From contig JBFXGX010000004.1 of assembly GCA_050177605.1 (NCBI GenBank), positions 1 to 64,000 of the forward strand: a stretch of DNA of 64,000 nt, read 5' to 3'. A program made the translations under genes and the position numbers. Origin of the DNA: Candidatus Izemoplasmatales bacterium (lineage in GTDB: Bacteria; Bacillota_I; Bacilli_A; Izemoplasmatales; Hujiaoplasmataceae). Shown here one piece after another: positions 1 through 64,000 of this stretch (position 1 is the first letter of the stretch; each line of letters opens with the position of its first letter). Below the pieces are notes generated by a model. The model ran no database searches. It saw only the letters and a list, made by a program, of their open reading frames with translations, and was not told the origin of the DNA.

Positions 1-297
1 ATTACAATTGGTATCATGATTGGCAAGAATTAATTCAGTGATTGTTTTTCTTGCGTTAAGGACACGAGGAGAGTTTGTCTTGATTGACATCCCTTCGCTA
101 ACGCGTGTTGAACAACTTGTGACTAATCCTTTTTTTCCTTCAATTTCAACGACGCATACGCGACATTCGGAATTGATATGTAAATCTGGATAATTACATA
201 GTGTTGGTATTTTGATATTATGTTTTTTAGCGGCGTCTAAAATGGTTGTCCCATTTTCGACTTCGATTGGAATATTATTGATTTTTAGATTTATCAT
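1..297 (-). CDS. N-terminal part (2Fe-2S domain) of an NADH-dependent [FeFe]-hydrogenase or NuoG/FdhA-like alpha subunit; truncated by window edge
   Basis: Manual translation from ATG at 297 (SD AGGAGG upstream): MINLKINNIPIEVENGTTILDAAKKHNIKIPTLC...SECRVCVVE...LVTSCS..., the typical N-terminal 2Fe-2S motif; follows nuoE/nuoF-like genes. Confidence 0.8.
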   Translation of the reverse strand, partial: MINLKINNIPIEVENGTTILDAAKKHNIKIPTLCNYPDLHINSECRVCVVEIEGKKGLVTSCSTRVSEGMSIKTNSPRVLNARKTITELILANHDTNCN

Positions 298-307
298 AAA
301 GGGCCTC

Positions 308-1567
308 CTACTGTTCTTTGGAATGGTCAAGTCTGTCTAGGAAATCATCTCTAAAATAACGAAGTGCAGAAATGATTGCGGTAGGAGAAGTTTGACCTAA
401 TCCACATAGTGATGTTTGATGCATAACTCGCGCTAAAGACTCTAATGAATCTAGGTCTTTAATCGTTGCCTCTTTTTTGATAAACTTACGGATTAATAGT
501 TCAAGTTGTAAATGGCCTTCTCGACAAGGAACGCATTTACCACAGGACTCATGACTGAAGAAATGAATTGTTTTTAACAAGATATCAAATAAGTCAAAAC
601 GGTCATCGATTACGATAATCGCTCCACTTCCTGTCTTGGATTCAAATTCTTCGAATCGTTCATAGTCGATAATCATATCGAGCATATATTCAGGAATGAT
701 TGGACCGCAGGCACCACCAAGTTGGACCATCTTGATTTTTCGATTATTTTTAATGCCCCCACCAAAATCAGTAATGACATCTCGGATAGGTACGCCAAAT
801 GGAATTTCAACAAGACCAGGATGATTAACATTACCTGATAAACAAATCAGTTTCGTTCCAGTAGAAGAAGGTGTACCGATTTTACTGTATTCTTTTCCAC
901 CGATATCAATAATCACTGGTAGATTGGCAAATGTTTCAACATTGTTGATAACCGTTGGTTGACGGTAGACTCCCTGTTCAGTTGGGAATGGAGGTTTTAC
1001 TCTAGTACGGCCAGGTTTTCCTTCAATCGATTCGATTAAAGCAAATTCTTCACCACATACATAAGAACCAGCACCACTTCTTACAGTGATATCAAAATCA
1101 AAGTTTTCACCAAGGATTTTATTTCCTAGTAAATTATTCTCTTTTGCGGTTTTGATGCATTCCTTCATCTTTAGGATGGCTTCTTTGTACTCTCCACGAA
1201 TATAAATAAAACCAAGACTAGCGCCAGTGGCATAAGCCATAATTGTCATCCCTTCGATGACAGAGAATGGATCTTGTTCTAAAATGTTTCGATCTTTAAA
1301 GTTCCCTGGTTCACCTTCATCCGCATTACAAACGATGTATTTAGGAATATTGGTTTCTTTGGCGAGTCCCATCATTTTTATATGGGTTGGGAAACCTGCA
1401 CCACCACGACCTCTGAGTTTTGAATATTGGACTTCTTCAATAATTTTGATTCGATCCATTTTTAATGCTTTTTTAAGTGAAGCATACCCAGTAAAGTTCA
1501 TATAGTCCGAAATGGACGTAGGGTTTATTCGACCAAATCGTTTTGAAATGACTCTCATCTCTTTCAT
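308..1567 (-). CDS. nuoF: NADH-binding flavoprotein subunit (NuoF/HydB-like)
   Basis: LRGRGGAGFP, CNADEGEPG, GAGSYVCGEE and ESCGKCVPCREG...SLCGLG (4Fe-4S) motifs. Confidence 0.92.
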   Translation of the reverse strand: MKEMRVISKRFGRINPTSISDYMNFTGYASLKKALKMDRIKIIEEVQYSKLRGRGGAGFPTHIKMMGLAKETNIPKYIVCNADEGEPGNFKDRNILEQDPFSVIEGMTIMAYATGASLGFIYIRGEYKEAILKMKECIKTAKENNLLGNKILGENFDFDITVRSGAGSYVCGEEFALIESIEGKPGRTRVKPPFPTEQGVYRQPTVINNVETFANLPVIIDIGGKEYSKIGTPSSTGTKLICLSGNVNHPGLVEIPFGVPIRDVITDFGGGIKNNRKIKMVQLGGACGPIIPEYMLDMIIDYERFEEFESKTGSGAIIVIDDRFDLFDILLKTIHFFSHESCGKCVPCREGHLQLELLIRKFIKKEATIKDLDSLESLARVMHQTSLCGLGQTSPTAIISALRYFRDDFLDRLDHSKEQ

Positions 1568-2025
1568 TGCAAGTACACCCGGTACTCAGCGAGTATCGCC
1601 TTGATTTTATCTTCGGTTAAGTTGGTATAAACCTTATCATCAATTCTCATTGCTGGAGCCTGATCACAAAGGCCTAAACAGCTTGTGTATTCCAAACTAA
1701 ATTGATGATTATCACTTGTTTCACCGACAGAAACTCCAAGTTCCTTTTCGAGGAATTTTGCTATACTAAAATCGGTACTAACATGACATGGTACACCACC
1801 GCATACTTGAATGATATGGTGACCTTTTTGTTCTACACGGAAGAATGTATAAAACGAAATAACGGAGCAGACTTTAGCTTCGCTGATGTTTAAATAAGAT
1901 GCGATTTGTTTCACTTCTTCCTCCGCGATAAAATGGTTGTTTTTCGCATCTTGAAATTCAAGAAGAATCTCTAATAGATAAGTTTCTTCTTTTGGATACT
2001 TTTCAAGTATCTTGTCTAATAACAT
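1564..2025 (-). CDS. nuoE: Thioredoxin-like 2Fe-2S subunit (NuoE/HydC-like)
   Basis: SFYTFF, CGGVPC and CLGLCDQAP motifs; 4-nt overlap with nuoF. Confidence 0.9.
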   Translation of the reverse strand: MLLDKILEKYPKEETYLLEILLEFQDAKNNHFIAEEEVKQIASYLNISEAKVCSVISFYTFFRVEQKGHHIIQVCGGVPCHVSTDFSIAKFLEKELGVSVGETSDNHQFSLEYTSCLGLCDQAPAMRIDDKVYTNLTEDKIKAILAEYRVYLQ

Positions 2026-2364
2026 ATGTTACCCTCCTTAAGTAAAATAAAATGAACTTAAGGATGTTACCCAAGTAGTTAGTAGATTATGTAATTCGTC
2101 GTTGAATTCGTGTATGTCAGTCTTATGGGTTAGCACCTAAGCTCATCATCGAATTCGGCAAAAAGCTATCACCGATAGAAAAGAAAATTTGTAGCTTTTT
2201 AATCTCGTAAAACTTAACCTCCAATCGATATAAATTTATCTATAAATTCATTATAAAAAAGAACAAGGTGTATGTCAATGGTAACTCCGTTATTTTTCTT
2301 TGAATCTTGTAAAAAAGTCAGTTTTTTGATACAATATTGTAGGAAAATATAGAGGTGAATATTT

Positions 2365-3468
2365 ATGGGATTAACTGCAGGAATTGTTGGACTTCCAAAT
2401 GTTGGAAAGTCCACCTTATTTAATGCAATTACAAAATCAAAAGCTTTAGCAGCGAACTATCCATTCGCAACAATCGATCCGAATGTTGGTGTGGTCGAGG
2501 TTCCTGATGAAAGAATCGAACAATTGGTTAAGATGTATCAACCAAAAAAGACGATATATACAACGTTTGAATTTACCGATGTTGCGGGATTAGTACGTGG
2601 CGCAAGTCAAGGTGAAGGACTTGGAAATCAGTTTTTAAGTCACATTCGTTCAGTCGATGCTATTTGTCAAGTAGTTCGATGTTTTGAAGATGACAATGTC
2701 ATTCATGTGGAAGGAAGTGTTGACCCACTTCGTGATATTGAAACAATTAAAATTGAACTTATTTTAGCGGATATTGATGTCATCGAAAAACGTCTTCCAA
2801 AAATTAAGAAAAGAGCTGAAACAAAAGCAGATAAAGAAGCAGTAGAAGAATTTGCTGTTCTTTCAAAACTCAATGATGCATTGATGAATAGTACGCCAAT
2901 TCGTGCACTTTCTCTTGATGAAGAAGAACAAAAAATTATCAAAAACTTTTCGTTTTTAACTGCCAAACCAATGCTTTATGTTTGTAATGTTTCAGATGAT
3001 GAACTTGCGGATTATTCCAGCAACGAGTTTGTAAAAAAAGTGAAGGAATTAGCGGTTTCAGAAAACTCAAGAACTTGTGTGATAAGTGCTAAAATCGAAC
3101 AAGAACTTAGCGAACTGGATGATGAAGAACGCGATATGTTTTTATCTGAACTGGGTGTTGAAGAGTCTGGACTTGTTGATTTAATCAAGCAAAGTTATGA
3201 TATGCTAGGTCTTCAAACATTTTTCACAGCGGGAGAAAAAGAAGTCCGCGCTTGGACATTTAAAAAAGGATCCAAAGCACCTGAATGTGCAGGGATCATC
3301 CATTCTGATTTCGAAAAAGGATTTATCCGCGCTGAAACGATTTTCTTTGATGATTTAATCATGGCTGGTTCCGAAGCGAAAGCGAAAGAACTAGGCAAAT
3401 TTCGTTTAGAAGGAAAAGACTATATTGCTAAAGATGGAGATGTCTTCCACTTTAGATTTAATTTGTAG
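2365..3468 (+). CDS. ychF: Redox-regulated ATPase YchF
   Basis: GIVGLPNVGKSTLFNA, NYPFATIDPN, DVAGLVRGASQGEGLGNQFL, C-terminal TGS domain ending FRFN. Confidence 0.97.
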   Translation: MGLTAGIVGLPNVGKSTLFNAITKSKALAANYPFATIDPNVGVVEVPDERIEQLVKMYQPKKTIYTTFEFTDVAGLVRGASQGEGLGNQFLSHIRSVDAICQVVRCFEDDNVIHVEGSVDPLRDIETIKIELILADIDVIEKRLPKIKKRAETKADKEAVEEFAVLSKLNDALMNSTPIRALSLDEEEQKIIKNFSFLTAKPMLYVCNVSDDELADYSSNEFVKKVKELAVSENSRTCVISAKIEQELSELDDEERDMFLSELGVEESGLVDLIKQSYDMLGLQTFFTAGEKEVRAWTFKKGSKAPECAGIIHSDFEKGFIRAETIFFDDLIMAGSEAKAKELGKFRLEGKDYIAKDGDVFHFRFNL

Positions 3469-3475
3469 GTGAATT

Positions 3476-3943
3476 ATGAACCCTGAAATGCTTATTGAAG
3501 AACTTAAAAATAGAAAGTTAACCATATCTTCAGCAGAATCTATGACTGGCGGACGGATTGCCTCACTTATTACATCTGTCGCTGGATCCTCTGCTGTATT
3601 TGAACAAGGGTTCATTACGTATTCAAACGAATCAAAAGTAAAACTTCTCTCTGTCAAAAAAGAAACGATTGATCAATTCAGTGTGATTTCTCAAGAAGTT
3701 GCTTTAGAGATGGTTGAAGGGTTAATCAAGAAAACCAAATGTGATATTGGTATTAGTATAACTGGCCTTGCTGGCCCAAGCAGTGATGAAATTGGACACG
3801 AAGTAGGTCTTTGTTTTATCGGGGTTGGTTATCTTGGAAATTATGAAGTATTTTCGAAAGTTCTTAAAGGTCACAGAAACGAAATACAAGATGAGGCAGC
3901 CCATGCAGCGATTGCCTTAGCTTATCATATGATTACAAGGTAA
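3476..3943 (+). CDS. CinA C-terminal family / NMN amidohydrolase (PncC-like)
   Basis: AESMTGG, GSSAVF, TYSNESK, SITGLAGP motifs. Confidence 0.9.
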   Translation: MNPEMLIEELKNRKLTISSAESMTGGRIASLITSVAGSSAVFEQGFITYSNESKVKLLSVKKETIDQFSVISQEVALEMVEGLIKKTKCDIGISITGLAGPSSDEIGHEVGLCFIGVGYLGNYEVFSKVLKGHRNEIQDEAAHAAIALAYHMITR

Positions 3944-4026
3944 AGATGAACTTTAAACTAATCAATCTAAATTGATTTGTGCTTTTTTGGCAAGGATCCT
4001 TCTTGCCTATTTTTTTAACAGTAGAA

Positions 4027-5268
4027 ATGGAAAAAACTATGGAAAAACTTTGGAATAAAAACTTTAGTATCGTCACCATCGGCTCTTTTATCTCAGCACT
4101 CGGAAGTAGTGTTGCCGGGGTTGCGATTGGAATACTTATTTATCTAGAAACAGAGTCTCCTTTGCTTTTAGGACTCTTTATGATTGCGAACATTATCCCA
4201 CGATTTATCGCAAGTTTTTTAGTCGGTCCTTACGTTGACCGTCATTCAAGAATCAAGATGATTTATACCTTTGATTTCTTTTATACTTTTGCATTTGCAC
4301 TGATTGGAATCATTTTATACAGTGGGTATTTTAATGTATGGGTCTTTATGCTTATTAGTGGTTTTTTTGGGATTATTGATACCACTTATCAAACCGCTTT
4401 TATGTCATTATTTCCTGAGGTTGTGCCAAAGGGAATGCACACTAAAGCGTACTCGATTTCATCACTTATATGGCCAATTTCAGCCGCACTAATGGCTCCA
4501 GTCGCAACTTTCTTTATTTATCATGTTGATCAAGGGATTCCGATTTTAATGGGATTTAATGCGATTACTTTTTTCATCACTGCGCTGATGGAAACTAAGA
4601 TTAAGACGCAGGAAGAACTGAACACAACAGAAGTAGAAAAAAATCAATTTATTCATGATATGAAAGAAGGAATTGCATACTACAAACAAGAAAAAGGGAT
4701 CTTAGGGATCGGCTTACTATTTATGACTTTTTCGTTTGTATACGCTGTAAGTGATTTACTGCGTATGCCGTTCTTCGAACAAAGTACGATTTATAATCTG
4801 GATCATTATGCTTATTTGATTAGCATCGGTTCATTAGGACGGATTGTCGGCGGATTCATACATTACCGTTATAAACTGAATCCAAAACATAAATTTACGA
4901 TTGCATTAACGGTTTACTTCATTGTGGAACTTTTCGACGCATTTATGTTATTTACACCTTTTGTGGTGATGGCCGTGATGACTTTCTTGGTGGGTCTATT
5001 CTCAGTAACTTCGTTTAATATTCGAATGAGTGCCACCCAAACTTATATCCCTTCCGCAAAAAGAGGAAGAGTCAACAGTGTCCAAAATGTACTATGGAAT
5101 ATTGGGGCAATTGTCGGTATTTTATTGTTTGCGTTTATCGCAGAATACACTTCGATTGGTTATGAGTATTTGATTCTTAGTAGTGCAATTGTTTCCTTGA
5201 GTGCGATTTTTTTGTTCCCAGTAAGATGGAAGGAAGAATTCAAAAAAATATACAATGTTGATGTATAA
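4027..5268 (+). CDS. MFS transporter (macrolide-efflux-like family)
   Basis: ~12 hydrophobic segments, GPYVDRHSRIK MFS motif A; start at ATG 4027 or 4039 rather than 3979. Confidence 0.85.
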   Translation: MEKTMEKLWNKNFSIVTIGSFISALGSSVAGVAIGILIYLETESPLLLGLFMIANIIPRFIASFLVGPYVDRHSRIKMIYTFDFFYTFAFALIGIILYSGYFNVWVFMLISGFFGIIDTTYQTAFMSLFPEVVPKGMHTKAYSISSLIWPISAALMAPVATFFIYHVDQGIPILMGFNAITFFITALMETKIKTQEELNTTEVEKNQFIHDMKEGIAYYKQEKGILGIGLLFMTFSFVYAVSDLLRMPFFEQSTIYNLDHYAYLISIGSLGRIVGGFIHYRYKLNPKHKFTIALTVYFIVELFDAFMLFTPFVVMAVMTFLVGLFSVTSFNIRMSATQTYIPSAKRGRVNSVQNVLWNIGAIVGILLFAFIAEYTSIGYEYLILSSAIVSLSAIFLFPVRWKEEFKKIYNVDV

Positions 5269-5331
5269 AAATAAAGAAATCAAACCCGTGCGGCGTATGA
5301 TGAAATATATTCTATTAAGAATGATATTTTC

Positions 5332-5360
5332 TAGACAAACCATGCGAGTTATGATATAAT
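5332..5360 (+). promoter_or_regulatory. Sigma-A promoter of the rpsF operon
   Basis: TAGACA-17 nt-TATAAT with TG extended -10. Confidence 0.65.
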
Positions 5361-5377
5361 AACCAAGCGTGAGAAAT

Positions 5378-5421
5378 CTCACCTACTTGCTGCTAAGCAG
5401 CCACAAGACCATAAGGAGGAA
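5378..5421 (+). promoter_or_regulatory. Probable S6:S18 ribosomal-protein leader (autoregulatory RNA)
   Basis: CCT-a-CTTG...CAAG-ACCATA-AGGAGG: stem with a CC-containing internal loop that pairs into the rpsF SD, at the expected position. Confidence 0.55.
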
Positions 5422-5426
5422 AAACA

Positions 5427-5717
5427 ATGAGAAAGTATGAAATTATGTACATCATTCGTCCTACACTTGATCAAGAAGCGAGAAAAGCTTTAATCGAAGA
5501 ATTAAATCTTATTCTTACATCTCGCGGAACTGAATCTGTGTCAGTTAACGAATGGGGCACAAGAGACTTAGCTTACGAAATCAATGATTTCAAAAAAGGT
5601 TACTATGTTGTATTAACAGCTAACGCAACCTCTGAAGCGACTTTTGAGCTCGATCGTGTGATGAAAATCAAAGAAGACGTTATCCGTCATATCATCATTA
5701 ACAGAGAAGAAAAGTAA
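5427..5717 (+). CDS. rpsF: 30S ribosomal protein S6
   Basis: MRKYEIMYIIRP, WGTRDLAYEI. Confidence 0.97.
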   Translation: MRKYEIMYIIRPTLDQEARKALIEELNLILTSRGTESVSVNEWGTRDLAYEINDFKKGYYVVLTANATSEATFELDRVMKIKEDVIRHIIINREEK

Positions 5718-5737
5718 GAAGAAAGGGGATCTAGATT

Positions 5738-6202
5738 ATGTTAAATAAAGTTGTATTAATCGGTCGTTTAGTTCGCGATCCAGAACTCAGATACACCAAC
5801 AATTCGAACATCCCAGTTGTTACTTTTACGCTCGCAGTCAATCGTCCTTACACAAGCAACCAACAAACAAATGACCAAAACGGTAATAATAGCAACGCTG
5901 ATTTTATCAGCTGTACTGCATGGCGTAATCAAGCTGAAAACGTCAGTAAGTATATTACTAAAGGTTCCTTGGTAGCTGTCGATGGAAGGCTTCAAACGAG
6001 AGACTACATGGATGAAAAAAACAACGTAAGAAGATATGTTACTGAAGTTGTTTGTGATTCTGTTGTTTTCTTAGAAAGCAAATCACAAAGAGATTCAGGA
6101 AATGAACCTTACCAACCACGAACTAACGATCGTTATGAGCAAAGTCGTAATGACGAACCAAGTAAGAACATCAATATTATTGAAGATGACTTACCATTCT
6201 AA
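5738..6202 (+). CDS. ssb: Single-stranded DNA-binding protein
   Basis: MLNKVVLIGRLVRDPELRYT, C-terminal DDLPF. Confidence 0.97.
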   Translation: MLNKVVLIGRLVRDPELRYTNNSNIPVVTFTLAVNRPYTSNQQTNDQNGNNSNADFISCTAWRNQAENVSKYITKGSLVAVDGRLQTRDYMDEKNNVRRYVTEVVCDSVVFLESKSQRDSGNEPYQPRTNDRYEQSRNDEPSKNINIIEDDLPF

Positions 6203-6220
6203 ATAAGGAGGAAACGGGAA

Positions 6221-6481
6221 ATGTATAACAAACCACAAGGTGAAAGAAGAAGCAATAACGGCGGTCCACGTCGTAGAAATCGTAAAAGATGCTACTTCAC
6301 TGAAAATAAAGTTACTTACATCGATTTTAAGGATTTCGAACTTTTAAAGAAATTTATCTCTGAAAGAGGAAAAATTCTTCCAAGACGTGTAACAGGAACG
6401 AAAGCTTATTATCAAAAACATTTAGCTGTTGCGATTAAGAGAGCACGTTTCATGGCTTTATTACCATTCGTAAAAGACTAG
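6221..6481 (+). CDS. rpsR: 30S ribosomal protein S18
   Basis: [30 protein letters not shown]. Confidence 0.97.
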
Positions 6482-6491
6482 TAAATTTCAG

Positions 6492-6516
6492 AAAGACTCG
6501 CGAGAGTCTTTTTTTT
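6492..6516 (+). terminator. Intrinsic terminator after rpsR
   Basis: AAAGACTC-GCGA-GAGTCTTT followed by T-run. Confidence 0.85.
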
Positions 6517-6597
6517 CGCCAAATCTTAGTCATTTATTTTATATTAATATTATGATATAATATTCTTGATTTTCAATTTTGCGTAAGGAGTGAAAAG

Positions 6598-9039
6598 ATG
6601 AAAGTTAAAAATTACTTATTCGAAGTCCTATCTTTAATCATCTTTTTGATTCTTGGTGTAATTGCGTTTATACTAAGAAACGATTTTTCATCTACGCTTG
6701 CTTTGGTCTTTTTTTATGTATCGATTGCCTTGCTCCCAATTTTTACAATCACGCACTTTTTCCTAGGAAAGACAGGGAAAACGAGAATCCATAATCTAGA
6801 AGAAAAAATCAAAGAAATGAATCAACTGAATAAAAGGTTAAAAAACTCTGAAGATATTGCTTTAAACTATTTGCCAGTTGGTATGGTCATTTATGATGAT
6901 ACTTTTACGATTTCATGGGCAAACGCTTCTGCGAAAGAATACTTTCAAAATGTACTTACGGGCAGAAAACTCAGTGTTGTACATGATGAACTATCGAAGC
7001 TTGTCGAAAAAAGAGAAGGGAAATCGATTGTATCGATTTATGACCATGAATATGAAATGGTCCACTATCCTAAAAACAAGTGTGTGTATCTGTTCGAAGT
7101 GACTGACCGTGAAGAAACGAAAAAGAAGTTACGAGACCTGACTTATACCATCGGTGTAATGTCACTTGATAATTTTTCTGAAGCGACTCAAAATCTTGAT
7201 TTTCAAGAGAAAACAACGATTCAAGGAAAGTATCTGAGTGCGCTCGATAATTGGTGTAAAGCAAACCATATTTACTTTGTGAACTTGCGTCCAGAAAAAT
7301 CAGTGTTATTCCTTTCAAGACTTCAGCTTGATGCCTTGATGAAAGAAGAATTTAGCATTTTAGAAGAAGTAAATCGCTTATCCAATCAAAATGAAATACG
7401 TGTGACATTGTCGATTGGTATTGCTTCAGGAGACAGCGAAATCGATGACCTTGGGGAACAAGCCGAAGAAGCCTTAAAACTTGCTTTAGGTCGAGGCGGA
7501 GACCAAGTCGTTGTAAATATTCAAAATCAACCATTAAGATATTTTGGTGGGAAATCAAATACCGTTGAAAAAAGAACGAAAATTACAGCTCGAATTAACT
7601 CAAGAGCTCTTGCGGAGCTCCTTGGTAAACACGAACGCATATTCATTATGCCACATAAAATGACTGATATTGATGCACTCGGTGGAAGTGTTGGTCTTTT
7701 ACAAATGGCCCTTTCAGAAAATAAAGATGCGAAGATTGTATTAGATTTTGAAAAGATTGACCAAACATGTACGAAAGTTGTGAATATGTTAAATCGTGAG
7801 TATGTCAAACTTCTTGAATACTTTATCGATCCGGACGATGCAATCGATGAGGTCAATAGTGATTCACTATTAATCATCATTGATCATCATGCCGCCTCAC
7901 AAACAATCGCTCCAAAACTACTTGATAAAACAAAACATGTTGTCGTGATTGACCATCATCGACGTATTGATAATGCACTCACAGATGTGCTATTAAACTA
8001 TGTAGAGCCCTATGCATCCAGTTCTGTGGAACTCGTCATTGAACTTGTGGAACTTTATCATAAAGAAGTTGCGATTGATCCGTTCGAAGCGACGATGATG
8101 CTTGCGGGAATGATGATAGACACGAATAACTTTACATACCGTACCGGTGTTCGTACTTTTGAAGCCGCAGCCTTGTTAAAACAATATGGGGCAGACCCAT
8201 TTAAAGCAAGACTGATTTTGAGAGAGTCTTTAGATGACATTAAAACAAAATCGAATCTTGTAAATCAAGCAGAGATTGTTTTGCAACATTTTGCGATTAC
8301 TGCACTTCGTGAAGATAGTCAAACTGACCGCGTATCGCTTGCTAAAACAGCAGATGAACTTTTAGAAATCGACAATATCATTGCCTCATTTGCGCTGGGA
8401 AGAATTGATGAATCGACAATCGCTATTAGCGCAAGAAGTATTGATAAATTCAATGTGAGTATCATTATGGAACAATTTGGTGGTGGTGGACATTTAAACA
8501 ATTCTGCTGCACAAGTTGAGAAACAATCGATGGAATCACTCGTTAAAAAAATAAAAGATATTTTAGAAACAACATATAAGGAGGAATCAACGATGCAAGT
8601 CATCTTAGTGAAAGATGTCAAAGGCAAAGGTAAAAAAGGTGAAATTATTGATGTTGCTAGTGGATTTGGTAATTTCTTATTATCAAGTAAACAAGCAATC
8701 GAAGCAAGTAACCAAAACTTAAAGGCCTTAAGTGACGAAAAAGCAAAAGCTGATAAAGAAGCACTTCTTGAATTAGAACAAGCCAAGAAGGTGAAAGATG
8801 AGTTAGAAAATGCACCGATTAAACTCTATGTGAAGATTGGTGAAACTGGAAAATTATTTGGCGCAATCAATTCAAAACAAATTGCAGAAGAGTTAAAAGT
8901 ACAGTATAATATTGAGATAGATAAACGTAAAATTGTTTTAGAAGATAACATCCATTCCTTAGGTAGCTACAAAGTAGCAATCAAACTACACAAGGATGTT
9001 ACAGGGTATATTAATTTACAAGTTCTAGAAGAAAAATAA
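6598..9039 (+). CDS. gdpP: c-di-AMP phosphodiesterase GdpP (2TM-PAS-degenerate GGDEF-DHH/DHHA1) fused in frame to ribosomal protein L9
   Basis: [30 protein letters not shown] motifs, continuing without a stop into [16 protein letters not shown] (L9). Confidence 0.88.
8593..9039 (+). CDS. rplI: 50S ribosomal protein L9 (internal start in the fused ORF)
   Basis: AAGGAGG SD at 8578-8584 and in-frame ATG at 8593; 148 aa with GKLFGAI, IDKRKI, LHKDV motifs. Confidence 0.9.
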
Positions 9040-9053
9040 GCCAGGAGGAAGTT

Positions 9054-10418
9054 ATGGAAAAGAAAGTCCCTCAAAATATTGAAGCCGAACAAGCTGTACT
9101 AGGTGCGGTTTTTTTCGATCCTTCAGTAATGAAAACCATCCAAGATAAGTTGGTGGAAGAAGACTTTTATTCTCCAAATCACCAAGTGATTTTTCGCGTG
9201 ATGAAATCCCTCTATCAAGATAATATTCCAATTGATTACCAAACGCTCACAGATCGACTAGAAAATCAAAATAATTTAATTAGAGCTGGTGGTGTCGAAT
9301 ACATCACAGGACTCATTGATGCTGTTCCTTCGACAGCGAATTTACTCAATTATATTTTTATCGTCAAAGATAAATCCATCGTTCGTAAATTCCAAGATGT
9401 CAGTCGTAAGTTAATTGAAGATTCCTATGAAATCGAAAGCACACCAGACTTCATCGATGATGTTGAACGTGAACTGATGGCAATTACCAAGGAAAGAAGA
9501 ACCACAGACTTTAAACAAGTCGGTGAGATTGCCGAACTACAAGTAGAAAAGATTGCCGAACAAGCACAAATTGGGGGAAACATTACTGGTCTAGATACCA
9601 AGTATCATGAACTCAATAAGTTTACCCTAGGGCTTCAACCTTCCGATCTATTAATTATTGCGGCTCGTCCTTCAATGGGAAAAACGGCATTTGCTTTAAA
9701 TTTAGCTTTAAATGTAGCGAAGAATGCAGATAAGCCACATGTTGCTTTCTTTAGTTTGGAAATGGGTGTTGACCAACTTGTTATGAGACTTTTAGCTTGC
9801 CAAGCGCAAGTCGATAGCTTTAGAATGAGACAAGGTGCACTTAATTCTAGTGAATGGGAAAAACTCCACTATGCAGTGGATGCATTAAGTGGATTAAATA
9901 TGTACTTTGATGATTCAGGTACAGTCAGTGTTTTAGATTTGCGTAGTAAATGTCGTAAATTAAAACAAGACGATAAACTCGATTTAATTGTGATTGATTA
10001 CTTACAACTTTTAAGTGGATCAAAACATAATCAAGCCAACCGTGTTCAAGAAGTTTCTGAAATTAGCCGTGTATTAAAAGAAACCGCGAGAGAATTAAAA
10101 GTGCCAGTGATTGCACTTTCTCAGTTATCTCGTTCGATTGAACAAAGAAAAGAAAAACAACCAGTGATGGCCGACCTTAGAGAGTCTGGATCGATTGAAC
10201 AGGATGCCGATATCATTATGTTCTTATATCGTGAAGACTATTATGAAGAAAATACGACAAAAAAGAATATCGTGGAAATTTCCATTGCGAAAAACCGTAG
10301 TGGTACCATTGGTAAATTTGAATTATTGTTTAATAAAAGTATGTCTACGTTCAGTAACGTCCACACATCCAGTGCGGGAGATGCGTTTGATCGCGACTCT
10401 TACAGCGCTGACAGCTAG
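9054..10418 (+). CDS. dnaB: Replicative DNA helicase
   Basis: PQNIEAEQAVLG, AARPSMGKT, IDYLQL, LRESGSIEQDAD. Confidence 0.97.
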   Translation: MEKKVPQNIEAEQAVLGAVFFDPSVMKTIQDKLVEEDFYSPNHQVIFRVMKSLYQDNIPIDYQTLTDRLENQNNLIRAGGVEYITGLIDAVPSTANLLNYIFIVKDKSIVRKFQDVSRKLIEDSYEIESTPDFIDDVERELMAITKERRTTDFKQVGEIAELQVEKIAEQAQIGGNITGLDTKYHELNKFTLGLQPSDLLIIAARPSMGKTAFALNLALNVAKNADKPHVAFFSLEMGVDQLVMRLLACQAQVDSFRMRQGALNSSEWEKLHYAVDALSGLNMYFDDSGTVSVLDLRSKCRKLKQDDKLDLIVIDYLQLLSGSKHNQANRVQEVSEISRVLKETARELKVPVIALSQLSRSIEQRKEKQPVMADLRESGSIEQDADIIMFLYREDYYEENTTKKNIVEISIAKNRSGTIGKFELLFNKSMSTFSNVHTSSAGDAFDRDSYSADS

Positions 10419-10477
10419 CAGTCGCAAGACTGTTTTTTGTTGGGTTTAAACGTGAAAGAATTTAGGAGGAAAAGAAA

Positions 10478-11548
10478 ATGTTATTAGAAAGATTAGACCA
10501 AATCGAAAAAAGATATATTGAAATAAATGAAATGTTAATGGATCCAAATATTGGACAAGATATTAAAAGACTAACCGAATTAAGTAAAGAAAACAGACAA
10601 CTTGAAAAGACTGTTGTCGTTTACCGTGAGTACAAGAAGTGTTTAGAAGAAGCTCAAGGACTCAAAGAAATGATTAAAGAATCCGATGGCGATATTCTCG
10701 AAATGGCAGAAATGGAACTTGAAGAAATTCATGCGAAGATTCCTGTTTTAGAAGAAGAACTCCATCTCTTATTAATTCCAAAGGATCCGAACGATGAAAA
10801 GAATGTTATCGTGGAAATCAGAGGAGCTGCTGGAGGAGATGAAGCAAATATCTTCGCTGGTGATTTGTTTAGAATGTATAACAAATATGCAGAAACCAAA
10901 GGGTGGAAAGTTGAAATGTTATACGCAGATCCTGCAGAGGCAGGGGGCTTCAGTCAAATTGAATTCCAAGTCAGTGGTGAAAGCGTGTATTCTTTATTAA
11001 AATATGAATCGGGCGTACACCGCGTGCAACGCGTTCCACTTACCGAATCTGCGGGACGTATTCATACATCTACAGCGACCGTACTTGTAGTGCCAGAAGC
11101 TGAAGAGTTAGACTTTGAAATTAATATGGATGATATCCGTGTGGATACTTTCTGTTCAAGTGGACCTGGTGGGCAAAGTGTTAACACCACAAAATCAGCT
11201 GTTCGCTTAACCCATGAACCGACTGGAACCGTCGTACAATGTCAAGATGGAAAAAGCCAACATGAAAATAAGGCAAGTGCTTTAAAGATTTTGAGAAGTA
11301 GACTTTATGATAAATTATTACAAGAAAAACTTGATAAAGAAGGCGAAGATCGGTTAAATAAAATTGGTACTGGGGACAGAAGTGAGAAGATTAGAACTTA
11401 TAACTATCCTCAAAACCGGATCACTGATCATCGCATCAACTTTACGATTCAGCAGTTAGATAGAATCATTGATGGACGTCTCGATCCAATCATCGAAGCG
11501 TTAATTGCGGAAGAACAAAAACGTAAATTATCAAAGAGTGAAGAATAA
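10478..11548 (+). CDS. prfA: Peptide chain release factor 1
   Basis: GPGGQSVN, PLT (PxT) recognition motif, IRTYNYPQNR. Confidence 0.97.
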   Translation: MLLERLDQIEKRYIEINEMLMDPNIGQDIKRLTELSKENRQLEKTVVVYREYKKCLEEAQGLKEMIKESDGDILEMAEMELEEIHAKIPVLEEELHLLLIPKDPNDEKNVIVEIRGAAGGDEANIFAGDLFRMYNKYAETKGWKVEMLYADPAEAGGFSQIEFQVSGESVYSLLKYESGVHRVQRVPLTESAGRIHTSTATVLVVPEAEELDFEINMDDIRVDTFCSSGPGGQSVNTTKSAVRLTHEPTGTVVQCQDGKSQHENKASALKILRSRLYDKLLQEKLDKEGEDRLNKIGTGDRSEKIRTYNYPQNRITDHRINFTIQQLDRIIDGRLDPIIEALIAEEQKRKLSKSEE

Positions 11549-12393
11549 TGGCTACGTTTCATCAAGTATTAAAAGATGCAGAAAAAAAGGCTAGAACTTT
11601 TGGCAAAGAAAGTAGTGCATGTAAATTATTACTTCTTCATTTTTCAGGACTCACTTCTTCAGAGCTCTATCTATCATTAGATAAAGAAATGAAAGAAGAC
11701 AACTTGAAATTGTTCGATGAAGCCTTAAACAAATACATTACGAAAAACATTCCGGTTCAATACCTCATCGGCTATGTCTATTTTTATGGATATCAGTTTT
11801 TGGTGGATGAAGGAGTATTAATTCCTCGTTATGAAACGGAAGAACTTGTTGCGAATGTCTTAATTCAGTATGATGAATTATTTCAAGGTGAAAAAGTAAG
11901 ACTTGTCGATATAGGAACAGGAAGCGGTGCGATTGCTTTATCGCTCGCGCTTGAAGATAGAAATCTAGAAGTGAGTGCTACCGATATTTCTTCAGAAGCA
12001 CTTGAAGTCGCGAGAAAAAATAACGAGCACTTAAATGCTCATGTAACTTTTTACCAAGGAGATATGATTGAACCTGTTTTAGGTCAAAAATTTGATATTC
12101 TAGTATCCAATCCACCCTACATCCCATCGAGTGAAATCGTCGATAGTATTATCAGCGAAAATGAACCTCATGTGGCTCTTTTTGGTGGGGATGATGGAAT
12201 GAAGTTTTATGAGATTATATTAAAAAATGCACATCAAATTCTAAACCCTAAAAACTTCTTAGCTTTCGAACATGCTTATGATAAGCAAGAAGAAATGCAT
12301 CGGCTTGCAAAGCATTATTTTCCCAGTGCGAGAATCTATACTTTGAAGGATATGCAAGGTAAAGATCGAATGACTTTTGTAGTAAATGAATAA
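11548..12393 (+). CDS. prmC: Release factor glutamine methyltransferase
   Basis: LIPRYETEEL, DIGTGSG, SNPPY; directly downstream of prfA. Confidence 0.95.
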   Translation: MATFHQVLKDAEKKARTFGKESSACKLLLLHFSGLTSSELYLSLDKEMKEDNLKLFDEALNKYITKNIPVQYLIGYVYFYGYQFLVDEGVLIPRYETEELVANVLIQYDELFQGEKVRLVDIGTGSGAIALSLALEDRNLEVSATDISSEALEVARKNNEHLNAHVTFYQGDMIEPVLGQKFDILVSNPPYIPSSEIVDSIISENEPHVALFGGDDGMKFYEIILKNAHQILNPKNFLAFEHAYDKQEEMHRLAKHYFPSARIYTLKDMQGKDRMTFVVNE

Positions 12394-12420
12394 ACCAGTG
12401 AATTTTTCACTGGTTTTTTT
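12392..12420 (+). terminator. Intrinsic terminator after prmC
   Basis: AAACCAGTGAA/TTCACTGGTTT stem plus T-run. Confidence 0.85.
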
Positions 12421-12461
12421 AATTATAGAATCGTTTTATGATATAATGTTTTTTAGAGTAG

Positions 12462-14258
12462 GTGAACGATTTGAGAAAAGATAATCAACCATCCGTTTTA
12501 ATTGAAAAATGTAAATCTTTGGATTATTCACGAATCCATCCTTTTCTTATTCCATTTCACCTTGTGATTGACTTAATGGATGTTTTTGAGCAAGGGATGA
12601 AAGACGAAGCGATTGTCCTTGATTATTTTTTTGGCGAACTCCATTTGAACCATTATCAAGAAACGACGATTGAGGAGTTTACAGAACTTATCAAAAATCT
12701 GCCAACATCAGAGAAAACTTACTTATTGGAGCATTTGCCAATACTACGTTTCCCTTTTCCAAAATATATCTATACCTTTTTAAGTGATGAAGTACAAACA
12801 GTGATGCCGCCAGATCATTTGCCTGAAAAAATCATTCTTTACGAATGGTTTCAAATCATGTTAAAAGAACTTTATGAAGAAGAACCCCTTGAAAATACAG
12901 AGTTTATTCATGATTGTCTTCTTCACGATCATATCCATATGTTTAAGGCCTATATTGAAAATGGCGATATTCCTTTAACTTTACTCACGTATCGGCAAGA
13001 GTCCCTCCTTCATGAAGCGGTTAAATTTGAAGCTACCGAAATTATCAAATATTTATTAAATATCGGAATGAGTCCAGACCTGACAGACTTCTATGGCTCT
13101 ACACCTATTTTTATCGCATGTGCGAAAGGTTATACCGAAGGGTTTAAATTACTGAAGAGTAATCATGCTAATTTAAATAAGATGAATGTTGAGAAAATCA
13201 AACCTCTTGAAATATCGGTTTATTCCGGGAAAAAAGAATTTATTGAATTTTTGATAAAAGATGAATTATATCCTGCGAATAGTCTTTATAATGAGACGAC
13301 ATTATCTATCGCTATTCACGATGGTATCACAGGAGCGATTGAATATTTGCTTGATGAAGGTTATCTTTCACTGGATCAGAAAGTGAATCAATTTGATACC
13401 CTCTTTGATATTGCTATTTATGAACGAAAGCCAGAATTGCTATTATCATGGTCAAAAAGAGCTGATTTCAATTTTGAAAAAGTGAATGGTCAAGGAGTCA
13501 GTTTGCTCGAAAAAATGTTAATGGCGGATTTGGTTGAAATGATCCCGTGGCTTGAAGAACACGGCCTTGATTTGTTCAAGTCAGGAAGAAATGGGAAAGA
13601 ACCGCTCGTTCAATGTGCCACGTATCGTGCTCATCGTTTTTTTGATTATTACGTCCAAAAAGGGATGTCGATTGAAGGAATCGAAAAACAGATTCTAGAA
13701 GCAGCTTCTAGAGCGAGCAATGCAAAGGTATTAAGATATTTAAAAGAACATCAGGTAGACTTTAACCAGCTTTTAGCCCCAAGAACTTCAGCCTTTATTT
13801 ATATCGGCCAACAATATAGTCATGAACTTTATATGGAATTTATTGATGATATCGATATCTTGTTTCATAACGAGTCTGACATTCCTTTGTTAATTGACCC
13901 AACCTACCACAATGACTTTGAAGTCGTTCGAATTCTACTTGAAAAAGGTGCGGATCCAAACATTCCGATTCGATATGAATCAAAGCGAAGATATTATCCG
14001 ATTCTCAATGCCATTTACCATCATCATTTAGAAATGGTAAAGCTGTTGGTTGAGTATCATGCCAAGAAGAATATATCCACCGAAAGGTTTCTAACACCAC
14101 GACTTGAAGCATTAAAAAGAAGAAGCAATGGGGGGGAAGAGGTGTATCAGTATTTGCGTGAGATCAAAGCGAAGCCTGGTCCTATTCCTTATCTTCTAGT
14201 TGGTTCTTTCTTCTTGATCGTCTTTACAATTGTCTTTTTAAGTTGGTTATTATTTTAA
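12462..14258 (+). CDS. Ankyrin-repeat protein with C-terminal membrane anchor
   Basis: ESLLHEAV, GSTPIFIAC, VRILLEKGADPN, PILNAIYHHHLEMVKLLVE repeats; hydrophobic C-terminus. Confidence 0.82.
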   Translation: MNDLRKDNQPSVLIEKCKSLDYSRIHPFLIPFHLVIDLMDVFEQGMKDEAIVLDYFFGELHLNHYQETTIEEFTELIKNLPTSEKTYLLEHLPILRFPFPKYIYTFLSDEVQTVMPPDHLPEKIILYEWFQIMLKELYEEEPLENTEFIHDCLLHDHIHMFKAYIENGDIPLTLLTYRQESLLHEAVKFEATEIIKYLLNIGMSPDLTDFYGSTPIFIACAKGYTEGFKLLKSNHANLNKMNVEKIKPLEISVYSGKKEFIEFLIKDELYPANSLYNETTLSIAIHDGITGAIEYLLDEGYLSLDQKVNQFDTLFDIAIYERKPELLLSWSKRADFNFEKVNGQGVSLLEKMLMADLVEMIPWLEEHGLDLFKSGRNGKEPLVQCATYRAHRFFDYYVQKGMSIEGIEKQILEAASRASNAKVLRYLKEHQVDFNQLLAPRTSAFIYIGQQYSHELYMEFIDDIDILFHNESDIPLLIDPTYHNDFEVVRILLEKGADPNIPIRYESKRRYYPILNAIYHHHLEMVKLLVEYHAKKNISTERFLTPRLEALKRRSNGGEEVYQYLREIKAKPGPIPYLLVGSFFLIVFTIVFLSWLLF

Positions 14259-14274
14259 CAGGAGGGTATCCGAA

Positions 14275-14808
14275 ATGATTAATCACACATCGCTAAGTAA
14301 TGAAGAGTTCGTAGAGGCTACGACCCAAAGAATACCGAAATACTTATACAAACTTTATTTAATGAACGCGGTTTTTTTTACGCTAATCGGAATAGGGAGA
14401 CTCGTATTTTCCTCGAGCAATGATGAAGTTTTTTACTATCTATTAAGTGGTCTTTATATACTTGTTGGGCTGATGAACATTCCGCTTTCAAGCAAAAAAA
14501 TGATTCGTATGACCGCGCGCAATTTAGCAAAGAAAAGAACAGAAAATATCGAAAACAGAGTCGAGTTTTATGAAGAAGGATTCATGATTTCTTCGAATCA
14601 ATCAAGAGTATTTATCGACAATTTATTCCGTTTTACTGAAATCAGGGGCATCAACTATTCAGCGGATTATCTCTATATCTATCTAAAAAAAGTGCCTGCC
14701 ATTATCTTGAAAATCAATGAATTTCGAGATACCTCGTTTGAGGAGATGTTAGCTTATTTCAAAAGGGAAAATATAAGAATCTATGGAAAGAATCCCATCA
14801 AATCTTAG
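14275..14808 (+). CDS. 2-TM membrane protein, YcxB-like
   Basis: Two TM segments then a beta-rich domain (VEFYEEGF...YLYIY); SD GGAGG. Confidence 0.55.
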   Translation: MINHTSLSNEEFVEATTQRIPKYLYKLYLMNAVFFTLIGIGRLVFSSSNDEVFYYLLSGLYILVGLMNIPLSSKKMIRMTARNLAKKRTENIENRVEFYEEGFMISSNQSRVFIDNLFRFTEIRGINYSADYLYIYLKKVPAIILKINEFRDTSFEEMLAYFKRENIRIYGKNPIKS

Positions 14809-14816
14809 GAGGAAAT

Positions 14817-15335
14817 ATGATAACCAATCACTCAGTCTATTCAAAAGAAGATTACCTGACCATTATCCAGCCAAAATATCTTAAAATGATTTACCGAAAG
14901 AAGCTATTCAATCTTCTATTTGTGATGTTTTATTATATTGTTTTGTTTCTCATGTCGTATAAACAAGACATTGATTTTCCACCGTTAATCGATTACTTTT
15001 TGTATCTTGTTCCATGGAGTATCGTGATTCCTCTCCCTAAAAAAGTATATATGAAGAAATGGATGGAACCAACCAAAAATGTGAATGAAATTATCCACCA
15101 TGTCGAGTTCCATCCCTATTTCGTCAAGTTCGATGTAAATAGCCCAAAAGAATATGCAGATAAAATCTTACCTTACGAACAACTGATCGGTTATTTTTAT
15201 GATGAAGATCGACTTTATCTTGTGCATAAATCGATTATATTTATGGAATCAAGTTCATTTGACGATAAATCACTTAAGAATGCTGTGAAACTCTTAAACG
15301 AAAAAAAAGTGAAGAAAATAAGATACCTATTTTGA
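14817..15335 (+). CDS. 2-TM membrane protein, YcxB-like paralog
   Basis: Same length and architecture as neighbours (N-terminus MITNHS); SD AGGAGG. Confidence 0.55.
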   Translation: MITNHSVYSKEDYLTIIQPKYLKMIYRKKLFNLLFVMFYYIVLFLMSYKQDIDFPPLIDYFLYLVPWSIVIPLPKKVYMKKWMEPTKNVNEIIHHVEFHPYFVKFDVNSPKEYADKILPYEQLIGYFYDEDRLYLVHKSIIFMESSSFDDKSLKNAVKLLNEKKVKKIRYLF

Positions 15336-15357
15336 TTTTCTTTTCAGAAAGGCTGTT

Positions 15358-15876
15358 ATGACTAACTATTCTATTATCAAAAGAGAAGAATATATTAATC
15401 TTGTTTTCCCTGTTTATTATCAAAACTACATGAAAGCTAGAAAACTCTCTTTTTTTCTATTACTCTTTCTCGCTTTTCTTTATCTCGTTCTTAGACTATT
15501 CGATGTTAATTTATTTGAGCGTGTTGACTTATATTGGTATCCTTTGGTGCTGTTAATCTACTCCATTCCTATGCCTAAAAAGATTTTATATAATCGTCTA
15601 TTGTCTTCCATTATAGGCACAACGCTTGTACATAATCTGATTGAGTTGAACGAGTCTTCTTTTGAAATAGAAGCCGATTCACCACACCTATTCGTCAAAG
15701 AAAAGATGAAATATAAAAAAATAAGGGCTTGTTGTTATAATCATACTCATTTTTATCTTTATATTGCTTGGGCGAACTACCCGCTTGTATTCTTGAATAG
15801 CGAACTCAAAAATGGTTCAACCCTAGAACTGATAGACTTACTAAGAACTAAAAAAGTCAAAATAATCAAATTATAG
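15358..15876 (+). CDS. 2-TM membrane protein, YcxB-like paralog
   Basis: MTNYS..., IPMPKK vs IPLPKK in the preceding paralog, C-terminal KKVKII. Confidence 0.55.
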   Translation: MTNYSIIKREEYINLVFPVYYQNYMKARKLSFFLLLFLAFLYLVLRLFDVNLFERVDLYWYPLVLLIYSIPMPKKILYNRLLSSIIGTTLVHNLIELNESSFEIEADSPHLFVKEKMKYKKIRACCYNHTHFYLYIAWANYPLVFLNSELKNGSTLELIDLLRTKKVKIIKL

Positions 15877-15941
15877 TCTCTCGTCAGTACTTGAATTATC
15901 ACCTGGATAGGTGTATGATGAAGTTGAAGGGAGATGAGAAA

Positions 15942-16277
15942 ATGAAAGTAATCAAAGTTATTGCTTTTGGCTATGTTTACTTGCTGGGACTGTTCATCAC
16001 ATTGATGGCTTTTGACTGTTTTAATGGAGAAGATCCATTTCTTTATCAACTCGGTGGATTTTTAATTAGTATCTCTCCTGCAGTCATCTTAGTTTTACTT
16101 AACTACTTTCTAAGAAATAAAAGAAAAATACTCGCGTTAGCTTTACTAGCTTATAATATCTTCTTTACCATCTTTTTTAGATTTTTAGAGAACATCAAAG
16201 ATAGTTGGCCAATGTTGCTTTTCATGACATTACCGTTACTTGCGATTAGTATTTATCATTACTTATATAAAGAATAA
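15942..16277 (+). CDS. Small 4-TM hypothetical membrane protein
   Basis: Hydrophobic ORF; ATG 15942 follows GGGAG SD. Confidence 0.6.
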   Translation: MKVIKVIAFGYVYLLGLFITLMAFDCFNGEDPFLYQLGGFLISISPAVILVLLNYFLRNKRKILALALLAYNIFFTIFFRFLENIKDSWPMLLFMTLPLLAISIYHYLYKE

Positions 16278-16280
16278 AAC

Positions 16281-16317
16281 AAAAGAAGTTCCATGATACC
16301 ATGGAACTTCTTTTTTT
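16281..16317. terminator. Bidirectional intrinsic terminator
   Basis: 15-bp perfect stem AAAAGAAGTTCCATG/CATGGAACTTCTTTT between convergent genes. Confidence 0.88.
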
Positions 16318-16337
16318 CATTTTGGAGAAATGAAGGC

Positions 16338-17018
16338 TTATTTATCTTTTTTTAAACACATGAACCAGTCTAAGCAATATACATCGTCTTCTTTACCATC
16401 CATTCTGTCCTTTGCTTTTCCGCAAGAACCTGCTGGTGGAACGATTACATCTTGTCCTGGTCTCCAATCCGCTGGCGTGGCTACCCCGTCCTTATCTGCT
16501 TTTTGTAAGGCTTGGATAATTCTTTTGATTTCATCAAAATTACGTCCAGTGGATAATGGGTAATAAAGAATTGTTCTAATTTTTGCTTCTGGGTCAATCA
16601 CGAATACAGCGCGAACTGCTTGTGTTGAGGATTGATTTGGTTGAATCATACCAAACTTGTTAGCGACATCCATCTTGATATCTTCAATCAGTGGGAAAGT
16701 CACTTCCATGTTTTTCATACCATTCCATTCAATTTTTTCTTTGATGGTTCTTAACCATGCGATATGCGCGTATAAACTATCTACACTTAATCCAATCAGT
16801 TCGGTGTTTAACGCTTTGAATTCGTTTTGCATTCTAGCAAATGTCATGAATTCGCTGGTACAAACAGGTGTAAAATCTGCTGGATGTGAGAATAGGATGA
16901 CCCATTTTCCAGCGTAATCTGCTGGGAAATTGATTTTTCCTTGTGTCGTCGTAGCTGTAAAACTAGGGGCAAGGTCGCCGATTAACGGCATTCTGTAAAT
17001 TTCTTTTACTTCTTCCAT
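16338..17018 (-). CDS. Peroxiredoxin (Prx6 family, with C-terminal cysteines)
   Basis: FSHPADFTPVCTSE, YYPLSTGRN, TPADW, CLDWFMC. Confidence 0.93.
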   Translation of the reverse strand: MEEVKEIYRMPLIGDLAPSFTATTTQGKINFPADYAGKWVILFSHPADFTPVCTSEFMTFARMQNEFKALNTELIGLSVDSLYAHIAWLRTIKEKIEWNGMKNMEVTFPLIEDIKMDVANKFGMIQPNQSSTQAVRAVFVIDPEAKIRTILYYPLSTGRNFDEIKRIIQALQKADKDGVATPADWRPGQDVIVPPAGSCGKAKDRMDGKEDDVYCLDWFMCLKKDK

Positions 17019-17036
17019 AATGTTGTTCTCCTTATA

Positions 17037-17474
17037 TTATATTATATTTTTTGCCTTACAACTTGGACAAACACCATAAAGGTTCACTTCTTCCCGGGTA
17101 ATTTCAAATCCAGGAGGTGTTGGCTTGTTGTAAGATGTTTCGACTTTTGGCAGGTCATAAATCGTGTGGCAGATGTTGCAGATGAAGTGCGAGTGTTCTT
17201 CGATTTTCACTTCGTAACGTTTTTCATTATTTGAAGTGTTGATTGGGTCAACCATATCGTTTTCAATAAACAAGTTTAACACATTATAAACCGTTGTTTT
17301 TGAAAGTGTAGGAAGTTCGCCAATGAGTTCTTTGTAAATCTCATCAACAGTTGGATGATTTTTACTTTCATCAATATACTCGTAGATTCTTCTGCGAGTA
17401 TATGAAGGACTAATACTCTTTTCTTTGCAAATTTCATTAAATGCTCTTTTCACGTTATGCATCCCTTTCGCCAT
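17037..17474 (-). CDS. perR: Fur-family peroxide-responsive repressor PerR
   Basis: HPTVDEIY, LSKTTVYN, HSHFICNIC, GVCPSC; lies between dps and peroxiredoxin. Confidence 0.82.
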   Translation of the reverse strand: MAKGMHNVKRAFNEICKEKSISPSYTRRRIYEYIDESKNHPTVDEIYKELIGELPTLSKTTVYNVLNLFIENDMVDPINTSNNEKRYEVKIEEHSHFICNICHTIYDLPKVETSYNKPTPPGFEITREEVNLYGVCPSCKAKNII

Positions 17475-17521
17475 AATATAAGTAGATACTTATATCATAG
17501 CATACTTTGTTTCTTTTTTGA

Positions 17522-17959
17522 TTATTTCAGTTCAGAAGTCATAAACCAAACTTCTTTATTGTAGCTTGCAATATGCGCTTCTAACATTGCTTGTGTGACA
17601 AAATCGTCTTGTTCTAAAGAAATTGAACGAATTTCTTTTGCGAGCGAACTTAAGTTAAGGTATTCCTCATGCGCAATCTCGATTGCTCTTTTAACAGTAA
17701 TTTCGTTACTTTCCAGTTCGGTTACTGTTGTATCTTTTAGAAAACTTGCTAGATTTGCGTTAGGTAAGAACCCTAGCATTTTTATTCTTTCCGCAACTTC
17801 GTCAAGTTTGATAAATAGATCATCATAAAGTCTTTCTAAATAAAGATGAGCTTGTTCAAAGTTTTGTCCGATGACATTCCAGTGAAGATTATGTAATTTA
17901 ATATTGAGCACAGCGATATTTGACACATATCTGTTGAGTAAATTGATTTGTTTTTCCAT
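17522..17959 (-). CDS. dps: Dps family ferritin-like DNA protection protein
   Basis: KLHNLHWNV, H...LDEVAER ferroxidase motifs. Confidence 0.92.
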   Translation of the reverse strand: MEKQINLLNRYVSNIAVLNIKLHNLHWNVIGQNFEQAHLYLERLYDDLFIKLDEVAERIKMLGFLPNANLASFLKDTTVTELESNEITVKRAIEIAHEEYLNLSSLAKEIRSISLEQDDFVTQAMLEAHIASYNKEVWFMTSELK

Positions 17960-17981
17960 TTTTAATATCTCCTTTTTATTA

Positions 17982-17998
17982 ATTGTAATGATTACAAT
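17982..17998. promoter_or_regulatory. Per box (PerR operator) upstream of dps
   Basis: Perfect palindrome ATTGTAAT-G-ATTACAAT, close to the Bacillus consensus TTATAATnATTATAA, next to -10-like elements. Confidence 0.7.
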
Positions 17999-18075
17999 AT
18001 TATAATAACATCAATTTGTAAATGATGCAAATCATTTGCTTGAAAATAAATTATTAAAAAATTAATATTATAGTA

Positions 18076-18105
18076 TTGACAATAGTGTACGCCATACAGT
18101 ATAAT
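18076..18105 (+). promoter_or_regulatory. Sigma-A promoter with overlapping inverted repeat (likely PadR auto-operator)
   Basis: TTGACA-18 nt-TATAAT; ATAGTGTA-cgcca-TACAGTAT (7/8 inverted repeat) across the spacer and -10. Confidence 0.65.
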
Positions 18106-18123
18106 AATGTCGAGGTGATGAAA

Positions 18124-18462
18124 ATGGATAAAGCCATCCTTGATAACTTAAAATCAGAGTTAAGAAGAGGCACTCAAATCTTGTCGGTATTATCCTTATT
18201 AGATAAAAACCAATATGGGTATTCCTTATTACAGGATTTAGAAAATAAGAATGTACAAATTGAAGCTGGAACTTTATATCCTTTACTTAGAAGACTTGAA
18301 ACACAAGGAATCTTGAAAAGTGAATGGGATACATCAGAGTCTAGACCAAGAAAGTATTACGTGTTAAGTAGTGAAGGTAAAGAAGTTTATTTAGAATTAA
18401 AAGATGAATGGTTCCGTATTGTTAGTGAAATGAACGGAATATTAGGGGGAGAATCAAAATGA
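18124..18462 (+). CDS. PadR family transcriptional regulator
   Basis: ELRRG, YGYSL, GTLYPLLRRLE, RPRKYY; start at ATG 18124 after SD GAGGTG. Confidence 0.92.
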   Translation: MDKAILDNLKSELRRGTQILSVLSLLDKNQYGYSLLQDLENKNVQIEAGTLYPLLRRLETQGILKSEWDTSESRPRKYYVLSSEGKEVYLELKDEWFRIVSEMNGILGGESK

Positions 18463-19472
18463 AAAATTTAAAAGAACGTTATATTTATGATGTTGTCAGA
18501 AGAATTCCAGAAAATCAACGAGATGAAGTCGCGAAAGAACTCGATGCAAATATTAGCGATATGATGCATGGAAGTAGTGATTCAGAGTTAGAAAGAGTCA
18601 TCTACGAACTTGGAGAACCTCGGGTGCTCGCAAGTGAGTACACCGACAAGAAAAGATATTTAATTGGTCCTAAATGGATGGAAGACTATTTAAGAACATT
18701 AAAGATCGTGATTGCCGTATTTGTATCCCTTTCACTTGTGTTTGGACTACTTGATAATGTTTTACATCCTGAAGCTACAAGTGCCATCGGCATCTTCGCT
18801 GAAGTATTTGCTAAAACGATTTCTGAAATGTGGAATAGTGCATTATCTGCATTTGCCTTTGTGACGCTTGTTTTCGCGCTGATTGAACGATATGACTTAA
18901 GTCCAAAGAAAAAACCTTGGCGCATTGATTCACTTCCAGAATTACCAAAGAAAGATGTGTTAAAATCATCTCGCACAGGAAACATTGTTGGACTCGCATT
19001 TTTATTAATCTTCGGTATTGCTTGGGGATACATCCTTTATTTCAATGAAACGTATTTACGATTAGTCTTTATTGATGGGGATATTCATTTCTCTGAAGCA
19101 TTGTTTAATCCAAGTGCAATTGAAGCGTATTTCCCATTGTTCCTCATTGGCCTTACATTAAGTATTGCCGTCTTGGTATATAAGATTTATCAAGGATACA
19201 TTAATTTAAATATTGTCTTATTAGCAACTGTTGAAAAAATATTTAGTTTATTGGCCTTTCTATATATTCTCCACTATACCCCACTTTTCAGTAGTTCGTT
19301 TATCTCTGAAATTTCAGGTTACTCAGGAATTGCTATTTCACAAATCAATGATGGTGTTAGTCAAGGTGTGACTGTCATAACATCGATTATTCCAATCTTT
19401 GTGGCCATTGATATCATTACATTATGGGTGAAGTATTTAAAACATCAAAAAGAACTAAAAAAGACAAAATAG
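18459..19472 (+). CDS. PadR-associated membrane protein (HAAS-like N-terminus)
   Basis: ERYIYDVVRRIP...ELGEPRVLA...YLIGP then multiple TM helices; ATGA overlap with padR. Confidence 0.75.
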   Translation: MKNLKERYIYDVVRRIPENQRDEVAKELDANISDMMHGSSDSELERVIYELGEPRVLASEYTDKKRYLIGPKWMEDYLRTLKIVIAVFVSLSLVFGLLDNVLHPEATSAIGIFAEVFAKTISEMWNSALSAFAFVTLVFALIERYDLSPKKKPWRIDSLPELPKKDVLKSSRTGNIVGLAFLLIFGIAWGYILYFNETYLRLVFIDGDIHFSEALFNPSAIEAYFPLFLIGLTLSIAVLVYKIYQGYINLNIVLLATVEKIFSLLAFLYILHYTPLFSSSFISEISGYSGIAISQINDGVSQGVTVITSIIPIFVAIDIITLWVKYLKHQKELKKTK

Positions 19473-19492
19473 CCAAGCAATTGGCTATTTTT
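19466..19492 (+). terminator. Intrinsic terminator
   Basis: AAAATAGCCAA-GCAA-TTGGCTATTTT. Confidence 0.8.
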
Positions 19493-19558
19493 ATCTTGTA
19501 TATTTATATGAAAAGGACGATAATAAAAGTGAATTATTCATCTTAAGGAGGGGTAGGG

Positions 19559-20020
19559 ATGAAACTAGGATTGATTGTTTATTCAGAAAGTGGGCATACA
19601 TTATCAGTTGTTAGTCAAATTGAGGAAATTTTGATTCAAAAACAGATCGAGGTCAAAAAAATGACCTTGCATTCACAGATTGAAAAAGGGACTAGAATAT
19701 TAGTCGAACCACCTCAACTAGAATCCTGTGATGCCTACATCATTGCTTCTGCTGTGCAAGGATTTCAACTTGCAAAACCGATGAGTGATTATTTAGTTCG
19801 CAATCCATTACCGAGGGGCGCAAAAATAGGAATTTTATTAACAGAATATTTCAAAGTGATGTTTTTAGGTGGAAATTATTCGTTGAAACAAGCAAAAGCA
19901 ACGATTGATGTTTCTTCACATCCAGTCGTTGTTGAAAAAGTTATTCATTGGTCTTCTAAAAAAAGAGAAGAACAAATCAAAGAAGCAGTAACCCTGTTTA
20001 CAGAGGTGTGGGATGAATAA
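19559..20020 (+). CDS. Flavodoxin-like protein
   Basis: LIVYSESGHT FMN-phosphate loop. Confidence 0.72.
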   Translation: MKLGLIVYSESGHTLSVVSQIEEILIQKQIEVKKMTLHSQIEKGTRILVEPPQLESCDAYIIASAVQGFQLAKPMSDYLVRNPLPRGAKIGILLTEYFKVMFLGGNYSLKQAKATIDVSSHPVVVEKVIHWSSKKREEQIKEAVTLFTEVWDE

Positions 20021-20414
20021 AACTGTGAAACGTCTCGTCATTTTTCTAGCAGTTGTTTTACTTATTGGGTTAGCAGGGATGGCTGTCGTCAAGACAATGG
20101 AAGCTGGACTAGCGAATTTATTGACAGTAGACATCCAGGATCCAGACATGTCAAGCATTGAAGACGGTACCTATTTTGGCGAGTATAGTCAAGCACCAAT
20201 CTCGGTTCATGTAGAAGTTACTGTGCTAAATCACCAAATAACCGAGATTGTGATTACAGAACATATTACTGGACAGGGGCTTCCAGCAGAGGAGATTGTA
20301 AGTGATGTGATTTCAACTCAATCCTTACAAGTCGATACTGTCGCTGGCGCAACCTACAGTTCTAAATGCATTTTACTCGCAATTCAAGATGCGCTTTCTC
20401 CTGACGTGGAATAA
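20013..20414 (+). CDS. Membrane-anchored FMN-binding (flavinylated) protein
   Basis: N-terminal TM, DGTYFG, VDTVAGATYSS flavinylation motif. Confidence 0.88.
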   Translation: MNKTVKRLVIFLAVVLLIGLAGMAVVKTMEAGLANLLTVDIQDPDMSSIEDGTYFGEYSQAPISVHVEVTVLNHQITEIVITEHITGQGLPAEEIVSDVISTQSLQVDTVAGATYSSKCILLAIQDALSPDVE

Positions 20415-20492
20415 ATGATTCTTGATCCACCATTTACTTCAGTGGTGGATTTTGTTATAATCTTTTTGTAGGGAAAGAATAGGAGAATCAAC

Positions 20493-21767
20493 ATGGATAT
20501 GAATCGTGCTTTTTTACAAATTCTGCAAGAAGAACTCGTACCAGCACTTGGTTGTACTGAACCAATTGCGATTGCCTTTGCTTCCGCAAAAGCAAAAGAA
20601 GTTTTAGGTTCTTTGCCTACGAAGATTTCCATCAAAAGTAGTGGTAGTTTACTTAAAAATATTAAATGTGTAAGTGTTCCAAATACGAAGATTCATGGGA
20701 TTGAAGCTTCGATTTATGCTGGTATGTTATTTGGAGATAGTAAACTTGGGATGGAAGTTTTGTCTCTCATGAAATATGAAGATGAAAAAGAAATTGAAAA
20801 GTGGATGAAAAGAGGAATAACTGAGGTTGAACTATTAGAATCTCCTCTCAATCTGCATTTTGTTCTCCGCTTTGAAAAAGATGAAGAATGTGTTGAAGTT
20901 GAAGTTCAAAACTTACATACAAATATCACAAGAATTACGAAAAATGGCGAGAATATTTATGAAGCAAATACCGATTTATTAAAATATTATGGCGTTCTGT
21001 CGGATCGCAGTTTTATGCGGGTTGATAATATATATTCTTTTGTGGAAAACGCAGATATCGAAGACTTAAAAATCATTATGTCACCGCAAGTGAAACTCAA
21101 TATGGATATTGCAATTGAAGGTTTTGCAGGAGACTATGGTGTATCGATTGGTAATGCGATTTTGTTTAATGATCAGTCGACTTATGCAAAGATGAAAGCT
21201 TTCGCTGCGAGTGCAAGTGAAGCCAGAATGTGTGGTTCTAGTTTACCAGTGATTACGAACTCTGGGAGTGGCAATCAAGGGATTGCTTCAAGTGTTCCAG
21301 TGATTGTCTATGCCAAAGAACATCATTTGAGTGAAGAAAGAATGTACCGCGCTTTAGCGCTATCCAACCTATTAACGATTTATCAAAAAAATTATATCGG
21401 CAGGTTAAGTGCATTTTGTGGAGCGATTAGTGCTTCTGCAGGGGCTGGCGCTGCGATTACTTATTTAGCAGGCGGGTCTTTAGAACAAATCAAACATACA
21501 ATTGTCAATAGTTTAGCCGATGCTTCAGGGATTGTTTGTGATGGGGCGAAAGCGAGTTGTGCTTCAAAAATAGCTTCTAGTTTAGAGTCAGCGTTAATCG
21601 GCCATTATATTGCGATGAATAAGAAAGTGTATCCTTCTTATAGTGGTATCTTAGGAAAAGATGCGGATGATACGATTGCGCTCGTTGGAAGAATTGCGAA
21701 TGAAGGAATGAAAGATACAAACGAAGTCATTTTGAAGATGATGATGGAAAATGACGAAAGTTGTTAA
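20493..21767 (+). CDS. L-cysteine desulfidase / serine dehydratase alpha family (YhaM/CyuA-like)
   Basis: PALGCTEP, SGSGNQG, GRLSAFCG, CDGAKASCASK. Confidence 0.88.
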   Translation: MDMNRAFLQILQEELVPALGCTEPIAIAFASAKAKEVLGSLPTKISIKSSGSLLKNIKCVSVPNTKIHGIEASIYAGMLFGDSKLGMEVLSLMKYEDEKEIEKWMKRGITEVELLESPLNLHFVLRFEKDEECVEVEVQNLHTNITRITKNGENIYEANTDLLKYYGVLSDRSFMRVDNIYSFVENADIEDLKIIMSPQVKLNMDIAIEGFAGDYGVSIGNAILFNDQSTYAKMKAFAASASEARMCGSSLPVITNSGSGNQGIASSVPVIVYAKEHHLSEERMYRALALSNLLTIYQKNYIGRLSAFCGAISASAGAGAAITYLAGGSLEQIKHTIVNSLADASGIVCDGAKASCASKIASSLESALIGHYIAMNKKVYPSYSGILGKDADDTIALVGRIANEGMKDTNEVILKMMMENDESC

Positions 21768-21776
21768 TCAATAGAT

Positions 21777-21803
21777 AAATGTACCAAACAAGGGTACATT
21801 TTT
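21777..21803 (+). terminator. Intrinsic terminator
   Basis: AAATGTACC/GGTACATTT plus T-run. Confidence 0.7.
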
Positions 21804-21873
21804 CATTTGCAACAATCCGTTTACTTTCATATTTTCTTTGATATAATCAACTATAATGATTGTGTAGGGGTAC

Positions 21874-22452
21874 ATGTTTATGGATGAGAATAAATGGATT
21901 GAATTAGAGAATAAGTTAATTGATCGAAATCTAGAAAGTATAAATAAAAAAATTAACGTCGACAAAAATATTGACTATATTGAACTATTGACTGAGTGTG
22001 GCTACGACGATCCAGAGATAGAAGAATTCTTATCAGAAATTGAAAAGTACAGGACTAAGCACTTCCTTGAAATAAATAAGGAATTTGAAGATATTAGTGA
22101 AGAAATTATTAATAAGTTCGATGATTACATGGTTAATGAAATTGAAAATTACGCTATCTATGACAAGAAAGCTATATATCTGTTTGGGCTTCCTGGTTCA
22201 GGAAAATCAACTATATTAGAAGCCATTCAAAAAGATGAAAATATTGACTATATTCTTGTAGATCCAGATGCTTATAAACGAGGAGTATTTCATAATGGAA
22301 CTCTTGTTTTCGAACCACTTCAAGATCCGCAATTATCCGGCCTTGATGTGGAAGTAATCCACAAAACATCATCAATTTTAGCAAAGATATTTACAAAATA
22401 TCTAATTAGCCTCGCCAATAAGAAAACACCGTTAGCTATAAAGTTGAGTTAG
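21874..22452 (+). pseudogene. Zeta-toxin-like P-loop kinase, apparently 3'-truncated
   Basis: AIYLFGLPGSGKST Walker A and LVDPDAYK; ORF ends ~80 aa after the P-loop in GC-richer non-coding-like sequence. Confidence 0.55.
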
Positions 22453-22659
22453 ATCTAACGGGTAACAACAACCGGTTAGCAGATAAGTCAGACAAGCAGG
22501 TTTGCACGCTTTCTAAGCATCTTCAATGCAAGGGGGAAAAAGCAGATTATTCTGATATATCTCGACTTCATTATAACACTAGGACTTCAATCTTATAAAA
22601 AAATAAATATGTAGATAGGAACATCCTAAATCTACACTACATATTATACGAGGGGGTAT

Positions 22660-22854
22660 ATGATGATGAAACAAAATGTTATGGATATTAAAAAAGTCTC
22701 AAAGTCACGTTCTGATATTAACCAAAACAGTGTGTATTTTCATAAACCATATAATCCTTCCTTGGTTGATGAACAAGTTGGTTTAAAGAAGACATCTAGT
22801 GCAGAGAAAACTCACATGAAAGCATTGGATAGCAGACTTGGAATCAAAAGATAA
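22660..22854 (+). CDS. Small basic hypothetical protein (~62-64 aa)
   Basis: GAGGGGG SD and its own terminator at 22875-22904. Confidence 0.5.
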   Translation: MMMKQNVMDIKKVSKSRSDINQNSVYFHKPYNPSLVDEQVGLKKTSSAEKTHMKALDSRLGIKR

Positions 22855-22874
22855 TTATTATCCAGGTATAAATG

Positions 22875-22904
22875 AAAACATAGAGAATCTTCTATGTTTT
22901 TTTT
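22875..22904 (+). terminator. Intrinsic terminator
   Basis: AAAACATAGA/TCTATGTTTT plus T-run. Confidence 0.75.
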
Positions 22905-23118
22905 AATTGTCAGATAGATTTATTTGAAAAGAGAAATCCTCCTAGTTGAATCTTACGCGGTTACTTTTTTGTAAAATATGGGATTATTGAGTTCTATATA
23001 GGTTATTCTTTTTTTTGAAAGCCTTTTTATTTTATTTAGGGGCTTGTTTTTTTTCTCTAGATAAAGTATGATAGTAAAAATTTATCATGACGTCACAAAA
23101 AGAAATGAGGATATGACA

Positions 23119-23922
23119 ATGAATCAATATGATAATCAAAAGAATTATGAGCGCATCGTTCTAAAAGTTGGAACGTCTTCTTTGACATATCCCGATGGGT
23201 CATTAAATGAAGGGCAGATCGAATCAATATGCCATGAAACAACAAACTTACAAAATCAAGGAAAAAAAGTGATTATCGTCACGAGTGGAGCCATCGGAGC
23301 TGGTATGGGGAAACTCGGACTTCAAGAAAAGCCAGAACGATTAGAGATGAAACAAGCACTTGCGGCTATCGGCCAGGCTAGCTTAATTCAAATCTATCAA
23401 GAACATTTCTCCAAAGAAAATCAACTCTGTGCCCAGGTGTTACTCACCAAAGATGTGGTAACGGATGATGTTCAAAGGAAAAATGTGATTAGGACCTTTC
23501 AAACATTATTAGATTTAGGGGTCATTCCTATTGTGAATGAGAATGACACGGTATCTACCGATGAAATTGAAGGGGTAAAATTTTCTGATAATGACCATTT
23601 ATCTGCGGTTGTAAGTTCGCTTACATCCGCAGATTTTTTTATTATATTGAGTGATATATTTGGCCTTCAAAAGAAAGTAGATGGAAAGCTCACTGGTGAG
23701 ATTATCGAGTGTGTGGAACATATCGATGAATCAACTTACGAGCACGTGATAGGTTCAAAATCAAAACTAGGAACTGGTGGAATGGTGACGAAGCTGAAAT
23801 CAATTGAACTTGCAGTTTTGGAAGGAATTGATACCGTTTTGTGTCATTATTCAATGATAGATCAACTAAACTGCATCATACAAGGAAAGAATGTCGGCAC
23901 ATTCTTTAAAGGAGTGAAATAA
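23119..23922 (+). CDS. proB: Glutamate 5-kinase (no PUA domain)
   Basis: IVLKVGTSSLT, VTSGAIG, NENDTV, DND, GTGGMVTK; start chosen by SD GAGG. Confidence 0.95.
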   Translation: MNQYDNQKNYERIVLKVGTSSLTYPDGSLNEGQIESICHETTNLQNQGKKVIIVTSGAIGAGMGKLGLQEKPERLEMKQALAAIGQASLIQIYQEHFSKENQLCAQVLLTKDVVTDDVQRKNVIRTFQTLLDLGVIPIVNENDTVSTDEIEGVKFSDNDHLSAVVSSLTSADFFIILSDIFGLQKKVDGKLTGEIIECVEHIDESTYEHVIGSKSKLGTGGMVTKLKSIELAVLEGIDTVLCHYSMIDQLNCIIQGKNVGTFFKGVK

Positions 23923-25164
23923 ATGGAAGAACGATTAATGAAAGCTGTTTTAGCCAAAAAAGAAATGGCTTTATTAGAATCTAGAGTAAAAAATGAAGTG
24001 TTGCTAGATATTGCTTCTACTTTAATTAACCATCAAGACAAAATCTTGCTGGCAAATAAAATCGATTTAGCGAATGCGAAAATGAATCATTACCACTCTT
24101 CATTCGTTGACCGTCTTGAATTAAGTGGGAAAAGGATACAAGCGATGGTTGATGGTCTTGTTGAAGTGAGTAAACTGGATGACCCAATTGGAAAGACACT
24201 TGAAAGTAAGTATCGTCCTAATGGATTGTTAATCGTTAAAAAGACGGTTGCTTTAGGCGTGATTGGTGTGATTTATGAATCACGTCCAAATGTTACCGTG
24301 GATACTTTCGCTCTTTGCTTTAAAAGTGGGAATGTTTCGGTGTTACGCGGGGGGAAAGAAGCGATTGAGACGAATAAAGTATTAGTTCATTTGATTCATC
24401 AAGTCTTAGAGAAACATTATATCTCAAAAGATGTACTGATCTTTATCGAGGATACAAGAAGAGAAAGTGCAAAAGAATTGATGAAGATGGCAGGGTATCT
24501 TGACTTATTAATACCAAGGGGTAGTGCTTCGTTAATTGAAACAGTGAAAAAAGAAAGTAAGGTACCAGTAATTGAAACAGGCAGTGGTGTGTGTCATTTA
24601 TATGTTGATAAAGAAGCAGATATCGATATGGCGGTGAAAGTTGCCTACAATGCGAAAGTTGATCGTCCTGCAGTATGTAATTCAATTGAAACCATTCTTG
24701 TAGATGAAACAGTGAAAGTTGCTTTCTTAGATAAACTAGCAAAAAGTATGAAAGATATCGTGGTATTCAAGGGGTGTCCAAAAACAAAAGAAATCCTCAA
24801 GGATATCGAGGAAGCAAAAGAAGAAGATTATTATAAAGAATATGATGATCTTTTTATCAATATCAAAGTGACTTCATCTTTAACGGAGGCAATTGATCAC
24901 ATAAACACGCATTCAACCCATCATAGCGAAACAATTATTTCATCAAATGATCAAACGACAAAGTTGTTTTTTGAGTTTGTCGATTCAGCCGTTGTTTATC
25001 AAAATGCATCGACAAGGTTTAGCGATGGTTTTGAATTTGGATACGGCGCAGAAGTTGGGATATCAACGCAAAAGTTACATGCTAGAGGTCCAATGGGACT
25101 TTTTGCACTGACAACGACAAAATACTATGTCTATGGTTCAGGACAGATAAGGAAAACATCATGA
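23923..25164 (+). CDS. proA: Gamma-glutamyl phosphate reductase
   Basis: IYESRPNVT, PAVCNSIET, NASTRFSDG, STQKLHARGPMG. Confidence 0.96.
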   Translation: MEERLMKAVLAKKEMALLESRVKNEVLLDIASTLINHQDKILLANKIDLANAKMNHYHSSFVDRLELSGKRIQAMVDGLVEVSKLDDPIGKTLESKYRPNGLLIVKKTVALGVIGVIYESRPNVTVDTFALCFKSGNVSVLRGGKEAIETNKVLVHLIHQVLEKHYISKDVLIFIEDTRRESAKELMKMAGYLDLLIPRGSASLIETVKKESKVPVIETGSGVCHLYVDKEADIDMAVKVAYNAKVDRPAVCNSIETILVDETVKVAFLDKLAKSMKDIVVFKGCPKTKEILKDIEEAKEEDYYKEYDDLFINIKVTSSLTEAIDHINTHSTHHSETIISSNDQTTKLFFEFVDSAVVYQNASTRFSDGFEFGYGAEVGISTQKLHARGPMGLFALTTTKYYVYGSGQIRKTS

Positions 25165-25967
25165 GCGAACGAATTGGGATTATTGGTGGCGGAACGATGG
25201 GAGAAGCCATCACTTCAGGATTATTAAAAGCAGGACAATATAGTCGAAATCAACTCTTTTTATATGATCCACATCTAGAAAAAAGAATGTATATGAAAGA
25301 ACAATACAATATTCAAATCGTTAGTAACAATATCGAATTAGTCAAATCAGTTGATGTGATTATACTTGCGATTAAACCATATGCATTTGATGCACTCTTT
25401 CAAGAGATTCAGCCTGTATTAGCGGAAAGCCAGTTATTGATTTCAATCGCTGCAGGGATGACGATTAAAAAAATAGAATCGTTCACATCAAACCAGATGA
25501 AGATTGCACGGACAATGCCAAATACAGCATCAAGAATTCGTGAAGGAATTACTGGGTATACGATGAATAAAAACTGCACAAGAAAAGAAGAAGTTATTTT
25601 ACTGAACATACTATCAAGTATCGGAAGTGCTATCAAATTAAAAGAAGCACAATTCGATGTGTTCACATCAATTTGTGCTTCTTCACCAGCCTTTCTATAT
25701 TACTTTATTGAAGCCTTGTCTAGTGTCGGCGAAGAAGAGGGTCTTACCAAAGAAGAATCCTACATGGTTGTCGCAAAGGCAATGAAAGGTGCCGCTTTGA
25801 TGATATTAAATACAATGACTGAACCTAGTCTACTCCGTGATAAAGTCTGTACAAAAGGTGGTACAACGATTGAGGGAATCAAAGTGTTAGAAGAAAATCA
25901 TTTTTATGATATTTTAAGAGAAGCTGCGATTAAAACAGCACTTCGTAGTAAAGAACTATCCAAATAG
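25161..25967 (+). CDS. proC: Pyrroline-5-carboxylate reductase
   Basis: IGGGTMG, LAIKP, RTMPNT, VCTKGGTT. Confidence 0.95.
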   Translation: MSERIGIIGGGTMGEAITSGLLKAGQYSRNQLFLYDPHLEKRMYMKEQYNIQIVSNNIELVKSVDVIILAIKPYAFDALFQEIQPVLAESQLLISIAAGMTIKKIESFTSNQMKIARTMPNTASRIREGITGYTMNKNCTRKEEVILLNILSSIGSAIKLKEAQFDVFTSICASSPAFLYYFIEALSSVGEEEGLTKEESYMVVAKAMKGAALMILNTMTEPSLLRDKVCTKGGTTIEGIKVLEENHFYDILREAAIKTALRSKELSK

Positions 25968-25977
25968 GAGGAAAGGC

Positions 25978-27894
25978 ATGAATTTAACGTATAAAATATT
26001 ATCATCTCACCTCCTTGAAGGTGAGTTAAAAAAAGGAAATGAAATTAAAATAAAAATTGACCAAACGTTAACCCAAGATAGTACTGGAACGATGGTCTAT
26101 TTACAATTAGAAGCTTTCAATGTGAAAGAAAAAAAGACTGATTTAAGCGTCGCTTATATTGATCATAATATGTTACAAACCGACTTCATGAATGCGGATG
26201 ATCATGAATATATCAAAGGGGTCGCGCTTAAGCATGGTATCATTTATTCTAAAGCTGGAGGAGGGATTTGTCACCAAGTTCATTTAGAACGATTTGCAAA
26301 ACCAGGGAGTACGCTCATTGGTTCTGATTCACATACACCAACAGCTGGAGGAATCAGCGCTCTAGCAATCGGTGCAGGTGGACTAGATGTAGCGATTGCG
26401 ATAGCGAGAGGGTATTACTATGTAACAGTTCCTAAAGTGATTAATATCATACTTAAGAACAAATTAAATCCTTTTGTAAGTGCGAAAGATGTAATACTCG
26501 TAATCCTTAAACAATTGACTGTAAAAGGTGGCGTAGGAAGTGTCTTAGAATATTCTGGAGAAGGGATGAAATCTTTATCAGTTACAGACCGAGCAACCAT
26601 CACGAATATGGGTGCTGAACTTGGCGCAACTTCTTCTATATTTCCAACGGACGAATACACCTTAGATTTTTTAATTCGGCAAAACAGAACATCAGATATG
26701 GGTTATTTTGTAGCGGATGATGACGTAACCTATGATGAGGTTATTACGATTGATTTAAGTTTAATCGAACCAAGCGTTGCCTTACCACATAGCCCTGACA
26801 ATGTCGATTTAGTTAAAAATCACCAAATAAAAGTTAACCAAGTCATTGTAGGATCTTGTACAAATTCAAGTTATACCGATATGATGAAAGTCGCACATAT
26901 ATTAAAAGGGAAGAAAATCCATCCCGATGTCAGTTTTTCAGTCAGTCCTGGATCATCGAATATTTTAAGAATGCTCGCAGAAAATGGTGCGCTCGCAGTG
27001 ATGATTTCTGCTGGCGCACGAATCCTTGAAAGTGGGTGTGGCCCTTGTATTGGTATGGGACAAGCTCCCTTTACAAACGGAGTGTCACTAAGGACAATGA
27101 ATCGTAATTTCAAAGGAAGAAGTGGAACAACGTCGGCGGACGTTTATCTTGTCTCGCCAGAAACCGCCGCAGTATCTGCGCTTTATGGCGAATTAACAGA
27201 TCCTCGAAAACTAACAGAGGAACTTCATGTTGCCTTACCACCATCCTACCTTGTCAATGAAACGTATTTTATCTACCCAACAGAAGAAGACAAAACAAAA
27301 GAGATTAAACGAGGACCAAATATTTTACCATTTCCACTTGGAGATAGACTTGAAGATACTTTTCGTAAAACAGTTCTTCTGAAAGTGGGAGACAATATCA
27401 CAACGGATGATATTACACCCTCTAGCGCCAACCTTTTACCATATCGATCAAATATACCTTATTTGAGTACGTTTTGTTTTGGAACGATTACCACAGAATT
27501 TAAACAGCGTGCAACTGCGTTTGATGGCGGCATTATTGTCGCTGGAGAGAATTATGGACAAGGTTCAAGCCGGGAACATGCGGCGCTCGTTCCGCTTTAT
27601 CTGAAAGTAAAAGCTGTTCTTGCGAAATCATTCGCAAGAATTCATAAAGCTAATTTGATTAATGCAGGGATCCTTCCATTAACGTTTGTTCACGCTGATG
27701 ATCATCAATCAATCGATGAATTTGATATCCTTCTTTTTGAAGATGTTCTGTCATCAATTGAAAAAAATCTAGAAATCCGAATATGGAATGAAACCAAACA
27801 AAAAATGATTTATACGGTGTTCACCGGTTCAGCGAAGGATCGACAAGTCCTACTTCTTGGTGGAACAATCCACCAAGTGAAAGGAGAAATGTAA
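25978..27894 (+). CDS. Aconitate hydratase (short 638-aa type)
   Basis: TQDSTGT, GSDSHT, GSCTN, CGPCIG, NYGQGSSREHA; lies next to ICDH and citrate synthase. Confidence 0.88.
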   Translation: MNLTYKILSSHLLEGELKKGNEIKIKIDQTLTQDSTGTMVYLQLEAFNVKEKKTDLSVAYIDHNMLQTDFMNADDHEYIKGVALKHGIIYSKAGGGICHQVHLERFAKPGSTLIGSDSHTPTAGGISALAIGAGGLDVAIAIARGYYYVTVPKVINIILKNKLNPFVSAKDVILVILKQLTVKGGVGSVLEYSGEGMKSLSVTDRATITNMGAELGATSSIFPTDEYTLDFLIRQNRTSDMGYFVADDDVTYDEVITIDLSLIEPSVALPHSPDNVDLVKNHQIKVNQVIVGSCTNSSYTDMMKVAHILKGKKIHPDVSFSVSPGSSNILRMLAENGALAVMISAGARILESGCGPCIGMGQAPFTNGVSLRTMNRNFKGRSGTTSADVYLVSPETAAVSALYGELTDPRKLTEELHVALPPSYLVNETYFIYPTEEDKTKEIKRGPNILPFPLGDRLEDTFRKTVLLKVGDNITTDDITPSSANLLPYRSNIPYLSTFCFGTITTEFKQRATAFDGGIIVAGENYGQGSSREHAALVPLYLKVKAVLAKSFARIHKANLINAGILPLTFVHADDHQSIDEFDILLFEDVLSSIEKNLEIRIWNETKQKMIYTVFTGSAKDRQVLLLGGTIHQVKGEM

Positions 27895-28890
27895 ATGAGA
27901 AAGATTGTTACGTTAATCCCTGGAGATGGCATTGGACCTGAAATTAGTGAAGCACTGATGTTTGTTATGGATAAAATCAAATGTGATATTGATTTTGAGA
28001 TTGTAGATGCTGGATTAACATACTTAGAAAAAGGGGGACAGTTAATCCCAAACGATGTCTATGATAGTATTGAAAAAACAAGATGTGTCATCAAGGGTCC
28101 AATCACAACACCGATTCAAGAAGGATTTCGAAGTATTAATGTCTTCTTAAGAAAAAAATATGATTTATATCAAAATATCCGCCCTGTAAAAGGAATCAGT
28201 CCTTCACTTATCGACTTTGTTATATTTCGTGAAAACACGGAAGGACTGTATATTGGTGAAGAGAAAGATTTAGGAAATGGTATTACAGAAGCAACGAAGA
28301 GAATTACCCGCGTTGGAAGTAATCGCATTATTCAGGCAGCGTTTGAATATGCGTCTATGAATCACCGGAAAAAAGTGACGGTGATTCACAAAGCGAATAT
28401 TTTAAAAGTGACAGATGGACTCTTTTTATCGGTCGCAAGAGAAATCAAGGAACATTTCCCTGAAGTACAATATGAAGAAATGATTATCGATAATGCTTGT
28501 ATGCAAATGGTCATGAATCCTATGCAATTTGATGTCATTGTCACAATGAACTTATATGGTGATATCTTATCCGATCTAGGTGCTGGACTGGTGGGTGGAT
28601 TAGGTCTCGCACCAGGAGCGAATATTGGAAGTGAGTGTGCTATCTTTGAAGCAGTTCATGGAAGTGCACCAAACATTGCAGGAAAAGGAATCGCTAATCC
28701 GGTAGCCCTACTCAGAAGCGCCGTGATGATGTTATCGTATTTAGGCGAAACTGAGAATTCTAACAAACTTGATCTAGCAATCAACCAAGTCCTTGAAGAA
28801 AAAATGATCAGAACTCCTGATTTAGGAGGAACAAACACAACCATGGAGATGGCAGAAGTTATCACTAAAAGATTTGAGATGATACGATGA
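27895..28890 (+). CDS. icd: Isocitrate dehydrogenase (isocitrate/isopropylmalate dehydrogenase family, probably NAD-dependent)
   Basis: IPGDGIGPE, RENTEGLY, HKANI, NLYGDILSD, EAVHGSAP. Confidence 0.85.
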   Translation: MRKIVTLIPGDGIGPEISEALMFVMDKIKCDIDFEIVDAGLTYLEKGGQLIPNDVYDSIEKTRCVIKGPITTPIQEGFRSINVFLRKKYDLYQNIRPVKGISPSLIDFVIFRENTEGLYIGEEKDLGNGITEATKRITRVGSNRIIQAAFEYASMNHRKKVTVIHKANILKVTDGLFLSVAREIKEHFPEVQYEEMIIDNACMQMVMNPMQFDVIVTMNLYGDILSDLGAGLVGGLGLAPGANIGSECAIFEAVHGSAPNIAGKGIANPVALLRSAVMMLSYLGETENSNKLDLAINQVLEEKMIRTPDLGGTNTTMEMAEVITKRFEMIR

Positions 28891-30215
28891 ACGAATTTAT
28901 TAAAAGGCATGTGGAAGAATCGATTCAAAATAACCGAATTGATTCTTCCCTTTATAAAACCTATAATGTAAAAAGTGGTCTACGAAACGAAAATGGGACC
29001 GGTGTTTTGGTAGGTCTTAGTCAAGTCTCGAATGTAGTAGGTTATCATCTGGAAGATGGCAAAAAGATGAATATGAGTGGGATGCTCTACTACCGGGGAT
29101 ATAATATCACCGACATTGTTTCTTCAATTAAAAAGGAAAAAAGACATGGCTTTGAAGAAGTGATGTATTTACTGATTTTTGGCGCTTTACCTAAACAAGA
29201 AGCGTTGACTGAATTTAAACTTATTTTAGGGAAATATCGAGATTTACCAAAGAGTTTTGTCGAAAATATGATTTTAAAAAATCCTTCAATCAATGTGATG
29301 AATAAACTGATGCGTTCTATCTTGGTGTTATATTCATATGATAAGAACCCAGAAGATCAAACGATTGAAAATGTCTTAAATGAAAGTATCAGACTTATTT
29401 CAAGATTCCCTACAATCGTTGCCTATGGGTATCAAGCAAAGAAACATTATTATGATAATGAGTCGTTAATTATTCATATGCCAAAAGCAGACCTTTCAAC
29501 GGCGGAGTATTTACTTTATTTAATTCGTCCTGATAAATTATATACTGAAAAAGAAGCAGAAGTACTCGATATTTGTTTGTTACTACACGCCGATCATGGA
29601 GCGAATAACTCAAGTTTCGCTACCCATGTGGTCTCTTCAACTGGAACGGATCTTTATTCAACGATTTGTACTGCCGTAGGAAGTCTCAAGGGTCCAAAAC
29701 ATGGTGGCGCAAACCTGAATGTAAAATCGATGATCGATGATATAAAGAAAAACGTTGAATACACAGATAAAGTGAAACTAAAAGACTATTTATCAAAAAT
29801 CCTTGATAAGGAAGTGTTTGATCGTGCTGGATTAATCTACGGAATGGGTCACGCCGTATATACATTAAGTGATCCACGCGCTGAAATATTAAGGGGATAT
29901 GCTTATGAGCTAGCACTAGAAAAAAATAAGGTTCATGAGTATGAACTTTATGTATCCATCGAACAATTAACGAAGGAACTCTTTATTGAAAGAAAAGGGA
30001 TTGATATCTGTAGTAATGTCGATTTATATTCTGGCTTTGTTTATTCTATGTTAAATATTCCAGAAGAACTCTACACACCAATCTTTGCTATTTCAAGAGT
30101 AGCTGGATGGGTGGCTCATCGCATCGAACAAGTCATGTCGGATAATAAGATTATTCGTCCTGCTTATCAGTTTGTACTAGAGTATAAAGACTTTGTTGAT
30201 TTACACAACCGATAA
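28887..30215 (+). CDS. gltA: Citrate synthase
   Basis: LYYRGY, ADHG, GPKHGGAN, GMGHAVY, DPR, NVDLYSG. Confidence 0.92.
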   Translation: MNEFIKRHVEESIQNNRIDSSLYKTYNVKSGLRNENGTGVLVGLSQVSNVVGYHLEDGKKMNMSGMLYYRGYNITDIVSSIKKEKRHGFEEVMYLLIFGALPKQEALTEFKLILGKYRDLPKSFVENMILKNPSINVMNKLMRSILVLYSYDKNPEDQTIENVLNESIRLISRFPTIVAYGYQAKKHYYDNESLIIHMPKADLSTAEYLLYLIRPDKLYTEKEAEVLDICLLLHADHGANNSSFATHVVSSTGTDLYSTICTAVGSLKGPKHGGANLNVKSMIDDIKKNVEYTDKVKLKDYLSKILDKEVFDRAGLIYGMGHAVYTLSDPRAEILRGYAYELALEKNKVHEYELYVSIEQLTKELFIERKGIDICSNVDLYSGFVYSMLNIPEELYTPIFAISRVAGWVAHRIEQVMSDNKIIRPAYQFVLEYKDFVDLHNR

Positions 30216-30230
30216 ATACAATTTATAATG

Positions 30231-30270
30231 AAAGCCATAGAGGATAGGAATCTTACGTATGGCTTTTTTT
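30231..30270 (+). terminator. Intrinsic terminator closing the pro-acn-icd-gltA operon
   Basis: AAAGCCATA/TATGGCTTT plus T-run. Confidence 0.7.
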
Positions 30271-30373
30271 ATTGAGAGAAAATCATTAAATTCTTTTAGA
30301 TTATTTTAGATTATTTTTATTATTGACATTTTTGAACATTTATAGTAAAATAAAAAAAGAGGGGGATGATTTT

Positions 30374-32839
30374 ATGTTAAATACGAAATCTCATCAATTA
30401 CACAAAAAATATAGATATCACTATCTACTTATTTTGTTTGTATTAATTTTTAGTATTACCTTAGTCGGCTGTGAGAAAACGACTGTAAGCACAGACACCA
30501 CTGTGAGTGTTGATTGGGATAAAAACAAATTGTATGCGCCACTTCACACTGTAGAACTATATTATGGGTATAGCACCTGGGAGCCACTCAACTACATCCG
30601 ACTAGTCACAGAAGAGTCACTCTATTTAGGGGATATTACAGTAAGTGGTTACGTTGATGTTACAGTCCTTGGTGAATACGATGTAACTTACTCTATTGAA
30701 CTCTATGGGGAAGAACTAAGTGATACTGTCACTTTTATTGTTATAGATAATGTTGCGCCATCAATCACTTTTACGAGTGATAGTAGCAAGTTTGTTTATG
30801 ATGTTGGAGGAGTGATTGACTTAATGTCTGTCATTACTTCGGTAGACGATAATTATGATTCATTAGATATTAGTAATGTTGAAATAGTTACTGAAATTGA
30901 TGCAATGACTGCAGGGGAGTACGATATTATCTTTCGGATTACTGATTTATCTGGTAATTACCGAGATTATATAAAAACATTCGTTGTCATGGGTTTCACA
31001 CCGGAAACGATTATTACTCATTTAGATGGAATTGAGATTCTAAAATATATCCATTTAGACAATGGTGATGATTTATATATGATTCGCTATCAAAACTTAG
31101 ATCGTCTCTATGTTTTTCATGATGATGAGATTGCTTATTCGAAATCATCCACCATTGGTGTTACCTACATTCTAGATTATTTTGATAGTACCCATGTATT
31201 CATTTCCGAAGTAGCTAAAAATGGTCTCAGCAGTTTTGCGGTGATTTCAGTTTACGACACACAGACGCAAGAAGAATCAAGTTTCACAAGTGGGAATATC
31301 TATCAGATTTCAACCAATCAAGCAAGATATTCTGAAAGAGACAATTATACCTTTATTTTAAAAGATGGATTTGATTTATATCATATCAACCAGGATTTAT
31401 CTTTATCACTGATTTATGATTTTGATGATGATGTTGTTTCTTGGGATGTTTTGATGGTAGATCAGGCGAATGATTTAACTTATTTACAGTATTCATTTAT
31501 TCATGAAGACGGGACGTTAACCACGCTTCTTGTTCATCCTGAAGATGGATCATTAATTCAATCATATAACGAAGAAGTAGAGCTTTCTCCAAAAGTAACT
31601 TGTTATCATGAATTGGTTCTTTTAGTCTATCCTCAACCAGAGGATATCCTTAATCCTTATCGTATCGAAGTATTTGATCAAGACGGTCGTTTAATCTATA
31701 GTCATTCATTGATTCAGTATAATCTATCTGAAGGGAATGCAGCGGTATTCTATCAATCAGAGTCGACAAGATTCGTCTATTCATTTAATGATATTTTTGA
31801 ATTAGTCTCAACCTATTCAACAAAGTCTTTGGTTGATGAAGTTCATTTTGACGCGATAGGAAATGGCTATGTATTACTTTCAGATCAATCGATTGAATGG
31901 ATTCACCCTGACGGTACTGTCACAACTGATAATACAACAGTGAGCCCTCGAGTACTTAATACTTTATCAGAGGAGTTATTTGCTTATGAGGATAATCAAG
32001 TTTATACAGTCTATAATCGTGGAGAGAAAACAACCTTTTCCTGTTCAAAGACCTATACGAATATCTTAAGAGTCGAAACGCCTTCAGGTGATACATTTGT
32101 ACTATATAGTGATGTCTCTTTCAATCAAGTAGAAATGCTTGTTACAAGAGGGGATAACGCACCAGTCTTGGAACAAACGATTTCGTGTTTTGATCATTTT
32201 AATTATGTAAATACGGACATGTCTAATCTCTTATTTATAAGTTCAAATGAAGTTCAAACGATTGCTTTTTACCTAAATGCTGACACGCTTGAATTACAAA
32301 GTGCGACTATAAATTATTCACTTGATTTGACGGATAATGTCAGAATAGTTCGTCACGATTCAGAGATTATCATTCTAAGTAATAAAGGAATGTATATTGC
32401 TCCTTATAATGATTTCAATAACGAACTTCAAGACATCATTTTTGATGCTTATGTTGTGAATGTTTATTTGCTTCTTGATATTGCCTATAATAATAATGAT
32501 TTCTTGTTTATTGAGTATAAAAGCGATGAATGGAAGTATCATAACTCAAGAGTCTATTATGGAAATGTGGAAAATGGACTTGATTATATGGGAATGAGTG
32601 ATTTTGGTGATGCTAGTCTAGATTACTTCATTACGTTTCAACAAGAAGGTGTTAACCTGTTCTTTTTGTATGACGAAAAGATAGATGAAATCTATTATCT
32701 TGAAACATTATCCAATTCACCATTTTATGGAGTGCTTTACAAGGACTTTCTTATCTATGATCCAAATCTACCTGATACACTCATTTATATAGATGTTTTC
32801 ACTTATGATCTTCGTTATTTCGATGGACTCGAAAAGTAA
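30374..32839 (+). CDS. Large lipoprotein with two Ig-like (DUF5011/HYR-like) domains and a beta-rich C-terminus
   Basis: Lipobox LVGC, Thr-rich linker, VDVTVLGEYDVTY / DNYD / AGEYDIIFRITDLSGN; promoter TTGACA-17-TAAAAT at 30323-30351 argues for start 30374. Confidence 0.75.
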   Translation: MLNTKSHQLHKKYRYHYLLILFVLIFSITLVGCEKTTVSTDTTVSVDWDKNKLYAPLHTVELYYGYSTWEPLNYIRLVTEESLYLGDITVSGYVDVTVLGEYDVTYSIELYGEELSDTVTFIVIDNVAPSITFTSDSSKFVYDVGGVIDLMSVITSVDDNYDSLDISNVEIVTEIDAMTAGEYDIIFRITDLSGNYRDYIKTFVVMGFTPETIITHLDGIEILKYIHLDNGDDLYMIRYQNLDRLYVFHDDEIAYSKSSTIGVTYILDYFDSTHVFISEVAKNGLSSFAVISVYDTQTQEESSFTSGNIYQISTNQARYSERDNYTFILKDGFDLYHINQDLSLSLIYDFDDDVVSWDVLMVDQANDLTYLQYSFIHEDGTLTTLLVHPEDGSLIQSYNEEVELSPKVTCYHELVLLVYPQPEDILNPYRIEVFDQDGRLIYSHSLIQYNLSEGNAAVFYQSESTRFVYSFNDIFELVSTYSTKSLVDEVHFDAIGNGYVLLSDQSIEWIHPDGTVTTDNTTVSPRVLNTLSEELFAYEDNQVYTVYNRGEKTTFSCSKTYTNILRVETPSGDTFVLYSDVSFNQVEMLVTRGDNAPVLEQTISCFDHFNYVNTDMSNLLFISSNEVQTIAFYLNADTLELQSATINYSLDLTDNVRIVRHDSEIIILSNKGMYIAPYNDFNNELQDIIFDAYVVNVYLLLDIAYNNNDFLFIEYKSDEWKYHNSRVYYGNVENGLDYMGMSDFGDASLDYFITFQQEGVNLFFLYDEKIDEIYYLETLSNSPFYGVLYKDFLIYDPNLPDTLIYIDVFTYDLRYFDGLEK

Positions 32840-32965
32840 TTGAATATTTTCATGTGTTTTGTTTGATTGTCCTTGCACAAATTCAAGGATTTATAGTAAA
32901 ATGACAATATTAAGATATTAATCTTTTTTAGATTCACTAATATAGATTATCTAGGAGGGGACCTT

Positions 32966-35464
32966 ATGTTTAAGGGAAATCAATTATTGAAAGCATTTAG
33001 GTTATTGTTATTTATTCTTTTTCTAAGCATCTTTACAGTTGGATGTGAGAAGACAACAACGACGACAGAAACAACTACATCCTCTCTTTCAACAAGTTTT
33101 GATTCAGACAGGAATTATATTACTTCGATTCAGGAGACAGTGTACTTAGAAGTCAACACTAAGACCTTTGATCCACTCACCTATATTATACTTGGAACAT
33201 TTGACCAATCGATTACGCTCGATGATGTTATTCTTTCAGGAAGTGTCGATATTGCAAAACTCGGAGAATATACCATCACCTATAAAGTAGTGATTGATGG
33301 GCACTTATTATCTACTTGGGTCAAATTCATCGTTCGTGATACAGTGTTACCTACGATTCAGTTTTCTGAAAGAAGCAGTGATTATGAATATTTAGTTGGT
33401 TCAAATATCAATTATTTATCTCTAATTATTGCTCTCGATGATAATTATAAGACATTAACAGTAGATGACGTGGAGGTGGTAAATTACGCTGACACAACAA
33501 CACCAGGAGATTATTCTGTAACATATAAAATCACAGATAAAGCTGGAAATTATCGGTCATATACAAAGTCTTTTAAGATTGTGCCGCTTACTTCATCAAC
33601 CATTCTCAATCAACAGTATAATATTGAACTCTATGATTTTGTGGCCCTAGATAACGGCAATATGATGTTTGTCGCAAGAATTTTAAATATTGTACAGGTC
33701 ATTGTTTTCGAAGAAGACACAGTCGTATTTTCTATGACTGAGGATTTGATGTCTGATCAATTTTTTCAAATTGATGAAATCAATTCTAACCAGATATTAA
33801 TCAGTGTAACCTCCGAATATTATGTCTATCCTTATACATATATCTATGTTTATGATGTGGCTTCACATGAAGCAACTTATTTTATGAATGGTAGTGTTTA
33901 CGTTATTTCGGGAAATGAAGATCAATATTCAGAAAGGTCATACTATTATTTAATCTTAACAGGAGATAATGCTGTTTATTTACTAAATGCTGATTTATCA
34001 CTAGATTTACTATTTGAACTTGAGGATATATTTTTTATCGAAAGCATTGAGTATGTAGAAAACCTTGATGACACAGCAATTGACGTGTTTGTGTTTAATC
34101 TGCAATCTTTTATGGGGATGTATAATACGCTTGTCATAGATTTGACGAATGGAATACTAGTTGAAAGAATTGATTCAGCTACGAAAAATGACGTGGATGT
34201 AGAAGTATGGGATAATCATATTTTTGTCCTATCAGCCTATGATAGTGTAAATCCAAGTTACCTTTCTATCTGGGACACGGAACATACCAGTAATTTTGGT
34301 TCAATGTTGATATCTTATCAACTATCAACCATTGGAGAAGATCATATCATTCAATATTGGGTGAAATTTGAAGACATAAATTGTGTTTTGACGCTAGATA
34401 GTGAGTATCATCCTATCGGATCATATACTATCGAAGGAGAGGCCACTGTAGAGTTTGATAATCAAGGGAATGCATATGTTTTTAAATACAATAGTGTCGG
34501 GATAGACATTATACAAAAAGACGGCTCAGTCACTAGTGTTTCTACAGACTTTGGTCAAATCATCTATGATTTATATAGTGATGAGGTAGTTAGCTTCTAT
34601 GATGGAGATACCGTTTATATCTATGATCAAGGAGAATTAACAACATTTGAAACGAGCGTTTCATATTTAGAAATAATTAAAATCGATTCTAGTGTCAGTG
34701 CGACCTCTTATCTTCTTTATAGCGATCCTATCGATAATCATACAACAATCGCCATCTTAAATAAAGAAACAGGGGAGTCTAGTGAATTTGTACTTGATAC
34801 TTACTTTACGATGACTTATCTAGACCATGTTGAGTCCTATTATCTGTTTTTAAGTTATGGAAATCAAAATACCTATTTATATTTAATTGATGTAGATAAT
34901 CAGACCGTTCAAATGGTTAATTTATCTTATAGTTTTAATGAATTGAATCAAGTGACGATGAATGTATCTGGTGATCAGGTAATCATTTGTAGCACAAAGG
35001 GACTTTACGTTGCTTTGTTAAATGATTTCGAGAATCCTCTAGTGAATGTCAAGTTTGAGAAAGAGGCTAACTTCATTAATCTTGTGATGGATATTAACAC
35101 AGTGAACGGATACGATTTGTTAATGATGGAAGTTCCATCATCAATCAGGAATCAAACAGATGTTGTGACATATTATGGAAATATTGAAGATGGTTTAGAT
35201 TCGATGTTACGTCATTTTATGGCATTCATGAAATACGATTATTTAGTTATTCAACCAGCAGAAGAAGGGCCAATCATTTATCTTTTTGATCCTTCCAGTT
35301 TTCAACTATGTCCAGTGAGTTTAGATACGAATACACGTGTAGAAACTGCGATTGATAAGAATCGTGTATGGTTCACTCGAAGCTACTTTGATGGAACATA
35401 TCAACTGACTTTTTTTGAAGCCAATATCTATGATGGTTATCTTTTTGAATTACAACCTCGATAG
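32966..35464 (+). CDS. Paralogous large lipoprotein with Ig-like domains
   Basis: Lipobox TVGC, poly-Thr linker, shared motifs YSER, D..GN.YV, YYGN.E.GLD with the preceding gene. Confidence 0.75.
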   Translation: MFKGNQLLKAFRLLLFILFLSIFTVGCEKTTTTTETTTSSLSTSFDSDRNYITSIQETVYLEVNTKTFDPLTYIILGTFDQSITLDDVILSGSVDIAKLGEYTITYKVVIDGHLLSTWVKFIVRDTVLPTIQFSERSSDYEYLVGSNINYLSLIIALDDNYKTLTVDDVEVVNYADTTTPGDYSVTYKITDKAGNYRSYTKSFKIVPLTSSTILNQQYNIELYDFVALDNGNMMFVARILNIVQVIVFEEDTVVFSMTEDLMSDQFFQIDEINSNQILISVTSEYYVYPYTYIYVYDVASHEATYFMNGSVYVISGNEDQYSERSYYYLILTGDNAVYLLNADLSLDLLFELEDIFFIESIEYVENLDDTAIDVFVFNLQSFMGMYNTLVIDLTNGILVERIDSATKNDVDVEVWDNHIFVLSAYDSVNPSYLSIWDTEHTSNFGSMLISYQLSTIGEDHIIQYWVKFEDINCVLTLDSEYHPIGSYTIEGEATVEFDNQGNAYVFKYNSVGIDIIQKDGSVTSVSTDFGQIIYDLYSDEVVSFYDGDTVYIYDQGELTTFETSVSYLEIIKIDSSVSATSYLLYSDPIDNHTTIAILNKETGESSEFVLDTYFTMTYLDHVESYYLFLSYGNQNTYLYLIDVDNQTVQMVNLSYSFNELNQVTMNVSGDQVIICSTKGLYVALLNDFENPLVNVKFEKEANFINLVMDINTVNGYDLLMMEVPSSIRNQTDVVTYYGNIEDGLDSMLRHFMAFMKYDYLVIQPAEEGPIIYLFDPSSFQLCPVSLDTNTRVETAIDKNRVWFTRSYFDGTYQLTFFEANIYDGYLFELQPR

Positions 35465-35495
35465 TGATAGGCTATTTTTGAATCTTGGAGGAATT

Positions 35496-35687
35496 ATGGA
35501 TTTATTATTATCAATTTTGAAATGGAGTATGATTCTATTAATATTGATTATTTTCATCGCAATGAAGCAAGAAATTCTGTTCAAAGATTCAAAGAAACTA
35601 AACTAGATTACAATATTGATTTTGTATATTGTATTTGTTGTTTTCTTTGTACTAAACGATTATTACCATTTTCTTAGTATTCACTAA
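35496..35687 (+). pseudogene. Small 2-TM membrane protein interrupted by an in-frame TAG at 35604-35606
   Basis: SD GGAGG; MDLLLSILKWSMILLILIIFIAMKQEILFKDSKKLN*ITILILYIVFVVFFVLNDYYHFLSIH*; terminator-like hairpin at ~35704-35739. Confidence 0.5.
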
Positions 35688-35982
35688 GTAATATTTGATC
35701 CAAAAAAAATGCAATCCTCATATGAAGATTGCTTTTTTTAGAAAACAATGCGCATTTAATAATGAAAATACAATTACTTTTTTCTTTATTTTTATATATA
35801 TTTATTGTATGATGAAGATGTAAATTAAATTCGTAGCCTTGTATCATTTTCGCATTACGACATTTGTGCTCTGTATTAATTTTTTTGCTGTTCTAAAATT
35901 ATGAATGTAGTGTAGCAGAAAAAAGGGATGATAATTTAGCATTATATACCCACAATTTTATATTTATATGGAGAATATAGAC

Positions 35983-38400
35983 ATGATTGAATTAAAAAAC
36001 ATAAAGAAAACATATCTATTAAAAAAGGGACATTCGATAATTGCTCTTCATGATATCACTCTATCTTTGCCTAGTACAGGATTAATATCCATTGTAGGGC
36101 GTAGCGGTAGCGGGAAATCAACATTACTCAATCTTTTAGGAGGTATTGATACTCAAGATAGTGGACAAATTATCATTAATGGTACTGACCTTGGACTATT
36201 TACGGATACGGATTGGGACAATTATCGGCAAACTTCAGTTGGCTTTGTTTTTCAAGATTACCATTTAATTCAAGAACTGTCTGTATATGAAAATATAGCT
36301 CTCGGGATACGTATTTCCAGTCAGTCAGAAGAAGGCTTGTATGAAGACATTAAGAGGATTTTACATGAACTGGATATGGAATCATATATTGATAATAAGG
36401 TAAATCAATTAAGTGGTGGGCAGATGCAAAGGGTAGCAATAGCTCGAGCTATCATTAAGAAACCTCGTATACTACTTGCGGATGAACCAACAGGTAATTT
36501 AGATGATGACAATGCCAAAGTGATTATGTCTATTTTAAAATCACTTTCCAAAGAGATTCTTGTCGTTCTTGTGACCCATGATAAAGATATGGCGAATGAT
36601 TTTTCTGATCAAGTAGTTAAATTATCAAGTGGCAAGATCGATAGTATTAGTATAAATGAGACAAAAACAATGAAAGATGAGAATCCTGTCAATTTATTAG
36701 CTCGCGAGAAAATAGTATTCAACAAGATTCCTCGTCCTTATATTTTTCAACTACTTAAAATGAATTTGTTATTAAATAAAACAAGGGTATTGCTGACTGC
36801 GATTTTATTCACAATGTCGATCATTCTATCCTATTTAGTATTATCGATTGTATTTTTTAATTACCCAGAGGTTTCATCAAAAACATTTATTGCGAATGAT
36901 ATGACTAGGATTACCTTTAATTACAATGATGATTGTGGTGGTTTTTGTAGTTCTGAAAATCGTTTATTATATCAAAAGATGACTTCTCTTCAAGAAGAAT
37001 ATACTGATTACCGTTTTTTTTATCTCCTCAACAATGCTATTTATTTTGATGATTTTGAAACCAGCATTTCTGATAATTCAGGTGACTTTATTGTCAGTAG
37101 AACCATTAATCAAGTTGCACTATATTCGGAATCTCTAGACATAGATCTTTTATATGGTTCGACTTCAAACGAACCCAATGAAATATTGATTACTGACTAC
37201 GTTGCGGACATGTTGATTCGTAATCGGATTTTATCAGTTTCTACGATAGAAGAAGCGATATCAAAACATGTATCAATTCCTGTTTTTGGATCTTTAGTCG
37301 ATTTTGTTATTGTAGGAATTCTTGATACCGATTATGAAACTTATGATGTGCCTGTAGATGACTTAAGTCAATTTGATATTTCAACTTTTTATTCGAATCT
37401 TAACACAATATATAGCATGATCTATTTCAGCGAGGATAACCTCCAGTATTGCTTTGGACAGTCAGGTTCCTTTCTAGTATATCTTGTTGATTCAATGAAT
37501 CAAATGTATATTAACCAAGTCGGTAATTTTGATTATCTAGAACAAAAATACGATAATCTTATATTGTATGGAAACAATCCAATTTCCAATAAGGATATTG
37601 TTATTCCTTTATCTTTGTTGATTAATCTTAACAAAATTGATTATACTACCTTTGACGCTGACCAAACGCTTTATCTGAACGAATGGATTGGACAGACCGT
37701 TAACTTTAGTGAGTTTGATGAATCCTATACACCATCCATTGATGGATATATAATTTCTGGTGTTGTGGATGACCGCGGATTTGAGAGCGAAGATTACGGG
37801 AATAGAATAATTCTTGTGAACAATGAACTATTCAAACAAGAAATGCTTACATATGCATTTTCTATAAATGCCAACGGTCAAGTAGAATATCATTCTCAAA
37901 CATCCTTATTGCCGGAGATTATCTCTAATTTAATGGATGCGGGTTATTATCATTCATTCGTCTACCTTAATGATTTTTATGGGACTATATTACAACTTCG
38001 AGAACTAATTTTAGTGATAGCTTCCTTTTTAGTGATATGGATTTTAGGGCAAATTTTGTTGTATACATCAAATGCTGTGAAAGCTCGACAAAAACAAATC
38101 GGCATTTTAAGAACATTAGGTGCATCTAAATCCGAATGTAACCAATTGTTCAGTTTAGAGATTATTGGAACAGTGTTTATTTCGTATTTAGTTTCATTTC
38201 CATTGATATGGATTTTTAATCAATGGATGGATCATTATCTATCGAGCATTTATGACTACAGTTTTGTTATTTTTTACTACTCATTCGATAAGATTGTACT
38301 GATTATTATTATTACGATGTTGATCTCACTTGGAAGCTCAATTTTAGCAATCAAGAAGTTAACCAAAAAGAATCCAATGAATACGATTCGGCAGACTTGA
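35983..38400 (+). CDS. Fused ABC transporter ATPase/FtsX-type permease (MacB-like)
   Basis: GRSGSGKST, LSGGQMQR, LADEPTGNLD, VTHD; C-terminal IGILRTLGA permease domain. Confidence 0.9.
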   Translation: MIELKNIKKTYLLKKGHSIIALHDITLSLPSTGLISIVGRSGSGKSTLLNLLGGIDTQDSGQIIINGTDLGLFTDTDWDNYRQTSVGFVFQDYHLIQELSVYENIALGIRISSQSEEGLYEDIKRILHELDMESYIDNKVNQLSGGQMQRVAIARAIIKKPRILLADEPTGNLDDDNAKVIMSILKSLSKEILVVLVTHDKDMANDFSDQVVKLSSGKIDSISINETKTMKDENPVNLLAREKIVFNKIPRPYIFQLLKMNLLLNKTRVLLTAILFTMSIILSYLVLSIVFFNYPEVSSKTFIANDMTRITFNYNDDCGGFCSSENRLLYQKMTSLQEEYTDYRFFYLLNNAIYFDDFETSISDNSGDFIVSRTINQVALYSESLDIDLLYGSTSNEPNEILITDYVADMLIRNRILSVSTIEEAISKHVSIPVFGSLVDFVIVGILDTDYETYDVPVDDLSQFDISTFYSNLNTIYSMIYFSEDNLQYCFGQSGSFLVYLVDSMNQMYINQVGNFDYLEQKYDNLILYGNNPISNKDIVIPLSLLINLNKIDYTTFDADQTLYLNEWIGQTVNFSEFDESYTPSIDGYIISGVVDDRGFESEDYGNRIILVNNELFKQEMLTYAFSINANGQVEYHSQTSLLPEIISNLMDAGYYHSFVYLNDFYGTILQLRELILVIASFLVIWILGQILLYTSNAVKARQKQIGILRTLGASKSECNQLFSLEIIGTVFISYLVSFPLIWIFNQWMDHYLSSIYDYSFVIFYYSFDKIVLIIIITMLISLGSSILAIKKLTKKNPMNTIRQT

Positions 38401-38423
38401 ATATTCTTACTGAATGCAAAAAG

Positions 38424-38471
38424 AAAATTACCAATTGAGATGAAAGGCACCAACAATTGGTAATTTTTTTT
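38424..38471 (+). terminator. Intrinsic terminator
   Basis: 14-bp stem AAAATTACCAATTG/CAATTGGTAATTTT plus T-run. Confidence 0.75.
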
Positions 38472-38682
38472 ATTTTCGCCTTAATTTTATAAAGGATTGT
38501 AATATTATAGATAGAGTAGACTAGATATAAAGATATTTTTATATTCATATATAGGTAACTCTATTTGAGAATTATCATTATATCGATAGACTTAATTGTA
38601 ATTGGTCGACAATATCTTGTTTGATTTAGGACAAGTATGTCTTTTAGCAATAACTCATTAGTATTTGAATAGATATTTATAT

Positions 38683-38719
38683 AAAAAGTATGACTCTATT
38701 GATAGAATCATACTTTTTT
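38683..38719. terminator. Bidirectional terminator
   Basis: AAAAAGTATGA-c-TCTAT/ATAGA-a-TCATACTTTTT. Confidence 0.75.
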
Positions 38720-38753
38720 CTATTTAATTACTTATAGTTAAGAAGAAGTCATG

Positions 38754-41735
38754 TTACTCTACTTTACTGATGGAAGGAATGACTAATACCAGTAAGGTTT
38801 CTGTGTATCCAGGAGTAAACTCAATATAGTAATTTCCTGGAGCGAGCGTCACACTGTTCATCCAATCGTAGCTAATTACACTACCACTACTATCATATAA
38901 TTCCGCATTTTGGTATGAATAACCAAAATCAGAATAGATCGTTTCTAAAGTATAACTGCCGGAGGAAGTAATTGTAAAGTTTACATGTGCAATTGGACTT
39001 TCTTCAGTCATCCAAAGAATTGGAGAAGTTGATAAATCCACCCAATCATAGGTATTATCAAAAGCGCCAGTAGGAACCGAAATATATTCATACGTAAATC
39101 CAAAAGTTCCAGAGAAATAACCATTTAATTGTAAATCAATCTCTGTGTCTTTTGGAAGATATAAGTAACAAGGCTCTGGTTCAAACATACTTGTAAGATT
39201 AAATCCACCATAGATATGAAGCTCCTCCAGTTGTTCATCCACCATGAGCATATCATCTTCACTCATATCCGAAACCAAATAAGGATGAATGATTAAGACA
39301 CGGTCTTCATTGCTAGATGGAACAGTAATAGTACTGCCTGAGATTCCTTCTAAAACGACGGTTGCTTCAAATGTACCATCAAATGGATCCAAATCAAAGT
39401 AATAAAATTCTGGTAGGTAGAAATCATCAATATAAATATCTGCACTTTGTGAAAAAGGACAATATATTTTAAGGTAATAATATCCATCATTTGGGGCGGT
39501 AAACGTGCCATCAAATTCTATCACATTCATGTCTTCATCCATAACCGTGATTGAAGGGTTACTATAATCTGCTCGTACTGTAACGCTATAGTTTCCTGCT
39601 TTCAGATCTAGTTTCATATAGGAATATCCTGCACCCAGTACATATCTACCACTCGATGGGCCTGTGTTAAACAAAATGTTATCAATGGATTGTGGAAGTT
39701 GGAATATAAGATATCCTAAATCCAGTGGAGAAATCACAGTGACTTCTTCAACAGTTGTCACTTCAGTAGAAGTGATTTCTACAAGGAATTCATCCATGGA
39801 TAATCCGGTAATTTCAAAGGAGATTTGATAAGATGAATAATCTTCACTAAATGTATAAGTTATTTTGATATCTTGATCAGATAAGCCATTGATTCCTTCT
39901 TGCTGGAACAGTGTATTTAAATCGACACCATTACTTCCAAGGAACTTTGAAGTTACCATGAGTTCATAGGTTGTATCATTTACTTTCGTGACGGTTCTTA
40001 CATAAGAAAAATCACCACTATTAAAAACTTCGTTAAACTGTTCAAAGAATTTTTCAGAACTTGCTTCTTCAGAGAGAATATTATAACGGACTACGGGACC
40101 ATCGATTTCGTATTCGACAAGATTTCCTTTTGTACCATCGATGTAATAACTATATTCTTCAAAGACGCCACTACCAGAAATCCTTGTATAGTTTCTGATA
40201 TACATTTGAACAAGATCGATGCTTAGTGAATTCTCTGAAGAAGTTGTCGCAAGAACGTTATGATCATTATCAAGTATTTTAATCAACGTTGTAGAAGTAG
40301 AACTTAGACTTGGGGTGGTGTTTAGATGATTTGCGAAGGAGGATAATGCTGCACTAAAGCTAGCGACATCTCCAGTTGCAACAATTGGTTCTTCATTGAG
40401 TCCTTCTAAATCATTTCGAATATCTTGATCGATGTAAAGGTACAGCTCTCGATGTAAATCAGTAGCGAAGAAATCAAGATTGTCGACGCTGAATTTACTC
40501 TTTATTTGTTCGAAACTATCAATATCAACAAGATTAAAGAATTCGATGTTTGCTTTTGGATGATCTAGATTCATACCATATTGATTTAGACTAAAGATTT
40601 CATTGGTCAAATCTTCTTTACTGTCTAGATGAATCCATAAACCAAGATGTCCATAGGTAGGGGTATAAGTATAATTAAACCAATCATCATATATCTTTGT
40701 GCCATCATTTAAAAAGATTCCGGTTAGGGGGTCAATTTCTTCACTGGAAGCGTCACTCGCCACGACATAGTCCCAACCTGTTGCAGTAACGAAATTGACT
40801 TGAAGACGGATGGCGTTATTATAGTCTTCATAGCGATACACTTGACCATATTCATCGAATATATCATACGTTTCATTGATGATTTCATCACCTACCACAG
40901 TTAAATAGGACTGGGTATTGAGTGCTCGGTCATAGAAATTCAAGATGTATCCATTTTGAGCTTCTTCAATTCCTTCTAGTGAATCTCCTGTAGAGATTGT
41001 AAATTGTTGGTCACGCTCAATACTGGTGTATTGTACACTAGAGTTTCCGCTTGAATAGACAATATGAGTTGCTTCTTTATTTTCAATGAACTTAAATAAA
41101 GTAAAGTCCATTTCAATCTCATCTTTTGGACTTAAGGAATTGCCAGCGTAATAGTAGGTTAATTCTGAGTATTCTAATAAGTCTTCATTTAATCCTATTT
41201 TTAAGTATAAATGCATTGTGTCTACTAAAGCATCAATGAGGATATATCCCTCTTCTGAGAGGATAAGGGTGAATGTTTTGTCCTCTTGATCTAAAGGATG
41301 AAAAGGCTCAAATAAAGGAATATCTTCTTGGTCTTCAATTAATTCTTTAATATAAGATACAAAGGCTTGTGTTGTGACGAGTTGTTCTAGATAGGAGTCA
41401 TACACCATATCAAAATGAGTATTATAATGTGAAGCGAGAATTTCTTCTCTTGTGATTGTTTTGATCCAGTCATTCACATCATTTGAAAGGGTAGGGTTGA
41501 TATGAGATGTTTTTGGTGCCCATCTAGGTTCGATAGGATCACTACCTACAATCTCATTGAGTCGTGATTCATATACGACGATATCTTCATAAAATTCTTG
41601 AATCGAAATAGAGGTGTTTGAAGAAGTCGTTGTACTGTCCTCATTTTGAGTCGTAGTTGTATCCTCTTTTTGATTACATCCGATGAAGGTAGTTGTTAGT
41701 AAGATAAGGAAGATGGTTACAATATATTTTTTCAT
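38754..41735 (-). CDS. Large acidic lipoprotein with C-terminal beta-sandwich (PPC-like) modules
   Basis: Lipobox FIGC, EDTTTT linker, repeated L.AGNY / APNDGYYYL / LAPGNYYIEF motifs. Confidence 0.7.
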   Translation of the reverse strand: MKKYIVTIFLILLTTTFIGCNQKEDTTTTQNEDSTTTSSNTSISIQEFYEDIVVYESRLNEIVGSDPIEPRWAPKTSHINPTLSNDVNDWIKTITREEILASHYNTHFDMVYDSYLEQLVTTQAFVSYIKELIEDQEDIPLFEPFHPLDQEDKTFTLILSEEGYILIDALVDTMHLYLKIGLNEDLLEYSELTYYYAGNSLSPKDEIEMDFTLFKFIENKEATHIVYSSGNSSVQYTSIERDQQFTISTGDSLEGIEEAQNGYILNFYDRALNTQSYLTVVGDEIINETYDIFDEYGQVYRYEDYNNAIRLQVNFVTATGWDYVVASDASSEEIDPLTGIFLNDGTKIYDDWFNYTYTPTYGHLGLWIHLDSKEDLTNEIFSLNQYGMNLDHPKANIEFFNLVDIDSFEQIKSKFSVDNLDFFATDLHRELYLYIDQDIRNDLEGLNEEPIVATGDVASFSAALSSFANHLNTTPSLSSTSTTLIKILDNDHNVLATTSSENSLSIDLVQMYIRNYTRISGSGVFEEYSYYIDGTKGNLVEYEIDGPVVRYNILSEEASSEKFFEQFNEVFNSGDFSYVRTVTKVNDTTYELMVTSKFLGSNGVDLNTLFQQEGINGLSDQDIKITYTFSEDYSSYQISFEITGLSMDEFLVEITSTEVTTVEEVTVISPLDLGYLIFQLPQSIDNILFNTGPSSGRYVLGAGYSYMKLDLKAGNYSVTVRADYSNPSITVMDEDMNVIEFDGTFTAPNDGYYYLKIYCPFSQSADIYIDDFYLPEFYYFDLDPFDGTFEATVVLEGISGSTITVPSSNEDRVLIIHPYLVSDMSEDDMLMVDEQLEELHIYGGFNLTSMFEPEPCYLYLPKDTEIDLQLNGYFSGTFGFTYEYISVPTGAFDNTYDWVDLSTSPILWMTEESPIAHVNFTITSSGSYTLETIYSDFGYSYQNAELYDSSGSVISYDWMNSVTLAPGNYYIEFTPGYTETLLVLVIPSISKVE

Positions 41736-42120
41736 TTTATATCCTCTTTACAATCTATATATTTTGAAAGCTTATAATTCATTATATCACTTGGCAAATA
41801 ATTATTATAGTCTGTATTAGAGGAAATTATATTATTATTGTTTGTAGATTAGTTATTCTCTAATATCTACTTTTCTTTTTTATCAAATAGGTATAAAATA
41901 GTCAAGAAGACTAGATATAAATACAACTTTATATCTTCATTTGCGGGGGTAAAAACAAAAAATCGAGATTCCCTTGAGTCTCCTGTTATGAAATTTGTAA
42001 TACTACTTAATGAAGTGTTGTCAACAGCAACATTTATAAAAGACAAATATATCAATGTTAAAAATTACTAAGTTCTATAGATCGTTATTGTAGAAAAATA
42101 TTCATTTTGAAAGGGAACAT

Positions 42121-43245
42121 ATGAAAATAAACATTTACCCAATTGTATCCTCATTACATGAAGATACTCTTATCAATCAAGAAACAACGACATTATTAAA
42201 TGAATTACAATCATTAGGTAACTTTGAGATTAATATTACTGACTTAGATAATCTGTATAATGCAGATTTATCCTTAATCCTTGTACAAAGCGGTGGATCA
42301 GAAAATCAATTTCGAAAGATCTTTCCTCATATTAAAGAACCTGTATATTTGCTAACATATGGAGGAAATAACTCCCTTGCAGCGAGTATGGAAATATTGA
42401 CATTCCTTCAAAATGATGATTTTGAAGGAGAAATATTACATGGTTCTAATGAATCCTTAGTAAAAAGGATGAACGAACTCGTTCATCCAAAGAAAAAAGA
42501 TATCATTAATATGGGTGTGATTGGAAAGCCTAGTGATTGGTTAATCGGTAGTTACGTCAATTATGATGATGTTGAAAATGAATTAGGAATAAGACTTGTT
42601 GATATTGAAATAGAAGAACTCATTGATTTTTTTCATAAAGAAGAAACACCGATTGTTCCTAATCAGTTTGACTTCAACAAGAATGAATTAAGAGAAAGCA
42701 TGAAGGTATATCATGCTTTAGAAAAAATCTTATCAAAATATGATTTAAAAGGATTTACCATTAGGTGCTTTGATTTATTAGTCAGTATACATACAACAGG
42801 ATGTATGGCGCTTTCTTTGTTCAATCAAAGAGGGATTGTCGCCACTTGTGAAGGCGACATTCCTGCGATGATTAGTATGTATCAAATGTATAAGAAAACA
42901 GGTCAAATCGGATTTCAAGCAAATCCATCAAAGATTGATGTAGAAAAGAATGAAATTACCTTTGCACATTGTACTGTTCCTTTTAATATGGTAAAGAACT
43001 ATAAGTTACTGACTCACTTTGAATCAGGTATTGGTGTGGCTATTCAAGGAGAACTTGAAAAGAAAGAAGTTTTAATCTATAAGTTAAGCAATAACCTAAA
43101 AGATTATTACTTAGCTGAAGGAAAGATTGTTGAAACACCAAAGAAAAACAATTTGTGTAGAACACAAATCGTTGTTAAAGTAAACGATACAGATTACTTC
43201 TTAAAGCATCCATATGGAAATCACCACGTAATCGTATACAAATAG
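42121..43245 (+). CDS. L-fucose isomerase-like protein
   Basis: SGGSE, NSLAASME, TIRCF, CEGDI, AHCT, THFES, CRTQ, GNHH. Confidence 0.75.
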   Translation: MKINIYPIVSSLHEDTLINQETTTLLNELQSLGNFEINITDLDNLYNADLSLILVQSGGSENQFRKIFPHIKEPVYLLTYGGNNSLAASMEILTFLQNDDFEGEILHGSNESLVKRMNELVHPKKKDIINMGVIGKPSDWLIGSYVNYDDVENELGIRLVDIEIEELIDFFHKEETPIVPNQFDFNKNELRESMKVYHALEKILSKYDLKGFTIRCFDLLVSIHTTGCMALSLFNQRGIVATCEGDIPAMISMYQMYKKTGQIGFQANPSKIDVEKNEITFAHCTVPFNMVKNYKLLTHFESGIGVAIQGELEKKEVLIYKLSNNLKDYYLAEGKIVETPKKNNLCRTQIVVKVNDTDYFLKHPYGNHHVIVYK

Positions 43246-43463
43246 AATACAACAAGATAGAGTTCAATACGATGAGTTGTATCATAAACCAAACAAAAGA
43301 AAACGAAGTCATATATTCTGAAAAGCACCTTCAAACTGAAGTTGTTTTTTTAATAAATACATTAAAATCAACTTTCATTTTAATCATCTCTATATTATAA
43401 TGAATATATATAGGGGATATTTTTGATTTTAATTGAATATCTAAAAATAAAAGGAGATTTCAA

Positions 43464-44375
43464 ATGAATAAAAAACTTTTTCTTTTTGCTTTCATGGTAT
43501 TATTGTCTTTTACGTTAATTGGTTGCGATTTATTTAATAGTGAAGATACAACAACTGCGACTACATCTACCACTGTTTCAGAAGTTGATATCCATGACTT
43601 GGATGCATGGCTTAATTCTGATTTAGCAATTGATTTAAATGGAGACAGAAGAATTAATGAACTAGATTTTGAACTATACAAACTCCAAAATATATATGAT
43701 TATTGGAAACAATCAGATTATGCATTTGATAATAATCTTGATCGTTTAATTAATGAAGACGATTTTGAAATCTATCGACTTCAAAATAATTATGAATACT
43801 GGAAAACATCCACTGAAGCATTTGATTTAAATGAAGATAATCTGATTAATCAAACCGATTATGATATTTACCTTAATTACGATTTTTGGAGATATTCTTT
43901 ATTAGCAGAAGATTTAAACTTAGATTATGTTATCAATCTTGATGATTATGAACTCTATTTAGAATTTGCGGAATTTGTAGGAACCTATACATTTACAAAT
44001 TATGTATATGTTGGAGAGGAAACCTATGCTTTTATTTTAGATGATGGATACTTATTCTTAAAAGATTTTGGGCAGTATCTTTCAAGGATTATTCTGTCAG
44101 TGAGTGGTGATGGATCGATATCCGTTACCATCCCTTCAGATGTTCAAGCAGTTTTTGGCTCAATGTATGGAAAGATGGTAGAAGGAACTGAAAACTTAAC
44201 AATCACTCGAATTTCACCATATATTGTAGGAATTGATACTTTTGTTGTGATTGAAGAGGTAGAAGTTCAAGTTACCATTTACTTAACAGAAACAGAAAAT
44301 GGATATCATGCGACTTATGTGATGGGTATGTTTGAAGGAAATCCAACCATTTCGTTTGACATTATCATAAATTAA
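43464..44375 (+). CDS. Lipoprotein with four dockerin/EF-hand-like Ca-binding repeats
   Basis: Lipobox LIGC; four ~30-aa repeats W..S..A.DxNxDxxINxxD(F/Y)xxY. Confidence 0.75.
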   Translation: MNKKLFLFAFMVLLSFTLIGCDLFNSEDTTTATTSTTVSEVDIHDLDAWLNSDLAIDLNGDRRINELDFELYKLQNIYDYWKQSDYAFDNNLDRLINEDDFEIYRLQNNYEYWKTSTEAFDLNEDNLINQTDYDIYLNYDFWRYSLLAEDLNLDYVINLDDYELYLEFAEFVGTYTFTNYVYVGEETYAFILDDGYLFLKDFGQYLSRIILSVSGDGSISVTIPSDVQAVFGSMYGKMVEGTENLTITRISPYIVGIDTFVVIEEVEVQVTIYLTETENGYHATYVMGMFEGNPTISFDIIIN

Positions 44376-44463
44376 TATCGATAGTGACATAGGTGGCCTG
44401 TTTTTCTAGATATTTTACTTATAATCGAAGATATTGAAAGAGCAGATTAAGGAGAATACTCAG

Positions 44464-45153
44464 ATGAAAAAACTTATTTCAATTACACTTATCGTTATCG
44501 TTTTGATGTTTTTGGTAGCGTGTGAAGAAGAAACCACTACTCTTGTTTCTGATTATGATGTTTGGAAATTATCCGATATAGCATATGATTATAACGGGGA
44601 TCGAAAGATTGATGCAATAGATTACGAAGAATATTTGCTTCAAAATAGTTATAGTTATTGGCGTGAGTCCTTAGTAGCTTATGATTACAACGGAGATCAT
44701 CAAATTAATGAATCAGATTATGATTTATATCTTAATTTATTAGAGTTTGTCGGTTCTTACCGGATAACGAATTATACTTATGATGGTCTTCCAAGAAACT
44801 CTTTGTTAACAGGGACTTCTCGAATTTACTTAAAGGATTTAGGGCTATATTTTGCTCAAATGACAATTAAAGTCGAATTGAATGGAGAAATCAATCTCGT
44901 TATACCTAGTGATTTAGCTACTTCTTTAGGAGACTTGTATTCATATATGATGGAAGCTTCAGAAAACATGACTATTACTAGAATTTCTCCGGTACTCGCT
45001 AGTATAGACACTTCTATCATATTAGATGATATTGAAGTTCAGTTTTCAATTTATTTTCAACAATATGAAGGAGGATATTCTACCTCATTTGTGATTGGCT
45101 TTTTTCCAGAACAACCAACCATTACATTTGATTTAGATAAAATAATTGAATGA
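44464..45153 (+). CDS. Paralogous lipoprotein with two dockerin-like repeats
   Basis: Lipobox LVAC; DYNGDRKIDAIDY, DYNGDHQINESDY; C-terminal domain aligns with the preceding gene (EFVG.Y..TNY.Y, TITRISP, PTI.FD). Confidence 0.75.
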   Translation: MKKLISITLIVIVLMFLVACEEETTTLVSDYDVWKLSDIAYDYNGDRKIDAIDYEEYLLQNSYSYWRESLVAYDYNGDHQINESDYDLYLNLLEFVGSYRITNYTYDGLPRNSLLTGTSRIYLKDLGLYFAQMTIKVELNGEINLVIPSDLATSLGDLYSYMMEASENMTITRISPVLASIDTSIILDDIEVQFSIYFQQYEGGYSTSFVIGFFPEQPTITFDLDKIIE

Positions 45154-45755
45154 AGAAATCTAAAACTGAAGAAACAGTTATAGAAGTACTATGGGTTAAA
45201 TTAGTAAGCTATTCGATTTTTACACTTGTATTAGTATTCTTATTAATCTTTGTCCCAAAACAAGTATTCGAGGATAACATGGCTTATACGATGGCTTCGT
45301 CTATGGCGATACCAGACTCATCGAATCTGTTGTTATATGATTATGATGTCTATGCAACAGAAGCGAGATTTACTGAAGGACTCATTGTGGATGTTAATAC
45401 TGTGAAAGCAGAATTTATGGAACGAAGTGAAATTCTTGCGGTGATGATTTGTGGCGATGAATACAAGGTTGAATATAAAGAAGATTATCTTTTTATTGTT
45501 AATCCAGACACACCTGAATTAAATATCGAGTATTACCTAGCAAAAGACCTATCCGTCAATAATATGAATGTGTCCTGTCGTACTTTTATCATGTTATTTG
45601 AAGACATTTCAACTTTAGTCAATACGGTTTATATCGGCGTACTTACACTTTTCTTTGGATTAACATTTATACCTTTTGTAGTAAAACTAACAAGATTGAT
45701 TATTGGATTGAAAATGAAAAACAAGTCGCAAATTGAAGAAATTATCAAAGATTAA
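45150..45755 (+). CDS. Hypothetical 2-TM membrane protein
   Basis: N- and C-terminal TM segments; ATGA overlap with the upstream lipoprotein. Confidence 0.6.
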   Translation: MKKSKTEETVIEVLWVKLVSYSIFTLVLVFLLIFVPKQVFEDNMAYTMASSMAIPDSSNLLLYDYDVYATEARFTEGLIVDVNTVKAEFMERSEILAVMICGDEYKVEYKEDYLFIVNPDTPELNIEYYLAKDLSVNNMNVSCRTFIMLFEDISTLVNTVYIGVLTLFFGLTFIPFVVKLTRLIIGLKMKNKSQIEEIIKD

Positions 45756-45763
45756 TAAAGTAT

Positions 45764-45790
45764 AAAAACCTACATTTTTGTAGGTTTTTT
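45764..45790 (+). terminator. Intrinsic terminator
   Basis: AAAAACCTACA/TGTAGGTTTTT. Confidence 0.8.
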
Positions 45791-45925
45791 GATTGGTTTT
45801 TCTTTGTATTATATTATGGAATTTATTCTATAGATAATCTCTTCTTTTCTATATCCTCTTAATTCATATATTTTCGCAGATTTGTCTGTGATATAATAGG
45901 CTTAAGAAATAGAGGGTGGAAAAAC

Positions 45926-46600
45926 ATGAATCAACTACAGAATATTGATTTTTCTGATGTCAATGAAAGATTAAAACATGTTTACTTTATTAATGGTACA
46001 GCCTATGCAGGAAAATCAACCATATGTAAAATGCTCGCGAAAAACTTTCATATGTTTCTTTGTGAAGAAAACTACCATATGAATGATTTTCTAGAACAAA
46101 CTAATCCTTCAACGCATCCTAACTTGCATTACTTTACAACAATGAGTGGATGGGAAGAATTTGTGACAAGGGATAAATATACCTATGTGAAATGGCTAGA
46201 AGGTACTGCGATTGAAACAACACCATTAGAGATAGAATATTTACTATCCTTACCTAATGATAAATTAGTCATTGTCGATACAAATATCCCTCATGATGTC
46301 TTAATCAAGATAAGCGATCCGAAAAGGATTGCTTATATGGTCACAACTCCAGAAATATCAAGAGATGAATTTTTTAATCGATTGGACAGAGAAAAACAAT
46401 TCTTATTAAGTGTCATAGAAAAAACAGATCATCCAGAGGAGAATCTTCAAAACTATAAAGATATACTCTTATATGCAAATCGACAAGAAGTTATCGATAG
46501 ATTTACAAAATCTGGTATTTTTTATACAATGAGAAAAACAATCGAAGATGATATTTATCAAAAGTATGATCAAATTTGTAAACATTTTGAGTTTATATAA
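45926..46600 (+). CDS. P-loop small-molecule kinase-like protein
   Basis: FINGTAYAGKST Walker A, VIVDT; TGnTATAAT promoter upstream. Confidence 0.65.
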   Translation: MNQLQNIDFSDVNERLKHVYFINGTAYAGKSTICKMLAKNFHMFLCEENYHMNDFLEQTNPSTHPNLHYFTTMSGWEEFVTRDKYTYVKWLEGTAIETTPLEIEYLLSLPNDKLVIVDTNIPHDVLIKISDPKRIAYMVTTPEISRDEFFNRLDREKQFLLSVIEKTDHPEENLQNYKDILLYANRQEVIDRFTKSGIFYTMRKTIEDDIYQKYDQICKHFEFI

Positions 46601-46630
46601 TTAATTGAATAATATGAAATAAAATAGTAG

Positions 46631-46660
46631 AAAATCCTATGCGCTAACATAGGATTTTTT
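46631..46660. terminator. Bidirectional terminator
   Basis: AAAATCCTATG/CATAGGATTTT between convergent genes. Confidence 0.8.
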
Positions 46661-46681
46661 AATTATGGATGACCATTTGAA

Positions 46682-48055
46682 TTAAGTCGTTACTGGATTC
46701 TTAGTAGATTGGATTGAAGCTCTAATCTGACGTATTAGAATGTCAATTCCTGCGATGCTAAATAGTAGTATCCCTTCTGCCCGATAGGGAGGTATATTAG
46801 TCACATATATGCTCAGAAGAATAGAAATAACAATAAGAAATATCCAAGCAAACAGAAAACGATATTTATATAAAAAAGAATTTTTAAATTCTGACTGAAC
46901 TATTTTTCTATTTTCTTTTCTGAGGATTTTTAGATAAAGAGTTTCTAAATGAATGATTATAAAATAGAATAGATATAAAAACAAAAATTGATAACCCTCG
47001 ATGGATATTATATAGGCCCCTGTAAATGGATTTATTGGTAAAAACAAATGTTGAATACTACCTATTGATATACTATAAATTCCTGCAATTGCGTCTGAAG
47101 GAGAACTAAATACATTCAAGCCATAATCTTGGAGAAATAAAGCGATTAGTACAGTGATTGATAATATGATAAGAACATCAAAAGGGAGGATTAAAAACCG
47201 TTTATTATGTACATGAATCGCTATCTTATGATAGGCATTTGATATTAAAGATATAGACCAGAGCAAATATGCTATTTCACACACGAAAGCAATAACAATC
47301 GAAATGACATATAAATGATAAAATCTTGTTAAAATGATTGCACTGATGATAATCGTTGGTAGAACAAACATCTTATTGATTTCATTTGGATAAGCTTTAA
47401 ATATAAAGAAAGCAGATGGACTAAGATAAAACAATATAGCAGCATCTCGTTCAAATGGAAAAAGATAAGATTCTAAGTTATAAAGTGGAAAGAATACATC
47501 ATCATAGAGTGTTAGGAAGAATAAATAGAGTCCAATCATAACACTGGTAGGTAGATAGGATACCCATTTCGTTCTATGATACGCTGAAGATAGCGGTTGA
47601 TTGTCTTGCCAAGATTTTGGCAGAACAAGAGCCAAGGATACTCTTGACAAAACTGTGATCAATACACCATATAGCAAGAAGCTTCCATAAATGAGTACAG
47701 ATTTACCTTTGCTAATAGCGAGCACATCACCATATTTGAATCCAACGAATAAAAATAATACGAACGCAAATAGGGTAAACAAATATATAAGCAGTTCAAG
47801 GATGCGTAGTTTACGTATTTCAATGTTGTTTGTAGATGTTGGCTCTGGAATCGTTGGCTCATCCTCGCCCAGAAGCCAAGGTATACTTACATCTAATTCT
47901 TTCGCAATTTGCGGAAGAATATGGATGTCAGGATTTCCTGCGCCTGTTTCCCATTTACTGACGGCTTGTACTGTAACAAATAATTGATCCGCTAGTTGTT
48001 GCTGGGTCAGTTTGAGTGTCTTTCTTTGTAAGGCTATTTTTTCTCCAATGTTCAT
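46682..48055 (-). CDS. XRE-family HTH regulator fused to a polytopic membrane domain
   Basis: LTQQQLADQLFVTVQAVSKWETG..PD then ~10 TM helices. Confidence 0.85.
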   Translation of the reverse strand: MNIGEKIALQRKTLKLTQQQLADQLFVTVQAVSKWETGAGNPDIHILPQIAKELDVSIPWLLGEDEPTIPEPTSTNNIEIRKLRILELLIYLFTLFAFVLFLFVGFKYGDVLAISKGKSVLIYGSFLLYGVLITVLSRVSLALVLPKSWQDNQPLSSAYHRTKWVSYLPTSVMIGLYLFFLTLYDDVFFPLYNLESYLFPFERDAAILFYLSPSAFFIFKAYPNEINKMFVLPTIIISAIILTRFYHLYVISIVIAFVCEIAYLLWSISLISNAYHKIAIHVHNKRFLILPFDVLIILSITVLIALFLQDYGLNVFSSPSDAIAGIYSISIGSIQHLFLPINPFTGAYIISIEGYQFLFLYLFYFIIIHLETLYLKILRKENRKIVQSEFKNSFLYKYRFLFAWIFLIVISILLSIYVTNIPPYRAEGILLFSIAGIDILIRQIRASIQSTKNPVTT

Positions 48056-48257
48056 ACGATCACCTCTATGATCTAATCATAATGCTTTGTGAGAAGAATG
48101 ACTATCAACTTCATATCAACGAATCGTTGAATAGGAGATTAATGACTATCAAACTCAAGATTATCATATCACATAATACTGATTTTGAATTGATGTTCTA
48201 TGAATATATATATTATTTATAATCAATTTTTGATATTATTCTTTTATTTTACGCCAG

Positions 48258-48419
48258 AATGTATTATGATAGAAAAGAAGCCTTTGTATAAGCGTTTTAT
48301 TTTTCAACTATGGGGATAATCTTATTCATACCAAATGTATAGTATTCATTAAGTCTTTAAGGGAAAGATTGATGAACAATATACAGCTTTTTGTGTTATG
48401 AAGAAGATTATTTTTTTAT
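48258..48419 (+). repeat. Copy 1 of a duplicated promoter + ~110-nt long-hairpin leader
   Basis: AATGTATTATGATAGA then 48309-48419, near-identical to 53587-53699; hairpin ATAATCTT...AAGATTAT followed by T-run. Confidence 0.85.
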
Positions 48420-48499
48420 TTGAAATGATTGTTTAGAACAATAACCTTGTATATATAGAAGCAAAAACGAGTACTACCAAGAATTGATAGGAGAAGAAC

Positions 48500-50893
48500 A
48501 TGCTAAGAATAGAAAAAGTAAATAAAACATATAACCAAGGTAAAAGTCGCAAAGAAGCATTATCTAATATTTCCCTAGAACTTAATCATACAGGGATGGT
48601 TTTTATCCTCGGAAAAAGCGGTAGTGGGAAGTCGACATTACTGAATATTATTGGTGGATTGGATTCATTTGATAATGGCGAAATTACTTACTTTGATAGA
48701 AGTCTAGCCAAGATGACAGATCGTGAATTAGATCAATACAGAAATTATGAGATTGGGATGGTATTTCAAGAATTTAATCTTCTTGAGCGCTTTAATGTTT
48801 ATGATAATTTATCATTTTGTCTTGAACTACAACATACCCACCTAAATCAAGATCAATTCATCAATGACGCTCTAGCGAGAGTTAATCTTGACGGTTTTAG
48901 TTCTCGAGATGTTAGGGAGTTGAGCGGGGGAGAAAAACAAAGAGTAGCGATAGCTAGAGCAATTTTGAAAAATCCAAAAATTATTTTAGCCGATGAGCCA
49001 ACCGGGAATCTGGATTCGGAAAATGGTCAAATGATTCTTTCAATCTTAAAGGAGATTTCAAAAACAAAATTAGTTATAGTTGTTACACATGATCTTGAGA
49101 ATGCATTGGCATTTGCGGATAGGATTATTTCAATTAGCGATGGAGTGATTACCAAAGATGAGAAACGTTCTAGTAATGACACTTCAGATTATCTAAAAAT
49201 CGGTAACATTCATGAAATGATTCAAAAACGAGAACATATATCTTTTAAGTACATACTCAATCTAGCTCTTACTAATTTAAAATCAAAAAAAGGAAGAATA
49301 ATCATTACGATATTTTCCTTTGTTCTCTCGTTGTTTCTAATCAATATGGGACTAACCTATATTTTCTTTAACTATGAAAAATCATCTATCAATACGTTTG
49401 AAACCGCTGAATTAAGAGAATATCCTTTATTTAAAACTGATTCAAGTTTAGAAGATGTATACTATCGTTCGTATCAAGATAATGAAATATCTAGTTTGAT
49501 TAATGAGTATCCAGACATCTCCTTCTATAAAAACTATTATAGACCAGTCTATGGCTTTTTTACTTTGGACTATGTATATTCATTCTCTCCATACCAAACC
49601 GATTGTGATGCAGATTTGTTAACGTCTTCAAACGTAATTATCTTGAATTCAAATGCTGCACCAGCTACTTTAATTGATGGACAATACCCGATTGAAACGG
49701 GTGATATAGCGATTACTGATTATACTGCAGAAATGCTAGTAAAATATCATGTGTTTCAAGGTGTTGAGGATATTCATGATTTACTAGGAAAAACGATTAC
49801 TAAAAATAATGAGCTAATGCAAATTACTGGAATATTAGGAACCAATTATCTTGATGAATATTCATCATCGAAAGATTTACAGGAATTGATAGATTCAGGA
49901 TATATGGTATTGCTTAATTCTATATATACTTCTATTTATATGACACAAGACACCTTTGATAGTATTTTTAATACTACAGGCTATATGATTAACACAGTGA
50001 ATGATCATCAGTATAATATTGGTATTGGATCTCCTGAATATAGTATAGATGAGTATACTCTTGTTGGGGATATGCCTATAAAGGAAAACGAAGTCGTAGT
50101 TTCATTGTCAATGCTTAGTAATTACATAGGAAATGAAGTCGTTCCAGGTGACATTACAGGAGATGCAGTTCGTATATCCAATTATATTGGTGAGACAATA
50201 TCAATCAATGAATCTTATTATGGCCTTGGTGAAGAAGAGTACATCATCACAGGAATTATTGATGATTTTAATATGTCGAACAGGGTTCAGCTTGTTTTTA
50301 ACAAAAGTATGTATGAATTCTTAGTCTATCAAAATATGACCAGCGGTATTCAAGTTGCTCTATTTGCCCAAATGAATCAAGATAATGTGAGTTATGATGA
50401 AATAGTCAGATTAACCGAGGATAGGAATGCGGAGCATTATACTGTATATAGTATTCAACTTTATGGATTAAAGGATGTAATGACGAAAACTGGTGGACTA
50501 GTAAGTGGAATTGGTGCCGTTTTAATCATTATTTCAGGCTTTTTGATTTATTCATATATTTCACAATCTATTTATACTAAGCAAAAAGAAATAGGAATTA
50601 TGCGTGCACTTGGTGCAACAAAGAATGAAGTATCAAAAATCTATTTGCTTGAGTCGTTCATAGTCGTCTTAATTTCATATTTGTTATCTATAATTTTAGT
50701 GTATATAGCAGTTCAACTGCAAAATAATTCAATTACTCACTCATGGAATTTATCAATTAGGTTACTATATATTGATTATAAAACAATACTCACAGGATGT
50801 GGTATTGCAATATTAGCATCCCTATTATCTGCATATATTCCAATTAGAAAAATGATCTTATTGACACCGATAACAGCAATCAGAAAAATTTAG
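48500..50893 (+). CDS. Fused ABC transporter ATPase/FtsX-type permease (MacB-like)
   Basis: GKSGSGKST, LSGGEKQR, LADEPTGNLD, KEIGIMRALGA. Confidence 0.9.
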   Translation: MLRIEKVNKTYNQGKSRKEALSNISLELNHTGMVFILGKSGSGKSTLLNIIGGLDSFDNGEITYFDRSLAKMTDRELDQYRNYEIGMVFQEFNLLERFNVYDNLSFCLELQHTHLNQDQFINDALARVNLDGFSSRDVRELSGGEKQRVAIARAILKNPKIILADEPTGNLDSENGQMILSILKEISKTKLVIVVTHDLENALAFADRIISISDGVITKDEKRSSNDTSDYLKIGNIHEMIQKREHISFKYILNLALTNLKSKKGRIIITIFSFVLSLFLINMGLTYIFFNYEKSSINTFETAELREYPLFKTDSSLEDVYYRSYQDNEISSLINEYPDISFYKNYYRPVYGFFTLDYVYSFSPYQTDCDADLLTSSNVIILNSNAAPATLIDGQYPIETGDIAITDYTAEMLVKYHVFQGVEDIHDLLGKTITKNNELMQITGILGTNYLDEYSSSKDLQELIDSGYMVLLNSIYTSIYMTQDTFDSIFNTTGYMINTVNDHQYNIGIGSPEYSIDEYTLVGDMPIKENEVVVSLSMLSNYIGNEVVPGDITGDAVRISNYIGETISINESYYGLGEEEYIITGIIDDFNMSNRVQLVFNKSMYEFLVYQNMTSGIQVALFAQMNQDNVSYDEIVRLTEDRNAEHYTVYSIQLYGLKDVMTKTGGLVSGIGAVLIIISGFLIYSYISQSIYTKQKEIGIMRALGATKNEVSKIYLLESFIVVLISYLLSIILVYIAVQLQNNSITHSWNLSIRLLYIDYKTILTGCGIAILASLLSAYIPIRKMILLTPITAIRKI

Positions 50894-51061
50894 CCTATTT
50901 AATAATATTCCCTATAACATTTTAGGTGACTAAACCACCTCCTATGGTAATATTCCATGGATGAAGACTTGATGGGCTGAATTGTCAAAGTATTCATGAA
51001 AATCACATCATTAATTTTAATCCAGACCAGTAAAAGGTAAAAGTAGGAACAAAGGAGAATT

Positions 51062-53359
51062 ATGATTAAACTAGTGAATGTAACTAAACAATTTAAAACT
51101 AATAAGAAGATTACGACTTTATTTAAAGACGTTACCTATTCATTTCCAGACAAAGGAATTGTCATTCTTCATGGAAAGAGTGGCGTTGGAAAAACAACAC
51201 TACTTAATTTAATCAGCAAATATGACGAATTCTATGAAGGATCAATATTGTTTAAAAATAAGGATATCAGAACTATCAACTCAGATGACTATCGTCTGAA
51301 TCATATTGGATTTATATTTCAAGAATTCTATTTGCTTGATGATTTATCAGTCATAGATAATATTGCCTTATCAGCAGAAATCAAAGGTGTAACAAAAGAA
51401 GCAGCCATTTTAAAAAGTGAGTTGTTACTGAATGAAATGGGTATGCAGGATATTCAACATCAAAAAGTAAATACATTGAGCGGAGGAGAGAAACAAAGAG
51501 TTTCGTTTCTTCGTGCTATGATAAAAGAACCAGATCTCATTATCGCAGATGAACCAACAGGAAATCTTGATGATGATAATACAAAAATGATACTAGAATT
51601 ACTAAAGCGGTATGCTAAAGAACATCTTGTCATCATAGTAACTCATGAATTATCTATTATTGAGCAACTGAATTGTGAAAACATTGAAATAGATGGCATG
51701 AATTTGATAACTACAGAGAAGCATGAATCTTCTCTTGAAAATGATAATATAAAAATAATGAAACCAAAAACGCCAATATCGTTTTTGTTTCATCTAGCTT
51801 TAAACAGTTTTAGAACTATGAAATTCAAATTTGTTATTTCAACCCTTATCCTCTGGTTAAGTTTTGTCCTCTTTGGTTTAGTATTTTATTTAGCGACATA
51901 TCCACAAAATCAGATTGCGGCTAATGCTTATATTGACTCTAACAACCCTTCATTTCGATTGAATCTAGAAACAGACAATTGCGGAATTTCCGAGATTTGG
52001 GGTGGATGCTATGAAGAAAGTTTACCTATTCGAGATAGTGAAATAGAGATGCTTTCTCAAATCAATAAGGATATTTCTATTAATAAGGTAATCCCTAAAC
52101 AAAATATCCAAGTGGCAGTGCAAGATAAATCCGAATTAGATGATTTATATGAATCTATTGTTGTCATAGATCGTAGCGAAAATTCGCTACCGATCTATGT
52201 AGGAAAGTACCCCTCTAGCGAAAATGAGATTCTTTTGACAGATTATCTCTATGACCAATTGTTTCCTGAACGAAATAATACATTCATTCAAAACCTTTCT
52301 GTTGAACTAAATGGTGTAAACTTCATAATCAGTGGGGTAGTGAAAACAAATTATGATCAATATAATTTGCTTTGTTTTAGTGAACCCTATACAGAAGAAC
52401 GGTTCTACACTGATTTCATGTTTAATTTAGGAACTGTTTACATTACTTTGGATGGATTAAGTTATCTTTCAAGAAATACTGTTCAATTTACTGTTCGAAA
52501 TTCAATAGCCCAATTCACACCTAGATTTAATACATTTATCAATGCTTCAACTTTTAATCCAACTATCCTCTACGGAAAAGCACCTGAAAATAGAAATGAA
52601 ATTATATTGCCTACTACAGTAGGAGTTTATAGTGAAGCAGAATATATAAATATGCTTAATACACAAATCACAGTTGAGTTTTCTTTACCAAGCACTTACA
52701 GTTATCCCTATACTGAGGACAAAACCTACACTGTAGTTGGTTTTTATGAACCGGAAGATATTACTGGAATTGTACTACATACTGATGAGTTTTCATCATA
52801 CTTCATCAACTCAGTTGATCCAATTCAAGTTGATGTTATTTTTGATAAGGATGCAAGTTCCCTCACTGATTTTTTAAATGTTGTAAGTGAAAGCAATTAT
52901 AAACATGCAAGCGCAATTTCTCCTTCCCTACATTTTGTAACAGAAGTATTTTCAAGTTTACGCAGTGTACTGCTTGGAATTACGCTGTCATTTTCTTTTC
53001 TTAGTAGTTTTATTTTAATTAGTTATTTCAATAATAGCTTGAAACTAAGAAGAAAAGAAATAGGTGTCCTAAAATCTCTAGGTGTTAGTAGAAATAAAGT
53101 TTCAGTTATCTTCGTTATTGAAGGAATAATCATTTCGATTTCTGCATATTTCCTATCAGTTATCTCTATTGCTTTTATATTTGAACAGGTTAATAATCTT
53201 TTTAATTCTGAATTTGAAACATCCATTAATCTGTTTTCGATAAATGCTTATTTGATTATCTCTATATTTGTTTATGCAGCAATAATTATTTTCATTTCTT
53301 CAATAGCTCCTGTTAGAAAATTACTCAAGTTAAATAGTATTGATATTATCAGGATATGA
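51062..53359 (+). CDS. Fused ABC transporter ATPase/FtsX-type permease (MacB-like)
   Basis: GKSGVGKTT, LSGGEKQR, IADEPTGNLD, KEIGVLKSLG. Confidence 0.9.
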   Translation: MIKLVNVTKQFKTNKKITTLFKDVTYSFPDKGIVILHGKSGVGKTTLLNLISKYDEFYEGSILFKNKDIRTINSDDYRLNHIGFIFQEFYLLDDLSVIDNIALSAEIKGVTKEAAILKSELLLNEMGMQDIQHQKVNTLSGGEKQRVSFLRAMIKEPDLIIADEPTGNLDDDNTKMILELLKRYAKEHLVIIVTHELSIIEQLNCENIEIDGMNLITTEKHESSLENDNIKIMKPKTPISFLFHLALNSFRTMKFKFVISTLILWLSFVLFGLVFYLATYPQNQIAANAYIDSNNPSFRLNLETDNCGISEIWGGCYEESLPIRDSEIEMLSQINKDISINKVIPKQNIQVAVQDKSELDDLYESIVVIDRSENSLPIYVGKYPSSENEILLTDYLYDQLFPERNNTFIQNLSVELNGVNFIISGVVKTNYDQYNLLCFSEPYTEERFYTDFMFNLGTVYITLDGLSYLSRNTVQFTVRNSIAQFTPRFNTFINASTFNPTILYGKAPENRNEIILPTTVGVYSEAEYINMLNTQITVEFSLPSTYSYPYTEDKTYTVVGFYEPEDITGIVLHTDEFSSYFINSVDPIQVDVIFDKDASSLTDFLNVVSESNYKHASAISPSLHFVTEVFSSLRSVLLGITLSFSFLSSFILISYFNNSLKLRRKEIGVLKSLGVSRNKVSVIFVIEGIIISISAYFLSVISIAFIFEQVNNLFNSEFETSINLFSINAYLIISIFVYAAIIIFISSIAPVRKLLKLNSIDIIRI

Positions 53360-53533
53360 TTAAGCGAAATATTACAATGACGATTAAAAATGTGGTGGAT
53401 TAGTTGCATTTGAACCAACTCAAGTGATATTTGTATGAAATATATAATGATATATAGCAAAGTAGGATTGAATCCTCTTTATTTGTCTCATTTTATAATT
53501 AAATTTCAATAATAATCTTTTATTTTATAAAAC

Positions 53534-53699
53534 AATGTATTATGATAGATTAGAAGTCTAGATAAAAGTGCAATTTTATATCAAAATATGGGGATAATCT
53601 TATTCATACCAATTGTATAGTTTTCATTAAGTCTTTAGGGGAAAGATTGATGAACAATATATACAGTTTTTTGTGTTATGAAGAAGATTATTTTTTTAT
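53534..53699 (+). repeat. Copy 2 of the duplicated promoter + long-hairpin leader, directly upstream of the defence cluster
   Basis: Core differs from copy 1 by 4 substitutions and one 2-nt indel; followed by AAGGAGG SD of the MBL gene. Confidence 0.85.
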
Positions 53700-53719
53700 G
53701 TTTATAAGGAGGAAAAGGT

Positions 53720-54820
53720 ATGAATATTTTTGAGTTTCATTCAGTCGGACAAGGTTTATTTTATAGTGGACAAATCGACGGCTACAGATTTGTATACGAT
53801 TGCGGAGCATTATCAACTTTACGGAAAACGCCACCAACAACAAATAATGAACCGGCGCTTTTTAAAGCCATTGATCAATACTCAAACAAAAATGAAGGTA
53901 AATATATTGATTTGTTGGTAGTATCACATTTGGATGCTGACCATGTTAATGGAATTCTAGAATTAGCATCTAGATTAAAAATTAAAAAAGTGGTGTTACC
54001 GTATTTTATGCCAATACTATTACGCTCATTTGTATTTAAGGCATACTTATTGGTATTAGGTTTAGATAGAAATGCGTATGATTATTTCTTGGATGGTTAC
54101 GAAAAAGCAATGTCTGAAAATACAGAAACGAACTCTGATATTATTTTTGAGGATACACAATTTTTTCTTTATCCAACGAAACATTCGGAAGCAGTTGAAA
54201 ACTGGCAATTTGTGTTCCTTAATAATCCATATAATATAAGCCCGACTCAAATACAATCATTAGAGGCGAACATCGTTAAACTTTTGAATGCATATGGAAT
54301 ATCTGATTTGGTTGAAGGTTTTCATGATTTTACATTTATCTCCAATTTAAAAAAAATATTTAAAACAATTTTTTCATATATCAATCAAACAAGTCTAGTC
54401 ATGATTCATTACCCACTTATATATAGAAATGTGTATTATGAGTTTGATTGGTTTTTCGAACGGAAATATCTGTTTTTAAGAAGGGAAACTGAGATTTATC
54501 CTCCTTCTGTAACGATGCTTACAGGAGACATAAATTTTGATAAAACAGGAAGCATGGCTGTAGAAGTCAATGATGAGATTATTTTGAGTAATTTATCTTT
54601 ACAAGTCTGTTCGCTACCTCATCATGGATCATACTATAACTTTATTAGTTTTATTTCCTGCATTAATATTTCCAATAGTAATTTAGTAATGAATTATGGA
54701 CTAAAAAACATTAAGAGTAAGTTTCCCGATTTTCGAACTATCACTGAAATAAACAAAATTCCAAATCGACTAATATATGTATATGAATACAGCAATTATA
54801 TATATGAGATAATCACATAA
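53720..54820 (+). CDS. Metallo-beta-lactamase-fold hydrolase (ComEC/Rec2-like, probable nuclease)
   Basis: HSVGQGLF, YDCG, SHLDADHVNG (HxDxDH), LTGD, PHHGS. Confidence 0.85.
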   Translation: MNIFEFHSVGQGLFYSGQIDGYRFVYDCGALSTLRKTPPTTNNEPALFKAIDQYSNKNEGKYIDLLVVSHLDADHVNGILELASRLKIKKVVLPYFMPILLRSFVFKAYLLVLGLDRNAYDYFLDGYEKAMSENTETNSDIIFEDTQFFLYPTKHSEAVENWQFVFLNNPYNISPTQIQSLEANIVKLLNAYGISDLVEGFHDFTFISNLKKIFKTIFSYINQTSLVMIHYPLIYRNVYYEFDWFFERKYLFLRRETEIYPPSVTMLTGDINFDKTGSMAVEVNDEIILSNLSLQVCSLPHHGSYYNFISFISCINISNSNLVMNYGLKNIKSKFPDFRTITEINKIPNRLIYVYEYSNYIYEIIT

Positions 54821-54895
54821 TAATTAAATGTATGATTGTATAAACATTTATTTGGATTTATGAATTAATGTATATTTTGTAGAGCAGGTGATTCA

Positions 54896-55585
54896 ATGAA
54901 TAAAAACATAAATTCTAAAAAAATAGTAGAACTTGAGTCATTACTAAACCCAAATTATTATTATGTTTTTCGAGCTGATGGAGTTGATTTTAAAGAGTTT
55001 AGAGTGGGGAAACTTGATGCCAATGAGTTAGTCCAGTTAGGAGAGGTATTTCATGAAATCTCAAAATTAGTTTTCAAAACATTTCATTTCGTAAAATTCA
55101 TATATTATTTCGATGATGAAATCAATCTAGCGTTCAAAGGAAATCAAATTGGATTTGGAAGAAGAGTACAGAAAAACCTTTCTATTTTGTCAGCGTATAT
55201 CTCAGTTGAATTTAATAGACTTATATCTTTGACTTCGTTTGACGATAAATTGAAAAGAAAAGGCGAATACTATTTTGACGGAAGATTTGTTGAGATAAAG
55301 AAATATGAAGCACTTATAGATTATTTCGAAAAGGAACAAACAAAAAGCTATGTTCAGGTTAAAAATTTACTTACGCATCGTGGAATGCTAAGTAAGAAAC
55401 CTAGCATTAATTATATTATCGCTAACTATTTAGATGATGAAGATGATTTAAGAAGTTATAAATGTCTATTTGGGTGTTTCCTTTCCAGTAATCTCGAAGA
55501 AAGACATATGATTTCGACTGAAGAAGAACTAATTTTAGATATTACTTCGTTGATTGAAAAATCATTTAGTAAGAAACCCAAATAG
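54896..55585 (+). CDS. Thg1-like (tRNA-His guanylyltransferase / 3'-5' polymerase fold) protein
   Basis: YVFRADGVDF (R-x-D-G), YYFDDEINLAF (D-E-I), GRRVQKNLS, YFDGRFV, in Thg1 order and spacing. Confidence 0.75.
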   Translation: MNKNINSKKIVELESLLNPNYYYVFRADGVDFKEFRVGKLDANELVQLGEVFHEISKLVFKTFHFVKFIYYFDDEINLAFKGNQIGFGRRVQKNLSILSAYISVEFNRLISLTSFDDKLKRKGEYYFDGRFVEIKKYEALIDYFEKEQTKSYVQVKNLLTHRGMLSKKPSINYIIANYLDDEDDLRSYKCLFGCFLSSNLEERHMISTEEELILDITSLIEKSFSKKPK

Positions 55586-55609
55586 TATAGATATATTTCG
55601 GAGGTTTTG

Positions 55610-56053
55610 ATGAGTCATAAAAGTAGATTCAATCAAGAATTGAAAAAATCTGGATTAACACCTATCGGTTTTTTGATAGGCATTGTTGCTTTTGTTATAT
55701 CTGGAGCTTGGGTTATTTTTATTTCTATATTATTTATTCTACTTATATATATTATTGTTAATCATTATATTCAAAACAAGTTGTGCTCTAGTATTATATC
55801 CTACTATATTACTTCTGTTGTTATGTCAATTATGGAACTCTTAATTAATTATTTTCCGAATTCCATAGGCGGAGGATTATTTGAGTCTGGATATATTGTT
55901 GCTGATTTTATCACACTAAGTAGTATAATTGATTGGATTATCAAAATACAAACAGATTCTTGGGGCATTATATATGATTGGATTATTGTAATGTCAGCTG
56001 TTATAGTGACTATCGTGTGTTTAATTATTTCGAAAAATAGGCTAAAAAAATGA
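55610..56053 (+). CDS. Small multi-pass membrane protein
   Basis: 3-4 hydrophobic segments; SD GGAGG; starts 21-24 nt after the Thg1-like gene. Confidence 0.7.
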   Translation: MSHKSRFNQELKKSGLTPIGFLIGIVAFVISGAWVIFISILFILLIYIIVNHYIQNKLCSSIISYYITSVVMSIMELLINYFPNSIGGGLFESGYIVADFITLSSIIDWIIKIQTDSWGIIYDWIIVMSAVIVTIVCLIISKNRLKK

Positions 56054-56208
56054 AGTTGAATTTATAATAATCATTCTATTAATGCGAATTGATATATAGA
56101 TAGATATTTGTTTTTCGGCGTATTTTCTATATGAATGTGTAATAATATGCTTCGTTTTCCAAGAATCAAGGATTAGTTTCGAATAGGATAATATATTTAT
56201 GAAAGGCG

Positions 56209-58977
56209 ATGTTGGCGTTGTTTATAATTCAAGAGGATTCATTTCATAACAAGAGTAAAGAGGAAATTAGCAGATATGTGTATGGATCATACAACAAGTT
56301 TAAGTATATGATTTATTATAACGCTTCATACCTAATCTACAAAAAGAGAATAGTAGAATTTGAAAATGATGGTAAAAAAGAAAGAAAAATTCAAGCGCTA
56401 ATCGATTTTATTTATGGAGATTTATCCGATGAAAATTATATTGATTATCTTCTTGATAGAATCGACTATTATCCAGTTATTAAGAAAGAAACGATAATAA
56501 ACGGATCTAAACATATCGCTTTAAATTACTTTATAGATATTCCTGTTGAACTACATATAATTGATGTTATGTGGACCATAATCAAAGGATTGTCATTCAA
56601 AAATGATGAAATGGAAAAGTTTTGGTACGGTAATTTGTTGAATAAAAAGCAATTATACAAACAAAATGCTCATACTCTCAATGATATATTATGGGAAACG
56701 AATTTTCTATTCAATAAATACATTAAGGATTATAATAAATGGATATCTGAGTCTTTGAAATGCATTAAAAATCAATGCAATATTAATGATGATTTAACGC
56801 TGGTATCTTCTGACTTAAAACGATTTTATTACTCTACGAATTCACCATTTAGAGAATTCCCATCAACTACTTATAACTCAATTATCGAGCCTTATTTGAG
56901 TGCTCTTACAGTAGTTATTGAAAAAATGTATCAAAAATATCATTCTATGATAGCTTCTATATCAAAAATCGACATGGGTGAATGTATCCTTCCCATTGGA
57001 CTAACATCATCAATGTTAATCGCAAACGCATATCTCTCCGATTTTGATGATTCGATTTCAAAACTTGATGATGTAATTTTTTATGGAAGATATGTAGATG
57101 ATATGATAATTATTTTTAAGAAAGAAGTTAAACTAGAAGAAGCGAAGAAATTACTTAAATCACTCCTTGAAGAAAATCAGTATAATGTTTCAATTAATGA
57201 GGAGAAAACTGCTGTTTTTTCTTATCATAATTACAATTTTCTTTCTACCGAAGAACGATTTATTAACTATATAAAAACTAAATCGAATAGTTATGTTGGA
57301 AATGAAGACTTAGAAGAAGTATCATTTGAAAGGTATTTTGAATTCGAAAAAAAATACCTCAACAACAATTTGATTTCTAATTCACAATTATCCGAAGATA
57401 TGTTTGTAAAGATTGACGTACATGATGCAATTATATTTATGAACTATATTTACGATTTGATTGATTTTAGTCATGAAGTTAGAGAAGTTATTTACAATAA
57501 GATCACTACATTTATAAACACCACAACCAAATTTACTATGTGGAAAGAAATTTATAGATGGGTGAACTCATTCCAAATCCAAAATGATAGTGTTTTAGAA
57601 ATTGAAAAACTATTGCAGGAAAGATTCAAGAATATGATTGAAAACAATATTGAAGAAATTAATGCCGTCTTTTCAGATAATGTTCATAAGAAACTTATGA
57701 GTACATATGAGGAAATTAATGAGATATCAAAAATACTAGCTCGAGTTGAAGAAAACACACCTTATGCAAGGGCATTTGAATTATCAGGAATGTGTAGAAA
57801 AGACAGTATTATCAAACATCTGGTAATCAATTATAGAGAAAATAAGAAACTATTCAATAATTCGACTGAGTATTATAAGGATTACTATGGAAATTATTTA
57901 CCTTTTATTCACCTATGGGAAGTCGTACTTTTTGACCAGTTAGTGAATTTATCTAAGAAGAACCATAAATCTTATCAAGAATCAGTGCGAACATTTACCG
58001 AGTTAAACCATATTAATGAATTTGATAATATCTATTTTGCTAAATCTATAGAGATGGATAATCTGAATGGAGACGTGATTGTTATCGGTGATCAACAAAA
58101 AATGAATTCTTTTGTTGTTAGTCATCCTAATATTAATCTAGATTCTGATGAGTTCATTCCTTTATCAAAACATCATGTAATACCTAGCACTACTGACACA
58201 AGACTGTTTATAAGGAATTTACTCGACTCATTTGAAAATAATACTAGTACACTGGTATTACCAGAATTATATGTAAAGTTAGAATGGTTGCCTATCGTTG
58301 CCAGAATAGCTCATCATAAAGAATTTAACGTGTCGATGGGTGTTGAAAATCTAGTGTTAGGGCGTCGGTTTTACAATGTAATGATTTCGTTGTATTCTTT
58401 TAGGGATTCATTTTCTCATAGAAACCTTTTTCCAATAGTGCGTGAGAAGAACTTTTATTCATATATTGAACAGGAATGGTGCGATCAACCTTCAGTTAAG
58501 CTTATATGTAGAAATCCATCTACTCCGAAGTACTATCTTGTGAAAAATAAAGGTATTTCATTTGTGGATTATCTATGCTTTGAGATAACGGATATATTTT
58601 CGAGAGCCTTATTCAAAGGGATGGCTGATGTCACTATCTTGCCAATGTTAAATAGAGATACTACCTATTTTGATAACATAATTCAATCTCTTAGTAGAGA
58701 TTTATCTTGTTGTGTTATTACATCAAATTCTGCAACATGGGGTAATTCATCAATCATTCTTCCGAGATCGTCTCATGAAAAAGTGTTAACTGATTTTAAA
58801 GGAGGATTTAATAACTATCTTGTATCTTCTCTTTTACCAGTTTATGAATTAATAAATTTTAATAATAGTTTTTATTGGAAGAATAAAAATATTCCATTTA
58901 AGAAACATCCAGCAAATTATAATCATATATCAATCGACTCACATGAGAAAGAGGATTATAAATTGGATTGGGAGTAG
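56209..58977 (+). CDS. Reverse transcriptase fused to a C-terminal nitrilase (C-N hydrolase) domain; DRT1-like defence RT
   Basis: RT motifs DLKRFYYS (~56812), LPIGLTSS, YGRYVDD (57091-57102); nitrilase triad LPE (58264), REK (58447), LCFE (58576). Confidence 0.88.
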   Translation: MLALFIIQEDSFHNKSKEEISRYVYGSYNKFKYMIYYNASYLIYKKRIVEFENDGKKERKIQALIDFIYGDLSDENYIDYLLDRIDYYPVIKKETIINGSKHIALNYFIDIPVELHIIDVMWTIIKGLSFKNDEMEKFWYGNLLNKKQLYKQNAHTLNDILWETNFLFNKYIKDYNKWISESLKCIKNQCNINDDLTLVSSDLKRFYYSTNSPFREFPSTTYNSIIEPYLSALTVVIEKMYQKYHSMIASISKIDMGECILPIGLTSSMLIANAYLSDFDDSISKLDDVIFYGRYVDDMIIIFKKEVKLEEAKKLLKSLLEENQYNVSINEEKTAVFSYHNYNFLSTEERFINYIKTKSNSYVGNEDLEEVSFERYFEFEKKYLNNNLISNSQLSEDMFVKIDVHDAIIFMNYIYDLIDFSHEVREVIYNKITTFINTTTKFTMWKEIYRWVNSFQIQNDSVLEIEKLLQERFKNMIENNIEEINAVFSDNVHKKLMSTYEEINEISKILARVEENTPYARAFELSGMCRKDSIIKHLVINYRENKKLFNNSTEYYKDYYGNYLPFIHLWEVVLFDQLVNLSKKNHKSYQESVRTFTELNHINEFDNIYFAKSIEMDNLNGDVIVIGDQQKMNSFVVSHPNINLDSDEFIPLSKHHVIPSTTDTRLFIRNLLDSFENNTSTLVLPELYVKLEWLPIVARIAHHKEFNVSMGVENLVLGRRFYNVMISLYSFRDSFSHRNLFPIVREKNFYSYIEQEWCDQPSVKLICRNPSTPKYYLVKNKGISFVDYLCFEITDIFSRALFKGMADVTILPMLNRDTTYFDNIIQSLSRDLSCCVITSNSATWGNSSIILPRSSHEKVLTDFKGGFNNYLVSSLLPVYELINFNNSFYWKNKNIPFKKHPANYNHISIDSHEKEDYKLDWE

Positions 58978-59328
58978 TTATTTGATAAATTCCTATTTTG
59001 AACATAACATTCAAACAAATTTCTTTCATTATATTCACAATTCCGTCTGAGAGTATATATTTCCTATTTCAAGATAAGTACCAAAAAGATGTTTGCGTTG
59101 TCGAAAAATCATTCTGATAAACGTCCCATTTATCCGGTAAATTCTCAGTATAATTTGTTTATAATAGATATGGGATTTAGCAACAAAGCAATTATATTAT
59201 TATTCGCACATATATTAGACTATAGTTAATGTAGTTACAATCTAGTTAATTAATGAAATTAATAGTGAGGTTTAATTATTGCAAAATATCTATAGCGTTA
59301 TAATCATAGAAATATGGAGAAGAGAAAA

Positions 59329-61371
59329 ATGAAAATCGAGAAGATTGAACTAAAGAACTACAGACTTATGCAAAATACTAGTCTTCGTTTAGAGGATTTG
59401 GAGACTGTAATTGTAGGAAAAAACAATACTGGAAAGACTTCTTTAATGTCTTTTTTGCATCTAATAACTGGAGACAAATCAAAAACTTTTCTATTTGATG
59501 ATTACCCGGTTCCCTATAGAAATAGTATTTATGACTTTATACTTACTATAGATTTATTATCTCTTGATGATAATGAAGTCAGAAAAGTTTTTAAAGAACC
59601 GGAATTGCGAATAGAAATTGATTATAGTGATTTTGATGAAAATTCATCTTTGGGTGGATTGAGACCATTTGTAATTGATTTGGAAGAGACAGTTAAGAAA
59701 ACAATTGTGCTTGCTAGATATGATTATATTTTACCGATTACTTCATTACTGTTGATGATTAAAAATATTAGAATACAAAAAGAGTATATTGAAGGTGATG
59801 AAAGTGTAAAAAGGACAATTATCCGTGAACGAATATCATCGTATTTTCCAAATTTTTACAAACTAAATATTTATGCAGTTAATCCGATGACTGAGACAGA
59901 TATTCAATTAAAAACACAAGAAGACTTAAAGAACCTTCTTTCAATCTACTTTGTAAGAGCAGAAAGAGCTATGGATGAATCCGATCAAGGGAATAATAAG
60001 CAACTTGAAAAACTCTTGGATAGAATATTCAGTCCATTAACTGAACTTGATGAAGTAGATGAAACTGATACAACGCCTGAAGGAATCAAAAGAGCAGAAA
60101 TTTTTCGGATGCGAAGCGGAATACAAGAAATGGTTTCAAGCTTTAATTCTGATATAAATGAAAAAATAGATATTAAAATGGTAGAACTAATAAAAAAATC
60201 AATCGGATTTGGATATCCAGACAGTGAAGAAATATCACTTTCTGCAAAGTCTAACATACATATTGATGATTTAATTCGAAGAAATACTGACCTTTGGTAT
60301 GTAGACCCATTAACAAATGAAGTATTACCTAGTTCATTGAACGGGTTAGGATATAAAAATTTGTTGAAAATCGAGTTTGAATTAGTAAACTATTTTCAAA
60401 CAGTTGAAAACGACAAAGAAGGGCGACTTTATTTGCTTTTTATTGAAGAACCTGAATCACATATGCATCCACAGCTTCAACAAAAATTCGTTTCTTTTTT
60501 ATCTGAATTTTTAAAAGGACTGTCATCCAAAAAAATTCAGGTGATTTTGACTACACATTCTTCTCATATTGTCAATCAAGTCAAATTTTCAAGCATAAGA
60601 TATGCAAAAAAAACCGGTCTGTCATTAGAATTAAAGGATTTCAAAGAATTCAGCACAGATAATCCTGATAATGCTGAGTTTATTCAAAAATATTTAACAC
60701 TATATAGATGCGACTTATTTTTCGCGGATAAAGCAATATTATTCGAAGGATCATCCGAACGAATATTAATACCTGAAGTCATTAGAAGACTAGCCCAAAA
60801 CAATAAATTTGTTGGTACTAGTGTGCCACTCGACAGACAATATATATCACTTATTGAAGTTGGTGGCGCATATGCTTATCTATTCTTTGAATTTCTTAAA
60901 TTCCTTGAACTACCATCTTTAATTATTACTGATATTGATTCGATTGATAGTGAACGAAAAAAGTGTGTTGTTAGCGAGGGGGTGTCTTCTTCAAATGCAA
61001 CAATAAAAAAATGGTTTGAACTATATATAAATCCAGATGATAGATCCAAAGATGAAACTTCTTTAGCTAAGATAATAGAACTATCTGAGGACGAAAAAAC
61101 TCAAGGTAACATTCATATAACATATCAAACTGAGGAGAACTCTATCATTGCAAGAAGTTTAGAGGAGTCAATAATCAATATTAATAGAGTTTACTTTAAA
61201 TGCTCACCAGATTCCAATGAAGAAGAAATCAAATGCAAAAATTCATCTAAAATCGATTTTGCATTGAATCTCATATTTGATAACCCCAATTTTGTCATTC
61301 CTCATTACATTGAAAGTGGGTTGACTTGGCTAAATAGTGCAAATAAAAGTGAGGTTATTCATCGTGAATAA
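59329..61371 (+). CDS. gajA: OLD-family ATP-dependent nuclease (ABC ATPase + TOPRIM), GajA-like
   Basis: IVGKNNTGKT, GLGY, IEEPESHMHPQ, TTHSSH, FEGSSE, TDID. Confidence 0.85.
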   Translation: MKIEKIELKNYRLMQNTSLRLEDLETVIVGKNNTGKTSLMSFLHLITGDKSKTFLFDDYPVPYRNSIYDFILTIDLLSLDDNEVRKVFKEPELRIEIDYSDFDENSSLGGLRPFVIDLEETVKKTIVLARYDYILPITSLLLMIKNIRIQKEYIEGDESVKRTIIRERISSYFPNFYKLNIYAVNPMTETDIQLKTQEDLKNLLSIYFVRAERAMDESDQGNNKQLEKLLDRIFSPLTELDEVDETDTTPEGIKRAEIFRMRSGIQEMVSSFNSDINEKIDIKMVELIKKSIGFGYPDSEEISLSAKSNIHIDDLIRRNTDLWYVDPLTNEVLPSSLNGLGYKNLLKIEFELVNYFQTVENDKEGRLYLLFIEEPESHMHPQLQQKFVSFLSEFLKGLSSKKIQVILTTHSSHIVNQVKFSSIRYAKKTGLSLELKDFKEFSTDNPDNAEFIQKYLTLYRCDLFFADKAILFEGSSERILIPEVIRRLAQNNKFVGTSVPLDRQYISLIEVGGAYAYLFFEFLKFLELPSLIITDIDSIDSERKKCVVSEGVSSSNATIKKWFELYINPDDRSKDETSLAKIIELSEDEKTQGNIHITYQTEENSIIARSLEESIININRVYFKCSPDSNEEEIKCKNSSKIDFALNLIFDNPNFVIPHYIESGLTWLNSANKSEVIHRE

Positions 61372-63070
61372 TAGAAAATTAGCAATAGAAGAAGCTAATA
61401 AGATTGATTTTGAAATAATCGAGGCTCTACAAAAGGGTTCGCATTTTAGGGTTGACGCTGGGGCTGGTAGTGGAAAAACATATTCATTAATTAGAGCTGT
61501 TGAGTGGCTACAGGAAAATAAATGGAATGAGTTCAATAGAATGAATCAAAAGGTTGCATGTATCACTTATACGAATGCAGCAGTAGATGTAATTCGAAGT
61601 CGTTTAAAAAATGATTCATTCATCATACCATCAACAATTCATTCATTTGTCTGGGAAGCAATGAAGCAGTTTCAAATTGATTTACTTAGAAATGCAAAGG
61701 AGATTTTGATTGATAAAGATTACATAGATTTTAATTATGTAAAAAAAATAGAATATACATTAGGAAAAAGATATCAAGATGGTGATACTCTATATTTATT
61801 CCATGATGATGTAATTAAGTTATTCGTTATATTAATTGATAAGCCAAAATTTAGAACGATATTAAGTAATCAATATCCTATAATTCTGATTGATGAATAC
61901 CAAGATTCATTTAAATCTATCGTAGATAAATTTGTTGAGTATTTCATTGAAAACAAGTCTACACCTCAATTTGGATTTTTTGGTGATTCTTGGCAAACCA
62001 TTTATCAAATGCAAGGAGCTGTTGGTGAGATTAATAGCGATAATATAGTCATAATTCAAAAGAAATCAAACTTTCGCTCTGCAAGCAAAATTGTAGAAAT
62101 GCTTAATAGAATAAGACCGGAATTACAACAAATAACCGCTGAAGACAATTATGAAGGAAGTACTACAATAATTGATTGCAGTGATTATAAGGGTAGTAGA
62201 ATTCAGGGTGGACTGTTTTCAAATGATTTGCCAAACGACGTACTAATGGAGCGTATAGAGAATTTAGAAAATGTACTGTATAGAGACTTAACTAAAACCT
62301 GTAAGACTTTATTTTTAACACATCGAATAATTGCCAGTAATGAAGGTTACCCTGACTTGTTAAATCTTTTTGATGATGGTTTTAAAGACAAAACAGATGC
62401 TTTTTTGCTCTTTTTTATGGAGAAAGTTGAACTTATTGTCAGTGGTTTAGAACAGGGATTAACACAACAAATTTTTGATGTCTTAGGTTTAAAGCAATAT
62501 CCTATTAACGCGATTTCTGATAAGAAAAAATGGTATAAATTTAAAGATGACATATTTACAAGCAGAAATAAAAAAGTTATCGATGTACTAGATTCAATTA
62601 ATAACAGTGGATTGCTTACATTTCCGGAAGAGATTGAAAAAATATATAGTAATTATCCAAAAAATAATGAAGAACCCTACAGAAATGGGTCAATAGGTAA
62701 ATTAATGAATCTAGATTATTCACAGATATTAGCTGCAATCTCTTATCATAAACCAAACTCACTAGTGTCAACAAATCATGGTGTTAAAGGCGAAGAATAC
62801 GATAATGTAATTTTTGTTGTCAGCAAAGGTTGGAATAACTACAATTTTGATAAGTATCTACCAATGAGCCAAAAAGAACAAAAAGATAATTATGAATCAT
62901 ACAAAAGAAATAGAAACTTGTTTTATGTTTGCTGCTCTAGAGCTAAGTCAAATTTCATCATGTTCATAACATACCCCGTGTCAAATGGGTTTAAAGAATA
63001 TTTGACTAATTTGGTAGGTATCAATAACTACATGAGTTATGATCAATATATTAAACAGAATAATGCTTAA
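61364..63070 (+). CDS. gajB: UvrD-like SF1 helicase, GajB-like
   Basis: AGAGSGKT, TYTNAA, STIHSF, IDEYQD, GDSWQTIY, NFRS, HGVKGEEY, NLFYVCCSRA; GTG start after GAGG overlaps the gajA stop. Confidence 0.85.
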   Translation: MNNRKLAIEEANKIDFEIIEALQKGSHFRVDAGAGSGKTYSLIRAVEWLQENKWNEFNRMNQKVACITYTNAAVDVIRSRLKNDSFIIPSTIHSFVWEAMKQFQIDLLRNAKEILIDKDYIDFNYVKKIEYTLGKRYQDGDTLYLFHDDVIKLFVILIDKPKFRTILSNQYPIILIDEYQDSFKSIVDKFVEYFIENKSTPQFGFFGDSWQTIYQMQGAVGEINSDNIVIIQKKSNFRSASKIVEMLNRIRPELQQITAEDNYEGSTTIIDCSDYKGSRIQGGLFSNDLPNDVLMERIENLENVLYRDLTKTCKTLFLTHRIIASNEGYPDLLNLFDDGFKDKTDAFLLFFMEKVELIVSGLEQGLTQQIFDVLGLKQYPINAISDKKKWYKFKDDIFTSRNKKVIDVLDSINNSGLLTFPEEIEKIYSNYPKNNEEPYRNGSIGKLMNLDYSQILAAISYHKPNSLVSTNHGVKGEEYDNVIFVVSKGWNNYNFDKYLPMSQKEQKDNYESYKRNRNLFYVCCSRAKSNFIMFITYPVSNGFKEYLTNLVGINNYMSYDQYIKQNNA

Positions 63071-63448
63071 ATAGCGATTTATTATGTTATTCTGAAACAA
63101 GGGTTATTCACTTGTTTATTTGTAAAGTTGTGTTAAATGTAGATTTCAGTTGTAGTTATATATTTTCTTTGTTCGGTTCTATACTGACAATATTATTTTA
63201 AGGAATAGAGCCTTTTTTATTACGAATCTTGAAATATGTCTCTATCATTGCTGATTATTCTGAAAATTAACAAATGTCTTCTCTTTGAAAAAAATCGGAA
63301 TTCAGATATTATGATATATGCGCAATTATAGTGAATTAATTACTCAACCTCAAAGATAGATTCTTAAGGAACAAGAATTTGAACAATACAAGTAATTATT
63401 TCGTATGCAGGTTAAATAGATTTGCTTTAATCAGGGGGTATTCAATTG

Positions 63449-63886
63449 ATGAAAAAGGAAGATGTAGAGAAGAAAATAGAACAATTATGTTCTTTCATAG
63501 GAACACGTATTAATAAAAATTTGGCTACAACAGCCATAACTTGTTCTGGTTATGCTGCTGAACATAATATTCCTAGTCAAGACTCGTTAGCAATTGTTGG
63601 AGATCATGTTATAAAATTGTTAATTTCTTCGTCAAATTACAAAAAAACGCCTGTTATATCGAAAGAGAAACTACATCAAGCCGTAGATAAAAATGGACAA
63701 AATGAATTTTTGGAAAAAATAGGACAAGAGCAAAATATTGATAAATTTCTACTATATATAAACACTGATCTAGAAGGCAAAAAGAAAAGAGCTACATCTC
63801 TTGAAGCTATTATTGGCGCTGTTTATCTATCAAAGGGAAGCAAAGCAGTTGAAAAATTAGCACATAAGTTAAAAATACTTGAATAG
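63449..63886 (+). CDS. Stand-alone RNase III domain protein (Mini-III-like, no dsRBD)
   Basis: QDSLAIVGDHVIKL and ATSLEAIIGAVY signature segments; 146 aa. Confidence 0.78.
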   Translation: MKKEDVEKKIEQLCSFIGTRINKNLATTAITCSGYAAEHNIPSQDSLAIVGDHVIKLLISSSNYKKTPVISKEKLHQAVDKNGQNEFLEKIGQEQNIDKFLLYINTDLEGKKKRATSLEAIIGAVYLSKGSKAVEKLAHKLKILE

Positions 63887-64000
63887 ATATTGCTAAGGAT
63901 TTTACGAGTTCTATAATAAAATTAGAAAAAATAACTGAGGATTGCATTTCCTCAATAAGAGTTGATATCTCTTAAATGAACTATAACAGTTGGCGCTCTT

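Follow-up and report, generated by a model that had tools for sequence, protein, structure and literature searches.

Do the four genes that precede a Gabija pair in the window (the whole 64,000-nt stretch of DNA that was analysed) make up one defence system, or do they belong to several? They encode an MBL-fold hydrolase, a Thg1-like protein, a small membrane (TM) protein and an RT fused to a nitrilase (Table 1). The sequence-only reading had proposed either an expanded DRT1 in which two polymerases run in opposite directions or a separate MBL–Thg1–TM unit placed ahead of an RT system. Our analysis favours, with a probability of roughly 0.6, several independent modules over one four-gene system. 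They would be stacked on the same strand, with the block at the 5' border of a defence island that exceeds 25 kb.

Table 1. Coordinates of the four-gene block and its flanking features in the window.
Feature	Position	Strand	Remarks
Intergenic leader upstream of MBL gene	53360..53719	+	no demonstrable structured element
MBL-fold hydrolase gene	53720..54820	+	366 aa; ComEC-type
Thg1-like gene	54896..55585	+	229 aa; divergent; 3'-5' nucleotidyltransferase fold
Orphan small membrane protein gene	55607..56053	+	148 aa; 147 aa from ATG at 55610
UG5-large RT gene with fused C-terminal nitrilase (CN-hydrolase)	56209..58977	+	922 aa
Gabija pair	59314..63070	+	gajA 59314-61371, gajB 61337-63070; separate neighbouring system

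The four ORFs were present as claimed, and the catalytic motifs of all three enzymes could be read in the sequence. The intergenic gaps are 75, 21 and 155 nt; the outer two had been given correctly, and the middle one had been put at about 24 nt. No strong terminator separates the genes, as had been noted, and the sole + strand terminator-like site in the block (55661–55680) lies inside the TM ORF. This spacing would permit one transcript across all four genes, which counts against stacked modules. Co-orientation, which had been noted, is uninformative here because 17 consecutive genes, from position 48500 to approximately 81.5 kb of the contig, all lie on the + strand. The proposed dedicated promoter and hairpin leader did not hold up. 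The 360-nt leader RNA folded about as well as its shuffles (z = −1.2; 14 of 100 folded equally well or better), promoter-like sites were about as frequent as expected by chance (74 vs an expected 74.8), an Rfam search of the leader gave no match at E ≤ 1, and its content came down to one AT-rich palindrome. The Gabija-like pair downstream was confirmed with PADLOC (GajA, 7e-177; GajB, 1.9e-175). Its two adjacent genes, which overlap by 35 nt, have the composition expected of Gabija, with Pfam matches to AAA_15 and an OLD-like TOPRIM domain in gajA and to a UvrD helicase in gajB. Beyond the pair, the island also contains a radical SAM gene, helicases and an SNF2–DUF4391–methylase set.

By profile comparison, the RT-nitrilase is a predicted UG5-large member of the class 3 UG/Abi RTs. 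The protein carries a YxDD RT domain (YVDD at 295–298) and a fused C-terminal nitrilase with a Glu-Lys-Cys triad (E686, K747 and C790), both invariant in all eight clade members. Its best PADLOC score was for a UG5 profile (RT_UG5-nitrilase, 1.8e-100 and 1.2e-56), followed by RT_UG5_small (4.3e-28) and Drt1a (3.2e-22), and RTasNitrilase matched residues 663–905 at 6.9e-16. Pfam RVT_1 was matched at 8.7e-12, and Pfam CN_hydrolase gave no match to this protein. The earlier placement in DRT1 was abandoned, since PADLOC places the RT in UG5-large; a DRT1/UG1 identity was rejected on length as well (922 aa vs the 1200–1300 aa expected), together with the Drt1a score set against that for UG5. The closest solved structure was that of DRT1 (PDB 9yfd; E = 6.4e-21), which aligns over both the RT part and the surroundings of the nitrilase Cys. 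The pairing of an RT-nitrilase with a small TM protein, taken earlier as DRT1 architecture, is indeed known, but it is equally found in UG5-large (PMC9226505), and the TM gene of the window lies upstream and matches no PADLOC RTasTM or Drt1b model. The optional TM protein of UG5-large (clusters 85/1858), reported downstream in 31 of 299 members (PMC9226505), is absent at this locus, where the downstream gene is gajA. In the excerpts available of PMC13436386 and PMC13275509, class 3 RT-nitrilases are reported to function as single proteins: the UG5-large system requires only RT and nitrilase according to the former, and DRT1 is functional without Drt1b according to the latter. Orthologues of the window RT, 35–54% identical, were found in Izemoplasmatales, Tenericutes and Acholeplasma records.

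Whether this RT keeps the upstream genes as partners was evaluated by searching 89 loci of related RTs, 80 from metagenomes, 6 viral and 3 from genomes, with an HMM built locally from the Thg1-like clade; every ORF of 50 aa or more was included. Among the 86 metagenome and viral loci, at least 2.5 kb was available upstream of the RT in 57 and downstream in 48. The neighbourhood conservation of RT and Thg1-like gene that the sequence-only reading would predict did not appear: a Thg1-like ORF occurred in 0 of the 89 loci, Pfam detected no Thg1 among 118 co-directional RT neighbours, and 0 of nine related genomes with an RT of the clade (G021, G025, G082, G119, G193, G239, G275, G363 and G381) gave a Thg1-like match. 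The retrieved RT flanks in these nine genomes likewise contained no Thg1, MBL or TM match. The neighbours belong to other defence systems: a type I R-M system with a PD-(D/E)xK protein in G025 and G021, a TIR+TM PDC-M50 pair and NERD in G119, PDC-S15/FRG in G363 and GmrSD in G239. In the loci and genomes compared, nothing ties the RT to the upstream trio in a conserved way.

Two further observations run against the stacked-modules reading. A defence-type MBL of the same broad kind recurs near UG5-like RTs, namely in L049 and L050, in the order MBL–117 aa–RT, and in L081, where its partner is an Avs-like STAND protein of 1419 aa; L046, from the same RT lineage as L049 and L050, has a weak MBL match approximately 9 kb upstream. 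In addition, the window and G119, out of eight clade loci, each have a 148-aa TM gene immediately upstream of the RT. The two TM proteins share no similarity, and that of G119 belongs to PDC-M50; these loci leave room for an upstream TM partner particular to this RT clade. Of note, the PDC-M50 pair in G119 takes, beside the orthologous RT, the position that the three upstream genes occupy in the window.

On sequence and model grounds, the Thg1-like protein is a true Thg1-fold enzyme with intact carboxylates. Pfam Thg1 was matched at 2.3e-14 (53.9 bits vs a gathering cut-off of 29.2), and the AF2 model reached a pLDDT of 85 and a pTM of 0.83. All 32 PDB matches returned by Foldseek at E ≤ 0.001 were Thg1/TLP chains (TM-score ~0.6–0.67), with no mCpol or Cas10 chain among them. 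The motifs RADG (26–29), DDE (73–75) and FDGR (127–130) retain the metal-binding carboxylates of Thg1/TLP (D28, D74 and E75) and the strand-4 D128-x-R130; across 35 sequences, D28, G29 and D74 were invariant, and E75, K93, D128 and R130 were conserved in at least 90%. The C-terminal "finger" region reads YFEKEQ instead of the YFxxRQ consensus of canonical TLPs, and no PADLOC model matched the protein. The clade is tiny: a search of 1.84 billion representatives returned 11 at E ≤ 1e-10, and only four homologues are close (51–66% identity). The contigs of these four (9542, 6827, 5550 and 2031 bp) equal in size none of the 60 MBL-homologue or 54 RT-homologue clusters, which indicates indirectly that they carry neither MBL nor RT, in a comparison that an RT or MBL gene cut at a contig end or strongly diverged would escape. 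Distant relatives in G494, G045 and G492 have no MBL nearby; that of G494 is a lone gene, and small hydrophobic ORFs flank those of G045 and G492.

The MBL, a hydrolase of the ComEC type, probably acts as a nuclease or phosphodiesterase. Pfam Lactamase_B was matched at 4.4e-4, under the gathering cut-off, and PADLOC returned RTasMBL (7.8e-13), LmuA (2.5e-12), PDC-M48B (8.9e-9) and Avs1a (3.6e-5), with matches that span just the N-terminal 50–60 residues. The best PDB match of the AF2 model (pLDDT 80) was the beta-lactamase-like domain of ComEC (9ic4, E = 7.9e-11), followed by Pce, RNase J and RNase Z. The protein shows the motifs HLDADH (70–75) and PHHG (300–303), and none of its metal ligands (H70, D74, H75, D270, H301 and H302) varies among 38 relatives. 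At position 72, canonically H, the D is a natural variant, with D in 11 of these relatives and H in 27. The closest homologues are only ~30% identical.

The TM protein has approximately four hydrophobic segments (Kyte–Doolittle segments 14–57, 62–80 and 118–146), and GGAGG stands 7 nt ahead of the ATG at 55610. It matched no Pfam or PADLOC model even at E 0.1, RTasTM and Drt1b included; as positive controls, these two models recognised the downstream TM genes of L099 (5e-164) and L101 (1.6e-58). Comparison with the ORFs of 89+7 RT loci revealed no similarity, and the ESM Atlas gave sub-threshold leads only.

The other proposal of the sequence-only reading, a separate MBL–Thg1–TM unit ahead of an RT system, is compatible with all observations and is preferred, although its unity is indicated by the spacing at one locus only and conservation of the trio found no support. 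The trio is accordingly listed as a separate, very rare cassette and an unclassified candidate; this orphan cassette is at present a single locus without comparative support. Module 1 of the island would then be a single-gene UG5-large RT-nitrilase and module 2 Gabija. For the former, a mode of action may be borrowed from DRT1: a covalent DNA adduct would keep the oligomer poised and, on infection, the nitrilase domain would serve as the abortive-infection effector. The available excerpt of PMC13275509 reports that DNA is covalently primed on the protein in class 3 RTs and that the priming Ser402 of DRT1 is not conserved in other class 3 DRTs. Within the cassette, the Thg1-like enzyme might act on RNA 5' ends or NTPs as a sensing or modifying step, and the MBL nuclease and the membrane protein could provide the damaging or regulating parts. 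This arrangement would be reminiscent of defence pairs in which a small enzyme is coupled to a small TM protein, the TIR+TM PDC-M50 among them. We consider it unlikely, if worth stating, that the Thg1-like and TM proteins, perhaps joined by the MBL, form an undescribed anti-phage system built on a reverse-direction palm enzyme of the Thg1 family. Such an enzyme would mark or extend the 5' ends of phage or host RNA or, in the manner of the related mCpol, Cas10 and GGDEF palms, synthesise a nucleotide signal by which the membrane protein is gated; the MBL would serve as a nuclease effector or as a regulator that degrades the signal.

Among the competing explanations, the one that survives best, though still rather doubtful, is that the three upstream genes do not act together and are unrelated accessory genes placed side by side at the island edge. 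Conservation was found for no pair of the trio, the nearest MBL relatives, at ~30% identity, equal in contig size no Thg1 homologue, the G494 relative stands alone, and all genes here lie on one strand regardless; the 21-nt gap with a Shine–Dalgarno sequence between the Thg1-like and TM genes, the 75-nt gap after the MBL gene and the small hydrophobic ORFs beside the Thg1-like genes of G045 and G492 argue the other way. It is improbable that the MBL and the Thg1-like protein are an RNA (tRNA) 5'-end trimming-and-rebuilding module, retained in a conflict island to mend RNA that phage or toxin nucleases have damaged; the TM gene would be incidental, and the function one of repair and not that of an immune effector. 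Bacterial Thg1-like proteins are described in the excerpt of PMC2904730 as tRNA 5'-end repair enzymes in operons with RNA-repair genes (polynucleotide kinase, Macro and RNA ligase), the Thg1 fold and catalytic residues are intact, and the MBL model resembles RNase J and RNase Z. It resembles these less than ComEC, however, its best matches being that DNA-uptake nuclease domain and defence-system MBLs; Pfam detected no kinase, ligase or Macro gene in the block, the finger region departs from the TLP consensus, and the distant relatives in G494, G045 and G492 lack a nearby MBL. The least probable account by far is one integrated, expanded four-gene UG5 system, with the Thg1-like protein and MBL processing or regulating the nucleic-acid product of the RT and the TM protein as its membrane partner: in its favour are the tight spacing with no predicted terminator, the TM partners known for UG5-large and DRT1 (PMC9226505; excerpt of PMC13275509), the RTasMBL match and the MBL two genes upstream of the RT in L049 and L050, and against it the missing Thg1-like gene in all 89 loci and all nine genomes, a TM protein that fits no RT-associated model and precedes the RT where known partners follow it (PMC9226505), an RTasMBL model that is defined for UG9, not UG5 (PMC9226505), and matches ~50 residues only, and, because class 3 RT DNA is reported as covalently primed on protein, presumably the lack of a free 5' end that a 3'-5' polymerase could extend.

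The expanded DRT1 with two opposed polymerases found no support, given a UG5-large RT whose examined relatives have no Thg1-like or window-type MBL partner, and this unsupported claim is hereby removed. The RT is filed as UG5-large from a low-GC (Izemoplasmatales/Acholeplasma-like) clade, which could serve comparisons of class 3 RT-nitrilases. What retains interest is an apparently catalytically intact Thg1-fold enzyme with some ten relatives in 1.84 billion, whose gene is flanked by those of a defence-type MBL and a small membrane protein in a dense defence island. A full-text literature search on Thg1 in anti-phage defence, in defence islands or together with RTs retrieved no paper in which the Thg1 family takes part in defence; should the cassette restrict phage, this would be the first such case in the literature searched.

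Compared with known systems, the window RT shares with UG5-large members (PMC9226505, with the "RT-nitrilase + TM" of E. coli E101 cited there; DRT11 of Sinorhizobium meliloti, excerpt of PMC13436386) a YVDD RT fused to a C-terminal CN-hydrolase with E-K-C, a size of ~900–1000 aa, RT_UG5-nitrilase as the best HMM and a defence-island setting. It differs in the absence of a downstream TM gene of the described clusters, in an upstream TM protein unrelated to RTasTM/Drt1b, and in a low-GC clade only 21–35% identical to the sampled metagenome UG5-like RTs. Klebsiella pneumoniae DRT1 (UG1; 9yfd, excerpt of PMC13275509) is likewise a class 3 RT-nitrilase, with an alignment that covers the RT palm and the residues near the catalytic Cys of the nitrilase, but it is 1229 aa long vs 922 aa, and the Drt1a HMM scores far below the UG5 HMM. 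The Thg1-like protein has the fold (TM-score ~0.63–0.66) and metal-binding carboxylates of bacterial TLPs, such as that of Bacillus thuringiensis (PDB 4kgm/4kgk); unlike solved Thg1/TLP chains, to which it is 15–18% identical, it has a diverged C-terminal region, and its gene lies beside MBL and TM genes in a defence island, not beside the kinase, ligase or Macro genes of the PMC2904730 excerpt. The MBL resembles defence MBLs (Avs1a of Avs type 1, UG9 RTasMBL and LmuA PDLC03854) and the ComEC MBL domain in its N-terminal GQG...YDCG and SH.(H/D).DH, its C-terminal PHHG and its ComEC-like fold. A pair of the Avs type 1 or UG9 type was rejected: the gene after the MBL is Thg1-like and encodes neither a protease-STAND protein nor an RT, in contrast to L081, where the Avs-like protein follows. 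A Panoptes-like synthase with TM effector was rejected by the fold of the enzyme and the make-up of the TM protein, since the window enzyme has a Thg1 fold, not mCpol, and the 148-aa TM protein consists mostly of hydrophobic segments, with no sizeable, nucleotide-binding soluble sensor domain; nor does the latter match PDC-M50A or any other model. The mCpol, Cas10 and GGDEF palms had earlier been unified with the Thg1 palm (PMC12657218), and with Panoptes (OptS mCpol synthase and OptE TM effector, PMC12657218) and PDC-M50 the cassette shares only its layout, in which the gene of a small enzyme that handles nucleotides precedes that of a small membrane protein.

The four plus-strand open reading frames of the block, encoding an MBL-type protein (ORF1), a Thg1-like protein (ORF2), a small membrane (TM) protein (ORF3) and a reverse transcriptase (RT) fused to a nitrilase (ORF4), were found where the sequence-only reading had placed them. 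Of the intergenic gaps given there, ~75 and 155 nt held, and that of ~24 nt proved to be 21 nt. A purine-rich Shine-Dalgarno-like stretch precedes each of the four starts, GC content is 27-31% across all genes of the block, and the sole plus-strand terminator-like hairpin lies inside ORF3, in agreement with the claimed lack of terminators between the genes. A dedicated promoter/hairpin leader, also proposed, is unsupported, and a structured leader was rejected, since the 360-nt stretch preceding ORF1 folds no better than shuffled sequence (z -1.2), promoter-like sites occur at chance rate (74 found vs. 74.8 expected) and Rfam returned no match within 44-64 kb. The genes are indeed co-oriented, which is uninformative as a sign of unity because 17 consecutive genes, from 48500 to ~81.5 kb of the contig, share the plus strand. 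The sequencing runs listed for the stretch comprise one of DNA, from which the sequence itself may stem, and none of RNA.

Features of the block, the surrounding island and the compared loci (L-numbers), with coordinates in the window or in the locus named
Feature	Location	Strand	Size or remark
ORF1, predicted MBL-fold hydrolase	window 53720-54820	+	366 aa
ORF2, Thg1-like protein	window 54896-55585	+	229 aa
ORF3, small membrane protein	window 55607-56053	+	148 aa
Terminator-like hairpin	window 55661-55680	+	
ORF4, RT-nitrilase	window 56209-58977	+	922 aa
ORF without Pfam match at E≤1e-5	window 38754-41735	-	993 aa
Five consecutive ORFs without Pfam match at E≤1e-5	window 42121-46600	+	374, 303, 239, 201, 224 aa
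Fused ABC-ATPase/FtsX permease genes	window 35968-38400; 48500-50893; 51062-53359		flank the Pfam-less ORFs (38754-46600)
HTH protein	window 46682-48055		also flanks the Pfam-less ORFs
Mini-RNase III-like protein	window 63446-63886		146 aa; island continuation
Island beyond the window	L214:1404-18485		193-aa ORF; radical SAM protein (280 aa); AAA_11/AAA_12 helicase (855 aa); 475-aa ORF; 1612-aa DEAD+UvrD double helicase; SNF2-DUF4391-N6_N4 methylase set
MBL (split in L049) and 117-aa ORF	L049:8554-12982; L050:8556-12982		directly upstream of UG5-like RT-nitrilase
UG5-like RT-nitrilase, 223-aa multi-TM protein, MBL, 1419-aa Avs2/Avs1b-like STAND protein	L081:9920-19167		metagenome; one direction
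PD-(D/E)xK-like gene	L015:15070-15831 (G025); L016:9911-10666 (G021)		
TIR (ThsB-like) and 148-aa TM gene	L207:9849-10897 (G119)		4-nt overlap; directly upstream of orthologous RT-nitrilase
235-aa protein	L017:13978-14685 (G002)		no Pfam match at E≤0.001

ORF4 carries YVDD at positions 295-298 of its RT and, in the nitrilase, E686, K747 and C790, which are invariant in 8/8 clade members, so the catalytic residues previously read from it stand. Its assignment to DRT1 (UG1 RT-nitrilase) does not: PADLOC scored RT_UG5-nitrilase at 1.8e-100 vs. 3.2e-22 for Drt1a, and by these HMM scores the protein is therefore UG5-large, a class 3 UG/Abi RT fused to a nitrilase, and not DRT1. The nearest solved structure is nonetheless that of DRT1 (9yfd, E 6.4e-21). 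In both of the class 3 systems studied, the RT-nitrilase reportedly works without a partner: in DRT11, a UG5-large enzyme, RT and nitrilase only suffice for protection (PMC13436386), and in DRT1 adducts lead to a dormant filament, with the nitrilase as effector and Drt1b dispensable (PMC13275509). By homology, the window RT would follow the DRT1-type mechanism of adducts, dormant filament and nitrilase effector.

ORF2 matched Pfam Thg1 above the gathering score (2.3e-14), and all 32 PDB matches of its AF2 model (pLDDT 85) with E≤0.001 were Thg1/TLP chains. Across 35 sequences, D28, G29 and D74 are invariant and E75, K93, D128 and R130 at least 90% conserved; the C-terminal part diverges from canonical TLPs (YFEKEQ vs. 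the YFxxRQ consensus). As had been proposed, ORF2 is, by profile and predicted fold, a true Thg1-family protein with intact residues. For ORF1, Pfam Lactamase_B remained below cut-off (4.4e-4), and PADLOC defence-associated MBL models matched the N-terminal part (RTasMBL 7.8e-13, LmuA 2.5e-12, PDC-M48B 8.9e-9 and Avs1a 3.6e-5). The metal ligands H70, D74, H75, D270, H301 and H302 are invariant across 38 aligned relatives, in which position 72 is D in 11 cases and H in 27; this confirms the reported HxDxDH motif as a normal variant of HxHxDH. The AF2 model (pLDDT 80) best matched the ComEC beta-lactamase-like domain (9ic4, E 7.9e-11), followed by Pce esterase, RNase J and RNase Z; judged by alignment and model, ORF1 is an MBL-fold hydrolase. 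A phylum-wide MBL profile search returned no full-length relative and therefore no gene context, its matches being mostly C-terminal in roughly 700-aa open frames, which were read as ComEC-type proteins. ORF3, with about four hydrophobic segments, had no Pfam or PADLOC match even at E 0.1; it is not recognised by the PADLOC RT-associated TM models, which recognise the downstream TM genes of loci L099 (5e-164) and L101 (Drt1b, 1.6e-58). Its ESM Atlas matches (scores ≤0.84, structural TM <0.5) are leads only.

The link between the RT and the other three genes was tested starting from the RT and, separately, from the Thg1-like protein. On the RT side, no ORF matched the Thg1-like clade profile in any of 89 RT loci, which comprised the best 80 of 331 confirmed metagenome relatives, retrieved using A2, an alignment built from the eight closest RTs, 6 of 55 viral loci, the other 49 having matched the RT motif region only and been left out, and three genome loci (L015-L017). 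Within the 86 metagenome and viral loci, at least 2.5 kb was present upstream of the RT in 57 and downstream in 48. Pfam likewise found no Thg1 in 118 co-directional RT neighbours, namely those of at most 560 aa among 181 listed, from which larger ones and L015-L017 were dropped. RT orthologues were detected in G025 (54% identity) and G021 (43%) among 158 genomes of the order and, in the phylum sample with its 399 scored genomes, in G119, G239, G363, G082, G381, G193 and G275. A Thg1-like match was present in 0/9 of these RT-bearing genomes, and their fetched flanks contained no Thg1, MBL or TM match. The expanded DRT1 with a Thg1-like partner envisaged in the sequence-only reading is not supported by these loci and genomes.

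Lactamase_B was found by Pfam in three RT loci. Two of these (L049 and L050) are gut contigs of one lineage with the order MBL, 117-aa ORF and RT; in L046, which is related to them, 9 kb with a kinase and further genes separates this MBL from the RT. In the third (L081), the MBL matched the LmuA (1.5e-54) and Avs1a (8e-36) models and belongs to an Avs-type pair, because the next protein matches Avs2/Avs1b models; the locus appears to hold an RT and TM pair followed immediately by an Avs1-type pair. Other neighbours were ordinary defence-island content (type I R-M, BREX BrxL, DarT/Macro, SIR2, AbiE and toxin-antitoxin). RT neighbours also differ among the RT-bearing genomes: HsdM-HsdS-HsdR and a conserved 251-253-aa PD-(D/E)xK-like protein in G025 and G021 (copies 76% identical; weak RTasPDDEXK match, 1e-6), a TIR and 148-aa TM pair, PADLOC candidate PDC-M50B/A, and a NERD protein in G119, an FRG/PDC-S15 protein in G363, GmrSD in G239 and housekeeping genes in G082. 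The PD-(D/E)xK-like gene sits on the downstream side of the RT in one of these genomes and on its upstream side in the other, each time with the type I R-M operon adjoining, and may be a clade-specific RT accessory. The TIR/TM pair occupies the same position by the RT as ORF2 and ORF3 in the window. In the same-genus genome G002, a 235-aa protein lies by a 1025-aa RT and a QueC-like/TatD pair (Qat-like), and by eye tentatively resembles a nucleotide-cyclase-like palm motif.

On the Thg1 side, a word-indexed search of 5.8 billion proteins returned only four relatives of ORF2 (51-66% identity), whose contigs measure 9542, 6827, 2031 and 5550 bp. When 1.84 billion representatives were searched exhaustively with a profile, 73 matched at E≤1e-3, of which 11 reached E≤1e-10 and 4 reached E≤1e-30. 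Because these contig sizes are absent among the longest contigs of 60 MBL-homologue and 54 RT-homologue clusters, the indirect evidence is that neither MBL nor RT travels with the four close relatives. More distant relatives occur in three further genomes of the order, as a lone gene (G494, 32% identity), with two small hydrophobic ORFs just upstream (G045), and followed by small hydrophobic ORFs on a contig of 2.8 kb (G492); no MBL or RT lies near any of them. The Thg1-like gene is accessory, since same-genus genomes lack it (0/4). No homologue was matched by tblastn in plasmids or phages, scans with another alignment (A1) confirmed none in viral or metagenome contigs, and among genome contigs a single weak match of 48 residues (L001) emerged. 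Distant Thg1 matches in G045, G256 and G201 were set aside, their contexts being unrelated, as was a Thg1-like/mini-RNase III neighbourhood common to G494 and the window, a probable coincidence given an identity of 24% (E 1e-4) between the two mini-III proteins. Full-text literature searches found no defence role for Thg1 in print.

The Gabija-like pair noted downstream of the block was corroborated by PADLOC (GajA 7e-177, GajB 1.9e-175), and further island genes follow past the end of the window. For the flanking ABC-FtsX and mini-RNase III genes, the four same-genus genomes (G001-G004) offer only paralogues of 24-39% identity and no close orthologue, and same-genus synteny therefore yields no island boundaries.

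Defence-island stacking is the simplest account of the block, with an independent RT and a separate trio of ORF1-ORF3, to which we assign a probability of about 0.6; the trio is an unclassified cassette. That its three genes have no joint function is doubtful. An RNA-repair pair is unlikely: bacterial Thg1 genes are known to partner with those for polynucleotide kinase, Macro and RNA ligase (PMC2904730), and none of these is present in this block. A single integrated system of all four genes is highly improbable, as protein-primed DNA would carry its 5' end on protein, which speaks against extension of the RT product by a Thg1-like enzyme.

The trio shares the layout of a small nucleotide enzyme plus a small TM protein with PDC-M50 and with Panoptes (PMC12657218). 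Because the fold here is Thg1 and not the mCpol of Panoptes, and the window TM protein leaves no room for a sensor domain, this likeness is one of analogy, not of membership.
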